Of a stretch of DNA of 45,366 bases, positions 1 through 45,366 are shown piece after piece. Position 1 is the first letter of the stretch. Every line of letters begins with the position of its first letter. The DNA is from Candidatus Moraniibacteriota bacterium (GTDB lineage: Bacteria; Patescibacteriota; Minisyncoccia; Moranbacterales; UBA1568): NCBI GenBank assembly GCA_017983435.1, contig JAGOBM010000007.1, positions 1 through 45,366 on the forward strand, in the 5' to 3' direction. Made by a program: the position numbers and the translations under genes. The notes beneath the pieces were generated by a model that saw nothing but the letters and a program-made list of their open reading frames with translations, was not told the DNA's origin and searched no databases.

Positions 1-2
1 AG

Positions 3-212
3 CAATCAGGATCAGTATATGCTGATAGCCAGACTGAGTCCGAACAGATGATACGCGTCCGATTGGATGGGGCGACTCGTATGCTGACCGAAATCAGCAC
101 TCGTACTTCAGCCGGGGAGGCATGGCGCATCGTCTCTCTTTCTGCGAGTCCGGCAGCCAATATCGATGAGCTTATGCGGTTCCCGCTGGAGTACCAGAAA
201 ATGACGCTGTAA
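3..212 (+). CDS. 3' end of an unidentified CDS that enters from the left edge (69 codons, ...ELMRFPLEYQKMTL*)
   Basis: Frame 3 is open from the window edge to TAA at 210-212. A hairpin plus T-run follows. No family was recognised. Confidence 0.35.
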   Translation, partial: QSGSVYADSQTESEQMIRVRLDGATRMLTEISTRTSAGEAWRIVSLSASPAANIDELMRFPLEYQKMTL

Positions 213-246
213 GCCGGGAGGCCAGCGGTAATAGTCTCTCGAATCG

Positions 247-273
247 ACCGGCTCGGCAGGGCCGGTTTTGTTT
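247..273 (+). terminator. Putative intrinsic terminator
   Basis: ACCGGC(247-252)/GCCGGT(261-266) stem with an 8-nt loop, followed by TTTTGTTT. Confidence 0.45.
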
Positions 274-310
274 CGCGCGTCGCAGTTTCAAGAAGAGGTA
301 TATATGAGGT

Positions 311-1576
311 ATGATGAGAGGACCTATGCGAACAATCATCCGCGACATACTCCGAACATCCCAGTCGAGAACGGTGTTGCAACCGGCACTTTTTGGAGTG
401 CTTCTCATCGGTATCTTCGGTCTTCTCTGGTACGGATGGCTGTCTCTAAGGATACCTTCACCTGAATCCGTGGAGCCGGCGGCCCAAGTGGAGCGCGAGC
501 CGCTTCCGGTCGTGTATACTCCGCCTCCGGTCGAAGTGCGCGCCCATGAGAATGAATCCCGCTGGCCGATACTGCCGCCACCGCCTGATCCCAAGATGGA
601 GCTGATCAAGACCCGCGGCTGCGTAGCCGATGGATTGCTCAACGGATACGGCGGCGATGAGAAGAGCTCGGCGGCGATGATCAACCGCTCACAGTGCTAC
701 TATCTTCACCGGGCACTGGAGACCTGGCTCGAGCCGCCGGATTTCGATCGGGCGTACAGGCTTCAGAAGGAGATCACCAAGCCGAATACGGTCTATGGCA
801 TGTTTATCGCCGAAGCTATCGATACCAAGGCGGAATACGACAATCCCATCGAGGATCGGGAATTCGATTTCAAAGAAATGTGCCGCAAAGGGAGCAAAAA
901 TTTCTGGGGAGAGCATACTTGCAAGCCCTCGCTTGAGAACGCTGAATATCGGAAGTATCTCGAATATATCACGGAGCGGGCTATGGATATCGGCGTGCAG
1001 GTTTTCCTGTTCGGGCAGGTCTTCTATCAGGATGCGGCTGATCTCGATCGGACCCGTATGCCAGAAGTGATCGCTGAGATGCGCGAGTATGCTGAGTTCC
1101 GAGGGATGAAGATCTTCATCGGCGCGCAGACCAATGATATCCAGGATGAACACTATCTCCGGATGTTCGATTTCATCGAGGGAGGCGTCGGCATCAATCA
1201 GGATGGCTGGGTCGAGGAAGGATCATGCTTTTCACGCTGGTGGAAGCAGCCAGGGGATTGGTGCTGGGCGCTCCTGTGGCATCCAGAATACATTTCCAAA
1301 GCGAACAACGTGCTCGTGCATCTCGACTGGAGCGGAAAGATCGGTGATGATATGAGTCGTTTCGTCCGTATGGACAAGGCGGAACGTGAAGAGACGCTCG
1401 GACGGCTCCATCGGTATTTCGGCGACAAGCACGTCGGTTTCCTGATGCCGGTCATGGCTCGGCTGCATCGGGACAACGGCGGCTGCTATGGCGGCGACAA
1501 ACATTTCTATTCTGCCAGCCGGAAATATTCCTGCCAGGATGAGGACGCGATCAATACGATTCTTTCAGGCAAATAA
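311..1576 (+). CDS. Hypothetical membrane-anchored protein with a large Cys/Trp-rich extracytoplasmic domain (possibly TIM-barrel hydrolase-like)
   Basis: 421-aa ORF with an N-terminal TM helix (LQPALFGVLLIGIFGLLWYGWL) and a Pro-rich linker. Composition is protein-like. The family was not recognised and the start could be 311-326. Confidence 0.65.
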   Translation: MMRGPMRTIIRDILRTSQSRTVLQPALFGVLLIGIFGLLWYGWLSLRIPSPESVEPAAQVEREPLPVVYTPPPVEVRAHENESRWPILPPPPDPKMELIKTRGCVADGLLNGYGGDEKSSAAMINRSQCYYLHRALETWLEPPDFDRAYRLQKEITKPNTVYGMFIAEAIDTKAEYDNPIEDREFDFKEMCRKGSKNFWGEHTCKPSLENAEYRKYLEYITERAMDIGVQVFLFGQVFYQDAADLDRTRMPEVIAEMREYAEFRGMKIFIGAQTNDIQDEHYLRMFDFIEGGVGINQDGWVEEGSCFSRWWKQPGDWCWALLWHPEYISKANNVLVHLDWSGKIGDDMSRFVRMDKAEREETLGRLHRYFGDKHVGFLMPVMARLHRDNGGCYGGDKHFYSASRKYSCQDEDAINTILSGK

Positions 1577-1579
1577 TCT

Positions 1580-1894
1580 ATGGCTTTCATACGGAACAAA
1601 GAGGACTTTCTCTGCGAACAGTGCGGGGCGAGCGTGGTCGGGAACGGATATACGAATCATTGCCCACGGTGTCTCTGGAGCCGGCATGTCGATACGGAGC
1701 CGGGCGATCGGGCAGCGACGTGCCAGGGTATGATGGAGCCGGTGGCGGTACTGCCGTCAGGCGATGGGTATCGTATCACGCATCGCTGCGTCGTCTGTGG
1801 GCATGAGAAGGTGAATGACAGCGTAGCAGATGATCGATTCGAGGCGTTGCTCGGTATCGTCCGACAGAATCGGGATCGGATAATGAAAGGATGA
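1580..1894 (+). CDS. RNHCP-domain zinc-ribbon protein
   Basis: 104 aa with CxxC...TNHCPRCLWSRHVD...C...CxxC, which matches the RNHCP-domain signature. It lies 3 nt after the previous stop. Confidence 0.7.
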   Translation: MAFIRNKEDFLCEQCGASVVGNGYTNHCPRCLWSRHVDTEPGDRAATCQGMMEPVAVLPSGDGYRITHRCVVCGHEKVNDSVADDRFEALLGIVRQNRDRIMKG

Positions 1895-2442
1895 GTATGC
1901 TGTCACGCAGGCAATCCATAGGGTCTGGTCTCGGGGTAGTGCTGTTTGTATTGGTCTATGTCTTGGCGGCCCGAGAGCTCGATATCGATAGACGCTGGGA
2001 TGAATACCTGACGGTTGTCCCTCAGGAAGAAACGCTTTCCATCCGGGTGAAGCGGGTCATCGACGGCGATACGATCGAGCTGGAAGATGGTCGGAAAGTC
2101 CGCTATATCGGCATCAACACTCCGGAATCCGTCGATCCGCGTCGGAGCGCGCAGTGTTTCGGCACAGAAGCGTCGGCATTTAATCGCGAGCTCGTCGAGG
2201 GGAAGGCGGTACGGTTGGAAAAGGACGTATCCGAGACGGACAAATACGGCCGTCTCCTGCGCTTCGTCTATCTTTCAGACGGGACGTTTGTCAATGAGCG
2301 ATTGGTCAGCGAAGGGTATGCCGCTGCTTCGCCCTATACCCCGGATATTTCAAAAAAAGATTTCTTCAAAGCGGCGGAGATCCGGGCTCGAGAGGAAGGT
2401 AGGGGCCTCTGGTCTCCCGATACCTGTAATGGGAAGAAGTAA
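1891..2442 (+). CDS. Thermonuclease (staphylococcal nuclease/SNase-like), membrane-anchored or secreted
   Basis: N-terminal hydrophobic helix followed by VIDGDTIELEDGRKVRYIGINTPE...YGRLLRFVY...LV.EGYA, which is typical of the SNase fold. Its start overlaps the upstream stop (ATGA). Confidence 0.82.
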   Translation: MSMLSRRQSIGSGLGVVLFVLVYVLAARELDIDRRWDEYLTVVPQEETLSIRVKRVIDGDTIELEDGRKVRYIGINTPESVDPRRSAQCFGTEASAFNRELVEGKAVRLEKDVSETDKYGRLLRFVYLSDGTFVNERLVSEGYAAASPYTPDISKKDFFKAAEIRAREEGRGLWSPDTCNGKK

Positions 2443-2571
2443 AAAAAGAAGTGGTAGCAGGAGAGTGGTGCCGTAGCTACGAAAAATCCTCCCTAAAAGC
2501 CCTTTCATACCGCACTAGCGACATAGTCCGAAAAAGCTTTCAGTGGAGGATTTTCTCTGGAAAAGGGTTGG

Positions 2572-4308
2572 CTATTTTTTCTCCTGTATTTCTTGAGTCA
2601 GCAGCGTGATGAGATCAGTCAGCTTCAGTGCACCGATCTGGCCAGCGGCCCGGCTTTCGATGGAGAGTGTACCCTCTTCCATTTCTTTGTCACCGACGAC
2701 GACGAGGTAGGGGAGCTTGCCGACCTTGGCGTTGCGGATACGCTTGCCGAGCGATTCGCTTGAGGCATCGACAGAGACGCGCAGACCGGCCTGGGTGAGA
2801 TCGCGAGCGACCGTAGCGGCGTATTCCTGGTGGCGTTCGCCGATCGGGAGGATGCGGACCTGTTCCGGAGCCAGCCAGAGCGGGAAGTGACCGGCGGTGT
2901 GTTCGATGAGGATAGAGAGGAACCGATCGATCGACCCCATGATAGCGGCGTGGATCATGACGATACGCTCGTGCGCACCCTCTTCATTCACACAAGTGAG
3001 GTCGAAGCGTTCCGGCATGTTCATATCGAGCTGGATGGTAGCGACCTGCCATTCCCGACCGAGAGCATCCTGGGCCATGAAGTCGAGCTTCGGTCCGTAG
3101 AAAGCGGCTTCGCCGATGCCTTCAAAAGAATCGGCCTGCTTTTCGCGGGCGATACCCTCGAGTATCTCTTCCGCGGCCGACCAGAGGGCGGCGTCACCGA
3201 GATATTCTTCCGGGGTGGATGGATCGTGTTTCGAGATACGGACGCGCAGCATGAAGCCGAAGGAACCGTAGAAAGTATGGACGATGTCCCATACCTTGAG
3301 AAATTCCTCTCTGACCTGCGACATGCGGCAGAAGACATGCGCGTCATCTTGGGCAAATGAGCGGACACGGGCAAGACCGGAGAGCTCGCCGGACTGTTCA
3401 TCGCGGTAGCACATGGTCGTGTTGGCGTAGCGCTGCGGCAGGTCACGATAGCTCCACTGGCGACGGGCGTAGATCTGCGTGTGATGCGGGCAATTCATTG
3501 GCTTCATGGCGAACTCGTGACCCTCGCGGGTCGTGACGCGGAAGAGTTCATCTTTGAATTTGTCCCAGTGGCCGCTCGTGATGTAGAGATCTTTCTTGGT
3601 GATGTGAGGGATCTCGACGCGCTCATAGCCAGCGGCCCGGCGGAGCTGCCAGACATAGTCGTCGAGCGCCATGCGGAGCGCTGTGCCTCTCGGGGTCCAG
3701 AGCGGGAGTCCGGAGCCGACGAGCTCGGAGAAGGTGAAGAGGTCGAGCTCGACACCGAGCCTCTTGTGATCGCGCTTCTTGGCCTCCTCGATCTGGTGGA
3801 TATGGGCTTCGAGGGCTGCTTTGTGTGCGAAAGCATAGCCGTAGATACGGGTGAGCATCTTTTTGGTCTCATCTCCGCGCCAATAGGCACCGGCAACTCG
3901 GGTCAGTTTGAAAGCATCCGGACGCATGAGGGCGATGTCTTCGGCGTGTCCGCCACGGCAGAGGTCTTCGAAATCGCCGGAGCGATAGAGTGTGATAGCC
4001 TCTCCTTTCCCGACGATCTCATCGATGAGCTCGAGCTTGTAGGGATTCCGAGCGAAGAGGGCGCGGGCTTCAGACTCGCTGACCTCGCGGCCGCTGAAAT
4101 CCTTCCAGGTCTTGAGGATGATGCGCATTTCTTTCTCGATTGCCTTGAGATGTTCATCTCCGATCGGGGTGGTGAAATCGAAATCATAGTAAAAGCCATC
4201 ATCGATAGCCGGACCGATGGTGAGCTTGGTATCCGGATAGAGCCGGAGGACAGCAGCAGCCAAGAGATGGGCAAATGAGTGGCGGATAACCGGAAGTGAC
4301 TCTGACAT
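2572..4308 (-). CDS. thrS: Threonine--tRNA ligase lacking the N-terminal TGS domain
   Basis: The editing-domain motif HSFAHLLAAAV comes near the N-terminus, followed by the class II catalytic core and anticodon-binding domain. I place the start at the ATG at 4308 (MSESLPVIRH) rather than the 4404 ORF start. Confidence 0.93.
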   Translation of the reverse strand: MSESLPVIRHSFAHLLAAAVLRLYPDTKLTIGPAIDDGFYYDFDFTTPIGDEHLKAIEKEMRIILKTWKDFSGREVSESEARALFARNPYKLELIDEIVGKGEAITLYRSGDFEDLCRGGHAEDIALMRPDAFKLTRVAGAYWRGDETKKMLTRIYGYAFAHKAALEAHIHQIEEAKKRDHKRLGVELDLFTFSELVGSGLPLWTPRGTALRMALDDYVWQLRRAAGYERVEIPHITKKDLYITSGHWDKFKDELFRVTTREGHEFAMKPMNCPHHTQIYARRQWSYRDLPQRYANTTMCYRDEQSGELSGLARVRSFAQDDAHVFCRMSQVREEFLKVWDIVHTFYGSFGFMLRVRISKHDPSTPEEYLGDAALWSAAEEILEGIAREKQADSFEGIGEAAFYGPKLDFMAQDALGREWQVATIQLDMNMPERFDLTCVNEEGAHERIVMIHAAIMGSIDRFLSILIEHTAGHFPLWLAPEQVRILPIGERHQEYAATVARDLTQAGLRVSVDASSESLGKRIRNAKVGKLPYLVVVGDKEMEEGTLSIESRAAGQIGALKLTDLITLLTQEIQEKK

Positions 4309-4388
4309 AGATGCGGAGATTAAGGATTTTGAAGAGTGGATCAGTATAGGGATAGTAGCCCGGGAGAGCTGAGGAAAGCAAGTGATAC

Positions 4389-4417
4389 TTGACTTTTTAC
4401 TCAAAAAGTGCTATACT
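4389..4417 (+). promoter_or_regulatory. Sigma70-like promoter (TTGACT-17-TATACT) with an internal 7-4-7 palindrome
   Basis: TTGACT at 4389-4394 and TATACT at 4412-4417. The palindrome ACTTTTT(4392-4398)/AAAAAGT(4403-4409) lies in the spacer. Confidence 0.5.
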
Positions 4418-4423
4418 TTTATT

Positions 4424-4613
4424 ACTCAGTTCATGCAGTTTTTTCAGGGGTGGAGCCGGTTCTCTATGGATCCCCGTATCCGTACGAGCGAAGGAGCTCC
4501 TCCAAAGGGAGCGGCAGGTGCTGTTCGGACATCTGTCCGCTTCGGAGTCGCAGCTCGCCCGCTTATTTGCCCTGACGTCCTTGTCGCCCACGCGCGATGA
4601 GGACGTTTTTTTT
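4424..4613 (+). ncRNA. Candidate stand-alone structured RNA (~190 nt), family unknown
   Basis: It lies between a promoter and a plus-strand-only intrinsic terminator (ACGTCCT/AGGACGT 4575-4581/4600-4606 plus T8). The body is GC-rich with several hairpins and no SD-led ORF. Confidence 0.45.
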
Positions 4614-4639
4614 ATATCGAGAAATATGATGGGGAGCGG

Positions 4640-6115
4640 TTACTGCTTCTGCTCCTCGGTAGTCTGGATAGCGATATTGAGATCTTTCTTGAGCTCGAAA
4701 GACTGGGTGTATTCCTTGTCTTTGGTCTTCAGAGTAACGGTGACCGGTATGGTGCCGGTACCGGATTGCTTTTGGATGAGGAGACGGTAATTGTCCGGGG
4801 TGATCGTTTCGGGCAACTCGTATTCGATGCCGGTTTCGAGCTCGCGGCCGATGAGCGCGTCGACTTTGTAGCCGAACACCGTCTTGTTGAGATCGGTCGA
4901 GTCCTGACCGATGACACCGCCGGTATGGCGCCGGGACTGGTCGATGTATTTCGATCCGATCGGAGCGAGGATACGGGTGTAGGTATGGTAGTCGCTAGTG
5001 CGCCAGTCGCCGCGCGTGGCGGTGTGGTTGTAGGTATAGGAGACATTGGCCTTCGGTTTCTCGCCGGTGAAGTCGACGGTGTAGGCGAGCGAGCGCTTCA
5101 TATAGTAGTCGCTCTTGAGGGCACCGAGGTTGGCATCGACGACCATGAGATAGTCGCCCGTCCAGTCAGTCGTGACGCTGCCATCCCAGTGGACACTCTC
5201 CACCAGGGACTGCAGGGTATCATCATGGAAATAGAGCATGATGTCCTTGGTGCGGAGCTCGCTCTGGGCGAATTCGGCGAGCTTGGTGATCTGGTCGAAA
5301 TGATTGAGTTTCTCGATCATCTTGGCGGCGATGAGCTTCATGACGTTCTTGCGATTCTGCTTGTATTCGGCTGGGATATCGATATCTTCGTTCACGAGGA
5401 ATTTCTTCTCGACGGCCTCCTCGAGCGCGAGTGTGCCGTTCTCACTCGTGAAGGTCTTGGTCTCGGAGCTCTTGGCAAATGTGCCGGTAGCGGCATTGTA
5501 GGAGAAAGTCTCGACTGGGACCGTGATCGGACCGGTCAGCTCGAGCGCGTGGTTGAAGACATCAGCGTTGACGGCGATGACAGCGTCGAACTTCTCCCGA
5601 CCACCGCCGAGGCGATAGAAATATTCGGCCTTTTCTGCGTTGTAGGGGAAGTCCGGTGAGAAATTGGAATCATGGAGGAGCCAGCGCTTGGCTTGGGCGT
5701 AGCGCTGGAGCGGCCACGGTGGCGTGACCTTGATATTGGCGTCCTTGATGCGCTGATCGAGGAGATTGGCATCTTCGACGACCGCAGAGATGATTTCGGC
5801 ATTTTTCACTTTGACGACTGCGTACTGGCCGAGGAAGCCGCCGCCCGGGCGAAGCTCGTGGTTGTTCTGGAGGAGCACGAGGAAGACGCGGGCTTTGTCA
5901 TCGCGCAGAGTGAGCTCTTGGACCAGACGGTTGACGACCTCGATTTCTTTTTTCGTGTCCGGTTCGATCGGAAGGAGTTTGGAGACTTTTTCGAAGAGAG
6001 CGAGGGAGCCGACGGCGAATTCGGTCTTGTGGGATTTGATGGCCGAAAAACCGATCCAGCCGAGCAGGCCGATGACCGCGAGACTGATAGCGGCGATGAT
6101 GAGTCGTTTGTGCAT
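4640..6115 (-). CDS. DUF4012-domain membrane-anchored protein
   Basis: N-terminal TM helix and the LLQNNHELRPGGGFLGQYAVVKV motif characteristic of DUF4012. Confidence 0.72.
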   Translation of the reverse strand: MHKRLIIAAISLAVIGLLGWIGFSAIKSHKTEFAVGSLALFEKVSKLLPIEPDTKKEIEVVNRLVQELTLRDDKARVFLVLLQNNHELRPGGGFLGQYAVVKVKNAEIISAVVEDANLLDQRIKDANIKVTPPWPLQRYAQAKRWLLHDSNFSPDFPYNAEKAEYFYRLGGGREKFDAVIAVNADVFNHALELTGPITVPVETFSYNAATGTFAKSSETKTFTSENGTLALEEAVEKKFLVNEDIDIPAEYKQNRKNVMKLIAAKMIEKLNHFDQITKLAEFAQSELRTKDIMLYFHDDTLQSLVESVHWDGSVTTDWTGDYLMVVDANLGALKSDYYMKRSLAYTVDFTGEKPKANVSYTYNHTATRGDWRTSDYHTYTRILAPIGSKYIDQSRRHTGGVIGQDSTDLNKTVFGYKVDALIGRELETGIEYELPETITPDNYRLLIQKQSGTGTIPVTVTLKTKDKEYTQSFELKKDLNIAIQTTEEQKQ

Positions 6116-6254
6116 AAATGAGATAGGGCGAAACAGGATTCGCTTCGCTTGGTAATAAAAATCAAAGCCTCTCTAGTCTATCAAGCCCGGGGCTTCTTGA
6201 GAAGTCGGCATGCTTTACGTTTCCCGTCTTCATGCTACAATGGCGATGATTTTA

Positions 6255-6325
6255 GCGGGTATAGTATAGTGGTAATACGTGACCTTCCCAAGGTTAAGCG
6301 ACGGGTTCGATTCCCGTTACCCGCT
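6255..6325 (+). tRNA. tRNA-Gly (anticodon CCC)
   Basis: Hand-folded cloverleaf: acceptor GCGGGTA/TACCCGC, D stem GTAT/ATAC, anticodon stem TGACC/GGTTA with loop TTCCCAA, T arm ACGGG-TTCGATT-CCCGT, discriminator T. No CCA is encoded. Confidence 0.93.
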
Positions 6326-6405
6326 CAGTTAAGGGGCAGTTCGATTTTTACCCGCCTGGGGCGGGCCCGTTGCTCGCTCATCAAAAAAACGTAATATTGA
6401 AACAT

Positions 6406-7140
6406 ATGGACCAGAGCATAGGTCAGGCAGCCGTCAGTTTTTCATGGAAGGAGCCGATCGGGCTCGCGTTTGAGAAGACGAAAGAGAAGATCTGGTTCCT
6501 CTTGGGAGTACTTTCCGTCGCCTATCTGGTGCAGCTGGCGCCGGAGATGCTCGCGGCCGTGCTGTCGATTCCCGAAGAGGGGGGCGTCCGTTTCTTCTTC
6601 AATCTTATCAGCTGGATCTTGTCGGTCTATATGTCGGCCGGTATCCTGCGCATCATGCTGCGGGTAGTGCGTGGCGAAGAGACTCGCGTGGAGGATCTGT
6701 TCGCTGATCCGAAACTGATCCCTCATTATCTGGTCGCTTCGCTGCTCTACGGATTGATCATCTTTGCAGGTTTCCTGCTCCTGATCGTCCCGGGTGTCGT
6801 CTGGTCGCTCAAATACGGGATGTTTGGATACTTCCTCGTCGAGCGCAAGGCAGGTATCATGGACTCATTCCGGCAGAGCGCCGCGCTGACCGATGGGGCA
6901 AAGTGGCAGCTGTTTGCTCTCTCGCTTGTCACGATGGGTATCATTCTGCTCGGTCTCCTCGCGTTTTTCGTCGGTATTTTCTTCGCATTGCCGCTCGTGT
7001 CGCTCGCCAATGCGTATGCTTATATTCTGCTTGCCCGGCCGGCTGTCATGGAAGCGGTTCCTGAGTCGGCTCCGGTGACTCCGGAGACAGTGGTTCCGGC
7101 TCTAGAGATCGCAACTCCGGAACAGCCGAAAGAGAATTGA
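6406..7140 (+). CDS. Polytopic membrane protein (DUF975-like), Pro/Glu-rich C-terminal tail
   Basis: Several hydrophobic helices. I prefer the ATG at 6406 over the TTG at 6370. The family call is tentative. Confidence 0.6.
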   Translation: MDQSIGQAAVSFSWKEPIGLAFEKTKEKIWFLLGVLSVAYLVQLAPEMLAAVLSIPEEGGVRFFFNLISWILSVYMSAGILRIMLRVVRGEETRVEDLFADPKLIPHYLVASLLYGLIIFAGFLLLIVPGVVWSLKYGMFGYFLVERKAGIMDSFRQSAALTDGAKWQLFALSLVTMGIILLGLLAFFVGIFFALPLVSLANAYAYILLARPAVMEAVPESAPVTPETVVPALEIATPEQPKEN

Positions 7141-9088
7141 TCCAGGTATTGGCACGGAAGATGAGTTCTTGTAGTGGATCAGATGCTTTGGATGGTATGG
7201 AAACAGGAAGCGATGCTTCCTGTTTTTTGTCTGGTAGTGCGATGCTGTCGATAGTCTGGTCCGAAAAGACGAGTGTGGTGCCTCGGGCAGTGAGTGCGAG
7301 GAGCCGGGCAGTGTGTTCGCGGCGGGCCTGATCGTGTAGTGTTTTAAGTGTATCGTTCGGAGTCTCTGTCGCCGGACGTGCCTCTGATACAGGGCTCGGA
7401 AGTATCAGCGGCTCGGTATTCGTCTCTGGATCAGAGTTGGTGGATGCGCCGGCCACGGCGGATGCTTTCAAATCGATAACTAGTTTTTTGCCCTTCTCTT
7501 TCTTGAGTATAGCGTCATCAGCGAGCGGTTTTTCGAAGGCGTATTTCAGGTCATGGATGGTTTTTCCATCCGGAGCGCGAAGTTCGATCTTGCCTTTCTC
7601 GTTCGGGAGCGTGAAGAGCGAGTGTACGCGAGTCAGCTGGCGCGCGGACTTTTTCGGGATGATGAAACTTTCACGGATCGGATGATTGGTGAGTTTCTTC
7701 TTTGTGCCAGTAGCGATGCTATACCCTTTGAGCTCGACATCCTTTTTCGAGTGATTGGTGATTTCGATCCATTCCGCATCGGTATCGCGGCCGCTCGGGT
7801 TGGGCATGAGAGCAGTGATACGGATCTTGGGCGGCTCGAACTTCTCAATCTTCAGAGTGAAAGTCTCGCTCGTTTCCTCACTACCGTCTTTCGTGGTGAG
7901 GGTAACGGTATAGCTGCCGGTCTTCTCGTAGCGGTGTTGAGTGTCTTCCTGGTAGCTCTTGTGTCCATCGCCGAAGTCCCAGACATATTTGAGCTTGTCT
8001 CCGTCGCTGTCGTGTCCGCGAGCTCGGAAGTCCAGGTATATATCGCGATAGCCTTTGGTAGGGACGCGTTCTCGGGTCGAGGGGAGGGCGTTGCTCAGAC
8101 TATTCGGCTGGCCCGGAGTCAGGGTCTTGCTTCCTCGCCAGCCACTCTCGGTCCAGTTGAGGGACGCTCCCTCGGTGCTCTTGGCATAGCTGACCGTGTC
8201 TCGGAGCACACCGTCCGCATCGAAGAGAGAGATGGTTTCACGGCTGTTGTTGAGCGAGAAGGTGAAATCCTGATCGGTCATGACGAGATAGCCTCCGCCT
8301 TCGATGAGCGTACCGGCTGGAAAGAGCATGTGGCCGGTCTTGGTGGCATCAGTGATTTTCCATCCGGAAATATCGAGAGGAGTATCGCCGGAATGATAGA
8401 GCTCGATGTATTCGCCGGCGTCTTGTGGGGCATCTGGGTCAGGAAATATCTCATTGATACGGATGAGCGCGGGCGAAGCCGCAGGGGCGCTCGGGTCAGG
8501 GGCGGTGGGAAAAGTTTCTTGGGTACAGGCATCGGATGCTCCTCCTGTGGGTGTCGGCGCGAGATTTTCAGACCAGATCAGGGAGAGCGGATCGCGGACG
8601 TGAGCGAGAGTGCTCAGCGGGTTCGAGAGAGTGATGGATGCGGGGAATGGCTGGTTGTGCCCGCTTCCGAATATAACTGCATCCCGCTTCGTATCTTTTT
8701 CATCAAAGAGGGCGATAGAGTTATCCGGGGTAAGCGTGGCGGTGGAAGTCACATCCGCCTGATCTTTGTAGAGTGGCATGGCTTTGCTGTTCACCCAGAG
8801 GAAGGTTTTATCCGGAGCAATACAGTCCTCTTTGCTGAATTCTTTGATAGAAGATTCGGTACCGGCTTTTTCTCCGCTCCCACGTGTTCGCTTCCGAAGT
8901 TTCCAGTGTTCAAGTGAAACGGGTTTTGTCCCTGAATTGGAGAGTTCGATGTAATCGTCATCGCTGTGACCGGTCCCTCCGCCAATCGAGAATTCGGAGA
9001 TGAACACATCAGCCGAAACTATCGCTGGGCAGAGAAGCAGGGAGACGATGATGAAGGCGCGTGAGGAGAATGTGATAGTCCGTGACAT
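7046..9088 (-). CDS. Secreted protein with three lamin-tail (LTD) domains and one PKD domain
   Basis: Signal peptide MSRTITFSSRAFIIVSLLLCPAIVSA. LTD motifs are ISEF...DDYIELSN, INEIFPDP...EYIELYH and ITALMPNPSGRD..EWIEITN. The PKD motif is YVWDFGDG...GSYTVTLT. Confidence 0.82.
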   Translation of the reverse strand: MSRTITFSSRAFIIVSLLLCPAIVSADVFISEFSIGGGTGHSDDDYIELSNSGTKPVSLEHWKLRKRTRGSGEKAGTESSIKEFSKEDCIAPDKTFLWVNSKAMPLYKDQADVTSTATLTPDNSIALFDEKDTKRDAVIFGSGHNQPFPASITLSNPLSTLAHVRDPLSLIWSENLAPTPTGGASDACTQETFPTAPDPSAPAASPALIRINEIFPDPDAPQDAGEYIELYHSGDTPLDISGWKITDATKTGHMLFPAGTLIEGGGYLVMTDQDFTFSLNNSRETISLFDADGVLRDTVSYAKSTEGASLNWTESGWRGSKTLTPGQPNSLSNALPSTRERVPTKGYRDIYLDFRARGHDSDGDKLKYVWDFGDGHKSYQEDTQHRYEKTGSYTVTLTTKDGSEETSETFTLKIEKFEPPKIRITALMPNPSGRDTDAEWIEITNHSKKDVELKGYSIATGTKKKLTNHPIRESFIIPKKSARQLTRVHSLFTLPNEKGKIELRAPDGKTIHDLKYAFEKPLADDAILKKEKGKKLVIDLKASAVAGASTNSDPETNTEPLILPSPVSEARPATETPNDTLKTLHDQARREHTARLLALTARGTTLVFSDQTIDSIALPDKKQEASLPVSIPSKASDPLQELIFRANTWINSLSAVPELRSLEPEPLSPESPEPTQEPLP

Positions 9089-9099
9089 TTTTTCTTTTC

Positions 9100-9600
9100 A
9101 GTGTGATACATTTTCTCAAATATTTCCAGACCTCCTTGCTGTAGATCTTTTCCGGGGGCGAAAGATATTTTTTTCTGTGTACTATCAATGATTCTCTTTC
9201 CACTGGTTTCCCAGACCAGAGCCTCTCCCTCCGGAGTATACTTGCCTCTAATTGGAGAAGATCCTGGGCCACGAGAAATTTTTTTCTTGCTGTACGCTCG
9301 GAAGCGTAGTGCATCGAAAAAATCTTTCTCGCAGCCCAGAATCTTCCTGACGCCGGATAGTATATGATACTCTTCCTGCTGACCTTCCGACTTCGCTGCG
9401 ACGTTGTGATACCACCCCTCGCCCAGCCAGCCAGAGATTTTTTCTGAAGCCCGAGGTGCTTTAAACCGATAGTGAGGAAAAAATTTACTGGCTGGGTGGA
9501 TGAGGGTCTGTATTATTTGGATTGATAATAAAAAAGTCTCAGAATATTTTTCGATGCGCTACGTTTCTCTGACATGCAGCAGTGGAGAGAGCTACTTTCG
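9100..9600. repeat. Intergenic region built from several diverged copies of a hairpin repeat family also present at 37247-37442
   Basis: The 24-nt core CTTGCTGTACGCTCGGAAGCGTAG at 9286-9309 is identical to 37383-37406. An AGAT-T6-C...GGAAAAAA module at 9434-9483 lies inside the stem CCAGCCAG/CTGGCTGG. Partial copies occur near 9131-9185 and 9541-9580. Confidence 0.55.
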
Positions 9601-9649
9601 TGGCCCAGGATACGCGATTTTATGATATACTGAAAAAAAGAAAAACTCT

Positions 9650-9991
9650 ATGACTGAAGGGACACACGCTATCAAGAAATCGACACGGAAAGCACCAGAA
9701 GACCATGGCTTGGTGGGGGCAGTGATCGAGATGGTACTGGCATCATTCCGGGGCTGGTTCGATGCTGCGATCGCGAGTATTGAGCGATCCGTGACGGAAG
9801 CGATGCTGCGGATCGCGCGCCAGATTTTCATTTTGTTCTTGGCACTGCTCGGGCTGGCGTTTCTCCTCTTCGGATTCTCCAAGATGCTGAGCTATTTTTT
9901 CCAGGTGCCCGGTATCGGGGAATCTATCGTCGGAGTATTCATGCTGGCGATGGCTTTCATACTGGCGCTCTTTACGCGTGATGGGAAATAA
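9650..9991 (+). CDS. Small membrane protein, holin-X/YqjE-like (DUF1469-type)
   Basis: 113 aa with two hydrophobic helices and a charged N-terminus. It is paired with a DUF883-like gene, as in yqjD-yqjE loci. Confidence 0.5.
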   Translation: MTEGTHAIKKSTRKAPEDHGLVGAVIEMVLASFRGWFDAAIASIERSVTEAMLRIARQIFILFLALLGLAFLLFGFSKMLSYFFQVPGIGESIVGVFMLAMAFILALFTRDGK

Positions 9992-10031
9992 TCGATAATA
10001 GGATCGTAAACAATAATCCGTACGGAATATT

Positions 10032-10286
10032 ATGGATACCAAGAATATCGAAGCCGCAGCCAAGGAGGTCAAGAAGCAGGTGATCAAAGATCTGTCGCAG
10101 GCCGAGAAGCAGGCGGTGAAAGAATTGGCGAAGATCAAAAAAGCGGCTGAAGCGGCCGTGAAACAAGCGGAGCAGTTTGTGAAAAAGAATCCAGAGAAGG
10201 CGACGTTGGTAGCCACTGGCATTGGCGCTGCGCTCGGTGCGGCTGTTGCGATGCTCTTTACCCAGGGTGGTAAGAAGAAGAAATAG
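10032..10286 (+). CDS. DUF883/ElaB-YqjD-like tail-anchored protein
   Basis: 84 aa with a Lys/Ala/Glu-rich helical N-terminus and the C-terminal anchor NPEKATLVATGIGAALGAAVAMLF followed by KKKK. Confidence 0.55.
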   Translation: MDTKNIEAAAKEVKKQVIKDLSQAEKQAVKELAKIKKAAEAAVKQAEQFVKKNPEKATLVATGIGAALGAAVAMLFTQGGKKKK

Positions 10287-10311
10287 GTCCCGTTACATTT
10301 TTGTATCGTGT

Positions 10312-10344
10312 AAGACCGCCTGAGAAGGGCGGTCTTTTCTTTTC
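10312..10344 (+). terminator. Intrinsic terminator
   Basis: AAGACCGCC/GGCGGTCTT 9-bp stem with loop TGAGAAG, then a TTTTCTTTTC tail. Confidence 0.75.
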
Positions 10345-10399
10345 TGGTTTCCTCACTCTTTTTGTGGTATACTTTCCTTGTATTCATATATTTTTTTGT

Positions 10400-11151
10400 A
10401 TGCCAAAACCCAATAAAGGCTCCATCCTCGTCTTCTCCCTCATCATCTTGAGTATCATCCTCTCCGCTGCCATCACGGTAGCTACCGTCTCAGTCACCAA
10501 CAAGCGTTCATCTAGTGCTACCGGCAAATCCGTTCAGTCTTTCCAAGTCGCTGACTCTGGTATGAACTCACCCTGCAAAAGATCTACAAAAACACCTACA
10601 CCGACCTCAACGCCATGGCCACCGGCATGGGAGGCGGAGCCTCCTGTTCCGGAGGAACTATCTCAAAGAACAATGTTGTCGGAGGAGCTATCAAAGTCTC
10701 CTTCTATGACAATGATGGGAATCTCCTCTCCTGTAGCGCTTCTGACTGGAGAGATAATGTTGTAAGAATCAAATCAGAAGGCTCTGCCTTCGGAACCACG
10801 CGAGTAGTGGAGACGGCGGTGGCGGCAGCCCCAATGGTTCCTAAAGTTTATAGTTGTACCGGAGGATCATCGTGTTCAGTAACGATACCAGCTTCTTCAA
10901 ATAAATTATTAGTGTTGGTCGATACCTACAATGGCTGCTGTGGAGGATCGGCAACTGGTACCATGAGGGTTACGGATAATCTTGGCAATACGCTTATTAC
11001 GGGTTCCTATAGTTACCATGGTGGTTGGGGAACTAGTAGTAGTGCGTCTCGAGTGGTGGAATCATCTTTTACTGGAAAAACTATCACGCTGTCTGTGAGT
11101 TACCCTGGTCGGCCTTCGGTCTCGCTCATCATTATGGAAGTGAGTCCGTGA
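10400..11151 (+). pseudogene. Pilin-like/pseudopilin-like secreted protein interrupted by a single-nucleotide frameshift near 10562-10565
   Basis: MPKPNKGSILVFSLIILSIILSAAI...SFQVADSG in frame A continues sensibly only in frame B (YELTLQKIYKNTYTDLNAMATGMGGG...). Frame A turns low-complexity, and frame B has a TGA at 10552-10554. Confidence 0.55.
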
Positions 11152-11174
11152 TAGGATGATTACTGAAGAAAGAA

Positions 11175-11200
11175 AACAGCGGCTACCCGCTGTTTTTTTT
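11175..11200 (+). terminator. Intrinsic terminator
   Basis: AACAGCGG/CCGCTGTT 8-bp stem with loop CTAC. The T8 run begins within the 3' arm. Confidence 0.8.
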
Positions 11201-11212
11201 GTTGATTTGGTA

Positions 11213-11241
11213 TTGACAAAAATGTGAAAAAACGCTACGAT
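11213..11241 (+). promoter_or_regulatory. Sigma70-like promoter (TTGACA-17-TACGAT)
   Basis: TTGACA at 11213-11218 and TACGAT at 11236-11241. Confidence 0.5.
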
Positions 11242-11247
11242 GAGGTG

Positions 11248-11441
11248 TCGTAAAATTGACAAAAAGAAGCGGGATCAGATTTCTGCCCTTAGGGTCCGAG
11301 GGAGGAACCCTCCTACCTCCCAAGGCGTAATCGAAGGGAACGCCGGTTTTCCGGAATACCCTTCGCCTTCAGGGCGGAAATCTGATCAACACTTCGTAAA
11401 CAAACACCGCTCTGACTTCAAAAGTCAGAGCGGTTTTGTTT
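11248..11441 (+). ncRNA. Candidate stand-alone structured RNA (three-way junction, possible pseudoknot), family unknown
   Basis: 17-bp closing helix 11273-11289/11371-11387 with one G-U pair. Internal hairpins AGGGT/ACCCT and AAGGC..GAAGGG..CCGG-TTTT-CCGG..CCCTTC..GCCTT. GGGAGG/CCTCCC are complementary. The terminator is 11407-11441. Confidence 0.5.
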
Positions 11442-11451
11442 GTGCCTGGTT

Positions 11452-11997
11452 TTAGAGCGGCTCGGTGATCAGTTTGGGGAGGGTTGGGAATATCTTTTGC
11501 AAGAGAGCGAGCTCGTCTGGAGAGAACGGATCGAGGACATAGTCATGGGCTGGTCGACAGACGCCTTCGGTCTCAGTCGGTCGGCCGATACCGAGCCGGA
11601 TGCGGAAGAAATCCTGGGTGCCGAGCATATCGATGATATCCTGTACGCCGTTGTGGCCGGCCGCTCGGGAAGAGAGGGTCGTTTTGTGTGTGCCTGGAGC
11701 GATATCGAGGTCGTCGTGCAGTACGATGATATCTTGGGCGGAGAGCTTGTAGAAATCGAGTAGGGCGCGGACAGTGCTGCCGGAGCGGTTCATGAAGGTA
11801 GTGGGCTTGATGAGGAGGTACTTCTCTTGGCCGATGGTACCGATGGAGAGCTCGGCGTGGAAACGGGTCTCGCGATGGAAGCTTTCGAAATCGAAATGCT
11901 CGCGGAGGAAATCAAGCGCGAGAAAGCCGGCATTGTGCCGGGTGGATGCGTATTGTTTGCCGGGATTACCGAGGCCGATGATGAGGCGCATAATCAA
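11452..11997 (-). CDS. pth: Peptidyl-tRNA hydrolase
   Basis: LIIGLGNPGKQYASTRHNAGF motif. The start may be the ATG at 11991. Confidence 0.9.
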   Translation of the reverse strand: MIMRLIIGLGNPGKQYASTRHNAGFLALDFLREHFDFESFHRETRFHAELSIGTIGQEKYLLIKPTTFMNRSGSTVRALLDFYKLSAQDIIVLHDDLDIAPGTHKTTLSSRAAGHNGVQDIIDMLGTQDFFRIRLGIGRPTETEGVCRPAHDYVLDPFSPDELALLQKIFPTLPKLITEPL

Positions 11998-12043
11998 CTG
12001 ACTTCTTTAAAAAATAGCGATGTGATTTTTTTAGAGATTCGAT

Positions 12044-12194
12044 ATTTCCAGGACCCTCGTCTCCCTCCGGAGTACATTCGCTCCGCCAGCGTCTCCGCTC
12101 TCTCATTTTCATCCTGCGCTCTTTGAGCTTCGCTCAAAACCGTGCCCGCTCCGGATGAAAAGGCCTCCTTGAAGGAAACGAGGGTCCTGGAAAT
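12044..12194. ncRNA. 151-nt structured element closed by a perfect 17-bp stem, between the LCP gene and pth (probably transcribed on the minus strand)
   Basis: ATTTCCAGGACCCTCGT (12044-12060) pairs with ACGAGGGTCCTGGAAAT (12178-12194). Inside are a 9-bp stem 12106-12114/12153-12161 and an apical hairpin TTTGAGC-TTC-GCTCAAA (12122-12138). Confidence 0.4.
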
Positions 12195-12245
12195 TCTCAA
12201 AGAGTCTTCATCTTCGGAAACCCAATGAATAATTATAAGTAGAGG

Positions 12246-13847
12246 CTAGTGCTTTTTGCGTTTCTTTTTCGGCTCTTGCGGTGGGAGGACTTGGGTGTCT
12301 ATCTCTTCGGGAGCCGTGCCAGTCTCTCCGAGAAAGGCGCTTTCTTCGAGATCGATACCGAGCGTGAGGATGAAATCCGAGCTCTGGGATGATGACTCCG
12401 GCAGCGTACCCGTCTCGAGCCCGATGTCGAAGCGGGAGAGGAGTGCGTTCTGACTGTAGAGCTTCGTGCCATCGGTCGTATCTCTCATGGTACTGCGTTC
12501 GGGAGCGTTTTCCAAACGACTGGTTTCGACGGTGGTTCGAGAAAAGCCGAGTTCATCCTTGAGAAAGCGCTGAAGCGAGAGAACGAGGACCGATTGTGAC
12601 GGGGTGGCGATAATGCGGATAGAAGGGGATTCGCTCTCGATCTGCTCGCGCTCTTGCTTCAGGCTGTCGAGTTCGAAGAGATGGTCCGCCGTCTGCGTGA
12701 TTTCTTTCCAGTTGCCGGTCCGAGGTACGAGGATGAAAGCATTGCCGTTCGGAGTCGGTATGTGTGAGACCCGGAGCAGACTTTCCGGTTTCCAGGCATC
12801 GATGACGACGGTCGTGATGTTTTTCGTGTCGAGGGTCCGGATGAGCGCGAGAAAGCTTTCCATCTCTTCGAGCGTCAGATCGGTCTTCACGCTTTCCCCG
12901 AGAGCATCCAGGAGGCGCGAGAGCGTGAGGATATTGAGCAGAGTGCCTGTGGAAAACACCTTGTCTCGTATAGCCTGCATGACTTGCTGCTGGCGTTTGG
13001 CGCGGCCGAAATCTCCTTCCGGATCAGCGTGCCGCTCGCGGACGTATTTGAGTGCCGTGGCCCCATCGAGCCGTTGCCATCCTTTATGGATTTCAAAAGT
13101 CTCGTAGCTGTAGTTTTTCCCCGGATAGCGCGCATCATAGAGATCGCGAGGCACATCGACTGAGACGCCACCGAGCGCATCGACGGCTTTTTCGAATCCG
13201 TCGAAATCGACGATCACCGAGTAGTGGATCGGGACTCCAGCGATAGTCTCGATCGTTTCGTGGATGAGATCGACACCTGCCTGCATGTCGAGGCCGATCT
13301 GATAGATAGCATTGATTTTCGTGTAGGTATCGCCTTGTCCGATCGGAGCATAGAGATCGCGAGGGAAGGAGAGGAGCGCGACGCGACGGGTGTGCGTATC
13401 GATGCTCGCGAGCATAATGGTATCGGTGAGATTTTTCCCGGGATAGTGCTCGCCGGCCCTGCCGAGAAGGAGGATGTTGATGCGGCCATCCGTCTCCTTG
13501 AGCGGTGCACGGTCGGAGAAAAGAGTGCCCGCAGCGCCTTTGAGCTCTGCGAAGAGCGAGATGCTTTGCTCGTTTTCGAAAGAGAGTGTCTGCCCGACGT
13601 GAGCGGCTTTGGTGATGAGAAAGAAGAGTGCTCCTGCTAGAGCGAACACGATCAGGAATACGAATGATACTGCCAGGGTTTTCCAGTGGATAGGCTGGTG
13701 AGAGTGTTTCTGTCGCGTTTGTGCTGTTTCTGACATGACGAAAGACGACTCGGCGTGCCCGAGATTGAGCGTCTGTCGGGCATGCGGGGCTGATACGCGG
13801 GGCACAGGGCTGCTCGGCGCTCTTTTTGTCGGTCTCAGACTGTCCAT
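12246..13847 (-). CDS. LCP (LytR-CpsA-Psr) family protein
   Basis: TM anchor followed by INILLLGRAG...NLTDTIMLASID...ALLSFPRDLY...KINAIY motifs. An alternative start is at 13736. Confidence 0.85.
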   Translation of the reverse strand: MDSLRPTKRAPSSPVPRVSAPHARQTLNLGHAESSFVMSETAQTRQKHSHQPIHWKTLAVSFVFLIVFALAGALFFLITKAAHVGQTLSFENEQSISLFAELKGAAGTLFSDRAPLKETDGRINILLLGRAGEHYPGKNLTDTIMLASIDTHTRRVALLSFPRDLYAPIGQGDTYTKINAIYQIGLDMQAGVDLIHETIETIAGVPIHYSVIVDFDGFEKAVDALGGVSVDVPRDLYDARYPGKNYSYETFEIHKGWQRLDGATALKYVRERHADPEGDFGRAKRQQQVMQAIRDKVFSTGTLLNILTLSRLLDALGESVKTDLTLEEMESFLALIRTLDTKNITTVVIDAWKPESLLRVSHIPTPNGNAFILVPRTGNWKEITQTADHLFELDSLKQEREQIESESPSIRIIATPSQSVLVLSLQRFLKDELGFSRTTVETSRLENAPERSTMRDTTDGTKLYSQNALLSRFDIGLETGTLPESSSQSSDFILTLGIDLEESAFLGETGTAPEEIDTQVLPPQEPKKKRKKH

Positions 13848-13886
13848 TTTTTGATATTTTGGCTTCTAGAAGGGATAATATGCTAC

Positions 13887-13915
13887 TTGATATTGAGGCG
13901 AAAATCTGTTAGAAT
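13887..13915 (+). promoter_or_regulatory. Sigma70-like promoter (TTGATA-17-TAGAAT) for lepB-hisS
   Basis: TTGATA at 13887-13892 and TAGAAT at 13910-13915. Its position argues against the 13916 ATG as the lepB start. Confidence 0.5.
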
Positions 13916-13951
13916 ATGAGTGTTTTTTACTTGTCCCGTATCTTGTATTGT

Positions 13952-14626
13952 ATGGCAGAATCCGACGAGCAGTCGATGCCGATGACCGGCAGTGAATCGC
14001 GCGAGAGCAGAACCGATGATCAGGATCTCGAAGAGACCCTCTCGACCGGACAGCTGTTCCTTGAGCTGTTCCGAGTTATCATCCTTGCGATCATCATCAT
14101 TATACCGGTACGCACCTTTCTCTTCCAGCCGTTCTTCGTATCGGGGTCGAGTATGGAGCCGAATTTTGAGGATGGCCAGTACCTAGTGATCAGTGAATTC
14201 GGATACAAGACGACTGATGCCGTCATGGGCATCCCGATGGGTTTCACGGTCCGTCCGTACAAGGACCTGCATCGCGAAGACGTAGCAGTGTTTGAGTTCT
14301 CCAAGGATCCGGAGACCTACTATATCAAGCGGGTAATCGCTTTGCCGGGCGAATCGATCGAGATCAAGCGCGGGCGGGTTATTATTTACAATGAGGTTCA
14401 GCCGCAGGGATTCATGTTGGATGAGAGCGGCTATCTGGCCCGTTCAGCGATGCTCTCTCTACAGGATATGCCCAAGGTGACGCTCAAGGCAGACGAATAT
14501 TTCCTCATGGGTGACAATCGGCAGCATAGTCATGATTCGCGCAGCTTCGGTCCGGTGAAACAGGAGAAGATCACAGGCCGAGTGTTGCTTCGGGCCTGGC
14601 CGGTGACAGAAGCAAAGATGTTTTGA
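13952..14626 (+). CDS. lepB: Signal peptidase I
   Basis: SGSSMEPNF (Ser box), YIKRVIALPGE (Lys box) and GDNRQHSHDSR motifs. Confidence 0.88.
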   Translation: MAESDEQSMPMTGSESRESRTDDQDLEETLSTGQLFLELFRVIILAIIIIIPVRTFLFQPFFVSGSSMEPNFEDGQYLVISEFGYKTTDAVMGIPMGFTVRPYKDLHREDVAVFEFSKDPETYYIKRVIALPGESIEIKRGRVIIYNEVQPQGFMLDESGYLARSAMLSLQDMPKVTLKADEYFLMGDNRQHSHDSRSFGPVKQEKITGRVLLRAWPVTEAKMF

Positions 14627-16092
14627 TGAATATTTTTCAGGATGCTAATTGGGATAATCGCGTGCATATGATAAAGAAATCGACGGCGCCGAAGGCTCCG
14701 AAAAAAGCGATCGAAAAGAAGAAGCCAGCTGCCGTGAAGAAGGCGGCTACGGCCAAAGTATCGAAAAAAACCGATAAGCCGTCGGTGAGCGAGGAAGAGC
14801 TCCTGCTGCAAGCGTTGCGCGGTATGCGGGATATCCTGCCGGACGAGCAGCCTTACTGGGAGCGGGTACGTCGGGTCTTGACGCATGCGCAGCAGGAATA
14901 CGGATTTCAACGCATCGATACGCCGCTCGTCGAATACGCTCATCTCTTCACGCGGTCAGTCGGACAGGGGACAGATATCATCGACAAGGAGATGTATGTC
15001 TTCAATACGCGCGGCGGCGACAAGGTAGCGCTCCGGCCAGAATTCACGGCTGGCGTGGCGCGCGCGTTCATCCAGCATGGTATGGCGGTACTGCCTAAGC
15101 CGGTGAAGCTCTTCACGATTGGGACTGTCTATCGCTATGATCGCCCGCAGGAGGGCCGGTACCGCGAGTTCTGGCAGGCGAATTTCGATATGTTCGGCGA
15201 AGAAGATCCGATTCTTGATGCCCAGGCGCTGCAGCTGGCGTTCCGGGTTGTGCGCGAGCTCGGACTCAAGAATATCGAATTCCAGGTCAATAGTATCGGT
15301 ACGCCTGAATCGCGGAAGGATTACGAGAAGGCACTCTTGCGCTATCTCGAATCGCAGAAGCATCGTCTCTGTCAGAACTGCCGGGATCGCTTCAATACCA
15401 ATCCGATGCGTATCCTCGATTGCAAGGAAGACAAATGCATCCAGCTGACCGCGCATGCGCCACAGTCGCTCGATTATCTCGACCAGGAATCCCGCGATCA
15501 CTTCAAGCGCCTGCTTGAGTACCTCGATGAGCTCGAGCTGCCGTATACGATCAACACCCGCCTTGTGCGCGGCCTCGATTATTACACGCGGACCGTCTTC
15601 GAGATCTGGTCGAGTGACAAAGAAGGGAAGAAATACTCGCTTGGCGGCGGCGGACGCTATGATCGCCTGGTACAGATGCTTGGCGGCGAGCCGACCGCAG
15701 CTATCGGTTTCGGTCTCGGCCTCGATCGTATCGTGCTCGAGATGAAGCGTACGCAGGTGAAGCCCTATGAAATGCCGAAGCCGAAAGTCTTCCTGGCGCA
15801 GCTCGGCGATCTCGCCAAGAAGAAGAGTTTGCGGATCTTCGCAGATCTCGAAAAGAACGGCGTGCTCTTGGCTGAGAGCTTCGGTCGTGGGAGTCTCAAA
15901 TCTCAGATGCGCGTGGCCAATCGGATCGGCGCCGAAGTGACCGTCATCATCGGTCAGAAAGAAGCACTGGATGATACGGCCATCGTGAAAGACATGATCT
16001 CAGGGACGCAGGAAACCGTGACGCAGGAGCGTCTAGTGGATGCCGTGAAGAAGATATTGAAAGCGAATCAGACTTTGGTGCAGAATGCCTGA
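14626..16092 (+). CDS. hisS: Histidine--tRNA ligase with a Lys/Ala/Pro-rich N-terminal extension
   Basis: LRGMRDILPDE and class II motifs, plus a C-terminal anticodon-binding domain. The ATG overlaps the lepB stop (TGATG). An alternative start is at 14668. Confidence 0.92.
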   Translation: MNIFQDANWDNRVHMIKKSTAPKAPKKAIEKKKPAAVKKAATAKVSKKTDKPSVSEEELLLQALRGMRDILPDEQPYWERVRRVLTHAQQEYGFQRIDTPLVEYAHLFTRSVGQGTDIIDKEMYVFNTRGGDKVALRPEFTAGVARAFIQHGMAVLPKPVKLFTIGTVYRYDRPQEGRYREFWQANFDMFGEEDPILDAQALQLAFRVVRELGLKNIEFQVNSIGTPESRKDYEKALLRYLESQKHRLCQNCRDRFNTNPMRILDCKEDKCIQLTAHAPQSLDYLDQESRDHFKRLLEYLDELELPYTINTRLVRGLDYYTRTVFEIWSSDKEGKKYSLGGGGRYDRLVQMLGGEPTAAIGFGLGLDRIVLEMKRTQVKPYEMPKPKVFLAQLGDLAKKKSLRIFADLEKNGVLLAESFGRGSLKSQMRVANRIGAEVTVIIGQKEALDDTAIVKDMISGTQETVTQERLVDAVKKILKANQTLVQNA

Positions 16093-16095
16093 TAT

Positions 16096-16452
16096 ATGGA
16101 GACTATCTTCTCGAAAATCATCCGTAAGGAAATCCCGGCCGATATCGTCTATGAGGACGAGACGGTACTGGCGTTCCGAGATATTCATCCGCTGGCTCCG
16201 GTACATATCCTGATTATTCCGAAACAGGAAATCATGAGTATCGCTAGTCTGGAAGATGCCGATGCCCCGGTGGTCGGACATATGTTCGCAGTCGCCCGCG
16301 ATATCGCTCGCGACTTGAATATTTCGGAAAAAGGGTATAAGCTCCTGATTCGGGTCGGGGAGCATGGCGGGCAGGAAGTACCGCATCTCCATCTCCATCT
16401 GCTCGGTGGCGCGCGTCTCTCAGAAAATATCCACCCGGTCGGAGTCCAATAG
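16096..16452 (+). CDS. HIT-family (histidine triad) nucleotide-binding protein
   Basis: HLHLHLLGG histidine-triad motif; 118 aa. Confidence 0.88.
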   Translation: METIFSKIIRKEIPADIVYEDETVLAFRDIHPLAPVHILIIPKQEIMSIASLEDADAPVVGHMFAVARDIARDLNISEKGYKLLIRVGEHGGQEVPHLHLHLLGGARLSENIHPVGVQ

Positions 16453-16580
16453 ATGCTATTTATCACTCAGTAGTCACTCGGAATCGGATAGCGCGTGCGG
16501 CGCTCGAAGCCTCGGCTTCGTTCCCGGCACGCGTTCTCCGGTACTCCCGGGTCGCCACAGAAGAAAGGAGGTTGTCTTAT

Positions 16581-16835
16581 ATGATACAAGTCAAACGCAA
16601 AGAACGGGAAACAGCCGAAAGTCTGATCCGTCGCTTCTCCCGCCGTGTCCAGCAGAGCGGTGTCCTTCGCCGTGTCCGCAAGCTCCGCTTCCGTCAGGAA
16701 GAGAAGAGCAAGGATGTGCGTCGCGATGAGGCTCTCTACAAGGTCAAGATCCGCAAGGAAATCGATCGCTTGAAGAAGATGGGCAAATTCGACGAAGATG
16801 CGCTCCGCGATATCAAGAAGCGCATGAACGCGTAA
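16581..16835 (+). CDS. rpsU: 30S ribosomal protein S21
   Basis: MIQVKRKERETAESLIRRFSRRVQQSGVL... The SD AAAGGAGG at 16564-16571 lies 9 nt upstream of the ATG. Confidence 0.85.
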   Translation: MIQVKRKERETAESLIRRFSRRVQQSGVLRRVRKLRFRQEEKSKDVRRDEALYKVKIRKEIDRLKKMGKFDEDALRDIKKRMNA

Positions 16836-16939
16836 GCGGTCGTCCGCGAAAGAAGGGTCCGGAATGCGTCTGGCGGTGCCAGTTGTTTCTCCGGACCTTT
16901 TCTTTTCCCGAGAGAAATTCAATTTTTATATACACACGT

Positions 16940-17401
16940 ATGGGGCTCGTAGCAACGCTCAACGAGGGTCTGAAGGTAGCTATGAAAAGCGGCGATACTG
17001 AGAGGCGGGATGTGATCCGTCTCTTGCAGAGCGCGCTCAAGAATGCGGCGATCGAATGGCGCAAGCCGGCAGCCGACCTATCGGATGATGAGGTGCAGAG
17101 CGTCGTCCGCCGTCTAGTGAAGCAGCGCAAGGATAGTATCGAGCAGTATCGTGCCGGCGGTCGGGAAGATCTCGCGGAGAATGAGATGAAAGAAATGGTC
17201 ATCCTCTCCGAGTTCTTGCCGGCTGAGATGCCCGAGGCGGAGCTCAAGCAGCTGGTCGCGGAAGCCCTGGCGGAAGCTGGCATTGTCTCACGGAAAGATA
17301 TGGGCAAGGCTATGGGGGCGGCGATGAAGAAGATTGCCGGGCGCGCTTCCGGAGATCTCGTGAAGGCGGCCGTAATGGATCTCCTGCCGGAATCAGAATA
17401 A
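16940..17401 (+). CDS. GatB/YqeY domain protein
   Basis: LNEGLKVAMKSGDTERRDVIRLLQSALKN... is typical of YqeY, and the position next to rpsU is conserved. Confidence 0.85.
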   Translation: MGLVATLNEGLKVAMKSGDTERRDVIRLLQSALKNAAIEWRKPAADLSDDEVQSVVRRLVKQRKDSIEQYRAGGREDLAENEMKEMVILSEFLPAEMPEAELKQLVAEALAEAGIVSRKDMGKAMGAAMKKIAGRASGDLVKAAVMDLLPESE

Positions 17402-17877
17402 TGCCTCGTATGCATCTCTCTCTTGAACTGCATGAAGAAGTTCCGGCCGGACTGCCGCTCGAGCTGTTCGAAGCGGCGGCTCAGGCGGCCCTCGCGCTCG
17501 GCCTGCCCGCATCGTTTTCTGAACAGTCCTTCTCTCTCACGGCTGTAGCGGTTTCTCAGGAGGAGATCCAGAGATTGAATCGTGAGTATCGTGACAAAGA
17601 TAGCGTGACCGATATCCTATCTTTCTGGAACTTCGCATCTGTCGCCGAGCTTCTCCTGGAGAAAAGTGCTACTATAGAACTAGGCGAGCTGTTTTTCGCG
17701 CCAGAATTCATCGAGCAGGCGGCGCAAGAAGACGCTGTCAGCTATCGCCGGGAGATGGCGTATATATTTTCGCATGGAGTACTCCATTTGATCGGGTATG
17801 ACCATGAACCGGAGATGTTCCGTATCCAGGACCGGATCACGGATGATGTAGCGCCCTTGCTGAAGGACGGGAAATAA
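17401..17877 (+). CDS. ybeY: rRNA maturation endoribonuclease YbeY
   Basis: HGVLHLIGYDHE zinc motif. TAATG overlap with the upstream gene. Confidence 0.88.
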   Translation: MPRMHLSLELHEEVPAGLPLELFEAAAQAALALGLPASFSEQSFSLTAVAVSQEEIQRLNREYRDKDSVTDILSFWNFASVAELLLEKSATIELGELFFAPEFIEQAAQEDAVSYRREMAYIFSHGVLHLIGYDHEPEMFRIQDRITDDVAPLLKDGK

Positions 17878-17896
17878 TCAGACAGAAGAATCACGT

Positions 17897-18247
17897 ATGA
17901 AATCTTTTTGGAGAAGTGTCCGGCACGCGTTCCGGGGTATCGTCTATGCGATTCGGAATGAGCGTAATTTTCAGATCGAGTGTGTCGCGGCAGTCGCCGT
18001 CGTTCTCTTGGCTTGTTTTTTCCCTCTATCGTCGATTGAGCGGACATTGATCGTATTTCTGGCTGGCTGGGTGATGGCCTTCGAGCTTATCAATACCGCC
18101 ATTGAACGCATGCTCGATATCATCAAGCCGAATGTCCATCCGTATGTTCGGATCGTGAAAGACATGGCCGCGGGCGCGGTACTCGTCTCGTCCGGTGTCG
18201 CTGTCGTGATCGGCCTCTGTATTTTTCTCCCGCATCTGATTGGTTGA
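17897..18247 (+). CDS. dgkA: Diacylglycerol/undecaprenol kinase (DgkA family)
   Basis: NERNFQIE and FELINTAIE motifs, with three TM helices. Confidence 0.82.
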   Translation: MKSFWRSVRHAFRGIVYAIRNERNFQIECVAAVAVVLLACFFPLSSIERTLIVFLAGWVMAFELINTAIERMLDIIKPNVHPYVRIVKDMAAGAVLVSSGVAVVIGLCIFLPHLIG

Positions 18248-18362
18248 GTTTGTGCATGATGGGGAATCCGGGGTATAATATCTGACACTGCCGGGCGAGG
18301 TGGATTGTTTCGGATTTGCCCGTGCATGGTGTGACAGACTTTTTTCAAACACAAAGAGCATT

Positions 18363-19625
18363 ATGTCGAAAAGCCGTTTTCTTGTGGGATTGGATATCGG
18401 ATCGGCGAATATCCGGGCAGTTATCGCCGAGCAAGTAGCGGAAGATGCTTTGCTGCGCGTGGTCGGGGTGGGTGAGGCTACCTCGCTTGGAGTGCGTCGC
18501 GGGACAATCGTCGATGCGGAAGCCGTTGCCAAGGCGTGTCATATGGCTTTGGAGCATGCTGAGCGCATGTCGGGGCATGCTTCGGACCGAGTGTTCGTCT
18601 CATTGTCCGGTGCGGATATCCTCTGTCAGGAAGCGACAGGTGTCGTCGCGGTCAGCCGGGCGGATGGCGAGGTGAGCGAAGATGACGTAACCCGCTGTCT
18701 CGGTGAAGTCGAAGCGCGTCTCTCATTACCCCTCAATCGCGAGGTGATTCATGCCTTGCCGAGAAGCTATCGGCTCGATGATCAGAAAGATATCAAGGAT
18801 CCTGTCGGCATGCGGGGGGTCCGGCTTGAGGCCAATGCGCTTGTTGTTACGGGGAGTACGGCACAGATCAAGAATATCGGCCGGGCTCTGGAGCAGGCCG
18901 GTACGCAGGCGGAGGCGTCTATCGTGGAGCCACTCGCGGCTGCTGAAGCCGTCCTGCATCAGAAGCAGAAAGAGCTCGGCTGTGTGCTCGTGAATATCGG
19001 CGGCAGTACGACATCGCTCGCGGTCTACGAAGACGGGAATCTGCTCCATCTGGCGGTGCTTCCGGTCGGGAGCGGTCATATTACCAATGACATTGCTATC
19101 GGTTTGCGTACGTCGATCGATGTCGCCGAGGCCGTGAAACTCCAGTACGGGACAGCCAATCCTCATGAGGTCGGGAAACGTGAAGAAGTTGATTTGAGTC
19201 TTTTTGATGCCCATGAAGAGGGATTGGTTTCGAGATACCATATCGCGGAAATCATCGAGGCTCGCCTTGAGGAAATCTTCTCCTTCGTGAATACTGAGCT
19301 CAAAGCAATCGATCGGGACGGACTCTTGCCGGGCGGCGCGGTGCTCTCTGGCGGCGGAGCGCTCTTGCCAGGGACTGTAGAGCTGGCCAAACGGACACTA
19401 CGGCTGCCGGCCCAGGTCGGCTATCCGAAACCACTGGGTGGGATCCTGGATCAGGTGGATAGTCCGGTCTTTGCAACGGTTATTGGACTGGTGCTTTTGG
19501 CAGAAGAGAGTATAATGGACGGAAAAGGAGGATTTCGTGGTGGAGCGTTCAGATGGGAGGCACCAGAATGGGCTCGTCAGACCACGGAGAAGGTGCAGAA
19601 GTTTGCCAAGCGCTTCCTGCCTTGA
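18363..19625 (+). CDS. ftsA: Cell division protein FtsA
   Basis: Actin-fold motifs LVGLDIGSANIRAVI and VNIGGSTTSLAV. I prefer the ATG at 18363. Confidence 0.9.
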   Translation: MSKSRFLVGLDIGSANIRAVIAEQVAEDALLRVVGVGEATSLGVRRGTIVDAEAVAKACHMALEHAERMSGHASDRVFVSLSGADILCQEATGVVAVSRADGEVSEDDVTRCLGEVEARLSLPLNREVIHALPRSYRLDDQKDIKDPVGMRGVRLEANALVVTGSTAQIKNIGRALEQAGTQAEASIVEPLAAAEAVLHQKQKELGCVLVNIGGSTTSLAVYEDGNLLHLAVLPVGSGHITNDIAIGLRTSIDVAEAVKLQYGTANPHEVGKREEVDLSLFDAHEEGLVSRYHIAEIIEARLEEIFSFVNTELKAIDRDGLLPGGAVLSGGGALLPGTVELAKRTLRLPAQVGYPKPLGGILDQVDSPVFATVIGLVLLAEESIMDGKGGFRGGAFRWEAPEWARQTTEKVQKFAKRFLP

Positions 19626-19814
19626 AGATAAAAAAAGAAATCAAAAACAATACGTTCCTTGGCGAGAATGCCTTTCTTGACACTGTTTTCTGTCGCGTGA
19701 TAGATTGTGGTTTCAAGCGGTATATTTCGCGTTCCGGGGCGTTTTTTTAATGTCGAAGGATAGTTTTTGGAGCAATTCATTTTTTCCGACATAAATTTTT
19801 TCTTGAAAGAGAGT

Positions 19815-21068
19815 ATGGCAGAGATCAAGCCCGATTTGGAAACCTTCGCGAAGATCAAAGTGGTCGGTGTCGGTGGCTCAGGCAATAATGCTATCTCGCG
19901 GATGATCGATGCCAAGATCCGCGGTGTGGAATTCGTCGCAATCAATACCGATGCGCAAGCATTGCACCATTCGAAGGCGCAGGAGAAGATCCATATCGGC
20001 AAGAATCTGACCAAGGGACTCGGTGCCGGTATGAATCCGGAGATCGGACGTCAGGCGGCTGAGGAAAACCGTGATGAGATCCAGGAAGTACTCAAAGGCG
20101 CTGATATGGTGTTTGTTACCTGCGGACTCGGCGGCGGGACTGGATCCGGTGCGGCGCCGATCGTGGCAGAGACTGCCAAGGAGCTCGGAGCGCTGACAGT
20201 CGGAGTCGTGACGCGCCCATTCGCTTTTGAAGGTTCGCAGCGCCGATCGATTGCCGATGAGGCGCTTGAGAATCTCCGCGAGCGTGTCGATACGATCATT
20301 ACGATCCCGAACGACAAGCTCCTGTCTATCATCGATCGCAAAATGACACTCATCAATGCCTTCCGCATCGTCGATGATGTATTGCGGCAGGGCGTGCAGG
20401 GTATCTCGGATCTGATTACCAAAAAGGGTGAAGTCAATGTTGACTTCGCGGACGTGCGGGCCGTCATGCAGGATAGCGGCAGCGCGCTTATGGGTATCGG
20501 TATCGCGTCCGGTGAGAATCGGGCCGTCGAAGCGGCCAAAGCAGCGATCAATAGCCCGTTGCTCGAACTCTCGATCGACGGTGCTAAGGGCGTCTTATTC
20601 AATATTTCCGGTTCGAGTGACCTCACGATGCTCGAGGTAAACGAGGCTGCCAATGTCATCACGGAGAATATCGATCCGAACGCGAAAGTTATCTTCGGTA
20701 CGGTGGTGGATGAGCAGGTGCGCAAGGGTGAGATCCAGATTACCGTAGTGGCAACCGGATTCAATGATGGTCTCGGTAAGGAACCGTCCATCGGTCTCGT
20801 CAATGTGGCCCGTCCTCAGCCGGTGCAACCGGTATCTCGGCCGATGCCGACACGCCAGCCGGTCATCGAAGAACCGATGATGAATGATACAGCTGATGAT
20901 CTCGAGTCTGAATTTGCCTTCACTCCGCGACGCATGGAGCCATCCCCGATGATTATCGAGGAGAAGATACAGCCGAAGCCGATGGTGCAGCGTCCGGAAG
21001 CTAAAGAACTGACTGAGGAAGATGATCTTGAAATCCCAGCTTTTATCCGTCGGAAGATGAAGAAATAG
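19815..21068 (+). CDS. ftsZ: Cell division protein FtsZ
   Basis: GVGGSGNNA and [12 protein letters not shown] tubulin signature. The C-terminal peptide is [12 protein letters not shown]. Confidence 0.96.
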
Positions 21069-21097
21069 CCACTACACCACTGTTAGATATCTGTTAC

Positions 21098-21129
21098 GAG
21101 TGTCCCTTGATCGGGACGCTCTTTTTTTT
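21098..21129 (+). terminator. Intrinsic terminator after ftsZ
   Basis: GAGTGTCCC/GGGACGCTC 9-bp stem (one G-U pair) followed by T8. Confidence 0.75.
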
Positions 21130-21286
21130 GTGGTGTTTTAGGCGATTTTCTACTGTTGTTTCGAACATATTTCTGATATACTGAAAGGTAGAGGATTCTC
21201 GGAATTTTTTGTTATTTTCTTGCAGGATTCTTCCTAAAAAAAATGCGGCCGCAACGTGCCGGAGATTACGGTGGAAGAGCTGGATA

Positions 21287-24200
21287 ATGGACGTCAAACA
21301 CAAAACAAAAGCAACGGGAGCGTCTTGGCTATGGAGGCGGTTTTTTCGTTCTCTTTGGATGAGATATGCCCACGCGCGCACGCTCTTCCTGAAGAGCCGT
21401 GCAGTAGTGCGGAAGCCGAGGCAGCGCATGATCGTCGAGGCGGATAGTCTATCGGAATTTCTCTCAGAATATTCGGTGGCGGATAGGGAGAGCTATGGTG
21501 CGGCGTATCGTCGGCGCTATTATGTGGCGCTTGCCTGTCGGTACGCCGGCCGGAAACTGGCGTGGATCGGGAAGATAGTTAGACAAGCGGGGTGGCGCGG
21601 TGCTGTGGCGACAATCGGTATCGTGCTTGCAATCTATATCGGAGGTATCGGAGTCTCGAGCGCCCCTTTTGCTCGTTCGATCAGTACGGAGATGGAGTGG
21701 AGCGGAGGAGCATCCGACAATCTCTCTCTCGAGAGTGCAACAGATGCCATACAACTGGCATCACAGGGGAGTTGGTCAGCTCGCACGTGGGCGGTGCCGC
21801 CGGATACGGTGAGTGCTGGATCGAGTTCGGTATTCGTAGGGGATGACCTTTACGTCATGCGCGGTCTGTCCGACAAGGCATTCTGGAAGTATGATTCGGT
21901 TCTCAACGAATGGATCGAGCTCGAGGATCTGCCGTTTCCGGCCTACTATGGCGCGAGTATGACGAGCAACGGGAACAGCTTAATTTACGTGATTTTCGGC
22001 GGATATTCCAAGAAATTCTATCAGTACGATACAGCGACCGGAGATTGGACGGCGTTACCGGATCTGCTCGACACGACATGGACCGGCGCGAGCATCAGTT
22101 TTGATGGCACGAACCCGTATGTCTTGCGCGGCAATGCCAGTACAGATTTTTGGCGGTACAATGTGGCACTCGGTGAATGGCAGAGTCTTGCGCCGATTTC
22201 GGCCACGGCTTCGACCGGCGCGAGTCTGGTATACGGACAGGATGGGAATTTCTATACGCCGCGCGGGGCCAACACTCTGACGTTTTATCGATACAATGTC
22301 GCGACCAATACCTGGAGTGCGCGGACAAATATCACGACCGGATATACCTTTGGTGGTAATCAGCAGGGCGCGTACGCTAATGGCTTTATCTATTACCCGC
22401 GGTCTGCTTCCACGAACAGTCTTTTGCGATATGATATTGCTGGCAATAGCTGGGCAGTGCTGGCGGCTATGCCGGCGACCGCCAATGACACGCCGATCGC
22501 GTACAACGCCAATGACAATCAGCTGTACATGCTGCGCTCCGCTGGTACGTACGACCTGTGGAAATTCGACCCGACGCTCGGTGCGACTGGTGACTGGGTC
22601 GGCCCGCAGCAGGTGATGAACAATGCCTTCGGTATGGGGACCGGAAGCGACTTGCTTTGGAATGGTGTCACTGGGGCAGGCTCGTATGTCTATGCGGTCC
22701 GCGGAGGGACAGCCGGGTTCTATCGCTACGCGACCGCGACCAATACCTGGACGGCGCTGACCAATCTGCCGCTGGTGCCGACCGCTGACACCACTGGTAC
22801 GCTGATCGGAGACTATATCTATTATCCGCTCGGCAACAACACGACGACTTTCTATCGCTATACCATATCGACCAATACCTGGGCGGCGATGACGGTGCTG
22901 CCCGGCACGGCTTCGAATGGCGGCAGTGCAGCTTACAATGCTTCAGATGGGAAAGTGTATGTCTTGCGAGGGAACGGCACGGCGAATTTCTACAGCAGTC
23001 CCAATACGACGACGCTTGCTTGGACGACTCTCTCATCCACGGTGATCAGTGGCGTGACTTACAACAGCAATATCGGAGCTCGTCTGGTTTCGGATGGGAC
23101 GGATTTGTACGCGACAGTCGGCGATGGAGAGACGGCTTTCTTGAAGTACAGCACGGCAAGCAGCACTTGGTCCCGGGTGGCTTCGACACCGTTTGCCCAG
23201 TACTACGGTACGAGTCTCACGCATACGGGTGGTAAGATCTACGCGCTGGCCGGCTACTACAAGGATGAGGCTTGGGAATATACCATCGCGACCGATACGT
23301 GGCGCCAGCTGCCTTCCAATCAGAAATACCTCTATGGCCGCGGACCGTACAACGGTGCTGCGCTGGAGTATGCGGGCGGGAGCTCTTTCTACGCGCTGAC
23401 CGGGCTCGGGACGACGGATATGTGGAGCTTCACGGCGGGCACGGGGAGTTTCGTCAGCTCGGGCACCTATGTGAGCGAGCCACTCGATCTGGCGCAGGCA
23501 TCAGATTGGGTCTCGTTGGTCGCCAATGATACCGTTCCGGCCAATACAAGCGTCGTTTATGAGACTCGTTCCAGCACTGATGCTGCTTCCTGGTCGGCTT
23601 GGGAGACGGTGAGCGGGACGACGATCGCATCGCCGGCACAGCGCTATCTGCAGGTCCGGATCACGCTGGCGACCTCAGACGGGGTTTCGACACCAACCGT
23701 GACGGACTACACAATTACTTACAATAATTCCGATACACCGCCGACCAACCCGACAGCGGTCAATGCCTATTCGCAGAATGTCGGAGGAGTGACGCTCACA
23801 TCCGGCCAATCATATCCGCATGAGCATCCGTATTTCTCGTTTTCCGGCGCCGCGAGTCCGGAAGCGGGTATCGAGGGATACTATGTGTATTTCGGGACGA
23901 ATGCGAGTGCTGATCCAGCGGCCAGTGGCTCGTTTCAGACGGCTGCGACCTATGAGGTCAATCGGGCTCTGGACACCGGTACGTACTATCTGCGTATCAA
24001 GACGAAGGATAACAACGGCAATGTCAGTGCCGCTACCTACGCTGCCTTTACCTATGTGTACAATGGTGTCTCTCCGGCGCTGGTTGAAACGAAGACGAGT
24101 CAGGCGGAGTTCGCCGCCGGCACGCTGAGTGACCTCTCGTCTTCCGCCGTGCCGGATTCCTTGCGTCTCGCGCCGGTCAGCGGGACTGGATTCTGGAATC

Positions 24201-27200
24201 AGAGCCGATTGACCAATATGCTGGCGGCGGTCTCTTCTGGTGGCGACTCGGTCCGTGTGAATTACAGCGGCAATGAATATATCTACGCGTTGCGTGGTGC
24301 CGGCACGACCGGGTTTTATCGCTACGAGCTGGCGACGGATACCTGGACGGCTTTGGCAGTGACGCTCGGAACGGTGGGCTCGGGCGGATCGATTATTGCT
24401 GGGCCCAACGGAACGCTCTATGCGACGCAGGGCAACAACCTGCCGACTTTCTGGAAATATGATATCGCGACCAATATCTGGACAGCGGTCTCGAGCGCGC
24501 CGAAGAATTTCAATATCGGAGGATCGCTTTCCTATGACGGATCGCGCTATATCTACGGGCTTCCAGGGAGCGATGACGCCTTCTATCAGTACGATACGAC
24601 CAATAATCTTTGGACCGCCAAGGCCAACGCACAGTTCGGTAATCCGAACACGGTGGACGGACAGACGGTGAATTACGGATCCGACAGTGCCTATGACGGG
24701 CGCAACAATATCTATGTGCTGCAGGGGAATTATTACCCGTATCTCGCTCGGTATTCGATCGCGACCGATGCTGAGTATGGCGAGACGGCCAATACCTGGA
24801 CCGTGCTTTCTTCGGCACCGACCGGCATCTATACCGGCGGGAGTATCGCCTATGACGCGACGACCGAGAGTCTCTATGTGACGCGCGGCAACTGGAAGAA
24901 CAACTACTATCGGTACGTCATCGGCACGGATACGTGGTCTCAATTGCCCGATACGCCAGCCGGTTTTGATCAGGGTGCGACGCAGACGGTCTACGACGGA
25001 TATATCTATGCTCTGCGCGGAGCCAATACGGCAAATTTCTACCGGTACAATATCAGCGAGAGCTCGTGGGAGATTCCGGCCAAGGGACTGTTCGGACCGT
25101 CTATCCCGGGAGGGACTTCATATTTCCCCTTCTACTACGGCACCGCGACGACGAGCGATGGTGATGGGAATATCTACCTGATGCGCGGATATTATGACAA
25201 TGTGTTTGTGAAGTACAACGTCGCTACCGGTACGACGACTGAGATGGCTCGGCTGCCGGTCGGAGCCTATGACGGAGCCACGCTCAGCTATGCGGTCGAT
25301 CGCGATGAGATCTACTATTCTCCGGGGACGATCCGTACGACGCGGAGCGGTGCTGGGAATTATTTCTACAAATACGATGTCGCGACCAATACCTGGACCG
25401 AAATCACGACCGATAGGCCGCCGCTTCAGGTGGGGGCTGGATCGAGTATGACCTATGATGGCTCCCGCTATCTTTATCTCACCCGTGGCGCTGGAACGAC
25501 GACCTGGTGGCGTTATGATCTCGATGGCACCAACGGATCCCGCTGGTCGGCCCTGACAGTCAATGCATCGCTTGCGACGACAACCGGCGGGAGTATCGTC
25601 GCTTCGACGGGCTTCGTCTATGCGGTGCGCGGAGGGAACAACGCAATCTATCGCTACGATACAACCGGCGGCACCTGGTCGACTCTGCCGGTGATGCCAG
25701 CGACGATCACGACCGGTGGTAGCATGGTCGATGGTCAGGACGGATATCTCTATGTTGTGCGGGGCGGCAATACGTCGAGCAAGTATCGGTACCGCATCGC
25801 TGACGGTTTGTCGGGTACCTGGGAGAATGTGACGAATATTCCGGCTCAGGTGAATATCGGCGGTTTCATGCAGCAGGAAAAGGAGCGGAACTGGGTGATT
25901 GCCGGCAATGGTACCAACTCCTATCCGGACGGTCTGTACAGCTACGTGGTCAGCTCGGCTGCCAACGGAACCGGATTCAAGAAAGTCGGTACCTATACAT
26001 CCGAAGCGCTGGATCTCATCTCGGTCTATCGGTGGGGCAGTCTATCAGTCAACTTCACCCAGCCGGACCATACTTTTGTCTCGTTTGAGACGAGGGCTTC
26101 ATCTGATGGAGTGGATTGGTCGGCATGGGTCGCGGTTTCCAACGAGCAGATCTTCGGGACAGAACATGTCTACAAGATCAACTCATCGCCAGCGGGATAT
26201 ATGCAGGTGCGGGCGACGCTCACTTCATCGGATCAGATCTTCTCGCCGGCCATCGAAGACTACACGGTTAGCTATTATCAGGATATCGCAGCTCCGACCA
26301 ATCCGAGTGCGATCGGCGCCTACACCTCATCGGCGAAGACAACCTCGCTCACGACCGATACCTGGTACAATCATACGGGACCGTATTTCGAATGGCCGGC
26401 TGCCGAGACGGTCGGAGGGGCTTCGGATGGAACCGGCGGATCGGGTGTGGCGGGGTATTACGTGTATTTTGGGACGGATGTGAACGCGGATCCGGTCGCA
26501 TTTCAATCGGGTCATACGTATCAAGCAGGCAGTCTCTCGGCCGGACAGACATACTATCTCAAGATCTCGACCGAAGATCAGGCTGGTATGATATCGGCCG
26601 GCGCGTATGCGGCGTTTACCTACAAGTTCGACAATATCGCTCCGACCAATCCTTCGACGATCGGAGTGACACCGACGGGATATACCGCCATCGACAACTA
26701 CGCCTTCGTCTGGTCGCCCGATGCAGCTGATGCTTTTTCGGGTATCTCCAAGCTGCAGTACCGGACCGATGGTGATGTGCCGGATACCTGGGTCGATATT
26801 ACGAATGTGAGCCAGGTGTCGCTCTCGATTCCGAATGTCGATCATATCGTCGGAGCGTACCAGTCGGGGAAAAACAAATTCTATCTGCGCGTCGTGGACG
26901 GAGCTGGCAATGCTTCCGGAGCGATGATGCAGGAGTACTACTACAGTGCCAGCGCGCCGACACCGCCGCAGAATCTCGCGGTCACGCCGCTTACCTCGAC
27001 GGTCAACTCCTTTGCCTTCTCCTGGGATACTCCGGCTTCATTCGCCGGAGACGAAGCGGGTATCGTCTATCACTATTCGATCAATGTGCTGCCGACTGCC
27101 AATAATTCTGTGGCGACATCGGTGAAGGCGGCCGGACCGAGCGCTTTTGCGACGCAGAAGGGTGAAAACCTCTTCTTCGTGGTCGCTGAGGACGAAGCGG

Positions 27201-28783
27201 GGAATATCGAGTACGGCAATTACGCGGTGGCATCATTTACGGCTGACACGAGCAATCCGCCGATTCCGGGCAGTGTCCAGATCTTTGATACCTCGGACCG
27301 GGAGAATTCCAAGTACGGTATCGCGGTGAAGTGGGCTCGACCGGACGGTATCGACCAGGCGAACTTCGACGGTTTCGTCATCTACCGCTCGGAGGACAAC
27401 GTGACGTTTACCGAAATCGCCAAGACAACCGGTAGCGCCTATGTGGACTCTGGCGAGATCCTCCTGCCATCGGGCGACACGACGCTTGAGAGTAAGCTGT
27501 ACTATTACTACGTGAAATCGAAGGACAAGACGAGCAATTACTCGGCCGCTTCCTCGACCGTCTCTATCGTTCCGACCGGAAAATATACGACGGCTCCGAA
27601 GCTGGTCGGTACGCCGAGCTTCACGACGCAGTCGTATCAGGCGACGTTTCAGTGGGCGACGGATCGTGTGGCGAGCTCATTCATCGAGTACGGGAAATCC
27701 ATCTCGCTCGGCGAGACGACCGGCCAGGTCGATTCGGTGACCTCGCACGAGGTGCTGACCAAAGGATTGGCCGCCGGCACGAAGTATTTCTATCGGGTGA
27801 AATATATCGATCCGGACGGCAATATCGGGACATCGGAAGTAGATACGTTCACGACTCTGCCGCCGCCGGTGATTTCTGAGGTGACCGTGACCGATATCCA
27901 GCTTCATACCGCCTATGTGAACTGGGAGACCAACGTGAGCGCGACCTGTACCCTGAAATATGGCTCGTACACGATCGAGGAAGAGACGGGTGGATCAGGA
28001 CACGTGCAGCGTATCGATCAGCTGGAGCCAGCGTCGGATTATCGGGTGCAGATCGAATGTGTCGACGGCGATCTAAATGAGTTCTCATCGGATGAATATT
28101 CGTTCAGCACGCCGGAAGAGCCGGTTGTCTCGGAAGTGACTATCGAGAACAAGGAAAATGTCGATCTTCCGACTATCGCAATCGCTTATCAGACCAATGT
28201 CGCGACCTCGACTCTGATATACTACAAGTCAGCGAGCGGTACCAATCACACGTACCTGACGGAGGAGCGGGTAACCGAGCATCATGCCGAGATATCTGAT
28301 CTCGATCCGGCGGTGGAATACGCGATCACGGTAACGGGCATGGATCAGTATAATATCCAGGCGACGCCGTTTGAGCAGCGGATTACGACCCGTACCGATT
28401 CGCGTCCGCCGAAGATTCTAGCCAACAAGGCGATGGGCCGGGTATCGGGCCGAGGGACCAATGCGCAGGCCAATGTCTATATCAAGATCGAGACCGATGA
28501 GCCGTCGCGCATCCATGTCGCCTATGCCAAGGGTATCGTGACGCGTTCGTTTGAGCAGTCGACGAGCGACGATTCGCTGAATACCTATCATCTGATTACG
28601 ATTCCCGCGGAAGCCGGTGATGTCTATAGCTATCAGGTGGAGGCGTATGATGAAGCCAACAACAAGACCGTGACGGATGCGGCGACGGTGCCGGTCGAGC
28701 AGTCCAAGGCCAATGCGACCGAAGTGATTACGCGGACTTTCCTCAACAATTTTGGATGGATCGCAAGTCTGGGAGGCAATTAG
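21287..28783 (+). CDS. Giant membrane-anchored surface protein: 24 Kelch-like beta-propeller blades, 2 beta-sandwich modules and about 9 FN3-like domains
   Basis: The frame is open over 21209-28783 (2524 codons). The first in-frame ATG is at 21287, with other candidates at 21359 and 21428. The single TM helix GAVATIGIVLAIYIGGIGV lies at nt 21599-21658. The Y-x-x-R/G-G...F/W-x-Y...W-x-x-L repeat recurs every 44-58 aa. Confidence 0.85.
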   Translation: MDVKHKTKATGASWLWRRFFRSLWMRYAHARTLFLKSRAVVRKPRQRMIVEADSLSEFLSEYSVADRESYGAAYRRRYYVALACRYAGRKLAWIGKIVRQAGWRGAVATIGIVLAIYIGGIGVSSAPFARSISTEMEWSGGASDNLSLESATDAIQLASQGSWSARTWAVPPDTVSAGSSSVFVGDDLYVMRGLSDKAFWKYDSVLNEWIELEDLPFPAYYGASMTSNGNSLIYVIFGGYSKKFYQYDTATGDWTALPDLLDTTWTGASISFDGTNPYVLRGNASTDFWRYNVALGEWQSLAPISATASTGASLVYGQDGNFYTPRGANTLTFYRYNVATNTWSARTNITTGYTFGGNQQGAYANGFIYYPRSASTNSLLRYDIAGNSWAVLAAMPATANDTPIAYNANDNQLYMLRSAGTYDLWKFDPTLGATGDWVGPQQVMNNAFGMGTGSDLLWNGVTGAGSYVYAVRGGTAGFYRYATATNTWTALTNLPLVPTADTTGTLIGDYIYYPLGNNTTTFYRYTISTNTWAAMTVLPGTASNGGSAAYNASDGKVYVLRGNGTANFYSSPNTTTLAWTTLSSTVISGVTYNSNIGARLVSDGTDLYATVGDGETAFLKYSTASSTWSRVASTPFAQYYGTSLTHTGGKIYALAGYYKDEAWEYTIATDTWRQLPSNQKYLYGRGPYNGAALEYAGGSSFYALTGLGTTDMWSFTAGTGSFVSSGTYVSEPLDLAQASDWVSLVANDTVPANTSVVYETRSSTDAASWSAWETVSGTTIASPAQRYLQVRITLATSDGVSTPTVTDYTITYNNSDTPPTNPTAVNAYSQNVGGVTLTSGQSYPHEHPYFSFSGAASPEAGIEGYYVYFGTNASADPAASGSFQTAATYEVNRALDTGTYYLRIKTKDNNGNVSAATYAAFTYVYNGVSPALVETKTSQAEFAAGTLSDLSSSAVPDSLRLAPVSGTGFWNQSRLTNMLAAVSSGGDSVRVNYSGNEYIYALRGAGTTGFYRYELATDTWTALAVTLGTVGSGGSIIAGPNGTLYATQGNNLPTFWKYDIATNIWTAVSSAPKNFNIGGSLSYDGSRYIYGLPGSDDAFYQYDTTNNLWTAKANAQFGNPNTVDGQTVNYGSDSAYDGRNNIYVLQGNYYPYLARYSIATDAEYGETANTWTVLSSAPTGIYTGGSIAYDATTESLYVTRGNWKNNYYRYVIGTDTWSQLPDTPAGFDQGATQTVYDGYIYALRGANTANFYRYNISESSWEIPAKGLFGPSIPGGTSYFPFYYGTATTSDGDGNIYLMRGYYDNVFVKYNVATGTTTEMARLPVGAYDGATLSYAVDRDEIYYSPGTIRTTRSGAGNYFYKYDVATNTWTEITTDRPPLQVGAGSSMTYDGSRYLYLTRGAGTTTWWRYDLDGTNGSRWSALTVNASLATTTGGSIVASTGFVYAVRGGNNAIYRYDTTGGTWSTLPVMPATITTGGSMVDGQDGYLYVVRGGNTSSKYRYRIADGLSGTWENVTNIPAQVNIGGFMQQEKERNWVIAGNGTNSYPDGLYSYVVSSAANGTGFKKVGTYTSEALDLISVYRWGSLSVNFTQPDHTFVSFETRASSDGVDWSAWVAVSNEQIFGTEHVYKINSSPAGYMQVRATLTSSDQIFSPAIEDYTVSYYQDIAAPTNPSAIGAYTSSAKTTSLTTDTWYNHTGPYFEWPAAETVGGASDGTGGSGVAGYYVYFGTDVNADPVAFQSGHTYQAGSLSAGQTYYLKISTEDQAGMISAGAYAAFTYKFDNIAPTNPSTIGVTPTGYTAIDNYAFVWSPDAADAFSGISKLQYRTDGDVPDTWVDITNVSQVSLSIPNVDHIVGAYQSGKNKFYLRVVDGAGNASGAMMQEYYYSASAPTPPQNLAVTPLTSTVNSFAFSWDTPASFAGDEAGIVYHYSINVLPTANNSVATSVKAAGPSAFATQKGENLFFVVAEDEAGNIEYGNYAVASFTADTSNPPIPGSVQIFDTSDRENSKYGIAVKWARPDGIDQANFDGFVIYRSEDNVTFTEIAKTTGSAYVDSGEILLPSGDTTLESKLYYYYVKSKDKTSNYSAASSTVSIVPTGKYTTAPKLVGTPSFTTQSYQATFQWATDRVASSFIEYGKSISLGETTGQVDSVTSHEVLTKGLAAGTKYFYRVKYIDPDGNIGTSEVDTFTTLPPPVISEVTVTDIQLHTAYVNWETNVSATCTLKYGSYTIEEETGGSGHVQRIDQLEPASDYRVQIECVDGDLNEFSSDEYSFSTPEEPVVSEVTIENKENVDLPTIAIAYQTNVATSTLIYYKSASGTNHTYLTEERVTEHHAEISDLDPAVEYAITVTGMDQYNIQATPFEQRITTRTDSRPPKILANKAMGRVSGRGTNAQANVYIKIETDEPSRIHVAYAKGIVTRSFEQSTSDDSLNTYHLITIPAEAGDVYSYQVEAYDEANNKTVTDAATVPVEQSKANATEVITRTFLNNFGWIASLGGN

Positions 28784-28806
28784 ACATACGCAATGAGAGA
28801 TTCTAT

Positions 28807-29568
28807 ATGACCGAAGAGAACGAAGTCGTTATCAGAGTCGTCGGACTCAAGAAGAGCTTTCATGTCGGTACCCAGAATATCCCGGTGCTGCACGGCATCG
28901 ACCTCGAGGTCCACAAGGGCGAGTTTGTCCTGCTCGTCGGACCGTCCGGCTGTGGCAAATCGACGCTCTTGCACACGATATACGGTCTGGAAAACCCGAC
29001 TGAGGGGACGGTATATATTGAGGAAGACGACATCTGGGAGAAGACCAAAGATTGGCGGGCGAATTTCAGGAACCGGCATATCGGCTTCATTCCGCAGCAG
29101 CCGTTTTGGATCAAATCGCTTACGGTGATTGAGAATATCGCCATACCCGGAGTCATCGGCGGAAAGACTTTTGGCGAGAGCATCCCTCTGGCGGCCAAGC
29201 TGATCGAGCTGGTCGGTATGGGCGAGTGGGCCAATCATCGTCCGTACGACCTGTCCGGAGGCCAGCAGCAGCGTATCGCGCTCGCTCGCTCGCTCCTGCT
29301 CAATCCGAAGTTCATCATCGCCGACGAGCCGACCGGCAATCTCGATATCAAGGCGGGCGAGACGCTCATGACGCTGCTCCGTAATATCTCCCAGCAGTTC
29401 GGTATCACGATCATGATGGTGACGCACAATATCGATCAGTACAAATTCGGCTCGCGTATCGTCAATATGGTGGATGGGAGAGTGACCTCGGATACTATCA
29501 ATCAGCATTCCATCGAGATGATGGAGCAGGATGTCACGGATCTCAAGCAAAAAACGGAAACCGTATGA
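28807..29568 (+). CDS. ABC transporter ATP-binding protein (MacB/LolD-type)
   Basis: Walker A GPSGCGKST, signature LSGGQQQRIALARS, Walker B IIADEPTGNLD. It starts 23 nt after the giant gene's stop. Confidence 0.9.
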   Translation: MTEENEVVIRVVGLKKSFHVGTQNIPVLHGIDLEVHKGEFVLLVGPSGCGKSTLLHTIYGLENPTEGTVYIEEDDIWEKTKDWRANFRNRHIGFIPQQPFWIKSLTVIENIAIPGVIGGKTFGESIPLAAKLIELVGMGEWANHRPYDLSGGQQQRIALARSLLLNPKFIIADEPTGNLDIKAGETLMTLLRNISQQFGITIMMVTHNIDQYKFGSRIVNMVDGRVTSDTINQHSIEMMEQDVTDLKQKTETV

Positions 29569-30878
29569 GTTTTCTCAAGAAAAATCAGAAACCGAAGACA
29601 GCGGCGGAAGAGCGGCATGCGGCCGATTTCCGGTTTTCCCATATGCGGCTTTCCACGATACTCTTCATCGGGTATCGAAATATGTTCTCGAATCGGATGC
29701 GTTCGGTACTGACGATCGGCGGTGTCGCCATCGGTATCGGCATCATCACGCTTCTGATTTCGCTCGGTTTCGGCGTGCAGGGAATGGTGATTCGCGAAGT
29801 GACCAAGAACAATCCGAGCGATATCATCGATATCAGCAACAAAAGCCTCGAGAGCTTCGCCTTGCTCGATACGCAGACGATCGAGCGTATCCGGAAGATC
29901 GAAGGCATCGAACAGATCGAAATCCGGGCGAGCATCGGCGGTAAGTTTTTCAACGGCGATGCCCAGACGGATGTCGTCATCAACGCGATTAGTCGCCACT
30001 ATCTCGATCTGGCGCGCTCGGACCTCGATGCTGGTATCCGGGAGAAGATATTCCTGGAGCCGCGTTCCATCCTGATCACCCCCAAGCTGGCGGTATTGCT
30101 CGGTTTTGATAACCCGGATGACAGTATCGGCAAGACGATAGAGTATACCGGAGTCGTCACTGGGGATATGCTGGCAGATGTGGAGGAGTCTCCTGCGCGG
30201 TCAGAGGAAGAAATCGCTGCCGAGAATAAACTGACCATAGTCGGTGTTGTCAGGGATCAAGCGAAGGATGAAGCGGTATATGCGTTCATGCCGATCGACG
30301 AAGTCCGGAAACGCTACGGCAAGGTTGCGGGGCAGTTCGCCAAGGCGCGTGTCAAAGACGAGCTCTCGATCGAGCCGGCGCGCCTGCAGATTGAGCAGAC
30401 GGCTTTCGTGACGGAGAGCGTCATCGATACGATTGCTGATATCAACTCGTTCTTCTCAATCGTCCGGGCTATCCTGGTGGTTTTCGGTGTCATCATTATG
30501 TCGATTTCGGCGATGGGCATGCTCAATACCTTGAGTATCTCTCTTCTGCAGCGGACCAAGGAAGTCGGTATCCTCAAGGCGCTCGGCACCAAACGGACCG
30601 ATATCTTCAAGATGTTCATCTTTGAGGCGTTCCTGATCAGCTTTTTCGGCGGCGTGCTCGGGCTTCTGTTCGGCTACGGATCAGCCAAGGGAATCAACTA
30701 CGGCATCAATCTCATGGCATCGAAATACGGCGTGGCCGCCTCGAGTTTCGTGGAGATCCCCTCGATGTTCGTGGTACTGATCGCGGTGTTCATCTTTTTC
30801 CTTGGTCTGCTCACCGGTATTTTTCCGGCAGTCCGGGCCTCCAAGATCCATGCACTCGAAGCGCTGCGGTACGAATAA
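29565..30878 (+). CDS. ABC transporter permease, FtsX/MacB-type, with a large extracytoplasmic domain
   Basis: 437 aa. TM1 is followed by an external domain of about 230 aa, then three C-terminal TM helices in the FtsX-type arrangement. ATGA overlap with the ATPase gene. Confidence 0.88.
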   Translation: MSFLKKNQKPKTAAEERHAADFRFSHMRLSTILFIGYRNMFSNRMRSVLTIGGVAIGIGIITLLISLGFGVQGMVIREVTKNNPSDIIDISNKSLESFALLDTQTIERIRKIEGIEQIEIRASIGGKFFNGDAQTDVVINAISRHYLDLARSDLDAGIREKIFLEPRSILITPKLAVLLGFDNPDDSIGKTIEYTGVVTGDMLADVEESPARSEEEIAAENKLTIVGVVRDQAKDEAVYAFMPIDEVRKRYGKVAGQFAKARVKDELSIEPARLQIEQTAFVTESVIDTIADINSFFSIVRAILVVFGVIIMSISAMGMLNTLSISLLQRTKEVGILKALGTKRTDIFKMFIFEAFLISFFGGVLGLLFGYGSAKGINYGINLMASKYGVAASSFVEIPSMFVVLIAVFIFFLGLLTGIFPAVRASKIHALEALRYE

Positions 30879-30938
30879 TCCTGGCCGAGAAACGCGTTTT
30901 TTATCCCGAGAGCGGTGCATCTGGGGATTTTTCATGGC

Positions 30939-30966
30939 TTGACACTCTATTTTGGCAGTCTATAAT
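30939..30966 (+). promoter_or_regulatory. Consensus sigma70-like promoter of groEL (TTGACA-16-TATAAT)
   Basis: TTGACA at 30939-30944 and TATAAT at 30961-30966. Confidence 0.6.
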
Positions 30967-30978
30967 AGAGAGTGCTAA
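30952..30978 (+). promoter_or_regulatory. CIRCE-like operator (putative HrcA site) overlapping the -10 box
   Basis: TTGGCAGTC-N9-GAGTGCTAA against the consensus TTAGCACTC-N9-GAGTGCTAA. The left half matches 7/9 and the right half 9/9. Confidence 0.55.
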
Positions 30979-31050
30979 TTAAATTGTTAAATAGTTACAA
31001 TTGTTTTGCATTGCTGTTTTTTGGAACGATAAGGCAATAAAACAATTTAG

Positions 31051-32715
<1,665 letters not shown>

Positions 32716-32765
32716 AACAGCCTTTAGTTGTTAGCTGCCTAGCTGATTAGGGCAGACAAAAAAGC

Positions 32766-32802
32766 AAGACAAAGCGGCTTTTAAGAGTCGTTTTGTCTTT
32801 TT
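32766..32802 (+). terminator. Intrinsic terminator after groEL
   Basis: AAGACAAAGCG/CGTTTTGTCTT 11-bp stem (one G-U pair). The short T-run (T5) begins within the 3' arm. Confidence 0.6.
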
Positions 32803-32886
32803 ATGGGAAGAGCGATATGCTGATGATGGTTTGATTTCTTTTTCTCTGGGAAACTAAGCAGCTAAGAAGCTAACGAGCCGTCTATT

Positions 32887-33342
32887 ATGTTTTGTCCCTA
32901 TTGCCGTCATACGGATACGAAAGTCGTGGATTCCCGCCTGACGCAGGAGGGTCGTTCGGTGCGCCGCCGCCGGGAATGTGAGAAGTGTCAGGCGCGCTTC
33001 AGTACCTATGAGGAGCCGGATTTTTATCGGGTGACGGTCATCAAGAAGGATGGACATCGCGAGCTTTTCGACCGGGCGAAGCTGCGTGTCGGTCTGGAGC
33101 GCGCGTTTGAGAAGCGGCCGCAAGCGGATGAGAAGGTGGCGCATGTGCTCAGGGACATCGAGCGATTGATCCGTGAGCGCGGCCTTAAGGATATCGCGAG
33201 CCGGGAAATCGGCCGCCTAGTCATGGAGCAGCTCCGCGGTGTCGATGAGGTGGCGTTTATCCGTTTTGTGAGCGTCTACAAGTCTTTCGGGAGCGCGCAG
33301 AGTTTCCGTAAGGCGATTGAGAGTCTCGATGACGAGGCATGA
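32887..33342 (+). CDS. nrdR: Transcriptional repressor NrdR
   Basis: Zinc ribbon MFCPYCRH...CEKC followed by an ATP-cone. Confidence 0.92.
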   Translation: MFCPYCRHTDTKVVDSRLTQEGRSVRRRRECEKCQARFSTYEEPDFYRVTVIKKDGHRELFDRAKLRVGLERAFEKRPQADEKVAHVLRDIERLIRERGLKDIASREIGRLVMEQLRGVDEVAFIRFVSVYKSFGSAQSFRKAIESLDDEA

Positions 33343-34781
33343 AGCGCTGGCTACTTCCGATACTATCAGGCTCTTTCGTCGCCGGCGTCGCTCTTGGTTC
33401 CCTGATGACATTTCAGAGCGCGCTGGTCTTCGGATGTCTCGCGGGGGTTGTGATTGTGGCGGCTGTGGCTGCTTTTCAGAGCCGTCTGGTCGTACTCTTC
33501 CTGGTCTCCGGTGGATTGTTCATATCCGGCGTGCTCCTGGTATCAGATACCACGGAGCAGTATCAGGCTTTGTCCGGCATATCCGGAGTGAGCGGTAGCG
33601 GAACGATACGGGGTGAGATGGATCGAGGAGTCTACGATGCGCGAGTCGTAGTGGCACTCGATGATTGCGGGAGCGAGGCGTGTCCTCGTGAGTCGGTGCA
33701 GCTGCGAGTCGATCGTTTCAGCGAGTGGTCCGATGGTATGCGGGTACGTATCGGCCCGTGCGATTTCAAGCGGCCCAGACGTTTCGATCCGGAGTTCGAT
33801 TATCCGATGTATCTCGCCAAGGAGGGTATCGGATTCGTTGCGGAACGGTGTCCGATGGAGCGGATAGCGGCTGAGGATAGCTATTTCCGGACCTGGCTCT
33901 CTCGGGCGCGCGTATCGGTGGCGGAGCGTATCGCCTATCGATTGCCGGAACCGGAAGCGGGTTTGGCGAGAGGATTACTGCTCGGTGGCAGTGATGAGCT
34001 GCCTGATTCCGTGGCGGATGCTTTTCGGACGGTCGGACTGTCGCATATCGTCGCAGTATCCGGCTACAATATTTCCGTGCTGGCCGGAGGGCTTTTCCTG
34101 CTAGGCATCCTGCTCGGCTGGTATCGTAAGCAAGCCGTCTGGCTGACGCTTCTTGGCATCGTGCTGTTCGTCTGTCTCGTCGGCGCCCCAGCTTCGGCGG
34201 TACGGGCGGCGCTGATGGCGGGTATCGCTTTCTTTGCGCTCCTCGCGGCGCGTCCGGCCGATGGTCTCTCGCTTCTGTGCGTGGCTGGCGCGCTGATGCT
34301 CGCCGTCAACCCGCTCCTCCTCCGTTATGATATCGGATTCCAGCTTTCATTTGCAGCGACGTTTGCGATCCTGATCTCAGCTCCTCGTCGAGCTCAGATT
34401 CACTATCGGTCGTGGATTGTCGGGAGTGTCATGGAGATGGTCTTCATTACGTCGACGGTTCTCATTTTCGTCATACCGCTCTCGCTCTTCCATTTTGGCA
34501 CGCTCTCGCCGTACGCGCTCCTCAGCAATGTTTTGGTGTTACCCCTGGTCCCGGTCGCTTTTCTCCTGTCGTTCGCCATCGTACTCCTCGGTTGGGTGCC
34601 GGGTCTGGGTGCTGGGATTGGTTGGCTGGGCTACGGAGCGCTGCATGGAGCGCTCTTTCTTGGGGACCGATTGTCGGCTTTGCCCGGAGCGGGCATGACG
34701 TTTTCCGGGGTCGCTGCTTGGATGGTAGGATGCTGGTATCTCGGTTGGGTGCTTTTCTTCGTCTGGCGGAATAATAGGTAG
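33339..34781 (+). CDS. comEC: ComEC/Rec2-family DNA internalisation channel (membrane part only)
   Basis: A DUF4131-like N-terminus is followed by the Competence domain (GLSHIVAVSGYNISVL). The protein is polytopic. ATGA overlap with nrdR. Confidence 0.85.
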   Translation: MKRWLLPILSGSFVAGVALGSLMTFQSALVFGCLAGVVIVAAVAAFQSRLVVLFLVSGGLFISGVLLVSDTTEQYQALSGISGVSGSGTIRGEMDRGVYDARVVVALDDCGSEACPRESVQLRVDRFSEWSDGMRVRIGPCDFKRPRRFDPEFDYPMYLAKEGIGFVAERCPMERIAAEDSYFRTWLSRARVSVAERIAYRLPEPEAGLARGLLLGGSDELPDSVADAFRTVGLSHIVAVSGYNISVLAGGLFLLGILLGWYRKQAVWLTLLGIVLFVCLVGAPASAVRAALMAGIAFFALLAARPADGLSLLCVAGALMLAVNPLLLRYDIGFQLSFAATFAILISAPRRAQIHYRSWIVGSVMEMVFITSTVLIFVIPLSLFHFGTLSPYALLSNVLVLPLVPVAFLLSFAIVLLGWVPGLGAGIGWLGYGALHGALFLGDRLSALPGAGMTFSGVAAWMVGCWYLGWVLFFVWRNNR

Positions 34782-34784
34782 CTT

Positions 34785-35627
34785 ATGCGTATCCGTACTC
34801 TCGTGGTCGTCGCACTCCTCGCGCTCTCGATAGTGGCGGGAATATTTCTCTGGCTTTCGATTCGTGAGTTCGCACCGCTGCGAGTCGTTTTTCTCGATGT
34901 CGGGCAGGGCGATGCTATCCTGATTGCCGAAGGCGATACACAGGTATTGATTGATGGCGGTGCTGAGAGTCGGCAGCTGCTCGGCCAGCTTGGTCGCTTC
35001 GTGCCGTTTTGGGATCATCGGATTGAAACGGTCATCGCGACGCATCCGGATGCGGACCATATCGGCGGGCTGGCAGCAGTGATCCGGCGCTATCGGGTCG
35101 GGCATTTTCTCTCCAATGGTGCCGAGGGGCAGAGCGGTGCTGCCGCTGATCTCAAGCGGTCGCTTGAGCAGTCATCCGAGACGGATCGGGCGGTCTTGGG
35201 TACCGGGTCGAGGCTGGTATTTCCCGGAGGAGCCGAGCTCTCTGTGCTTTTTCCAGTGAGCGGAGCAGCTGCCAATTTGGAGGAGACGAATGAGGGCAGT
35301 ATCGTGGCACGCTTAGAATACGGACAAGCGAGCTTCTTGTTGACCGGAGATCTACCGCATGAAGAGGCCGTACTTCCGGATATCGAGCCGGCACAGGTGC
35401 TTAAAGTCGCGCATCATGGGTCGAAATATTCGACGAGCGATGCGTGGCTCGCGCGCGTGCAGCCCGAGGTCGCTGTTGTCTCAGTCGGCAAGAACCGCTA
35501 TGGTCATCCGGCCGATGAAGTGCTCCATCGACTCCGGGCCGTTGGAACGGAAATACTTCGGACGGATGAAGTCGGGAATATTGTGTTCGTCTGTCAGCAG
35601 AATGCCTGTGTCCGGGAGCGGAGATGA
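34785..35627 (+). CDS. MBL-fold metallo-hydrolase (ComEC C-terminal-type domain as a separate, TM-anchored protein)
   Basis: VFLDVGQGDAILI, THPDADHIGG and VAHHGSKYS motifs. It starts 3 nt after the comEC stop. Confidence 0.85.
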   Translation: MRIRTLVVVALLALSIVAGIFLWLSIREFAPLRVVFLDVGQGDAILIAEGDTQVLIDGGAESRQLLGQLGRFVPFWDHRIETVIATHPDADHIGGLAAVIRRYRVGHFLSNGAEGQSGAAADLKRSLEQSSETDRAVLGTGSRLVFPGGAELSVLFPVSGAAANLEETNEGSIVARLEYGQASFLLTGDLPHEEAVLPDIEPAQVLKVAHHGSKYSTSDAWLARVQPEVAVVSVGKNRYGHPADEVLHRLRAVGTEILRTDEVGNIVFVCQQNACVRERR

Positions 35628-35679
35628 TATAGCGACAGCTTGCCAATCAGCAGATAACGTGTTACTGTTTTTTGTGATT

Positions 35680-35860
35680 AGAGCTTATCTCAAAATTCAT
35701 GCCGAGAGAAAATTTGAGAATTTCGAGCGAACGCTCTGAGAGATTCTGAAGGAATATAATATATTTCAAGGAATAGAGCAGAGCGTGCAGCCGAAATTCT
35801 CAGATTTTAACCGGCAAGCGATGGTTGTGTACTTGGGCGGTGAATTTTGAGATAAGCTCT
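35680..35860. ncRNA. 181-nt extended imperfect hairpin (6S-RNA-like architecture or MITE-like inverted repeat) upstream of ndk
   Basis: Perfect 19-bp outer stem 35680-35698/35842-35860, a 17-bp stem 35709-35725/35792-35808 (one G-U pair), and a 7-bp stem 35732-35738/35779-35785. The internal loop is asymmetric (10/33 nt). Confidence 0.45.
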
Positions 35861-35889
35861 TAGATAATTCTTGAAGCGCAAAAAGTCCT

Positions 35890-36498
35890 ATGGCAGCACA
35901 GCACCCGAAGAAAGAGCGATCATTCGTCATTGTGAAGCCCGACGGCGTGCAGCGCGGTCTCATGGGGGAGATTCTGCGGCGCATTGAGCGGACCGGCCTC
36001 AAGGTCGTGGCTGTGAAGTTTCTCGTGCCGAAAGAGGAGCAGTGCTGGGACCACTACCATAAGGAAGATGACTGGTTTCTGTCCAAAGGCACGCGTATCA
36101 CGGCTGATCGCGAGGCGCAGGGTCTGCCAATCGAAAAGGAGCCGATTGAGTACGGCAAGGATATCATCCGTGCCAATGTGACTTTCTTCACCTCGGGTCC
36201 GGTGCTCGCGCTGGTGATCGAGGGTAATCAGTCGGTGGCTATCGTGAAGAAGCTCGTGGGCGGCACCGAGCCATCGACGTCGGATGTCGGTACGATTCGC
36301 GGCGACTACACTATCGACTCGTACGCGCTGTCTTCTATCGACAATCGTGCGGTCCGCAATCTCATCCACTGTTCCGACAAGCCGGAGGAGGCGGAGCGCG
36401 AGATCGCTATCTGGTTTACGCCAGAAGAAATCGTCGCCTATCGCTTGGTCGCTGAGCAGGTGCTCTACGATGTCAATCTGGACGGTATTCTGGAGTAG
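35890..36498 (+). CDS. ndk: Nucleoside-diphosphate kinase (long form with an internal insertion)
   Basis: ERSFVIVKPDGVQRGL, IRGDYT and NLIHCSD motifs. At 202 aa it exceeds the usual length of about 140-150 aa. Confidence 0.9.
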   Translation: MAAQHPKKERSFVIVKPDGVQRGLMGEILRRIERTGLKVVAVKFLVPKEEQCWDHYHKEDDWFLSKGTRITADREAQGLPIEKEPIEYGKDIIRANVTFFTSGPVLALVIEGNQSVAIVKKLVGGTEPSTSDVGTIRGDYTIDSYALSSIDNRAVRNLIHCSDKPEEAEREIAIWFTPEEIVAYRLVAEQVLYDVNLDGILE

Positions 36499-36500
36499 CG

Positions 36501-36529
36501 TTGACTTTTCTGTTGAATTGGAGTATAAT
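36501..36529 (+). promoter_or_regulatory. Sigma70-like promoter (TTGACT-17-TATAAT)
   Basis: TTGACT at 36501-36506 and TATAAT at 36524-36529, immediately after the ndk stop. Confidence 0.5.
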
Positions 36530-36609
36530 ATGAGAGTGGTTGCATAAACCACTTTTGTGTTTTTTCTGTTGTTTTTTGAAAACCAATAATCCCAGAAAGG
36601 AGCTTGGGC

Positions 36610-36819
36610 ATGGGGAAGAAGCAGTGTGAAATCATGAATCAGTCGTGCGATTGTGATCCGGCCACGAAGGCTTGTACCAAGAAAATCAATTCGGGCAATT
36701 GCGACCCGAGCAAGAAGCAAACCAAATCTCTTCTGAATTTCGGTGAGCGGATGGGGGGTAGCAGATTATCAGAGGCGATGATAGCGATGCAAATCGTATC
36801 GGTCCGCTGGACGCATTAG
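36610..36819 (+). CDS. Small Cys-rich hypothetical protein (69 aa)
   Basis: SD AGGAG at 36598-36602 lies 7 nt before the ATG. The sequence is MGKKQCEIMNQSCDCDPATKACTKKINSGNCDPSKK... The unit has its own promoter-like sequence and a strong terminator. No family was recognised. Confidence 0.4.
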   Translation: MGKKQCEIMNQSCDCDPATKACTKKINSGNCDPSKKQTKSLLNFGERMGGSRLSEAMIAMQIVSVRWTH

Positions 36820-36837
36820 CCGTATACGATACGGCAC

Positions 36838-36880
36838 AAAGGGAAGAATCTCACAGAGAATTCTTCCCTTTATTTTTTTT
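36838..36880 (+). terminator. Intrinsic terminator
   Basis: AAAGGGAAGAAT..../....ATTCTTCCCTTT hairpin (one bulge), then A and T8. Confidence 0.75.
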
Positions 36881-36887
36881 GTGGAAT

Positions 36888-36922
36888 AAAAAAACCGTTC
36901 CGGATTATCGGAACGGTTTTTT
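36888..36922 (-). terminator. Intrinsic terminator of rpmB (bidirectional architecture)
   Basis: AACCGTTCCG/CGGAACGGTT 10-bp stem flanked by A7 and T6. Confidence 0.7.
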
Positions 36923-36965
36923 GACTATTAGGTTCTCTATTTTTCTATCGCTCTATTCCCTGCCC

Positions 36966-37148
36966 TTAGGCTTCCCGCGACTGCTTCGCGAGGGTGCGAA
37001 TCGCCTTGGTAGAAATCCGGAGTTTCACACCATCGATGTGCTTGGTCTGGATATTGACCGCGAAGGTGCGGCGCGTCTTGATGTTCGAGTGGCTGCGGTT
37101 GTTGCCGGTCTTGGTTCCGCGACCGGTCAGCTGGCATGTTCGGCTCAT
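36966..37148 (-). CDS. rpmB: 50S ribosomal protein L28
   Basis: MSRTCQLTGRGTKTGNNRSHSNIKTRRTF...; 60 aa. Confidence 0.9.
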   Translation of the reverse strand: MSRTCQLTGRGTKTGNNRSHSNIKTRRTFAVNIQTKHIDGVKLRISTKAIRTLAKQSREA

Positions 37149-37246
37149 AGCGCTCTAAATTCAGTTGCTTGGTAACACAGGAGAGAGTATCATGGATGAG
37201 CAGGAATGGCAAGTCCAGAGGCTTTGTTTCTGAGAGTGCGATTGGA

Positions 37247-37442
37247 TGGATTGGCCGCGAAAGATGATTTTTCCGATGCCGTGTTCTGACGCCAAGCAAG
37301 GAAAAAACGCTTTCGCGGCCAATCCAGAGAGGGTGTTTAAAAATGTATGGCCCGTCTGCCGAGGTACGAAACAGATTTTTTCCTTGCTGTACGCTCGGAA
37401 GCGTAGGGCATCAGAAAAAACCTCTTCCGCACCTCGGCAGAC
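37247..37442. repeat. Two adjacent hairpin elements of the repeat family shared with 9100-9600
   Basis: 17-bp stem 37247-37263/37310-37326 enclosing TTTTTCC/GGAAAAA. 12-bp stem 37354-37365/37431-37442 enclosing T6-CCTTGCTG-TACGC-TCGGAA-GCGTA-GGGCATCAG-A6. Confidence 0.55.
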
Positions 37443-37483
37443 TGACTTTTCGCTTGTATCTTAAATATTTTATCTTTTCAAAA

Positions 37484-38206
37484 ATGTCTCAAGAAATCGT
37501 CCTCATCAGCTTCTATTTCCTCGCTCTTCTGTATTCGGTCATCATCCATGAGGTTTCGCATGGCGTCATGGCCCTGTGGCTCGGCGATCTGACGGCCAAG
37601 TATGCGGATCGGCTCAATCTCAATCCGGCCAAGCATATTGATCCATTCGGATCGATACTCTTGCCGGCGCTTTTGATCCTGACGACTGGATACGCTTTTG
37701 GCTGGGCCAAGCCGGTGCCGTACAATCCCTACAACCTGAAAGACCAGAAGTGGGGGCCGCTGTGGGTGGCGTTGGCTGGTCCGGGGTCCAATCTGGCGAT
37801 CGCGTTGATTTCGGCACTGATTGCGGCGCTCTTGCCGATCACCCAGCTGGCGAAGATTGATATATTGAGCCGATTCTATCAGGCGATTTCGGGGTCTGGA
37901 GCCATGCTGGATCGGTTCGCGGCGCTCTCGGATGCGATGTCCGGGTCGTTGCCGCAGGTGCTCTTCGGCATTCTACTTATTCTTATATTCTGGAACGTCG
38001 TCCTGGCCTGTTTCAATCTGCTGCCGATCCCGCCGCTCGACGGTTCGAAGCTTCTGTATGCGGTTTTTCCGATCAAAGAGGAGACACAACGCTGGCTCGA
38101 GCACTATGGCATGTTTCTGATCCTTTTCGTCGTTCTTTTCCTTTCGGCGCCTATCAGTATCCTGATCCAGACCGTCCTTTCGCTCTTTATCGGGCTGACG
38201 ATCTAG
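37484..38206 (+). CDS. Site-2 protease family (peptidase M50) membrane metalloprotease
   Basis: HEVSHG (HExxH) and NLLPIPPLDGSKLL motifs. I prefer the ATG at 37484. Confidence 0.85.
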   Translation: MSQEIVLISFYFLALLYSVIIHEVSHGVMALWLGDLTAKYADRLNLNPAKHIDPFGSILLPALLILTTGYAFGWAKPVPYNPYNLKDQKWGPLWVALAGPGSNLAIALISALIAALLPITQLAKIDILSRFYQAISGSGAMLDRFAALSDAMSGSLPQVLFGILLILIFWNVVLACFNLLPIPPLDGSKLLYAVFPIKEETQRWLEHYGMFLILFVVLFLSAPISILIQTVLSLFIGLTI

Positions 38207-38259
38207 GAAGAGAGACATGGGTCCGCCCGCAACGCTTCGCAGGGTGATCCGGACGGGGG

Positions 38260-38288
38260 TTGACAATACTGTCGCTCTTGGGTAGGAT
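38260..38288 (+). promoter_or_regulatory. Putative str-operon promoter (TTGACA-17-TAGGAT)
   Basis: TTGACA at 38260-38265 and TAGGAT at 38283-38288. Confidence 0.45.
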
Positions 38289-38353
38289 AGGCACTACTAA
38301 AGCAAACGCTGTTTTTTGTTTGTCTTCCGATAATTTTTTACTGTTGCACCGCT

Positions 38354-38773
38354 GTGGCTACCATCAATCAGCTCATCAAGCGTCCGAGAAAGACCGGAGT
38401 CCGGAAATCCAAGTCTCCGGCGATGACTTATGTCATCAACACCGTGAAGAATCGTATTACCAAGACCCAGAGCCCGTTCAAGCGTGGTGTCTGTGTGAAG
38501 GTGACGACGACGACTCCGAAGAAGCCGAACTCCGCATTGCGGAAGATTGCTCGTGTGCGTCTGACGAACGGTATGGAAGTCACTGCCTATATCCCGGGCG
38601 TGGGACACAACCTCCAGGAGCACTCGATCGTCATGATTCGTGGTGGCCGCGTGAAGGATCTCCCGGGTGTCCGCTATCACGTCGTCCGTGGTATCTTTGA
38701 TGCAGCCGGTGTGAGTGATCGCAAGCGCAGCCGCTCGAAGTACGGCGCGAAGAAGGAGAAGAAGAAGGACTAA
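38354..38773 (+). CDS. rpsL: 30S ribosomal protein S12 (GTG start)
   Basis: (M)[12 protein letters not shown]...[10 protein letters not shown]... Confidence 0.95.
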
Positions 38774-38832
38774 ACTTAAACAGGGTATAGAGGGAGAGGG
38801 AATAGGCGGAATAGCTGAAAGAAATATACCCC

Positions 38833-38862
38833 TAATCCCTAACTATCTAATCCCTAACTATC
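38833..38862 (+). repeat. Perfect tandem duplication of a 15-nt unit (TAATCCCTAACTATC x2) in the rpsL-rpsG spacer
   Basis: Read directly: 38833-38847 is identical to 38848-38862. Confidence 0.9.
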
Positions 38863-38871
38863 TGTCAATTT

Positions 38872-39339
38872 ATGCCACGAAGAAAGCGAAATTATCAGCG
38901 CGAATGGAAGCCGGATACCCAGTATGACAATCCTCTGGTCGGCCATTTTGTCGGTATGATCATGTGGAGCGGCAAGAAGACCATAGCTGAGCGAATCATC
39001 TATGATGCCTTCGATATCATCCACGAGCGGACCAAGAAGGCCGGTCTCAATACTTTTGAGCAGGCGATCAAGAACGTCTCCCCACTCCTGCAGCTGAAGA
39101 GCCGTCGCGTCGGCGGAGCCAACTACCAGGTGCCAGTGCCGGTGTCCGGTGAGCGCCGCCAGATCCTCGCGATGCGCTGGATCCGCGATGCCTGCCGCAA
39201 CAAGAAGGGCAAGGCGATGGCCGAGAAGCTCGCTGACGAGCTCATCGATGCCTCGAACAAGGTGGGAACCGCGATCAAGAAGCGCGATGACACGCACCGT
39301 ATGGCCGAAGCCAACAAAGCGTTCGCACACTTCGCGTAA
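38872..39339 (+). CDS. rpsG: 30S ribosomal protein S7
   Basis: MPRRKRNYQRE...SGKKTIAERI... Confidence 0.95.
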   Translation: MPRRKRNYQREWKPDTQYDNPLVGHFVGMIMWSGKKTIAERIIYDAFDIIHERTKKAGLNTFEQAIKNVSPLLQLKSRRVGGANYQVPVPVSGERRQILAMRWIRDACRNKKGKAMAEKLADELIDASNKVGTAIKKRDDTHRMAEANKAFAHFA

Positions 39340-39442
39340 AGGTTCCACGAAAGATAGTGTATGATAGAATGGAACACTTGCGGTTCCATTCTTTGTTTCA
39401 AAAATCATTTTTCAAATATTCAATAGCCTAAATCTTATACCT

Positions 39443-41536
<2,094 letters not shown>

Positions 41537-41562
41537 ATAAGGTAGAAGATAGAAAAGAAAAA

Positions 41563-41605
41563 ACAAAAGACAGTTCCGGATAAGGAACTGTCTTTTGTTT
41601 TTTTT
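41563..41605 (+). terminator. Strong intrinsic terminator after fusA
   Basis: Perfect 15-bp stem ACAAAAGACAGTTCC/GGAACTGTCTTTTGT with loop GGATAA, followed by T7. Confidence 0.85.
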
Positions 41606-41791
41606 GGAGTAGATCGAGTAGAAACGAGTGCGGCGGTCTATCGTAAAAGGCGGGGATGGAGAAAGGTTTAATGAAGAGCAAGCGGAGAAAATGGTAGGAG
41701 AATGAGGTATTAAGACTAAGAATAAGGAGGGGTGAGAAGAGAGTTGGATATGAAGAATGAGGGGTACTGAGTGAGTGGAAACCTGTGGCTC

Positions 41792-41820
41792 TTGACAGGA
41801 TAAAAATGGCTTGTTATTAT
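41792..41820 (+). promoter_or_regulatory. Putative tuf promoter (TTGACA-17-TATTAT)
   Basis: TTGACA at 41792-41797 and TATTAT at 41815-41820. Confidence 0.5.
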
Positions 41821-41916
41821 GCTTCTTGATGCTCCGATTTAGCACTTTTTTTGTTTCTAGGAAAAGTACTATCGCGGAACGAAGCGATTAAATAAATTAA
41901 TTTGAGTTGTAAAGCT

Positions 41917-43107
41917 ATGGCAGAGCAATTTCAGCGGACCAAACCGCACGTGAACGTCGGTACCATCGGTCACGTCGACCACGGAAAGACCACTCTCACA
42001 GCGGCTATCCTCCACGTGCTGTCCCTCAAGGGTCTGGCCAAGGAGAAGGGCGTAGATGAGATCGATAAGGCGCCGGAAGAAAAGGCGCGCGGTATCACAA
42101 TCTCGACTTCGCACTGCGAATATGAGTCGGAGAACCGTCACTATGCGCACGTCGACTGCCCAGGGCACGCTGACTACATCAAGAACATGATTACGGGTGC
42201 TGCCCAGATGGACGGCGCTATCCTCGTGGTGGCTGCTACCGATGGTCCGATGCCGCAGACTCGCGAGCACATCCTGTTGGCTCACCAGGTCGGTGTCCAG
42301 AATATCGTGGTGTTCCTGAACAAGGTAGACATGGTGGATGACGCCGAGCTGATCGACCTCGTCGAGGCCGAAGTCCGCGAGCTCCTCTCCAAGTATGAAT
42401 TCGACGGCGACAATGCTTCGATTATCCGCGGATCCGCTCTCAAGGCTTTCGAAGCCAAGACAGCCGAAGAAGCTGATGCTCAGCCAATCCTCGAGCTCAT
42501 GGCAGCTCTCGACAGCAAGATTCCTGATCCAGTCCGCGATACGGAAAAGCCATTCCTCATGCCGATCGAAGATATCTTCTCGATTGAAGGGCGCGGCACC
42601 GTCGTGACCGGTCGTATCGAGCGCGGTATCGTCAATATCAACGAAGAAGTCGAAATCGTCGGTCTCCGCGACACTGCCAAGACGGTCGTCACCGGAATCG
42701 AAATGTTCAACAAGCAGCTCGATCGCGGTCAGGCTGGCGACAACGCTGGTCTCCTCATCCGCGGTATCAAGAAGGAAGACGTGGAGCGCGGTCAGGTGTT
42801 GTCCAAGCCGGGTTCCATCACTCCTCACACCGAATTCGAGAGCGAGGTCTATATTCTCGCGAAGGAAGAAGGTGGTCGTCATACTCCGTTCTTCAAGGGC
42901 TACAAGCCGCAGTTCTACATCCGCACCACGGATGTGACCGGTGAAGTGACTCTGCCGGAAGGAACCGAGATGGTGATGCCGGGCGATACGGTGAAGCTCG
43001 TCGTGAAGCTCCTCGCCCCAGTCGCTATGGAAGAGGGTATGCGTTTCGCGATTCGCGAAGGTGGCCGCACAGTCGGCGCCGGTGTCGCGACGAAGATCAT
43101 CAAGTAG
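41917..43107 (+). CDS. tuf: Elongation factor Tu
   Basis: [18 protein letters not shown] and DCPGHADY motifs. I prefer the ATG at 41917 (MAEQFQRTK). Confidence 0.97.
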
Positions 43108-43207
43108 TCTTTGAGCGAATTGAGTCCCGACGAACCGCCCTCGTGGCGCTTCTCGGGACGACTATTCTCTTGAATATAACAAAGAGAAGAAAGTAACCTC
43201 GAGTATC

Positions 43208-43543
43208 ATGGCAACGAAGAAGAAAGTTGATGATGCCCCGATGACCCGCGTACGGATCAAGATCAAGGCCTATGACCACAAGGTCATCGACCAGTCAGCA
43301 CGCAAGATTGTCGAGACAGCCGAGCGTACAGGCGCTGCGATTACCGGCCCGGTGCCGCTTCCGACGGAAGTGCACAAGGTGACGGTGAACCGCTCGACCT
43401 TTGTACACAAGAATTCGCGCGATCAGTATGAGATGCGAGTTCACAAGCGGCTGATCGATATCGTGAATCCGAACGCGAAGACCATCGAGAACCTCACTTC
43501 ACTTGACCTCCCAGCAGGTGTCGACGTGGAGATCAAGATGTAG
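43208..43543 (+). CDS. rpsJ: 30S ribosomal protein S10
   Basis: [28 protein letters not shown]... Confidence 0.96.
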
Positions 43544-43575
43544 GTCATCAAAAACAGATACTATTTTTACTCGTT

Positions 43576-43724
43576 CCAGTCCCAGAGAACGCCCAGTAGC
43601 ACTGTGAAGCCCTCTCCTCGTGAGAATCCGCTTCCGAAGCTGACCCGGGCGGGGATACTGAGCGGGTCAGGGAAGCCCCGGGGAATACCGGTGGTGCACT
43701 GACTGGCTCGAGGTCCAGTTTTTT
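43576..43724 (+). promoter_or_regulatory. Structured 208-nt rpsJ-rplC spacer with mutually exclusive long-range stem and terminator-like hairpin (attenuator-like)
   Basis: CCAGTC(43576-43581) pairs with GACTGG(43701-43706). The competing pairing is ACTGG(43702-43706)/CCAGT(43715-43719), with a T-run through 43724. An internal 8-bp hairpin is CTGACCCG/CGGGTCAG (43640-43647/43663-43670). Confidence 0.4.
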
Positions 43725-43751
43725 GTTTACTTTAGAGTTTAGAGGAAGATC

Positions 43752-44351
43752 ATGAAAATCATTCTTGGGAAAAAACTTGGCATGACGACGCTGTTCGATG
43801 ATACGAAAGGCGCGTTGAACGTGACTTTGATCGCGTGCGGCAAGAATACGGTGGTTCTCAATCGGACAAAGGAGACGGACGGCTATGTAGCGGTCCAGGT
43901 GACGACTGACAAGACGACCCGCAAGACGACGCAGCATGAGTTCCGTCTCGATACGAATTCCAAGTCAATCGAGGTAGCAACGAAAGATCTGGTAGATTTC
44001 GCTCCTGGCGCCGAGTTGTCGGTCGCGCAGTTCGAAGTCGGTGATAAGGTCAATATCTGCGGCGTGACCAAGGCAAAGGGATTCCAGGGTGTTGTGAAGC
44101 GGCACGGATTCGCTGGTGGTTGGGCGAGCCATGGTGGCAAGCATGACCTCCGCAAGGGAGGATCGATTGGATCGACATTTCCAGAGCACGTCATGAAGGG
44201 TCGGCGCATGGCCGGTCGCATGGGTGGCGAGAATTTCACGGTTCAGAATCTCTCGGTTGCGTACGTGAATGTCGAAGAGGGACTGATTGGTGTCCGTGGT
44301 GCGGTTCCGGGTGTGAATGGCAGAGTGGTTGAAGTGATGAGCGTCAAATAA
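43752..44351 (+). CDS. rplC: 50S ribosomal protein L3
   Basis: ILGKKLGMT...KGFQGVVKRHGF... Confidence 0.95.
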   Translation: MKIILGKKLGMTTLFDDTKGALNVTLIACGKNTVVLNRTKETDGYVAVQVTTDKTTRKTTQHEFRLDTNSKSIEVATKDLVDFAPGAELSVAQFEVGDKVNICGVTKAKGFQGVVKRHGFAGGWASHGGKHDLRKGGSIGSTFPEHVMKGRRMAGRMGGENFTVQNLSVAYVNVEEGLIGVRGAVPGVNGRVVEVMSVK

Positions 44352-44355
44352 GCAT

Positions 44356-44997
44356 ATGGCAAAAGTATCCGTCTACAATACAAGCGGCAAGACCGTCGGA
44401 GAGATTGAACTCTCGGACAAGCTCTTCGCCCTCCCGTCGAATGACACACTCCTGCATCAGGTGTATGTCGTCCTGTCCGGCAATCTCCGTCAGGTGATCG
44501 CTCATACGAAGGATCGTTCCGAGCGCGCCGGATCCGGCGTCAAGCCGTGGAAGCAGAAGGGTACCGGCCGTGCCCGTATCGGTTCGGTCCGCGCGCCGCA
44601 CTGGCGCAAGGGTGGTGTGGTCTTCGGACCGCGCAATACGCGCAATTTCGTCCGTGAGCTCAACCGCAAGATGCGTCAGAAGGCTGTCTTGATCGCTCTG
44701 TCCGAGAAGATCCGCAGCGGCAAGCTCCTCGTCGTCGATACGTTCACCTTTGAGACGCAGAAGACCAAGCAGTTCGCCTCGTTCCTCGAGTCGCTCAAGG
44801 TCGCGAAGCGCGGTCTCCTGGTGGCGCTCGATATCGCCGAGAAGGACACGGAGCGGATGAGCCGCAATGTCGAGAAAGTTATCAATACGCTGGCAGTCGA
44901 TGTGAATGTGAAGCAGCTTCTTGATAAGGAGTACCTCCTCATCTCGAAGCAGGGTCTCGAGACTCTCGAGAAGAGATTCGCCGATTGGAATAAATAA
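44356..44997 (+). CDS. rplD: 50S ribosomal protein L4
   Basis: ...GSGVKPWKQKGTGRARIGS.RAP.WRKGG..FGP. Confidence 0.95.
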   Translation: MAKVSVYNTSGKTVGEIELSDKLFALPSNDTLLHQVYVVLSGNLRQVIAHTKDRSERAGSGVKPWKQKGTGRARIGSVRAPHWRKGGVVFGPRNTRNFVRELNRKMRQKAVLIALSEKIRSGKLLVVDTFTFETQKTKQFASFLESLKVAKRGLLVALDIAEKDTERMSRNVEKVINTLAVDVNVKQLLDKEYLLISKQGLETLEKRFADWNK

Positions 44998-45002
44998 TCG
45001 CT

Positions 45003-45366
45003 ATGGCAGTTTTTGGAAAGACAACCGAAGAGAAGAAGGGAGTAGCTGAAGTGGCTACGACTCCGGAGGTGCTGAAAGGTGCTTATGCCAATGCCATCCT
45101 GCGCAAGCCGCGCATCACGGAGAAGGCCTACGCGCTGAATGCTCTCAATCGCTATGTGTTCGAAGTCGACGGAAAGGCTTCGAAGCCGGAAGTGAAGCGG
45201 GCAGTGGAGGCATCGTATGGTGTGCATGTGGTTTCAGTGAACATGGTCCGTCTCCCGGGCCGCACCCGCCGTTTCGGTCGGTTTGTCGGAACCAAGTCCG
45301 GTGTGAAAAAGGCGATTGTCCAAATTAAGGAAGGTGAGAGCATCACGCTCTTCCAGGCAGGAATGT
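45003..45366 (+). CDS. rplW: 50S ribosomal protein L23 (3' end beyond the window)
   Basis: The ATG at 45003 opens a frame that runs to the window edge: ...LRKPRITEKAYAL...YVFEVDGKASKPEVKRAVEASYGVHVVSVN... It is absent from the ORF track because no stop falls within the window. Confidence 0.85.
   Translation, partial: MAVFGKTTEEKKGVAEVATTPEVLKGAYANAILRKPRITEKAYALNALNRYVFEVDGKASKPEVKRAVEASYGVHVVSVNMVRLPGRTRRFGRFVGTKSGVKKAIVQIKEGESITLFQAGM

Follow-up and report, generated by a model that had tools for sequence, protein, structure and literature searches.

Positions 4,389 to 4,613 of the stretch of DNA analysed here (the window, 45,366 nt), which comes from a 0.79-Mb, nine-contig assembly (G000) belonging to the Moranbacteria of the candidate phyla radiation (CPR), hold an independent promoter-to-terminator unit, a non-coding RNA gene divergent from thrS, as reading of the locus and comparison with related genomes have confirmed at the level of sequence. 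By the same comparisons the gene is restricted to one genus and lies outside any described RNA family. Its product is probably a lineage-specific regulatory RNA, and we infer, with a confidence only a little above even, that it functions as a base-pairing small RNA (sRNA) independent of a chaperone.

Layout and conservation of the RNA gene

The two flanking genes, encoding threonyl-tRNA synthetase and a DUF4012 protein, are co-directional on the minus strand, and the RNA unit lies antisense within their spacer (Table 1). The thrS start codon (4306–4308) is followed by 80 nt up to the −35 hexamer of the RNA gene, and 26 nt separate the DUF4012 stop codon from its T-run. A consensus scan of positions 3800–5200 found a single promoter-like site, with 10 of 12 consensus matches and the additional TG, and this sequence is shown to be that of a strong, near-consensus sigma-70-type promoter with an extended −10; the promoter coordinates originally predicted (TTGACT-17-TATACT, 4389–4417) proved right when the sequence was read back. 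Scanning the same interval for hairpins followed by T-runs bore out the claim that the terminator serves the plus strand only: its hairpin extends from C4576 to G4605, with about 12–14 bp, and is followed by T8, whereas reading of the locus found no T-run for a terminator on the minus strand. The start of the predicted RNA was placed, by inference, 7 nt after the −10 element, and its 3' end within the T8; its body is rich in G+C.

Table 1. Features of the RNA gene, its predicted product and the adjacent genes; positions are those of the window.
Feature	Positions	Strand	Basis and remarks
thrS (threonyl-tRNA synthetase)	2572–4308	−	Divergent; Pfam tRNA-synt_2b, HGTP_anticodon, tRNA_SAD; translation
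−35 hexamer TTGACT	4389–4394	+	Direct reading and consensus scan
Extended −10 TGcTATACT	4409–4417	+	17-nt spacer; TG 4409–4410, TATACT 4412–4417
Predicted RNA, ~185–190 nt	4424–4613	+	Promoter and terminator positions; fold
Alternative closing stem TCAGGG/CCCTGA	4444–4449 with 4570–4575	+	Single-sequence minimum free energy (MFE) fold
Outer stem, 5' arm (GGGU, bulged G, GAGC)	4448–4456	+	Two-sequence consensus; pairs with 4553–4560
Pyrimidine-rich CGGUUCUCU	4457–4465	+	Predicted pairing with purine-rich 4513–4523
CUCCUCC motif in variable middle domain	4497–4503	+	CUCCCUC in G005; resembles short-form C-rich loops
Outer stem, 3' arm (GCUCGCCC)	4553–4560	+	Two-sequence consensus
Intrinsic terminator	4576–4613	+	Hairpin 4576–4587/4594–4605, loop CCACGC, T8 4606–4613
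DUF4012 protein gene	4640–6115	−	Convergent; Pfam PF13196, E = 3.7e-24

The DNA search covered 60 related genomes, and the region upstream of thrS was fetched from 30 genomes. A single clear DNA homologue was found among the 60, in genome G005 of the same genus. Its identity to the window is ~73–80% over the promoter, the opening ~45 nt and the closing ~70 nt with the terminator, while the middle is scarcely alignable and 24 nt longer; relatives of the window's ThrRS protein with 92% (P0003) and 85% (P0004) identity also exist. In five further species of the genus (G004 and G006–G009) the −35 context TTGACTTTTT lies 71–86 nt from thrS in the same orientation as in the window, and the promoter is followed by about 100 nt and a terminator abutting the DUF4012 stop codon. 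A covariance model (R1) built from these five short forms added two members, G001, in which the unit has stayed beside the DUF4012 stop codon while thrS has been relocated, and the metagenome contig L051. The syntenic comparison thus finds that 8 of the 10 species of the genus, and one metagenome contig, have a promoter-to-terminator unit at this position and with this orientation, which supports the stand-alone, non-coding unit divergent from thrS that had been proposed from the window alone. Seven relatives carry the short form (~100 nt), the long form being found in the window and G005 only. TTGACTTTTT is invariant in all seven thrS-linked orthologous loci and also occurs in G001 and L051; the −10 element reads TGcCATAAT in G005 and is represented in the short forms by a conserved TGCTTTTCT.

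Outside the genus, R1 gave no convincing match, whether among the 60 relatives or in an additional sample spread evenly over the family, and within the window's own genome it found no paralogues, the matches on contig C5 being terminator look-alikes. Two loci scoring 33 and 22 bits with R1 (L151, G007:C12:12406–12494, and L152, G004:C63:2524–2624) were rejected as members of the unit, since they are without the R1 promoter and the C-rich loop; both have a hairpin, their terminators and the sequence that follows (CGCCGCGCG...CTGCCGCGGCTTTTTTTTGTCTCACCTACACAAACACGAA) are identical, and judging from this they are probably the conserved 3' end of another gene.

The palindrome formed by ACTTTTT (4392–4398) and AAAAAGT (4403–4409) lies within the promoter spacer, where it had been reported, but its description as operator-like did not stand: it is absent from every orthologue, G005 and the short forms having other spacers, and the operator reading was therefore rejected. 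It is best read as the T-rich and then A-rich spacer of a strong extended −10 promoter. The arrangement TTGACTTTTT...AAAAAGTGCTATAMT, which also occurs upstream of unrelated genes in other genera, is by its distribution promoter architecture; closely similar promoters (TTGACTTTTTATCAAAAAAGTGCTATAAT) stand upstream of unrelated sequences in other genera, and of the four promoters with the TTGACTTTT...TGnTA frame in the window's own genome, the RNA gene's is the only one with the palindrome. A promoter of the type TTGACTTTTGACTCCAAAAGTGCTATAAT was also seen on the minus strand of G044:C14 (L004, ~43029–43055), followed by ~150 nt and a hairpin with T7; judged by its sequence this locus, which belongs to a different family of the order, resembles a further stand-alone sRNA unit.

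Structure of the short and long forms

The short form consists, in order, of a U-rich 5' tail, a GGG/CCC closing stem, a stem of 8–10 bp, a loop, a C-rich linker and the terminator, a structure on which RNAalifold and the model alignment agree. The loop, 17–29 nt in length, is C-rich and CCUCCUCCC-like: G008, for instance, has CCUCCUCCCUCCCC, and G009 a C10 run; the exact CCUCCUCCC is found in the loop of G008 only. In the alignment of the seven sequences, which was fitted to the model itself, 91% of the cells are paired and 12 of the 20 pairs are changed on both sides, including all eight pairs of the main stem; none of 500 shuffles reached the observed values, and slid controls were 39–54% paired. 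Covariation among homologous loci, by which the structured RNA of the original prediction could be checked, is thus seen in the short form, whose stem shows compensatory change in seven relatives. Cells with G-U outnumber those with A-C in the same alignment (9 vs 4), which argues for the plus strand as that of the RNA.

The long form, ~190–210 nt, is known from two sequences only. Its conserved 5' and 3' ends pair together and enclose a fast-evolving middle domain of ~95–120 nt. In the window the RNA is predicted to fold with −76.3 kcal/mol (z = −2.8 against shuffles) and the opposite strand reaches z = −3.3; as both strands fold moderately better than shuffles, energy does not decide the strand, which is set as plus by the promoter, the T-run and the G-U pairs. 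The outer stem retains its eight pairs in both sequences; seven do not vary, and the eighth differs on one side only (C-G to U-G). GCAGCTCGCCC reads the same in the window as in G005. The helix between CGGUUCUCU and its purine-rich partner has nine pairs in both long forms, with one C-G replaced by G-C and three U-G by U-A, the G-U pairs again suiting the plus strand. The terminator keeps 12 of 12 pairs in G005, one of them changed on both sides (U-G to G-C), and the long-form pairing as a whole shows six double-sided changes between the window and G005 (n = 2).

The inner elements described earlier fared less well. The TCAGGG/CCCTGA closing stem is present at the positions reported and occurs in the MFE fold of the window, but its equivalent in G005 (UCGGGG/UCUCGA, compared by eye) is weaker, with one pair missing on both sides and two G-U pairs, and it competes with the outer stem for G4448–4449. 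GCTCC (4496–4500) and GGAGC (4508–4512) are correctly located, as are CGGACA (4526–4531) and TGTCCG (4534–4539), but these inner hairpins are absent from G005, and full pairing of the latter two would leave a sterically impossible 2-nt loop, a realistic hairpin being 4526–4530/4535–4539. The duplicated TTCGGA (at 4524 and 4541) is likewise real in the window, but it is absent from G005 together with its alternative hairpins, so that a conserved switch between alternative folds is unsupported. The internal fold proposed for the window RNA is therefore not conserved in detail, the MFE folds of the window and G005 differing inside, and part of the window's CUCCUCC motif is engaged in pairing in the predicted folds.

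A profile of the short form (nhmmer) found nothing in the window or in G005, local alignments of long against short bodies scored within the range of shuffles (p = 0.05–0.9), and the R1 score on the window RNA was 10.5 bits. Because the bodies show no significant similarity, the claim of a proven expansion from short to long form was given up, and on sequence similarity the two forms can only be called positional equivalents, with slot, orientation, −35 context and end point in common. Two histories would fit, growth and later divergence of the short-form loop or replacement of one RNA by the other; the short form is mildly favoured as ancestral because G001, the most distant member by thrS identity, carries it. 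Since R1 misses the long form, the logic of the C-rich loop may not transfer to the window RNA.

Known RNA families and competing explanations

Searching the whole window against Rfam 15 at gathering score returned only a tRNA at 6255–6325, and at E ≤ 10 the region 4250–4700 gave chance-level snoRNA and miRNA matches only, on either strand, so that even at this permissive threshold no known family accounts for the window RNA. The six short-form loci searched at E ≤ 1 gave no match but one to anti-hemB RNA (RF02837, Burkholderia), which the short form of G008 resembles in having a hairpin and a terminator; with 25.1 bits (E = 0.034) in G008 only of the six loci, against a gathering score of 49.5, and with the window unmatched, membership of this family was rejected. 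The earlier statement that the RNA carries no signature of SRP RNA, tmRNA, RNase P RNA or a T-box is borne out by the lack of any Rfam match; RNase P RNA is encoded elsewhere in the genome (G000:C5:34909–35284). A T-box or other thrS leader was rejected because promoter and terminator lie on the strand opposite to thrS, neither strand has an Rfam match, and G001 retains the RNA without an adjacent thrS. A second candidate promoter-to-terminator RNA in the window, at 11213–11441, yielded nothing meaningful from Rfam at E ≤ 1.

The protein partner of SRP RNA is the M domain of SRP54 (Ffh). Neither SRP RNA (RF00169) nor this domain (PF02978) was detected in any of the 41 genomes of the Moranbacteria order (G000 and 40 others), while the same searches were positive in 13 of 14 and 14 of 14 control genomes, and RNase P RNA was found normally; the signal recognition particle may have been lost or have diverged extremely throughout the order.

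Among the alternative explanations, it is extremely unlikely that the RNA is a very divergent housekeeping RNA missed by Rfam, such as SRP RNA or 6S RNA. Both are undetected genome-wide and ~190 nt is near the length of 6S RNA, but a housekeeping RNA would be expected throughout the order and this one is confined to a single genus, in which the relatives have a ~100-nt form with a C-rich loop and neither a helix 8 capped by GNRA nor a rod with a bubble. The missing SRP54 M domain argues specifically against a hidden SRP RNA, which would have no partner protein, and even sub-threshold matches at E ≤ 10 were not found, either for SRP RNA in the window's own genome (RF00169, RF01854) or for 6S RNA in 4250–4700 (RF00013). 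6S RNA is moreover a broadly distributed rod of ~185 nt with a central bubble, whereas the window RNA has a branched predicted fold, and its genus-restricted equivalents in the slot are ~100 nt. Only slightly less improbable, and still very unlikely, is that the unit is a small-protein gene whose short mRNA encodes the 55-aa product of an ATG frame at 4433–4600 (61 aa, with a GTG start, in G005). This frame is open through the body in both long forms and ends in the 3' arm of the terminator (partly by eye), both conserved ends are read in the same frame in the window and G005, and the net length difference between the two is a multiple of three. Against this, frames of at least 55 codons occur in 23% of dinucleotide shuffles of the transcript, the 5' leader would be 9 nt, the product has no Pfam match, and the start codons of the window and G005 are unaligned, the 5' ends being offset by a 1-nt shift; in the conserved 3' part 3 of 11 differences are synonymous (by eye). 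The short forms keep no frame, the spacings between their anchors falling into all three classes modulo 3. The claim that no ORF preceded by a Shine-Dalgarno (SD) sequence is present holds, the 4433–4600 frame being without one, and a conserved small ORF, which would have spoken against an RNA gene, was not found.

More serious is a local role in the history of the gene pair. A DUF4012 orthologue is present in all 41 related genomes searched, and the family's ancestral order has thrS after DUF4012 on one strand, with a gap of 34 nt in G020. Two loci of genus g5 (L031, G013:C17, and L032, G022:C1) have a sense-strand hairpin with T8 after DUF4012 and a thrS promoter of the TATAAT type, without the antisense RNA unit, whereas no stable hairpin followed by a T-run was found on the sense strand of the seven thrS-linked loci of the genus studied here; because this sense terminator is missing, DUF4012 transcripts may run antisense through the RNA gene to thrS. 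The unit may accordingly act in cis as an antisense or insulator element that replaces the terminator, convergent transcription, or pairing and cleavage, ending the DUF4012 message and uncoupling thrS from it; on this view the sequence of the RNA body would be of little consequence, and its rapid turnover, with wholly different bodies in long and short forms, would be accounted for. In every member the RNA terminator adjoins the stop codon of DUF4012, and this holds even for G001, where thrS is no longer adjacent. Known cis-antisense RNAs and convergent insulators are similar in lying antisense in a spacer, here that of an ancestral pair deprived of its sense terminator, but they have no need of the covarying stem-loop and the loop composition seen here, and the present unit overlaps neither coding region. 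The compensatory change in the stem and the C-rich loop kept in the seven relatives go beyond what a roadblock needs, the long form keeps ~80% identity at its ends, and thrS apparently has its own promoter region beside the RNA promoter (by eye; a scan at threshold found none). We regard this explanation as possible but unlikely; given the arrangement of the locus, an antisense or insulator role in cis is the chief competitor of base pairing in trans, or else a second function of the same RNA. It is considerably less probable that the transcript has no function and that a promoter-like site and a terminator, conserved on other grounds, for example to shield DUF4012 from antisense transcription begun at the divergent thrS promoter region, merely bracket a neutral spacer. 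The fast evolution of the body into two unalignable forms and the target searches, which found no target or partner, speak for this, but the promoter is near consensus and conserved, the short-form stem is upheld by compensatory changes with its loop composition kept, and in the long form the middle drifts between conserved ends.

Two side observations concern the same gene pair. In the ~350-nt DUF4012–thrS spacer of another genus (L030, G015:C31) the antisense strand has a long-range stem, GCCCGCGC...GCGCGGGC, followed by T7, with a pyrimidine-rich CCACCACCUAUUUCCUUCUUCUUUC ahead of the 3' arm; from its sequence, this may be an antisense RNA that occupies the slot but is unrelated to the one in the window. 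In 28 of 41 genomes, including that of the window (G000:C5:88143–88520), DUF4012 has a further, distant paralogue with 30–45% identity over the C-terminal 140 aa.

Proposed base pairing, comparable sRNAs and significance

The preferred explanation, a regulatory RNA that pairs through a pyrimidine-rich seed which is partly masked in the window form, is held with moderate confidence. By analogy with known sRNAs, exposed pyrimidine-rich segments would pair with G-rich sites in mRNAs without the help of a chaperone, neither Hfq nor CsrA having been found in the window's genome; candidates for such exposure are CUCCUCC and GGUUCUCU. For the most part the pyrimidine stretches of the long form are tied up, in the predicted folds, in pairing with purine-rich inserts, and the seed may be masked as a result. 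As the RNA is antisense to any read-through transcript of DUF4012, an effect in cis on that transcript would be inherent in the arrangement.

The choice of targets is less easily pictured. Upstream of 667 ORFs of at least 200 codons (positions −25 to −1, with crude start calls) no purine-rich SD signal is seen, and GGAG or GAGG occurs in only 12% of these regions; the 3' end of 16S rRNA was not found in the G000 assembly. In a genome without visible SD usage, the classical mode of action by blocking SD sequences is doubtful. GGGGAGGGG sites in five relatives were few, lay mostly within coding regions and had no gene start in common, and the window RNA has no long complementarity to any other part of its own genome.

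Two groups of C-rich-loop sRNAs are the closest working models. In the first, 6C RNA, a pair of hairpins have loops that each contain six or more consecutive C. Like the present unit, 6C (RF01066; B11/6C of M. tuberculosis) is a stand-alone gene in its host group, the Actinobacteria, and has C-rich loops; it is chaperone-free, and Hfq and CsrA are missing here too. It differs in having two C-rich loops and a phylum-wide distribution, whereas the short form has one C-rich loop together with a C-rich terminator arm and occurs in one genus, and the long form of the window has no open C-rich loop in its predicted folds; RF01066 did not match the window at E ≤ 10, nor the six short-form loci at E ≤ 1. 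6C acts without Hfq or ProQ through G-C-rich pairing with single-stranded, G-rich sites in mRNAs (PMC6486639). In the 'cuckoo' or CcsR (RSs0680) sRNAs of the Alphaproteobacteria the CCUCCUCCC loop motif is the main constant, carried in each loop of two to four adjacent hairpins with variable stems; members vary in size and structure, with compensatory changes in the stems, and sequence conservation fades beyond the genus (PMC4615179). The likeness lies in the loop, with the exact CCUCCUCCC in G008 and CUCCUCC in the window, but the short form has one motif hairpin and the long form a branched domain where the cuckoo RNAs have two to four hairpins, their phylum is unrelated, the loci described here have no Rfam match to them, and an anti-SD logic is doubtful in a genome without SD usage.

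A more elaborate history can be imagined, although we consider it improbable: an antisense RNA born in the DUF4012–thrS spacer would have replaced the sense terminator, gained a seed acting in trans and later had this seed masked by a domain of ~95 nt. If this were true, the window RNA would be a conditional, sensor-like sRNA, and its family would be one of the first cases, among CPR bacteria lacking Hfq and SD usage, in which a regulatory RNA family is followed from its birth to its later elaboration.

Knowledge of regulatory RNAs in CPR bacteria appears to be scant, and a literature search on small RNAs of CPR or Patescibacteria returned no title or abstract describing such an sRNA family. 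If the role of the RNA is only local, as an insulator, the finding is an ordinary one. The locus nevertheless offers a compact test case, with two very different RNA bodies in one syntenic slot and an outgroup that has a conventional terminator and no RNA gene. A conserved, strongly promoted RNA gene in a reduced genome of ~0.8 Mb suggests that riboregulation is still invested in, and if the RNA acts in trans it would represent a new sRNA family, fit for inclusion in RNA family databases.

What the first reader, a model, noticed from the sequence alone, without database searches (positions are those of the whole stretch)
11213..11441. Second stand-alone structured RNA gene: three-way junction with possible pseudoknot, own promoter and terminator
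The promoter TTGACA-17-TACGAT (11213-11241) is followed by a 17-bp closing helix, GATCAGATTTCTGCCCT (11273-11289) paired with AGGGCGGAAATCTGATC (11371-11387), with one G-U pair.

Two arms lie inside:
- AGGGT(11291-11295)/ACCCT(11307-11311).
- A coaxial arm made of AAGGC(11322-11326)/GCCTT(11365-11369), GAAGGG(11333-11338)/CCCTTC(11359-11364) and CCGG-TTTT-CCGG (11343-11354).

The first arm's loop contains GGGAGG (11300-11305), complementary to CCTCCC (11316-11321) in the junction. This could form a pseudoknot or an alternative hairpin.

The terminator CCGCTCTGACT/AGTCAGAGCGG (11407-11433) plus TTTTGTTT ends the unit. The next gene (pth) is on the opposite strand, so this is not a 5' leader. 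I found no match to the SRP, 6S, tmRNA or RNase P signatures I know.
Basis: partly seen in the sequence, partly recalled or inferred. Interest (0 to 1): 0.6.

Follow-up and report, generated by a model that had tools for sequence, protein, structure and literature searches.

The report
New small RNA showing anti-Shine-Dalgarno loop
This is a real, separately transcribed small RNA gene of a family not yet catalogued, found in many ultra-small (CPR) bacteria, whose most conserved part is an exposed loop that copies the ribosome's mRNA-docking sequence, so it probably controls translation.

Summary
The promoter (11213-11241), long closing helix, internal arms and terminator (11406-11434) are all present. 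The fold is far more stable than shuffles (z = -11.6) and nothing in Rfam 15 matches.

It is a single-copy gene on the + strand. It is conserved in 9 of 9 same-genus genomes. With an iterated covariance model it was found in 48 of 151 genomes of the order, and sporadically in the rest of the class and phylum (Patescibacteria; relatives are titled Moranbacteria).

Covariation is strong: 48 of 53 pairs show compensatory changes. It supports:
- a 27-bp P1;
- an optional P3.

The P2 loop always carries CCUCC(U), the anti-Shine-Dalgarno / 16S 3'-tail sequence, and is predicted unpaired. The gene is usually convergent with pth. In some lineages a small SD-led ORF follows directly.

It is not SRP RNA or 6S by the tests run, and tmRNA and 5S lie elsewhere in the genome.

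Most likely it is an SD-pairing translational regulator. That mechanism is inferred, not shown; no RNA-seq data were available.

The parts
11169..11200 (+). Intrinsic terminator of the upstream (PilX_N-like / unknown) gene. It separates that gene from the RNA unit.
   Evidence: 14-pair stem plus T run. Upstream ORFs are listed; the weak PilX_N match is.
11213..11241 (+). Promoter: -35 TTGACA (11213-11218), 17-nt spacer, -10 TACGAT (11236-11241). The inferred transcription start is near 11248.
   Evidence: The -35 and most of the -10 are invariant in all 10 genomes of the genus (A1). A TTGAC-type -35 and TAnnnT -10 were found upstream of 43 of 51 and 14 of 20 homologues. The start site itself is inferred, not measured.
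11266..11292 (+). P1, 5' strand.
   Evidence: Family model mapped onto the window. 24 of 27 P1 pairs show compensatory change in A9.
11293..11305 (+). P2, 5' strand: base around 11294-11297, internal loop, then GGGAGG at 11300-11305.
   Evidence: 12 of 13 P2 pairs show compensatory change.
11306..11315 (+). P2 apical loop AACCCUCCUA. This is the anti-Shine-Dalgarno-like, 16S 3'-tail-like motif and the most conserved part of the RNA.
   Evidence: CCUCC is present in 51 of 51 and 20 of 20 homologous loci. Predicted unpaired probability is 0.91 here, and at least 0.8 in 39 of 46 homologues. The 16S 3' end of this genome reads ...AUCACCUCCUUUCUA.
11316..11327 (+). P2, 3' strand: CCUCCC at 11316-11321, internal loop, then the base at 11324-11327.
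11328..11331 (+). Junction J2/3: UAAU here, GAAA(U) in most other genera.
   Evidence: Alignments A5, A7 and A9.
11332..11365 (+). P3 hairpin: CG, GAAGGG/CCCUUC and CCGG-UUUU-CCGG. Its sequence varies and it is missing altogether in short forms of the family.
   Evidence: 11 of 11 upper P3 pairs show compensatory change. Forms of about 80-103 nt without P3 appear in L051, L052, L053, L063, L065, L066 and L073.
11367..11395 (+). P1, 3' strand, with the conserved GAAA box at 11377-11380.
11406..11441 (+). Intrinsic terminator: 13-bp stem at 11406-11434 plus U tract. It is bidirectional and also serves the convergent pth gene.
   Evidence: scored on both strands. Every genus member has its own, different terminator hairpin at this place (A1).
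11452..11997 (-). pth (peptidyl-tRNA hydrolase), convergent with the RNA. It is the conserved neighbour of the RNA across the phylum.
   Evidence: Pfam PF01195, E = 2e-54. A convergent pth lies downstream of the RNA in 33 of 39, 8 of 20 and 3 of 3 further loci.

Best explanation
The region is an independently transcribed small non-coding RNA gene. The primary transcript is inferred to run from about 11248 to 11441 (about 190 nt) with a structured core at 11266-11395. It belongs to an uncatalogued family that is widespread in one order of Patescibacteria and occurs sporadically elsewhere in the phylum.

The RNA is a rigid scaffold. A P1 helix of about 27 bp stacks on a P2 hairpin, and there is an optional P3 arm. 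The one invariant feature of this scaffold is a roughly 10-nt apical loop reading A-Y-C-C-C-U-C-C-U-A, which has the same sequence as the anti-Shine-Dalgarno end of 16S rRNA.

I infer that this loop pairs with GGAGG-type Shine-Dalgarno sites of mRNAs and blocks 30S binding. In lineages where a small SD-led ORF follows directly, it would act in cis. In this genome, where only a terminator follows, it would act in trans.

What is shown: the gene, its strand, its structure, its conservation, the loop motif and the gene context. What is inferred: expression, targets and the pairing mechanism.
For: Gene and strand:
- The promoter and a private terminator are conserved in all 10 genus members.
- A promoter motif lies upstream in 43 of 51 and 14 of 20 homologues.
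- In paired columns there are 184 G-U/U-G cells against 42 A-C/C-A cells.
- Covariance-model scores are far higher on the + strand, 113 against 30.7 bits in the window.
- The element is single copy in the 794,606-bp genome.

Structure:
- A7, a MAFFT alignment of 12 sequences from other genera: 87.7% of cells paired against 36-51% when partners are slid, and 39 of 53 pairs show compensatory change.
- A9, 29 sequences: 88.0% against 36-49%, and 48 of 53 pairs.

Distribution:
- 9 of 9 genus genomes.
- 48 of 151 genomes of the order, in 10 of 12 families, with model R3.
- 11 of 151 genomes of the class, including 5 from other orders.
- 7 of 151 phylum genomes matched. These include G000 itself and G039 of the same order, and one (G349) is a plain hairpin, which leaves four genomes outside the class.

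Loop:
- CCUCC is present in 51 of 51 and 20 of 20 loci.
- It is predicted unpaired (probability at least 0.8) in 39 of 46 homologues.
- The genome's own 16S ends ...CACCUCCUUUCUA, and many genes carry AAGGAGGUG-type SDs.

Cis cases:
- In L059, L060, L062, L156, L157 and L158 a strong SD and the start codon of a 48-131 aa ORF begin 11-33 nt after P1 (ORF listings). By inspection these ORFs are hydrophobic.
- By inspection, in L062, L158 and L163 the SD region is complementary to 8-9 nt of the loop (sequences).

Precedent: unpaired C-rich (UCCC) loop motifs of RsaE-type sRNAs bind mRNAs and prevent formation of the initiation complex (PMC2790875, abstract read).
Against: - There are no expression data. 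No RNA run was listed.
- No specific target stands out in this genome. Only generic SD sites match the loop, and the few 9-nt matches lead to no convincing ORFs.
- A loop that fits every SD gives no specificity unless the RNA is very abundant.
- Ordinary base-pairing sRNAs are rarely conserved in architecture over such phylogenetic depth, nor so constantly placed beside one gene (pth). That pattern points to a protein partner or a link with pth.
- P1 and the junction carry conserved boxes (UUUC/GAAA, junction AG, GAAA) that the pairing model does not explain.
- The junction AGG could mask the loop CCU. This alternative can be drawn in 25-28 of 29 sequences.
- A9 was fitted to the model, so its pair counts lean towards the structure. 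A7 was not fitted to a model, but I chose its structure by eye from the same alignment.
Confidence: 0.4

Rival explanations
1. The RNA is functionally tied to pth. It could be a convergent cis-antisense partner, or a partner that shares a terminator, so that read-through or 3'-end overlap controls pth mRNA. Alternatively it could form a complex with the Pth protein in translation quality control.
For: - A convergent pth lies within about 1.5 kb downstream in 33 of 39 loci.
- The same holds in 8 of 20 further loci of the order and in 3 of 3 further phylum-level hits.
- Meanwhile the upstream neighbour changes (L25 gene, dprA, pilin-like gene).
- The gap between the RNA core and the pth stop codon is under 100 nt in 19 of 30 loci, and is 8 nt and -16 nt in two of them.
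- In this window one hairpin scores as a terminator on both strands.
Against: - Pth is not adjacent in 12 of 20 loci from other families of the order.
- One close relative has L25 and pth with only a plain terminator between them (L071).
- In this window a strong terminator separates the two genes, so overlap would be limited to the terminator itself.
- This idea does not explain the invariant CCUCCU loop.
- Related genomes are not independent observations, so part of the synteny may simply be inherited.
Confidence: 0.22
2. The RNA is a protein-binding decoy. Its loop mimics the single-stranded 3' tail of 16S rRNA and titrates or regulates a factor that normally recognises that tail, such as a KH-domain assembly GTPase of the Era type, a 3'-end maturation nuclease or a hibernation factor.
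For: - The loop plus closing pairs read GAUCACCCCUCCUAC in one genus and GAUCCUCCUUAC in family f10, and AUCCUCCUUAA in others. These resemble the 16S end ...AUCACCUCCUUUCUA beyond the CCUCC core.
- Conserved boxes in P1 and the junction suggest recognition of shape.
- Deep conservation, single copy and a near-consensus promoter fit a housekeeping RNA-protein complex.
- That Era binds GAUCACCUCC is recalled knowledge. It was not tested here.
Against: - No candidate protein was tested.
- The motif sits in a closed 10-nt hairpin loop, not at a free 3' end.
- No protein gene other than pth co-occurs next to the RNA.
Confidence: 0.15
3. The RNA is a cis-regulatory leader, such as a riboswitch or a type-I-toxin-style 5' UTR, for the small membrane ORF that follows it in some lineages. 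In this genome it would be a remnant that has lost its ORF.
For: - SD-led ORFs that look hydrophobic start 11-33 nt after P1 in 6 of the 14 non-f1 loci examined. Further cases appear (for example L163).
- By inspection, the loop is complementary to those SDs.
- The three-way junction carries conserved junction nucleotides.
Against: - In the whole family f1, including 10 of 10 genus members, a terminator follows and the next gene is on the other strand. Yet the RNA, its promoter and its loop are fully conserved, so it works without a downstream ORF.
- The downstream ORFs have no Pfam family and show no evident similarity to each other by eye.
- P3 and the junction are dispensable in the short forms, which argues against a ligand pocket.
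Confidence: 0.1
4. The RNA is a very divergent version of a universal housekeeping RNA: SRP RNA, 6S RNA, 5S rRNA or tmRNA.
For: - SRP RNA and 6S RNA models find nothing in these genomes, so those roles look unfilled.
- The RNA is single copy, strongly promoted and broadly conserved.
- It lies next to the L25 (5S-binding protein) gene in most f1 genomes.
Against: - 5S rRNA is elsewhere in G000 at C8:17702-17814, 84.6 bits.
- tmRNA with smpB is elsewhere in G000 at C2:51700-52099, and in 5 of 5 genomes tested.
- No SRP54-type GTPase or Ffh M domain is present for an SRP RNA to bind.
- There is no GNRA-capped helix 8 with symmetric and asymmetric loops.
- There is no two-stranded central bubble as in 6S. 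The 5' side of the junction has 0 unpaired nucleotides.
- No Rfam hit at E <= 10 here or at E <= 0.01 on 20 homologous loci.
Confidence: 0.03

Closest known systems
C-rich-loop sRNAs of Firmicutes (RsaE/RoxS type, 'UCCC motif' class; PMC2790875, abstract read)
   Same: - A stand-alone sRNA with its own promoter and intrinsic terminator.
- An unpaired C-rich motif displayed in a hairpin loop and complementary to Shine-Dalgarno sequences.
- The proposed action is blocking of initiation-complex formation.
   Different: - No sequence or model similarity: no Rfam hit of any kind.
- One loop with the full CCUCCU anti-SD rather than several UCCC motifs.
- A P1 scaffold of about 27 bp and an optional three-way junction.
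- Conserved across an order and into other classes of Patescibacteria.
- Constant convergent position next to pth.
- Target pairing is not demonstrated.
3' tail of 16S rRNA (anti-Shine-Dalgarno sequence)
   Same: The CCUCCU core and, in several lineages, flanking letters (GAUC...CCUCCUUA) match the 16S 3' end.
   Different: - The motif is in a closed hairpin loop of a separate RNA of about 130 nt, not at a free 3' end of the ribosome.
- The genome's 16S still has its own anti-SD, so the RNA is not a replacement.
Anti-SD elements in mRNA leaders (SD-sequestering 5' UTRs of riboswitches and type I toxin mRNAs)
   Same: In some lineages the RNA lies directly 5' of a small ORF that looks hydrophobic, and the strong SD of that ORF can pair with the loop.
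   Different: - In this genome and all of family f1 there is no downstream ORF.
- The element has its own terminator.
- No antisense antitoxin or ligand pocket is evident.
6S RNA / SRP RNA (long-hairpin housekeeping RNAs)
   Same: Size class, long helix formed by the 5' and 3' ends, single copy, strong promoter, broad conservation.
   Different: Defining features were tested and not met (see the membership test).

Membership tests
Any Rfam 15 family | Covariance-model match at or near the family's gathering score. | tested here: not met
   - Whole window at gathering score: only a tRNA.
- 11100-11500 at E <= 10: the best core-overlapping hit is 13.4 bits against a cut-off of 58.6.
- 20 homologous loci at E <= 0.01: nothing overlaps the RNA.
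Bacterial SRP RNA (RF00169 / RF01854) | Model match. Helix 8 with a GNRA tetraloop and conserved symmetric and asymmetric loops (the feature list is recalled). | tested here: not met
   - No match in G000 at E <= 10.
- No match in 5 relatives with RF00169, or in G000 plus 4 relatives with RF01854, both at E <= 1.
- The loops here are AACCCUCCUA and UUUU.
Bacterial SRP RNA | A partner protein Ffh with an M domain is encoded in the genome. | tested here: not met
   - PF02978: 0 of 5.
- PF00448: 0 of 5, 0 of 151 in the phylum, and only 4 weak P-loop-only hits in 81 genomes of the order.
- E. coli Ffh as query: 0 of 5, and best E = 1.7 by local tblastn.
- SecY control: 5 of 5.
6S RNA (RF00013) | Model match. 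A large central bubble with unpaired nucleotides on both strands between two long stems (the feature is recalled). | tested here: not met
   - RF00013: 0 of 5, and no hit.
- The junction has 0 unpaired nucleotides on the 5' side and 1 on the 3' side.
5S rRNA (RF00001) | Model match, and being the only 5S candidate in the genome. | tested here: not met
   - A true 5S is at G000:C8:17702-17814, 84.6 bits.
- There is no 5S hit on this region.
- Short forms of the family lack the third arm.
tmRNA (RF00023) | tRNA-like domain and tag reading frame, next to smpB. | tested here: not met
   tmRNA is at G000:C2:51700-52099 (110.8 bits), next to smpB at C2:52198-52623.
SD-targeting C-rich-loop sRNAs (functional class, not a homology family) | A stand-alone transcript with an unpaired C-rich motif complementary to the SD. 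| tested here: met
   - Promoter and terminator.
- Loop CCUCCU is invariant and predicted unpaired.
- Expression itself was not tested.
SD-targeting C-rich-loop sRNAs | Demonstrated pairing with mRNA ribosome-binding sites and inhibition of initiation. | not testable with these tools
   Only generic complementarity to SDs was seen. No specific target was found.
Riboswitch / cis-regulatory leader | Located in the 5' UTR of a regulated gene on the same strand. | tested here: not met
   In this window a terminator and then the convergent pth follow. The same holds in all f1 loci inspected. The feature is met only in some other lineages.

The most novel reading that the evidence does not exclude
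The RNA is a housekeeping-type mimic of the 16S rRNA 3' tail that has been kept next to pth in lineages across Patescibacteria. It would be a free anti-Shine-Dalgarno module working in translation control or quality control. For example, it could globally mask strong SD sites, leaving SD-less genes such as pth untouched, or it could act with Pth or with a factor that binds the 16S 3' end. It would not be an ordinary target-specific sRNA.
Probability: 0.2. Interest if true: 0.85.

Novelty: new variant of a known kind. Interest (0 to 1): 0.66.

Why it matters
CPR/Patescibacteria bacteria have tiny genomes and few known regulators, and I found no regulatory RNA described for them in my searches.

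A single-copy RNA with a strong promoter and heavy covariation would be one of the first lineage-wide non-coding RNAs defined for this group. It was detected in 48 of 151 genomes of one order, and in other orders and classes.

Its invariant feature is a displayed copy of the ribosome's anti-Shine-Dalgarno sequence. That gives a directly testable idea of how these organisms may tune translation initiation.

The unusually stable convergent linkage to peptidyl-tRNA hydrolase suggests a tie to translation quality control.

The alignment and covariance model built here are enough to seed an Rfam family and to look for the transcript in metatranscriptomes.

Tried and rejected
- Chance hairpin, repeat or mobile element: rejected. 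The element is single copy in the genome and belongs to no repeat family in the window. Conservation with compensatory changes is shown.
- Minus-strand RNA, i.e. a pth 3' UTR: rejected. Evidence is the G-U excess, the + strand model scores and the conserved + strand promoter.
- Coding region: a 71-aa ORF (11240-11455) overlaps the RNA. The genus alignment has single-base indels inside it, and the substitutions follow base pairing. I did not run a formal coding test.
- SRP RNA, 6S, 5S, tmRNA: see the membership test.
- Pseudoknot AGGGU/ACCCU: no covariation. Not excluded.
- Loop-receptor idea: I considered that the P3 U-rich loop docks on the conserved UUUC/GAAA box of P1. I dropped it because forms lacking P3 keep a similar box.
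- Specific trans targets in G000: extended complements of the loop gave no convincing ORFs.
- Expression: no RNA holder was listed by the look-up of sequencing runs. I did not use read laying because all listed runs were DNA.
- ARAGORN found no tmRNA in G000, but the Rfam model did. The ARAGORN blank was a false negative.
- Literature: eight full-text searches found no description of this RNA. Terms included 'candidate phyla radiation' + 'noncoding RNA' + 'covariation', 'Patescibacteria' + 'small RNA' + 'anti-Shine-Dalgarno', 'Moranbacteria' + ncRNA terms, and 'Parcubacteria' + 'RNA motif'. Searches on SRP in CPR are.
- Sensitivity caveat: genome searches over more than 40 genomes used strict filters, so 'not found' is not 'absent'.
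- Counting caveat: some loci from genome contigs (L072, L075, L076) show the same loop and promoter strings as loci from the genome search (L049, L052, L042) and may be the same genomes. They are counted twice in the 51.
Full report
**1. The observation**

- The consensus scan finds TTGACA-17-TACGAT at 11213-11241, matching 10 of 12 positions.
- It finds a 13-bp terminator at 11406-11434 that scores on both strands.
- It finds a separate terminator for the upstream gene at 11169-11200.
- The 17-bp helix 11273-11289 / 11371-11387 is part of inverted repeat I21.

The + strand of 11262-11445 folds at -97 kcal/mol. Shuffles average -52.6 +/- 3.8, so z = -11.6, and 0 of 200 shuffles fold as well. 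The minus strand folds nearly as well (z = -9.7), so energy alone does not decide the strand.

Rfam 15 gives only a tRNA in the whole window at gathering score. Nothing near threshold appears at E <= 10 in 11100-11500.

**2. It is a conserved gene, not a chance hairpin**

The element is single copy in the 794,606-bp, 9-contig genome, which is 91% complete.

A DNA search finds it in 9 of 9 genomes of the same genus, with the best nine matches at E of 1e-16 to 1e-40 and 77-87% identity.

In the alignment with flanks (A1):
- the -35 TTGACA is invariant;
- the -10 is TATAAT in most members;
- each genome has its own, different terminator hairpin after the core.

That is the signature of an independent transcription unit.

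A regular-expression count finds a TTGAC-type -35 and TAnnnT -10 within 90 nt upstream in 43 of 51 collected homologues, and in 14 of 20 more. A few of the 51 may be the same genome fetched from two collections.

**3. Strand**

In the paired columns of the 29-sequence alignment there are 184 G-U/U-G cells against 42 A-C/C-A cells.

The covariance models score the + strand far higher, for example 113 against 30.7 bits in the window.

The RNA is therefore on the + strand, convergent with pth (11452-11997, minus strand; Pfam PF01195, E = 2e-54).

**4. Structure**

I built three covariance models in turn.
- R1, from the genus only. It found the RNA in 25 of 107 genomes of the family, G000 included.
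- R2, from a MAFFT alignment of 12 sequences from other genera (A7), with a structure I set by hand.
- R3, from 29 sequences aligned to R2 (A9).

On A7, which was not fitted to any model:
- 87.7% of cells are standard pairs, against 36-51% when partners are slid;
- 39 of 53 pairs show a change on both sides;
- 0 of 500 shuffles reach the observed values.

On A9, which was fitted to the model and so leans towards it, the figures are 88.0% against 36-49%, and 48 of 53 pairs.

Mapped onto the window, the structure is:
- P1: 11266-11292 with 11367-11395.
- P2: 11293-11305 with 11316-11327.
- P2 loop: 11306-11315.
- J2/3: 11328-11331.
- P3: 11332-11346 with 11351-11365.
- One unpaired base before P1 closes.

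The AGGGT/ACCCT arm joins two invariant stretches. It can form in most sequences at its first three pairs, falling to 19 of 29 and 14 of 28 for the last two, with no compensatory change. AAGGC/GCCTT fails outside the genus.

P3 is absent in short forms of about 80-103 nt (L051, L052, L053, L063, L065, L066, L073). The junction is therefore not essential to the family.

**5. What is invariant**

Helices vary freely. Conserved letters are:
- a UUUC/GAAA box in the middle of P1;
- the junction A-G and its partners C-U;
- GAAA in J2/3;
- above all, the P2 loop.

CCUCC occurs in the loop in 51 of 51 and 20 of 20 loci, mostly as A-Y-CCCUCCU-A or AUCCUCCUUA.

The partition function predicts these five bases unpaired with probability at least 0.8 in 39 of 46 homologues. 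The median is 1.0, against 0.29 for the whole RNA.

The genome's own 16S rRNA ends ...GGAUGAAUCACCUCCUUUCUAGGGAG, and many genes are preceded by AAGGAGGUG-type sites. The loop is thus a displayed copy of the anti-Shine-Dalgarno sequence. In several lineages the flanking letters resemble the 16S tail as well (GAUCACCCCUCCUAC, GAUCCUCCUUAC).

**6. Distribution**

With R3 the RNA was found in:
- 48 of 151 genomes of the order, in 10 of 12 families. R2 had found 19 of 151.
- 11 of 151 genomes of the class, five of them from other orders.
- 7 of 151 genomes sampled across the phylum. These include G000 itself and G039 of the same order, and one (G349) is a plain hairpin and a false positive, so four lie outside the class.

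All these searches used Infernal's strict filters, and sensitivity rose with each broader model, so the numbers are lower bounds.

Public records of the closest relatives, found through Pth, are titled Candidatus Moranbacteria or Moraniibacteriota.

Among 80 pth loci from that scan, R3 hit six. All six carry Patescibacteria-type titles or are mislabelled metagenome bins. None of the Saccharimonadales, Streptococcus or Melainabacteria loci was hit.

**7. Context**

In most genomes of family f1 the gene order is: zinc-ribbon ORF, L25/TL5 gene (PF01386 + PF14693), RNA, then convergent pth and an LCP gene (PF03816). In this window the upstream gene is instead a pilin-like or unknown ORF.

The upstream neighbour differs in other families (dprA, topA), but pth stays. 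It is convergent and within about 1.5 kb in:
- 33 of 39 loci. One of the six misses, L044, has a pth with a variant motif, and another, L048, is a truncated locus.
- 8 of 20 further loci of the order.
- 3 of 3 new phylum-level hits.

The gap between the RNA core and the pth stop codon is under 100 nt in 19 of 30 loci. Related genomes are not independent, so this is not a statistical test. Still, linkage that survives changes of the other neighbour across classes suggests a functional tie.

In six lineages an SD-led ORF of 48-131 aa starts 11-33 nt after P1 (ORF listings), and more such cases appear. By inspection these ORFs are hydrophobic. Two of them have no Pfam family.

**8. What it is not**

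- 5S rRNA and tmRNA with smpB are found elsewhere in the genome with good scores. This also shows that Rfam models work on these genomes.
- SRP RNA and 6S models find nothing, and the RNA lacks their defining features.
- No SRP54-type GTPase, Ffh M domain or Ffh homologue was found in any genome tested. SecY was found in 5 of 5.
- It is not a riboswitch leader in this genome, because no gene follows on the same strand.

**9. Mechanism**

The best-supported reading is that the scaffold presents an exposed anti-SD loop that pairs with SD sites and blocks 30S binding. It would act in cis where an SD-led ORF follows and in trans here. This is the mechanism shown for UCCC-loop sRNAs such as RsaE (PMC2790875, abstract read).

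Shown: the gene, its strand, its structure, the motif, its predicted accessibility and the context. Inferred: expression, pairing and the effect on translation.

Points against this reading:
- no specific target was found;
- no RNA-seq data were available;
- the conserved boxes in P1 and the junction are unexplained;
- the pth linkage is unexplained.

I therefore give it 0.4. The rivals are a link to pth (0.22), a protein-binding mimic of the 16S tail (0.15), a cis leader (0.10) and a divergent housekeeping RNA (0.03).

**10. Novelty**

No Rfam 15 family matches the RNA in the window or in 20 diverse homologues. Eight full-text literature searches found no description (one search was for the comparison class).

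I rate it a new RNA family whose presumed mode of action is a variant of a known kind.

Noticed in passing
whole genome G000 and sampled relatives (not in the window): No signal recognition particle components could be detected.
- PF00448 (the GTPase domain shared by Ffh and FtsY): 0 of 151 genomes sampled across the phylum at E <= 1e-10, and only 4 weak P-loop-only hits in 81 genomes of the order.
- Ffh M domain: 0 of 5.
- TIGR00959: no true hit in 5.
- E. coli Ffh as query: 0 of 5, and best E = 1.7 by local tblastn on G000.
- SRP RNA models: 0 of 5-6.
- Positive controls worked: SecY 5 of 5, tmRNA and SmpB 5 of 5.

I found no paper stating this. From memory I expected these genes to be present, so this needs an independent check.
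   Followed up: partly
window 11998-12245 (- strand): The 248-nt spacer between the LCP gene and pth folds into one long hairpin. The arms are 12044-12067 and 12171-12194 (24 nt, 92% complementary); z = -4.67. In the same-genus loci where I looked (for example L038), pth follows the LCP gene within a few bases, so this looks like an insertion or a 5' UTR structure specific to this genome.
   Followed up: partly
window 35660-35880 (+): Another very stable long-hairpin region. There is a perfect 20-bp outer helix (35680-35699 / 35841-35860) and a 30-nt inner pair (35709-35738 / 35779-35808). It folds at -89.5 kcal/mol, z = -8.57. It has no CCUCC loop and no Rfam hit at gathering score.
   Followed up: partly
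window 9278-9322 and 37375-37419: A 45-nt direct repeat, 91% identical. Each copy lies inside or beside an inverted repeat (9301-9321 / 9547-9567 and 37354-37382 / 37414-37442). This could be a small repeated intergenic element.
   Followed up: no
window 10301-10765 and 10615-11151 (+): The gene upstream of the RNA is read as two overlapping ORFs in different frames. The first has a weak PilX_N match (23.3 bits against a cut-off of 25.5). The second has no Pfam family. This could be a frameshift, an assembly error or two genes.
   Followed up: no
window about 22000-25700 (+): Many copies of a repeat of 50-72 nt (families D1-D4 and D8) spaced at multiples of about 132-135 nt. It looks like a protein-coding tandem domain repeat inside a very large gene.
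   Followed up: no
G000:C2:51700-52099: ARAGORN reported no tmRNA in the whole genome, but the Rfam tmRNA model finds one at 110.8 bits next to smpB. ARAGORN misses the tmRNA of this lineage.
   Followed up: yes
L030-L066 and L151-L160: pth start regions: By inspection, none of the 30 pth genes next to the RNA shows a GGAGG-type Shine-Dalgarno site in the 30 nt before the start codon. Many start within a few bases of the LCP gene's stop codon. This suggests translational coupling and means pth would escape an SD-masking regulator.
   Followed up: partly

Follow-up and report, generated by a model that had tools for sequence, protein, structure and literature searches.

The window analysed here, i.e., the whole stretch of 45,366 nucleotides, contains a three-gene unit encoding a giant protein, an ABC ATPase, and a permease; all features described below lie on the + strand. 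The unit is bounded upstream by a terminator-like hairpin with a T-run after ftsZ (21098..21131; 9-bp stem with 6 GC pairs, T8) and downstream by a perfect TTGACA-16-TATAAT promoter match before groEL (30939..30966). The ORF of the giant gene extends over 21209..28783, and initiation at the ATG at 21287 yields a protein of 2,498 aa (21287..28783). In the database gene call, the alternative start at 21428 is used (2,451 aa). Since the alignments of relatives begin at query residues 3-19, we favour the start at 21287. Read from the ATG at 28756, the gene for the ABC ATPase (28756..29568), which is of the LolD/MacB/DevA/FtsE type, begins inside the giant gene and shares the last 28 nt with it, and an alternative ATG at 28807 would leave a gap of 23 nt. 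The gene for the MacB-type permease (MacB_PCD and FtsX; 29565..30878) follows with an overlap of 4 nt.

An earlier note on this DNA, made from the sequence alone, had described the giant as an N-terminally anchored protein of about 2,500 aa. In line with this, a single transmembrane (TM) helix or signal anchor was predicted at aa 105-124 (21599..21658), and no second TM segment was found in the 2,498-aa protein by hydrophobicity and sequence. The region ahead of it (aa 1-104; 21287..21598), which is predicted to be cytoplasmic, is as basic as the note had claimed (24 K/R vs 7 D/E in the 105 aa before the hydrophobic segment); its conservation is low, and it is confined to the Moranbacteria/Parcubacteria clade. 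In the window protein, SSA-P comes right after the TM helix, and this Pro at +1 would argue against cleavage by signal peptidase. In homologues of the Microgenomates-type clade, the N-terminus resembles an ordinary signal peptide, so that the giant may be released in that clade. The note had recognised no sorting signal, and the LPXTG motif is indeed absent from the giant protein, the C-terminus of which reads ...VITRTFLNNFGWIASLGGN. As there is no C-terminal motif and the sole hydrophobic segment is N-terminal, a sortase-anchored LPXTG surface adhesin was rejected. The same applies to a giant RTX adhesin of type 1 secretion, for which no RTX/haemolysin-type matches were obtained and the adjacent ABC would have to be of the ABC_membrane/C39 rather than the MacB type.

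Domain architecture of the giant protein

The 24 blades that had been read from the translation, arranged in two duplicated super-modules of 12 blades each, were recovered throughout. Module 1 (aa 171-720; 21797..23446), a predicted pair of six-bladed propellers, is preceded by a lead segment (aa 125-170; 21659..21796), and a regex search located all 12 blade motifs quoted in the note at aa 188-701, 43-55 aa apart. Module 2 (aa 986-1566; 24242..25984), preceded by a linker or lead segment (aa 931-985; 24077..24241), contains 12 motifs at aa 999-1535; 11 of these were found by regex, and the third (YIYGLPG, at approximately aa 1088) was read from the translation. Over the whole protein, the blades are spaced 43-56 aa apart. 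Pfam models for Kelch repeats scored well above their cut-offs (Kelch_6, 94.6 bits vs 25.3, E 2e-27; Kelch_1, 78.8 bits vs 20.1), and neither the whole protein nor nine sub-segments of it revealed a catalytic domain in Pfam and NCBIfam scans, which agrees with the lack of catalytic motifs reported in the note. Furthermore, module 1 (aa 169-930) and module 2 (aa 1024-1786) align colinearly over 839 columns with 31% identity (E 6e-74), and the lead segments of about 45 aa ahead of both propeller pairs are homologous to each other. Since the same module scored higher than the other module in all 6,844 comparisons across 59 genomes, the duplication is older than all of the genomes compared, which provides the dating that the note had suggested.

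The AF2 model of module 1 (pLDDT 87.4, pTM 0.70), for which alignment rows were limited to those matching proteins from the homologue search, contains 12 four-stranded blades and matches the six-bladed Kelch domain of NS1-BP in Foldseek (TM 0.82-0.83, rmsd 2.7 A). Four six-bladed Kelch propellers, as envisaged in the note, are thus the most likely arrangement of the 24 blades, with module 1 modelled and module 2 assigned by homology; the membership in the Kelch repeats follows from HMM scores above the gathering score, and the closure of the blades into rings from the prediction. Blade motif and fold are shared with NS1-BP (5yy8/6n3h), Keap1, and KLHL12 (TM 0.7-0.83). In contrast to these eukaryotic Kelch domains and to NanM/YjhT, the giant would carry four propellers per chain and be extracellular. 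An identity as NanM/YjhT N-acetylneuraminate mutarotase was rejected (TIGR03547, 34.5 bits vs 256.35; PF24996, 43.2 vs 45), and the JGI name 'N-acetylneuraminic acid mutarotase' given to homologues is likewise unsupported by model scores.

As the note had also stated, each super-module ends with a beta-sandwich and an FN3-like domain (sandwich 1, aa 721-812, 23447..23722; FN3-like domain 1, aa 813-930, 23723..24076; sandwich 2, aa 1567-1665, 25985..26281; FN3-like domain 2, aa 1666-1780, 26282..26626). The sandwich domains have no direct Pfam match; an Asp-box-like motif of the form S-x-D-x-x-x-W in the first sandwich, RSSTDAASWSAW, was read from the sequence. A profile of the sandwich domain matches 15-17 repeats in the proteins P0219 and P0259, which themselves match Reelin_subrepeat-B (E 3e-27 and 2e-24) and BNR.

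In the remaining part of the protein, seven FN3/Ig-like beta-sandwich domains (aa 1781-2472; 26627..28702), assigned by model and fold match, form a train. They are followed by a conserved aromatic C-terminal helix (aa 2477-2495; 28715..28771) with the consensus TFxxxFGWxxxLW, which is modelled at low confidence. The AF2 model of the C-terminal part (pLDDT 83) comprises seven beta-sandwiches, and Foldseek matched the train to the arrays of titin, gp130, LAR, and fibronectin (E 1e-12 to 1e-22) as well as to contactin and the GhpA grappling hook. The assignment as a tandem FN3/Ig array combines these seven modelled sandwiches with one domain that exceeds the Pfam fn3 cut-off (27.9 bits vs 25). 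The FN3/Ig-like units proposed for the C-terminal third are therefore upheld. The last four domains resemble Pur_ac_phosph_N weakly, with 3 stretches and a score below the threshold (25.2 bits vs 30). Together with the lack of a Metallophos match in the protein, this led us to reject a purple acid phosphatase.

With an N-terminal anchor and the order TM helix, propellers, FN3 train, the propellers are placed next to the membrane and the FN3 train distally. This contradicts the picture of propellers displayed on a long stalk that had been drawn in the note. If extended, the appendage would perhaps reach some tens of nanometres, as a rough estimate. The same geometry bears on the possibility, raised in similar form in the note, that the giant is a passive adhesin or host-contact fibre, in which propellers and FN3 domains bind the host and the ABC pair aids making, insertion, or release, or is an unrelated product of co-transcription. 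Arrays of Kelch and FN3/Ig domains commonly serve for binding and as spacers, and the fold matches of the C-terminal train include titin, gp130, contactin, and the GhpA grappling hook. No catalytic domain was detected in the giant, and sandwich and FN3-like units recur across many other giant surface proteins. Moreover, the cultivated members of the organism's group are reported to be epibionts. However, the presumed binding heads would adjoin the membrane instead of the tip.

The best whole-module Foldseek matches of module 1 are double-propeller proteins, namely the BT4663 sensor domain (4a2m, E 5.5e-15) and GH74 enzymes (5fkt, 6p2l). A similar plan, with tandem propellers and beta-sandwich/FN3 domains in a single-pass protein, is present in BT4663 and in ROS1/Sevenless, although the likeness is loose and confined to the fold level (TM 0.35-0.39 and 0.19, respectively; identity ~9%). 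The blade types differ, as neither of them is known to use Kelch blades. BT4663 and the GH74 enzymes are glycan binders, and the giant could likewise be a sensor that binds glycans or a scaffold for processing them. A polysaccharide or peptidoglycan chain would then be clamped by each double propeller, in the manner of BT4663 and GH74, with the ABC pair responding to or acting on the polymer. This would fit the Asp-box-like motif of the sandwich and its relation, via intermediates, to Reelin_subrepeat-B/BNR regions, the invariant polar and charged loop residues found in 16 diverse homologues, and a response regulator upstream of the giant in 9 loci (Response_reg identified in L002). On the other hand, the TM scores to the double-propeller proteins are low (0.35-0.39) at identities of 8-14%, the blades are of the Kelch and not the BNR type, the upstream regulators are lineage-specific, and the giant contains no glycoside-hydrolase domain and, in contrast to the Bacteroides hybrid two-component protein BT4663, no attached kinase. 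We therefore regard a glycan clamp as improbable.

Conservation and linkage to a MacB-type ABC pair

The survey of orthologues and neighbourhoods in CPR genomes that the note had proposed revealed that full-length homologues are widespread. At least 120 were found in Moranbacteria/Parcubacteria, Berkelbacteria, and Microgenomates (2,277-2,675 aa, 38-78% identity, 92-100% query coverage), and the closest relatives of the giant protein are from Moranbacteria MAGs, in accordance with the CPR bacterium assumed in the note. A census by two peptide patterns, on which the numbers depend, resulted in matches in 151 species genomes, which belong to Moranbacteria/Parcubacteria and Berkelbacteria as well as Roizman-, Woese-, Shapiro-, and Levybacteria. 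Full-length homologues that share 38-52% identity with the giant are uncharacterised and were named automatically. Variants with a single module (P0243, P0158) and a longer one (P0168) occur as well. An exact-sequence look-up of the window's own giant product returned no match, and full-text literature searches retrieved no description of the giant family or of the cassette.

These homologues also bear on the concern, voiced in the note, that the ORF might be an assembly chimera or a spurious product of repeats. Its sole basis is the internal repetitiveness at the protein level. No DNA repeat within the giant gene is longer than 72 nt, and the repeats are 60-78% identical, which renders a repeat-induced misassembly implausible. 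Furthermore, the full-length homologues are independent, originating from many samples and assemblers, and in all 59 genomes compared, modules 1 and 2 form colinear orthologues. An artefact of this kind can thus be considered refuted for all practical purposes.

Length and architecture of the giant are kept from Parcubacteria to Microgenomates, and the ectodomain is evenly conserved over its whole extent. Conservation is lowest in the cytoplasmic tail and the TM helix (column identity 0.12-0.16), although a TM helix that provides the chief contact to the permease should be better conserved. Even conservation throughout the ectodomain could also point to a structural, S-layer-like envelope scaffold that encloses the cell as a lattice or a spacer layer. 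The ~9.6-kb cassette occupies about 1% of genomes of ~0.9 Mb (contigs of 938-971 kb), and self-association might occur via the conserved C-terminal helix. However, S-layer proteins seldom pair a membrane anchor with an ATPase of their own; such a scaffold appears improbable.

The neighbourhood survey furthermore brought to light the downstream ABC pair, which the note had missed. The permease matches MacB_PCD (58.6 bits vs 27) and FtsX (73.6 vs 25.5), and the ATPase matches ABC_tran (120 bits). With a MacB_PCD outer domain, a C-terminal FtsX domain, and a separate LolD/MacB-like NBD, the pair has the composition of MacB-type (type VII) ABC systems. The nearest solved structures of the permease are Spr0695 of S. 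pneumoniae (5xu1), YtrF (9o9x), MacB, and LolC/E/F, while LolD, YbbA, DevA, FtsE, and MacB are the top-scoring models for the ATPase. An assignment to any named equivalog (LolCDE, FtsEX, MacB, DevCA) was rejected, as all scores are far below the cut-offs (LolD 198/308, FtsE 165/265, lolCE 61/362, MacB 61-165/966).

The ABC ATPase lies directly 3' of the giant in 66 of the 67 loci with enough sequence; in the 67th, the giant ORF is broken and the ATPase is still there. The permease is next after the ATPase in all 63 loci (63/63), and the median gap from giant to ATPase ORF is 2 nt. Conversely, starting from permease homologues, all three loci (3/3) had the ATPase and a Kelch/FN3 giant of 2,524-2,592 aa ahead of the permease, within a sample of orthologues at >=45% identity. 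The genes upstream of the giant vary between lineages, and clustering of 1,212 flanking ORFs yielded other neighbours that are lineage-specific only (rhodanese, prepilin peptidase, amidase, M16 peptidase, response regulator). A link to cell division via the adjacent ftsA-ftsZ was rejected, because these genes are not conserved neighbours (no FtsA/FtsZ within 10 kb in any of 79 related loci) and a terminator separates them from the giant.

Giant and permease diverge at the same rate, with mean identities to the window of 74/73, 53/54, and 38/35% in three divergence bins (giant/permease) and a Spearman rho of 0.88-0.89 (n=64). It should be noted that any vertically inherited neighbour pair would show such co-divergence. 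For a passive adhesin, one would not expect a giant that evolves no faster than its permease, nor that class-level lineages keep its length, its domain order, and the entire ectodomain. For other giant proteins of Patescibacteria that have been proposed to be adhesins, full-length homologues are reported to be lacking altogether (PMC11809585). Moreover, it would remain unexplained why a MacB-type ABC is invariably linked to the giant. A role of the giant as an adhesin or in host contact therefore seems somewhat disfavoured and rather unlikely. The linkage to the MacB-type ABC is the strongest functional clue for the giant protein.

Possible role of the cassette

Close counterparts among known systems are the MacAB-like tripartite ABC systems, such as Spr0693-0694-0695 of S. 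pneumoniae and MacAB of E. coli, with 5xu1_M as the best PDB sequence match of the window permease (E 4.6e-24). In the spr0693-0695 and yknXYZ operons, a gene for an N-terminally anchored extracytoplasmic partner is followed by those for ATPase and permease, and the window cassette has the same order: the giant, with its N-terminal anchor and its gene directly 5' of ATPase and permease, occupies the position of a MacA/HlyD-type adaptor. In contrast to these systems, the partner is a 2,498-aa Kelch/FN3 protein; no HlyD, biotin-lipoyl, alpha-hairpin, or beta-barrel domain was matched in it by Pfam or NCBIfam at E up to 5, the juxtamembrane region of the module 1 model contains short strands and no long helical hairpin, and there is no sign of drug or peptide efflux for the cassette. 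FtsEX (with its partners EnvC, PcsB, CwlO, and RipC), LolCDE, and B. subtilis YtrEF belong to the same type VII superfamily, and models of YtrF, LolC/E/F, and FtsX were all matched by the window pair. Type VII ABC systems perform mechanical work outside the membrane via a partner protein instead of transport. Unlike the known FtsEX partners, the giant has neither a coiled coil nor a LytM, CHAP, or NlpC-P60 domain of the kind involved in FtsEX-type hydrolase activation. The absence of all known MacB-family partner domains (HlyD/MFP, coiled coil plus hydrolase) counts against a partner role.

The window carries a three-gene envelope cassette that is conserved among CPR/Patescibacteria. Because the giant always adjoins the MacB-type ABC, i.e., on the grounds of genetic linkage, we infer that it may work together with the ABC pair as its partner on the extracytoplasmic side; we assign this reading a probability of roughly one half. 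Held by its one N-terminal membrane helix, the product of gene 1 would expose two anciently duplicated super-modules outside the cell. In each of them, a lead segment precedes a predicted pair of six-bladed Kelch propellers, after which come a beta-sandwich of putative Asp-box type and an FN3-like domain; seven FN3/Ig domains and the short conserved aromatic helix complete the protein. The giant would take the gene position that the membrane-fusion adaptor has in Gram-positive MacAB-like operons, with genes 2 and 3 supplying a type VII ('mechanotransmission') ATPase and permease. ATP hydrolysis in the cytoplasm would then act through the outer domain of the permease, by which the propeller/FN3 assembly would be held in place, moved, or switched. 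This assembly may recognise a conserved ligand, for which a glycan or an envelope polymer, of the own cell or of a host, is the most plausible candidate. A wider version of this partner model, which is speculative and on balance unlikely, is that an ATP-powered surface machine of ancient origin is common to many Patescibacteria (Parcubacteria, Microgenomates, Berkelbacteria). In this machine, the type VII ABC would mechanically drive the four-propeller/FN3 appendage, which would grip or pull on a host or envelope polymer or extract material from it.

The genomes of CPR/Patescibacteria are tiny (~0.6-1 Mb), and yet many of those sampled retain the cassette. That its order and architecture are unchanged across class-level lineages points to a strong, conserved function. 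How CPR bacteria build their envelope and make contact with other cells is a long-standing question, and the majority of their giant surface proteins change too rapidly to be compared across lineages; the cassette provides a conserved target, with a giant that can be expressed as separate modules and a clear hypothesis of coupling to a MacB-type ABC. If this holds true, the giant would represent a new type of partner, neither adaptor nor hydrolase, in the mechanotransmission ABC superfamily, and the surface machine would possibly be a core part of the episymbiotic lifestyle.

Architecture and membrane anchoring

The ORF of the giant Kelch/FN3 protein spans 21209..28783 on the + strand and encodes 2,498 aa from the ATG at 21287. 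The public gene call starts 47 codons further in (2,451 aa); the longer start is more likely, because alignments with relatives at 50-75% identity already begin at query residues 3-19. A hydropathy scan revealed a single hydrophobic segment (aa 105-124, nt 21599-21658), preceded by 105 residues with 24 Lys/Arg versus 7 Asp/Glu, in agreement with the single N-terminal transmembrane helix after an Arg/Lys-rich region described in an earlier note. By the positive-inside rule, this N-terminus fits an N-in signal anchor. Since proline at +1 disfavours signal-peptidase cleavage, the SSA-P directly C-terminal to the anchor argues that it remains uncleaved. Neither a second transmembrane segment nor an LPXTG motif was found in the translation and hydropathy scan, as expected from the reported lack of a cell-wall sorting signal. 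Exactly 1 hydrophobic segment, N-terminal every time, was found in 108/119 full-length homologues; it begins around aa 96 in the Moranbacteria-type clade and at aa 11-24 in the Microgenomates-type clade (~2,370 aa), where it resembles a signal peptide and the giants may be cleaved and released.

All blade motifs read for module 1, the first of the two duplicated halves, were located in the translation (12 motifs, aa 188-701). Module 2 contains 12 motifs as well (aa 999-1535, spacing 43-56 aa), 11 of which were retrieved by a regular expression and the third (YIYGLPG, ~aa 1088) by reading the translation. Together with scores well above cut-off for Pfam Kelch_6 (94.6 bits, cut-off 25.3) and Kelch_1 (78.8 bits, cut-off 20.1), this bears out the proposed 24 Kelch-like blades in two 12-blade modules. 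Modules 1 (aa 169-930) and 2 (aa 1024-1786) align colinearly (839 columns, 31% identical, E 6e-74), and the short lead segments preceding the two propeller pairs are homologous to each other, which points to a repeated unit of lead segment, 12 blades, beta-sandwich and FN3-like domain. No catalytic domain was detected in Pfam and NCBIfam scans, in line with the absence of a catalytic motif noted before.

An AlphaFold2 model of aa 128-965, based on an alignment of 22 sequences (mean pLDDT 87.4, pTM 0.70), shows twelve blades of four strands each and, after them, two beta-sandwich domains. In Foldseek searches of the PDB, its best local matches were the six-bladed Kelch structures of NS1-BP (5yy8 and 6n3h; target-normalised TM 0.82-0.83, rmsd 2.7-2.8 Å), followed by Keap1 and KLHL12, while whole-chain matching favored double-propeller proteins (the BT4663 periplasmic sensor domain, GH74 enzymes, and LRP6). 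Because of these matches, the 12 modelled blades most likely form two six-bladed rings, and a total of four rings follows from the homology of module 2, supporting the previous estimate of about four propellers.

The C-terminal 718 aa were modelled as seven beta-sandwich domains on a string (pLDDT 83); the pTM of 0.36 is low, as expected for beads-on-string arrays. The fold of this train matches titin, gp130, contactin, LAR, fibronectin, and the GhpA grappling hook, and one domain exceeds the cut-off for Pfam fn3, so that the FN3/Ig-like character assigned to the C-terminal third is confirmed. The suggested likeness to purple-acid-phosphatase FN3 domains is real, but Pur_ac_phosph_N remains below its Pfam cut-off (25.2 versus 30 bits). 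A terminal helix (aa 2477-2495, window 28715-28771), present in the model with low confidence, ends the protein; it is conserved and aromatic (TFxxxFGWxxxLW, with F2489 invariant) and, to our knowledge, resembles no known sorting signal. From the N-terminus, the order is transmembrane helix, propellers, FN3 train. Given the N-terminal anchor, the propellers are therefore membrane-adjacent and the FN3 train points outward, opposite to the stalk-borne propellers envisaged earlier.

The two ~95-aa sandwich domains have no family in the Pfam scan. A sandwich plus FN3 profile retrieved 6,838 representatives among 1.84 billion proteins, and both sub-domains recur in other giant proteins in up to 56 copies. 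Since two proteins with 15-17 sandwich copies match the Reelin_subrepeat-B and BNR/Asp-box models, and the Asp-box-like RSSTDAASWSAW is present in the giant of the window, the sandwich may belong to the Asp-box type, a reading based solely on transitive evidence. One of these two proteins is a 2,490-aa flagellin (P0259) with Flagellin_N and Flagellin_C ends and about 15 sandwich copies in its central region.

Conservation and age of the duplication

No direct DNA repeat within the gene is longer than 72 nt, their identity being 60-78%, and a protein search returned at least 120 homologues (2,277-2,675 aa, 92-100% query cover, 38-78% identity). These results rule out the assembly chimera that the earlier note had considered. 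The name N-acetylneuraminic acid mutarotase, found among the homologues' annotations, is not supported by model scores. When each species was represented by a single genome, 151 genomes harbored a relative; the record titles include Moranbacteria/Parcubacteria, Berkelbacteria, and Roizman-, Woese-, Shapiro-, and Levybacteria. CPR-type cassettes (giant, ABC ATPase, and permease genes) also occur on CPR-sized contigs (L039, L043, L047, L048, L054 [OZ246401.1, 938 kb 'chromosome 1'], and others) titled 'uncultured Gammaproteobacteria', 'Pseudomonadales', 'Bdellovibrionales', 'Weeksellaceae', or 'Melioribacter roseus', which are probably mislabelled CPR MAGs.

In an alignment from 59 genomes, the same module scored higher than the other module in 6,844/6,844 comparisons, which indicates a duplication older than all sampled lineages, without concerted evolution. 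Single-module variants (P0243, 1,614 aa; P0158, 1,822 aa) and longer forms (P0168, 3,315 aa) were found as well. Column identity to the giant of the window is even along the ectodomain (0.38-0.61) but drops to 0.12 in the cytoplasmic tail and 0.16 in the transmembrane helix. An adhesin role is conceivable but fits poorly with a family that keeps its full length across classes, whereas for the >5,000-aa proposed adhesins of Patescibacterium danicum, 2.1 million Patescibacteria proteins contained no full-length homologue (PMC11809585).

Invariant linkage to an ABC transporter pair

In the window, the giant gene is preceded by ftsA and ftsZ and followed by genes for an ABC ATPase (28756-29568) and a permease with MacB_PCD and FtsX domains (29565-30878). 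A terminator-like hairpin after ftsZ (21098-21131) and a perfect TTGACA-16-TATAAT consensus promoter before groEL (30939-30966) delimit these as a three-gene unit. The ATPase gene overlaps the last 28 nt of the giant gene, or is separated by 23 nt if the second ATG (28807) is used, and overlaps the permease gene by 4 nt. Where related loci extend 900 nt or more beyond the giant gene, the ATPase directly follows the giant in 66/67 (median distance to the ATPase ORF 2 nt), and in the 67th it is still in place after a broken giant ORF; translational coupling is likely. The permease was present in all 63 loci with enough sequence. Conversely, three chosen permease homologues (49-75% identical, two of them on contigs new to the analysis) were each preceded by the ATPase and a 2,524-2,592-aa Kelch/FN3 gene. 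For two distant giants (38% and 45% identity), the upstream genes differ, while ATPase and permease are conserved downstream. FtsA/FtsZ did not turn up close to the giant in the other loci, and clustering of 1,212 flanking ORFs revealed no other conserved neighbours. Giant and permease diverge at almost equal rates: across three bins of divergence, giant/permease identity to the window is 74/73, 53/54, and 38/35% (Spearman rho 0.88-0.89, n=64).

In the distant clade (L001 16290-18836 and ~26 Microgenomates-type loci), the permease has ~710-850 aa versus ~435 aa, with ~490 aa inserted between MacB_PCD and the FtsX module, and L001 encodes a 131-aa FN3-like ORF (15126-15521) between giant and ATPase. 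A response-regulator gene directly upstream of the giant in 9 loci (L002 7380-7763, which also has a PAS histidine kinase, and 8 others) hints at lineage-specific regulation. In the window (30939-31066, +), groEL follows the permease after a 188-nt gap too small for groES, an adjacency that recurs in L006, L009, L022, L032, and L081; L080 shares the housekeeping set LCP, S26 peptidase, HisRS, YbeY, FtsA, and FtsZ, rearranged relative to the cassette. Elsewhere, the window encodes a second likely surface protein (680 aa, three Lamin-tail domains and a PKD domain; 7046-9088, -), an apparently split ComEC (Competence and DUF4131 ORF, 33339-34781, and a metallo-beta-lactamase ORF 4 nt downstream, 34785-35627, both +), and envelope or scavenging genes for a staphylococcal-nuclease homologue (1891-2442, +), a DUF4012 protein (4640-6115, -), and LytR-CpsA-Psr (12246-13847, -).

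A putative partner of a MacB-type system

The nearest solved relatives of the permease are Streptococcus pneumoniae Spr0695 of a MacAB-like pump (5xu1, E 4.6e-24), Bacillus subtilis YtrF (9o9x), MacB, and LolC/E/F. Since the best model scores of the ATPase (LolD, YbbA, DevA, DarD, FtsE, and MacB) are all below the equivalog cut-offs, the pair is assigned by sequence to the MacB (type VII) superfamily, outside every named system. In type VII ABC systems, cytoplasmic ATP hydrolysis moves an extracytoplasmic domain acting on a partner (MacA; LolA and lipoproteins; EnvC/PcsB/CwlO), and Gram-positive MacAB-like operons encode an N-terminally anchored adaptor, the ATPase, and the permease, in that order; the giant holds the adaptor's gene position. 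No description of the giant or the cassette was found in a full-text literature search.

Based on the strict linkage from both sides, likely translational coupling, matching divergence rates, and type VII precedent, we infer that the giant serves the ABC pair as its extracytoplasmic partner. Against this inference, conservation within the giant is lowest in the transmembrane helix and cytoplasmic tail, the Microgenomates-type forms may be cleaved and released, and, unlike known partners of MacB-family/FtsEX transporters, the giant lacks HlyD-type as well as coiled-coil/hydrolase domains. The loose likeness of each module to double-propeller glycan binders and many invariant polar loop residues suggest, speculatively, a conserved glycan or envelope ligand. 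If the giant is indeed this partner, the cassette would be a mechanotransmission system of the MacB type whose partner is new in kind, being giant and not an adaptor.

Follow-up and report, generated by a model that had tools for sequence, protein, structure and literature searches.

Gene neighbourhoods suggest that CPR bacteria have an undescribed ATP-driven system for holding, sorting or actuating giant surface proteins

The window, by which we mean the whole 45,366-nt stretch of DNA analysed (contig JAGOBM010000007.1 of a Candidatus Moraniibacteriota bacterium), holds a three-gene unit directly downstream of ftsA-ftsZ, made up of a gene for a giant surface protein, an ABC ATPase gene and a permease gene. 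The features referred to below are as follows:

21098..21129, + strand: intrinsic terminator of ftsZ, the upstream boundary of the unit (9-bp GC-rich stem, then T8)
21287..28783, + strand: giant surface protein gene, from ATG 21287 to the stop at 28783, 2,498 aa
21593..21673, + strand: sole hydrophobic segment of the giant protein, residues 103-129, followed by VSS/AP (hydropathy, alignment)
21674..24091, + strand: head module 1, residues ~130-935 (Pfam Kelch_1, Kelch_6 and others; AF2)
24092..25978, + strand: propeller part of head module 2, residues ~936-1564, an internal duplication of module 1
25979..28714, + strand: conserved stalk, residues ~1565-2476, the remaining part of the second beta-sandwich together with a series of FN3-like domains
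28715..28774, + strand: C-terminal amphipathic helix, residues 2477-2496, ATEVITRTFLNNFGWIASLG, with the motif A-L-x-L-V-I...F-G-[F/W]
28784..28806, + strand: 23-nt giant/ATPase spacer with a GAGAG Shine-Dalgarno-like motif
28807..29568, + strand: ABC ATPase gene, 253 aa, LolD/MacB-NBD-like
29565..30878, + strand: type VII ABC permease gene, 437 aa, MacB_PCD and FtsX domain
30939..30966, + strand: consensus sigma-70 promoter of groEL (TTGACA-16-TATAAT, 12/12 matches), the downstream boundary of the unit

The spacing of the three genes is operon-like. The gap between the giant gene and the ATPase gene contains no hairpin, and the ATPase stop and permease start codons overlap in ATGA (29565-29568), both as an earlier note on this DNA had described; the gap is less structured than shuffled sequence (z +1.6). 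The flanking elements that it named, the ftsZ terminator and the groEL promoter at 30939, are also in place; the terminator folds at -17 kcal/mol (z -4.3), with none of 200 shuffled sequences folding equally well. The region upstream of the giant gene yielded no consensus promoter, and that 3' of the permease gene no convincing intrinsic terminator (z 0.08). An inverted repeat (30942-30951/30964-30973) overlaps the groEL promoter. In relatives, most giant/ATPase junctions fall between -16 and +50 nt, and in many cases the genes overlap by 4-13 nt or lie 1 nt apart; at two loci the ATPase and permease are fused. Overlapping stop and start codons suggest stoichiometric co-production. No RNA run was found to cover the locus.

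The reading frame of the giant protein is already open from TTG 21209 and offers an alternative start at ATG 21428; its true start is uncertain because the public gene call for the identical protein begins at this second ATG (Met48, nt 21428, 2,451 aa). Residues 103-129, poorly conserved in sequence, are predicted to act either as a signal anchor or as a long signal peptide that can be cleaved off. The segment is followed by a conserved SAP in aligned Moranbacteria orthologues and is represented by a classical signal peptide with an AxA site in those of a Microgenomates clade. Conservation in the alignment is lowest over the first 120 residues, which in most lineages resemble a cleavable signal peptide. 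Full-length collinear orthologues of 2,277-2,675 aa occur down to 35-38% identity, and across 40 aligned orthologues residues 150-2498 are almost gap-free and uniformly ~50-60% identical, the invariant columns being mostly G, W, Y, D and P. The protein has only three cysteines (84, 2221 and 2258), none of them at a lipobox after the hydrophobic segment. A sortase-anchored protein was considered and rejected, there being neither an LP.[TSA]G motif nor a C-terminal hydrophobic segment, and a Pfam search found no hydrolase or coiled-coil domain.

The N-terminal part of the protein is a Kelch head. Module 1 is a split beta-sandwich with two six-bladed Kelch propellers inside it, followed by an FN3-like domain (12 blades can be counted by motif, and the AF2 model of residues 125-960 has a pLDDT of 88.8). 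Module 2 repeats the arrangement, with the N-strands of a second beta-sandwich and two further six-bladed propellers, and the duplication is visible directly in the sequence and in the conservation profile. With the head model as query, Foldseek returned only generic tandem propellers and Kelch domains (LRP4/6, Utp21, Keap1 and NS1-BP at the top), and the head has no recognisable catalytic or ligand site. Kelch-fold enzymes such as galactose oxidase or NanM mutarotase were rejected on score (NANM 43.2 against a cut-off of 45; YjhT 34.5 against 256).

The remainder of the protein has a wider distribution than the head. The family shares a C-terminal stalk of ~830 aa built of FN3-like domains; a sequence search gave 979 clusters at 50% identity (E<=1e-30), many of which match solely in the stalk region, at their own C-terminus. 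The same stalk and tail carry other heads, namely RCC1, the Gly-rich DUF2341/Gly_rich_2 and LamG, with nothing else shared. AF2 models residues 1790-2498 as seven beta-sandwich domains (pLDDT 87.3, pTM 0.41), and Foldseek matches to this model are FN3/Ig chains, including the GhpA grappling-hook protein. The stalk ends in the short amphipathic helix, which among 143 unique tails has the F conserved in 100%, the [F/W] in 100%, the G in 88% and A(-12) in 95%, the protein ending 5-12 aa after the motif. The motif occurs once only in the window, and the hydrophobicity of the tail is moderate (mean Kyte-Doolittle hydropathy 0.5). AF2 predicts the tail as a helix at pLDDT 56-71, a modest confidence that is expected if the tail packs against a partner left out of the model. 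We regard the helix as a candidate docking or sorting signal.

The ATPase has an intact Walker A, Q-loop, signature, Walker B and H-loop (GPSGCGKS, LSGGQ, FIIADEP, THN) and scores 120.5 bits against Pfam ABC_tran. Its best NCBIfam match is LolD (198.5 bits, under the cut-off of 307.75), and its closest PDB sequences are 5xu1_A, which is best, LolD and MJ0796; YtrE (9o9x_A) appears at 4.6e-41, with many other nucleotide-binding domains ahead of it. The permease matches MacB_PCD at 58.6 bits (Pfam cut-off 27; residues 47-278, profile positions 1-206 of 207) and the FtsX domain at 73.6 bits (cut-off 25.5; residues 306-429). Hydropathy places TM1 at 45-77, an ectodomain of ~210 aa at ~78-288 and three TMs within 289-428, the MacB-type layout proposed earlier for this protein. 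Domains, layout and motifs together mark the pair as a type VII (MacB/FtsX-superfamily) ABC system, which upholds the class assigned in the earlier note. A profile of the permease searched against PDB sequences retrieved B. subtilis YtrF (9o9x) first, at E 5e-37 and over its full length (profile positions 29-434 against 9o9x_C residues 1-435), then 5xu1 (E 2.8e-23), MacB (E 8e-23), LolF/LolE/LolC and YknZ, with no FtsX chain at E<=1e-3. Identity with FtsEX was rejected (FtsX models 23-27 bits against cut-offs of 225-255; FtsE 165.6 against 264.85), as were LolCDE (LolD as above; lolCE 60.8 against 362.45; LolC 39.8 against 473) and MacB (PRK10535 60.8 bits for the permease and 164.8 bits for the ATPase, against 966). 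On these sequence scores the permease is nearest to YtrF and is not FtsX, LolC/E or MacB proper; the ytrGABCDEF operon context is absent at the window locus. JGI annotators label homologues 'antimicrobial peptide transport system permease'.

The earlier note had suggested checking whether giant gene and ABC pair co-occur across CPR genomes, and they do, nearly perfectly in both directions. A scan starting from the permease found the giant gene and the ATPase at 45/45 informative Moranbacteria loci, that is, those with upstream DNA present. A scan starting from the giant gene found the ATPase at 72/72 loci continuing past its stop and the permease at 71 of these 72, in Moranbacteria, Woese-, Shapiro-, Levy-, Collier-, Roizman- and Pacebacteria (Microgenomates included) and WS6. 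The genes flanking the unit are unrelated between loci, and the adjacency recurs in several hundred species-level CPR genomes of different classes, so it is not a product of chance. The ABC pair is also found downstream of the stalk proteins headed by RCC1, DUF2341/Gly_rich_2 and LamG: in a wider scan with the stalk, both ABC genes lie directly downstream at 66 of 79 loci, and a scan from permeases with a large ectodomain found a stalk gene adjoining the pair at 66/67 informative loci, including two where the gene order is rearranged. Where a genome contains two stalk genes, it also has two ABC pairs (L135/L143 and L142/L144). At one locus (L286) the permease has no stalk gene within 10 kb, and at another (L036) the giant gene is fragmented and the ABC pair intact. 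The tail varies with permease type, FxW going with a small ectodomain in 42/43 cases and FxF with a large one in 81/81, a correspondence that is confounded by the shared descent of a co-inherited cluster.

A functional linkage of the giant protein and the ABC pair is very likely, and the proposal that the three genes form one functional unit is backed by their co-occurrence, by the unrelated flanks and by an adjacency that survives two rearrangements. Two parts of the earlier picture have to be redrawn. The unit is not tied to a Kelch giant; it belongs to a superfamily with exchangeable heads on a common stalk. Nor does an N-terminal anchor look like the part that meets the permease, given that the N-terminal 120 residues are the least conserved and that it is the C-terminal stalk that travels with the ABC pair. 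As judged from alignments and neighbourhoods, the pair is conserved together with the FN3 stalk and its terminal helix and not with the Kelch head. The literature that we searched held no description of a module combining a giant surface protein with a type VII ABC pair, in agreement with the earlier note, which knew of no system of such composition.

Several known systems share some of these parts. FtsEX performs no transport; helices of a Sec-exported partner bind to its ectodomain and receive ATP-driven movement from it. It is also a type VII ABC dimer, with PcsB, EnvC, CwlO or RipC as partner, and we take it as the working model for the present pair. Unlike FtsX, however, the permease here has a MacB_PCD-type ectodomain and NCBIfam scores at about a tenth of cut-off, its partner is a 2,500-aa binding scaffold without a hydrolase domain, encoded in the same operon, and the link to division is not conserved. 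LolCDE is a further type VII system: it detects a membrane-associated element at the end of an exported protein and uses ATP to extract that element. LolD is the best NCBIfam match for our ATPase, but every score lies under the equivalog cut-offs, the giant protein has neither a lipobox nor an N-terminal cysteine, the candidate signal is a C-terminal helix and the organism is a monoderm without a LolA/LolB pathway. YtrEF is encoded in the ytrGABCDEF operon, which contains another ABC system but no gene for a giant protein. It comes from a monoderm, has a classical MacB-type fold (PDB 9o9x/9o9y) and, among solved structures, is nearest in sequence to the permease; PMC11466899 lists no known function for it.

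MacAB-TolC, YknXYZ and S. pneumoniae Spr0693-0695 (5xu1, whose chains are the second-best PDB match to the permease profile and the best to the ATPase) share the MacB_PCD and FtsX architecture of the permease. In contrast to MacAB-TolC and YknXYZ, the three-gene unit in the window contains neither a membrane-fusion nor an outer-membrane gene, as the earlier note had observed, no membrane-fusion (HlyD-family) or outer-membrane component was found at the Pfam-annotated loci (L050-L053, L130 and L131), and the giant Kelch/FN3 protein takes the place of the adaptor. The giant adhesins of type I secretion (LapA/LapBCE, RTX) are likewise modular, with a conserved signal at the extreme C-terminus and a dedicated ABC system encoded alongside. 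The ABC protein of type I secretion adopts the ABC_membrane (type IV) fold and depends on a membrane-fusion protein (MFP) and an outer-membrane protein. A type I secretion adhesin was rejected: the permease here is of the MacB_PCD and FtsX kind, genes for these two proteins are absent and the giant protein has a Sec-type signal at its N-terminus. The grappling hook GhpA of Aureispira and the leg protein Gli349 of Mycoplasma mobile are long Ig/FN3-like chains that bear a binding head at the far end. Foldseek matches to the stalk include fragments of GhpA, a relation limited to the generic fold with no sequence relationship, and the anchoring and motor systems differ. In M. mobile, a cytoplasmic ATPase drives the giant leg.

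The reading that we favour, at a probability of roughly 55%, is that the giant protein and the ABC pair form one envelope machine, with the ABC dimer as the base of the stalk and ATP driving its switching. Sec would export the giant protein, whose variable head (here four six-bladed Kelch propellers in two split beta-sandwich modules) would be carried on the fixed ~830-aa FN3 stalk. The ATPase and permease would assemble into a dedicated type VII (MacB/YtrEF-like) dimer that does not translocate the giant protein and acts as a membrane-embedded base. The permease ectodomain, or an outer-leaflet cleft between its TM helices, would bind the stalk at its end, with the terminal helix as the most likely site, and ATP binding and hydrolysis would be relayed outward as in FtsEX-PcsB/EnvC. 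The protein would thereby be held, oriented or switched, for example between an engaged and a released head on a host or glycan ligand. Physical contact, its location at the tail, the direction in which work is done and the nature of the head ligand are our inferences; the earlier suggestion that the pair may extract, position or energise the giant protein is of the same kind. Type VII ABC systems are established mechanotransducers working on extracytoplasmic partners (PMC11466899). More tentatively, CPR bacteria may have a hitherto unrecognised system in which a type VII ABC transporter reads the C-terminal helix of a fixed FN3 stalk and anchors and mechanically moves giants with exchangeable heads (Kelch, RCC1, LamG, DUF2341), an ATP-powered arm that would catch, hold or let go of host cells and whose tail would be a new docking or sorting signal in monoderms.

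The conserved adjacency fits a transient role in sorting or biogenesis as well as it fits a stable base. In a Lol-like scheme, the amphipathic tail would lie in the outer leaflet after Sec export, and the ABC pair would recognise its F-G-[F/W] motif as a sorting signal, extract the tail with ATP and pass the protein on to the wall or S-layer or set it free. The same linkage data apply, the tail behaves as a conserved C-terminal signal common to unrelated heads, and LolCDE, the source of the ATPase's best NCBIfam match, is a type VII system that extracts membrane-embedded anchors. The cleavable-type signal peptide of most lineages also implies that the mature protein needs another handling step. 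A general sorting system, however, would be expected to serve several scattered substrates, whereas here there is about one stalk gene per ABC pair, and the overlapping stop and start codons suggest stoichiometric co-production; the tail, moreover, is only moderately hydrophobic, and lipobox and LPXTG motif are absent. We consider this account unlikely, though it deserves real weight. Less probable still, the pair could be an efflux or uptake-related pump whose substrate is small, such as a peptide, lipid or glycan fragment; the giant protein would then be an extracellular accessory that replaces the MFP of MacAB/YknXYZ and captures or channels the substrate, possibly at the contact with the host. 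CPR bacteria must obtain lipids and further building blocks from their hosts, and such a pump would fit that need, the efflux-type sequence neighbours 5xu1, MacB and YknZ, the label given to homologues by JGI and the histidine kinase and receivers that lie inside the cluster in one lineage, as with BceAB-type pumps. Yet no MFP-like coiled-coil or lipoyl/barrel protein is present, the Kelch propellers and FN3 chains show no evident conduit or hydrophobic groove in the models and Foldseek matches, and exchangeable heads on a fixed stalk are more in keeping with a binding module on display than with a channel for substrate.

The position of the unit directly 3' of ftsA-ftsZ raises the idea of a divisome-linked analogue of FtsEX, in which the ABC pair would control how the wall is remodelled during division and the giant protein would be its wall-binding partner at the septum. 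Locus L025 has a PBP/beta-lactamase-like gene within the cluster and L130 has one 3' of it, and the title of PMC8060467 links YtrEF, the closest solved relative, to cell-wall thickness. The ftsZ adjacency, however, is seen in the window only and is missing in every relative examined, the FtsX and FtsE scores and the PDB search point away from FtsEX, and the giant protein has no hydrolase or coiled-coil domain; we regard such a role as highly improbable. A coincidental adjacency of two unrelated functions in one genome is effectively refuted by the neighbourhood data: the genes stay together in several hundred species-level genomes, amid unrelated flanks and through changes of gene order.

The ultra-small CPR, or Patescibacteria, account for much of bacterial diversity and lead a life attached to other cells. 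Beyond type IV pili, little is known of the means by which they attach, sense and detach. Large surface proteins in these bacteria tend to be described as evolving fast and lacking full-length homologues (PMC11809585); the present family is the opposite: its giant protein is conserved along its whole length in different classes and is accompanied by an ABC motor of its own. Should the ABC pair anchor or drive this protein, the idea of mechanotransmission developed for FtsEX, LolCDE and MacB would extend to giant adhesin-like proteins, and the module could hint at the function of YtrEF-type transporters in Firmicutes. The gene neighbourhoods point to an undescribed ATP-driven system holding, sorting or actuating giant surface proteins in CPR bacteria, which, if true, would define a new C-terminal signal and give a concrete handle on host interaction in uncultured lineages.

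A surface protein built as a stalk and tail with an exchangeable head, together with a dedicated type VII ABC pair, forms a conserved, operon-like module, of which the three genes at 21287-30878 are one instance. The coordinates and junctions of this unit are as the earlier note gave them:

21098-21129: ftsZ terminator, strong hairpin (-17 kcal/mol, z -4.3) with a U-run after it
21287-28783, forward strand: giant gene, ATG to stop, 2,498 aa, in a frame open from TTG 21209
28715-28780: C-terminal tail of the giant protein, ATEVITRTFLNNFGWIASLGGN, with its motif found once only in the window
Between the giant and ATPase genes: 23-nt spacer with a GAGAG ribosome-binding motif
28807-29568, forward strand: ABC ATPase gene
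29565-30878, forward strand: permease gene, its start overlapped by the ATPase stop in ATGA (29565-29568)
30939: groEL promoter, matching 12/12 consensus positions

The terminator, the 23-nt gap without a hairpin, the ATGA overlap and the groEL promoter had all been claimed before, and each was recovered; the giant/ATPase junction folds less than shuffled sequence (z +1.6). No consensus promoter was found 5' of the giant gene, and no significant hairpin in the 60 nt 3' of the permease gene. The start codon of the giant gene is uncertain because P0121, a public record of the identical protein, begins in its gene call at Met48 (nt 21428). The flanks are housekeeping genes (thrS, an LCP-family gene, signal peptidase, hisS, ybeY, ftsA, and ftsZ upstream; groEL, nrdR, comEC, ndk, fusA, rplC, and rplD downstream), and the organism belongs, by the close homologues of its permease, to Candidatus Moranbacteria, Patescibacteria.

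In the region 30939-30980, an inverted repeat, ACACTCTATT / AATAGAGAGT, overlaps the perfect groEL promoter, and the arrangement TTGACACTC-N20-GAGTGCTAA resembles the two half-sites of CIRCE, the HrcA operator, with a spacer of 20 nt in place of the usual 9 nt. groES is not directly upstream of groEL in the window; the relative L051 has groES and groEL together. At 33339-35627, comEC is seemingly in two pieces with 3 nt between them, one ORF with the Competence domain (33339-34781) and one with the metallo-beta-lactamase domain (34785-35627); either gene splitting or a frameshift could account for this. The 202-aa ndk ORF (35890-36498) has an N-terminal extension, its best Pfam NDK stretch being residues 89-181. 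Other envelope genes in the window, all on the reverse strand, encode a 680-aa Lamin-tail-domain/PKD surface protein (7046-9088), a DUF4012 protein (4640-6115), and an LCP (LytR-CpsA-Psr) family protein (12246-13847).

Co-occurrence of the giant family and the ABC pair across CPR genomes, the check that the earlier note proposed, holds in both directions, and the pattern that the note named as refuting the module, orthologues of one without the other, did not emerge from these scans. With the permease alignment as query against one genome per GTDB species, 48 Moranbacteria-type loci were found, and all 45 with upstream DNA have, directly upstream, the ATPase gene and a giant gene that is collinear over its full length at 44-83% identity. 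Starting from the giant protein, 510 species encode a relative; the best 80 loci cover Moranbacteria, Woese-, Shapiro-, Levy-, Collier-, Roizman-, and Pacebacteria, and WS6, and among the new loci in this set that extend beyond the giant stop, the ATPase is present in 72/72 and the permease also in 71/72. Flanking genes are entirely different among annotated example loci, and groEL lies downstream of the module only in close relatives within the 45 permease-first loci. Giant stop and ATPase start lie mostly -16 to +50 nt apart, in many loci overlapping by 4-13 nt or leaving a 1-nt gap, and the ATPase/permease junction is mostly a 4-nt overlap, with fusion in two loci; this looks like a co-translated operon. 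A search of RNA runs found none that covers the window locus, and for L139, a relative from Rifle groundwater, metatranscriptomes of the same study yielded no contig at the module. At one of the 45 loci, L036, the giant gene is broken in three ORFs of 280, 461, and 287 aa (5974-9129) beside an intact ABC pair, perhaps as a pseudogene or through a frameshift in the assembly.

The association extends to a wider family defined by the stalk, the C-terminal chain of FN3-like domains. A search of 1.84 billion representative proteins with residues 1300-2498 returned 979 clusters at E<=1e-30, many of them proteins of 760-4,400 aa that are similar over the last ~830 aa only, at their own C-terminus, and that carry other heads on the shared stalk, including an RCC1 propeller, DUF2341 with Gly_rich_2, and LamG. 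Two such genes with other heads were looked up directly, and next downstream of both come genes for an ABC ATPase and a MacB_PCD/FtsX permease. In a genome scan for the stalk, ATPase and permease are both directly downstream in 66/79 loci; three further loci end just past the ATPase, seven have the permease farther downstream, and three have neither ABC gene (in two of these, <2.6 kb of sequence follows the stalk gene). Scanned the other way, from the large-ectodomain permease type (relatives in >586 species), 64/67 informative loci have a stalk gene directly upstream of the pair. Among the exceptions, the stalk gene of L282 comes immediately behind the permease and that of L247 lies divergently upstream, both with the canonical tail, and L286 is the only one of the 67 without a stalk gene within 10 kb. 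Because adjacency outlasts gene rearrangement, it is strong evidence that stalk protein and ABC pair are functionally coupled. Some contigs hold two systems with one ABC pair each (L135/L143, L142/L144).

Individual loci vary on this plan. At L176 (9095-12004; also L177, L181, L183, L195), the permease is farther downstream because genes for a PAS/HisKA histidine kinase and two receiver-domain proteins separate the stalk gene from the ABC pair, an arrangement reminiscent of the two-component systems that partner BceAB-type type VII transporters. One Microgenomates subclade encodes a conserved ~131-aa protein between the giant and ATPase genes (L050 15126-15521, with equivalents in L086, L090, L094, L097, L098, L103, L106, L115, L116, and L126); anchored by an N-terminal TM segment and consisting of a single FN3-like (Pur_ac_phosph_N-like) domain, it may be a fourth module component. 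ATPase and permease are fused in one ORF in L017 and L103, as in MacB proper. A membrane-anchored class-A beta-lactamase/PBP-like gene with SxxK and SDN motifs separates the ATPase and permease genes at L025 (8792-9841), and a Beta-lactamase2 gene follows the permease at L130 (12540-13445). We reject such genes as a core part of the module, as they are sporadic, occurring in L025, L130, and some Shapirobacteria flanks; their presence there hints at a link to the cell wall.

In the ATPase, the Walker A, Q-loop, signature, Walker B, and H-loop motifs are all intact; it is nearest to LolD/MacB-type nucleotide-binding domains, scoring under every NCBIfam equivalog cut-off. The MacB/LolC-type layout ascribed to the permease is borne out: TM1 at residues 45-77, an ectodomain of ~210 aa, and three TMs at 289-428, with MacB_PCD and FtsX domains both over Pfam cut-offs. 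A profile from 17 permease orthologues, run against all PDB sequences, matched B. subtilis YtrF best (9o9x, full length, E 5e-37), then the S. pneumoniae 5xu1 permease (E 2.8e-23) and MacB (E 8e-23), then LolF, LolE, and LolC, then YknZ; no FtsX chain was matched at E<=1e-3. Given this ranking and the domain layout, we place the ABC pair by homology in the YtrEF/MacB branch of type VII ABC systems, rather than with FtsEX or LolCDE. Type VII systems are regarded as mechanotransducers, among which YtrEF is listed with function unknown (PMC11466899). The cognate permeases of L050, L053, and other Microgenomates loci are larger (670-850 aa), with an ectodomain insertion of ~250-400 aa containing conserved Cys pairs and a cytoplasmic N-terminal extension of ~100 aa.

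Only one segment of the giant protein is hydrophobic (residues 103-129), and it has neither an LPXTG nor a lipobox motif. Past this segment, sequence and an AF2 model of residues 125-960 (pLDDT 88.8) give two homologous modules, each a split beta-sandwich with two inserted six-bladed Kelch propellers followed by an FN3-like domain; seven more FN3-like domains and a terminal alpha-helix at 2477-2496 follow (AF2, residues 1790-2498, pLDDT 87.3 overall, 56-71 in the helix). Foldseek searches with the head and stalk models returned generic tandem propellers and FN3/Ig chains only, without a functional lead. Across 40 orthologues, residues 150-2498 are uniformly ~50-60% identical, almost without indels, and the first 120 residues are poorly conserved. 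The export signals are of the Sec type. N-termini differ by lineage: in Moranbacteria, a conserved SAP motif comes after a long basic tail and TM segment, and the Microgenomates clade has a signal peptide of the classical kind, with an AxA site. N-terminal anchoring is therefore doubtful. The N-terminal TM helix was dropped as a conserved permease contact, being in the least conserved part of the protein.

The opposite end is highly conserved. An alignment of 143 unique C-termini gives the consensus ...TPK(A/S)T.(N/D)-A-L-x-(L/V/I)-V-I-x-N-L-x-x-x-F-G-[F/W]-L, with F and [F/W] at 100%, G at 88%, and A at -12 at 95%, and 5-12 residues remain between the motif and the protein end. The tail is amphipathic, with a hydrophobicity too low for a TM segment. 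FxW tails accompany small-ectodomain permeases in 42/43 cases and FxF tails large-ectodomain permeases in 81/81, a match that is weak evidence for co-evolution because the genes are co-inherited as a cluster. At L232, L240, L243, L251, L256, L260, and L265, from Moraniibacteriota and related organisms, a second, large-ectodomain system has a stalk protein of ~2,070 aa whose tail ends ...ALDLVITSLRSILGQ, without the F-G-F motif. As the label Moraniibacteriota is on some of these records, more than one type of system may be present in that group.

We infer that the stalk is bound at its end by the ABC dimer, most likely through the terminal helix, and that the dimer passes ATP-driven movement to it, which would hold, orient, or switch the displayed binding head. 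Such coupling would follow the logic of FtsEX with PcsB or EnvC, in which the FtsX ectodomain grips partner helices. The main rival is a Lol-like step of transient sorting or extraction by the ABC pair. Membership tests rejected LolCDE, MacB-TolC, T1SS, FtsEX, sortase-substrate, and Kelch-enzyme memberships. An efflux pump with the giant protein as adaptor is less likely than the Lol-like step. A divisome role, which the neighboring ftsZ and ftsA might suggest, is unlikely, and ftsZ is upstream in 0/45 of the permease-first Moranbacteria loci. Chance adjacency of the giant gene and the ABC pair is effectively excluded.

Each ingredient of the module is already known: giant FN3 adhesin-like proteins on the one hand, and type VII ABC systems that have partner proteins on the other. 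The searched literature on giant and surface proteins of Moranbacteria, Patescibacteria, and CPR does not describe the module, in keeping with the earlier note, which knew of no system of this composition. The combination of a fixed stalk, a C-terminal F-G-[F/W] helix, and a private MacB/YtrF-type ABC pair, distributed across Microgenomates, Dojkabacteria (WS6), WWE3, and Moranbacteria, thus appears to be undescribed. Unlike the large CPR surface proteins reported to be without full-length homologues (PMC11809585), the giant-protein family is conserved end to end, and the module could turn out to be a new system for anchoring or actuating surface proteins.
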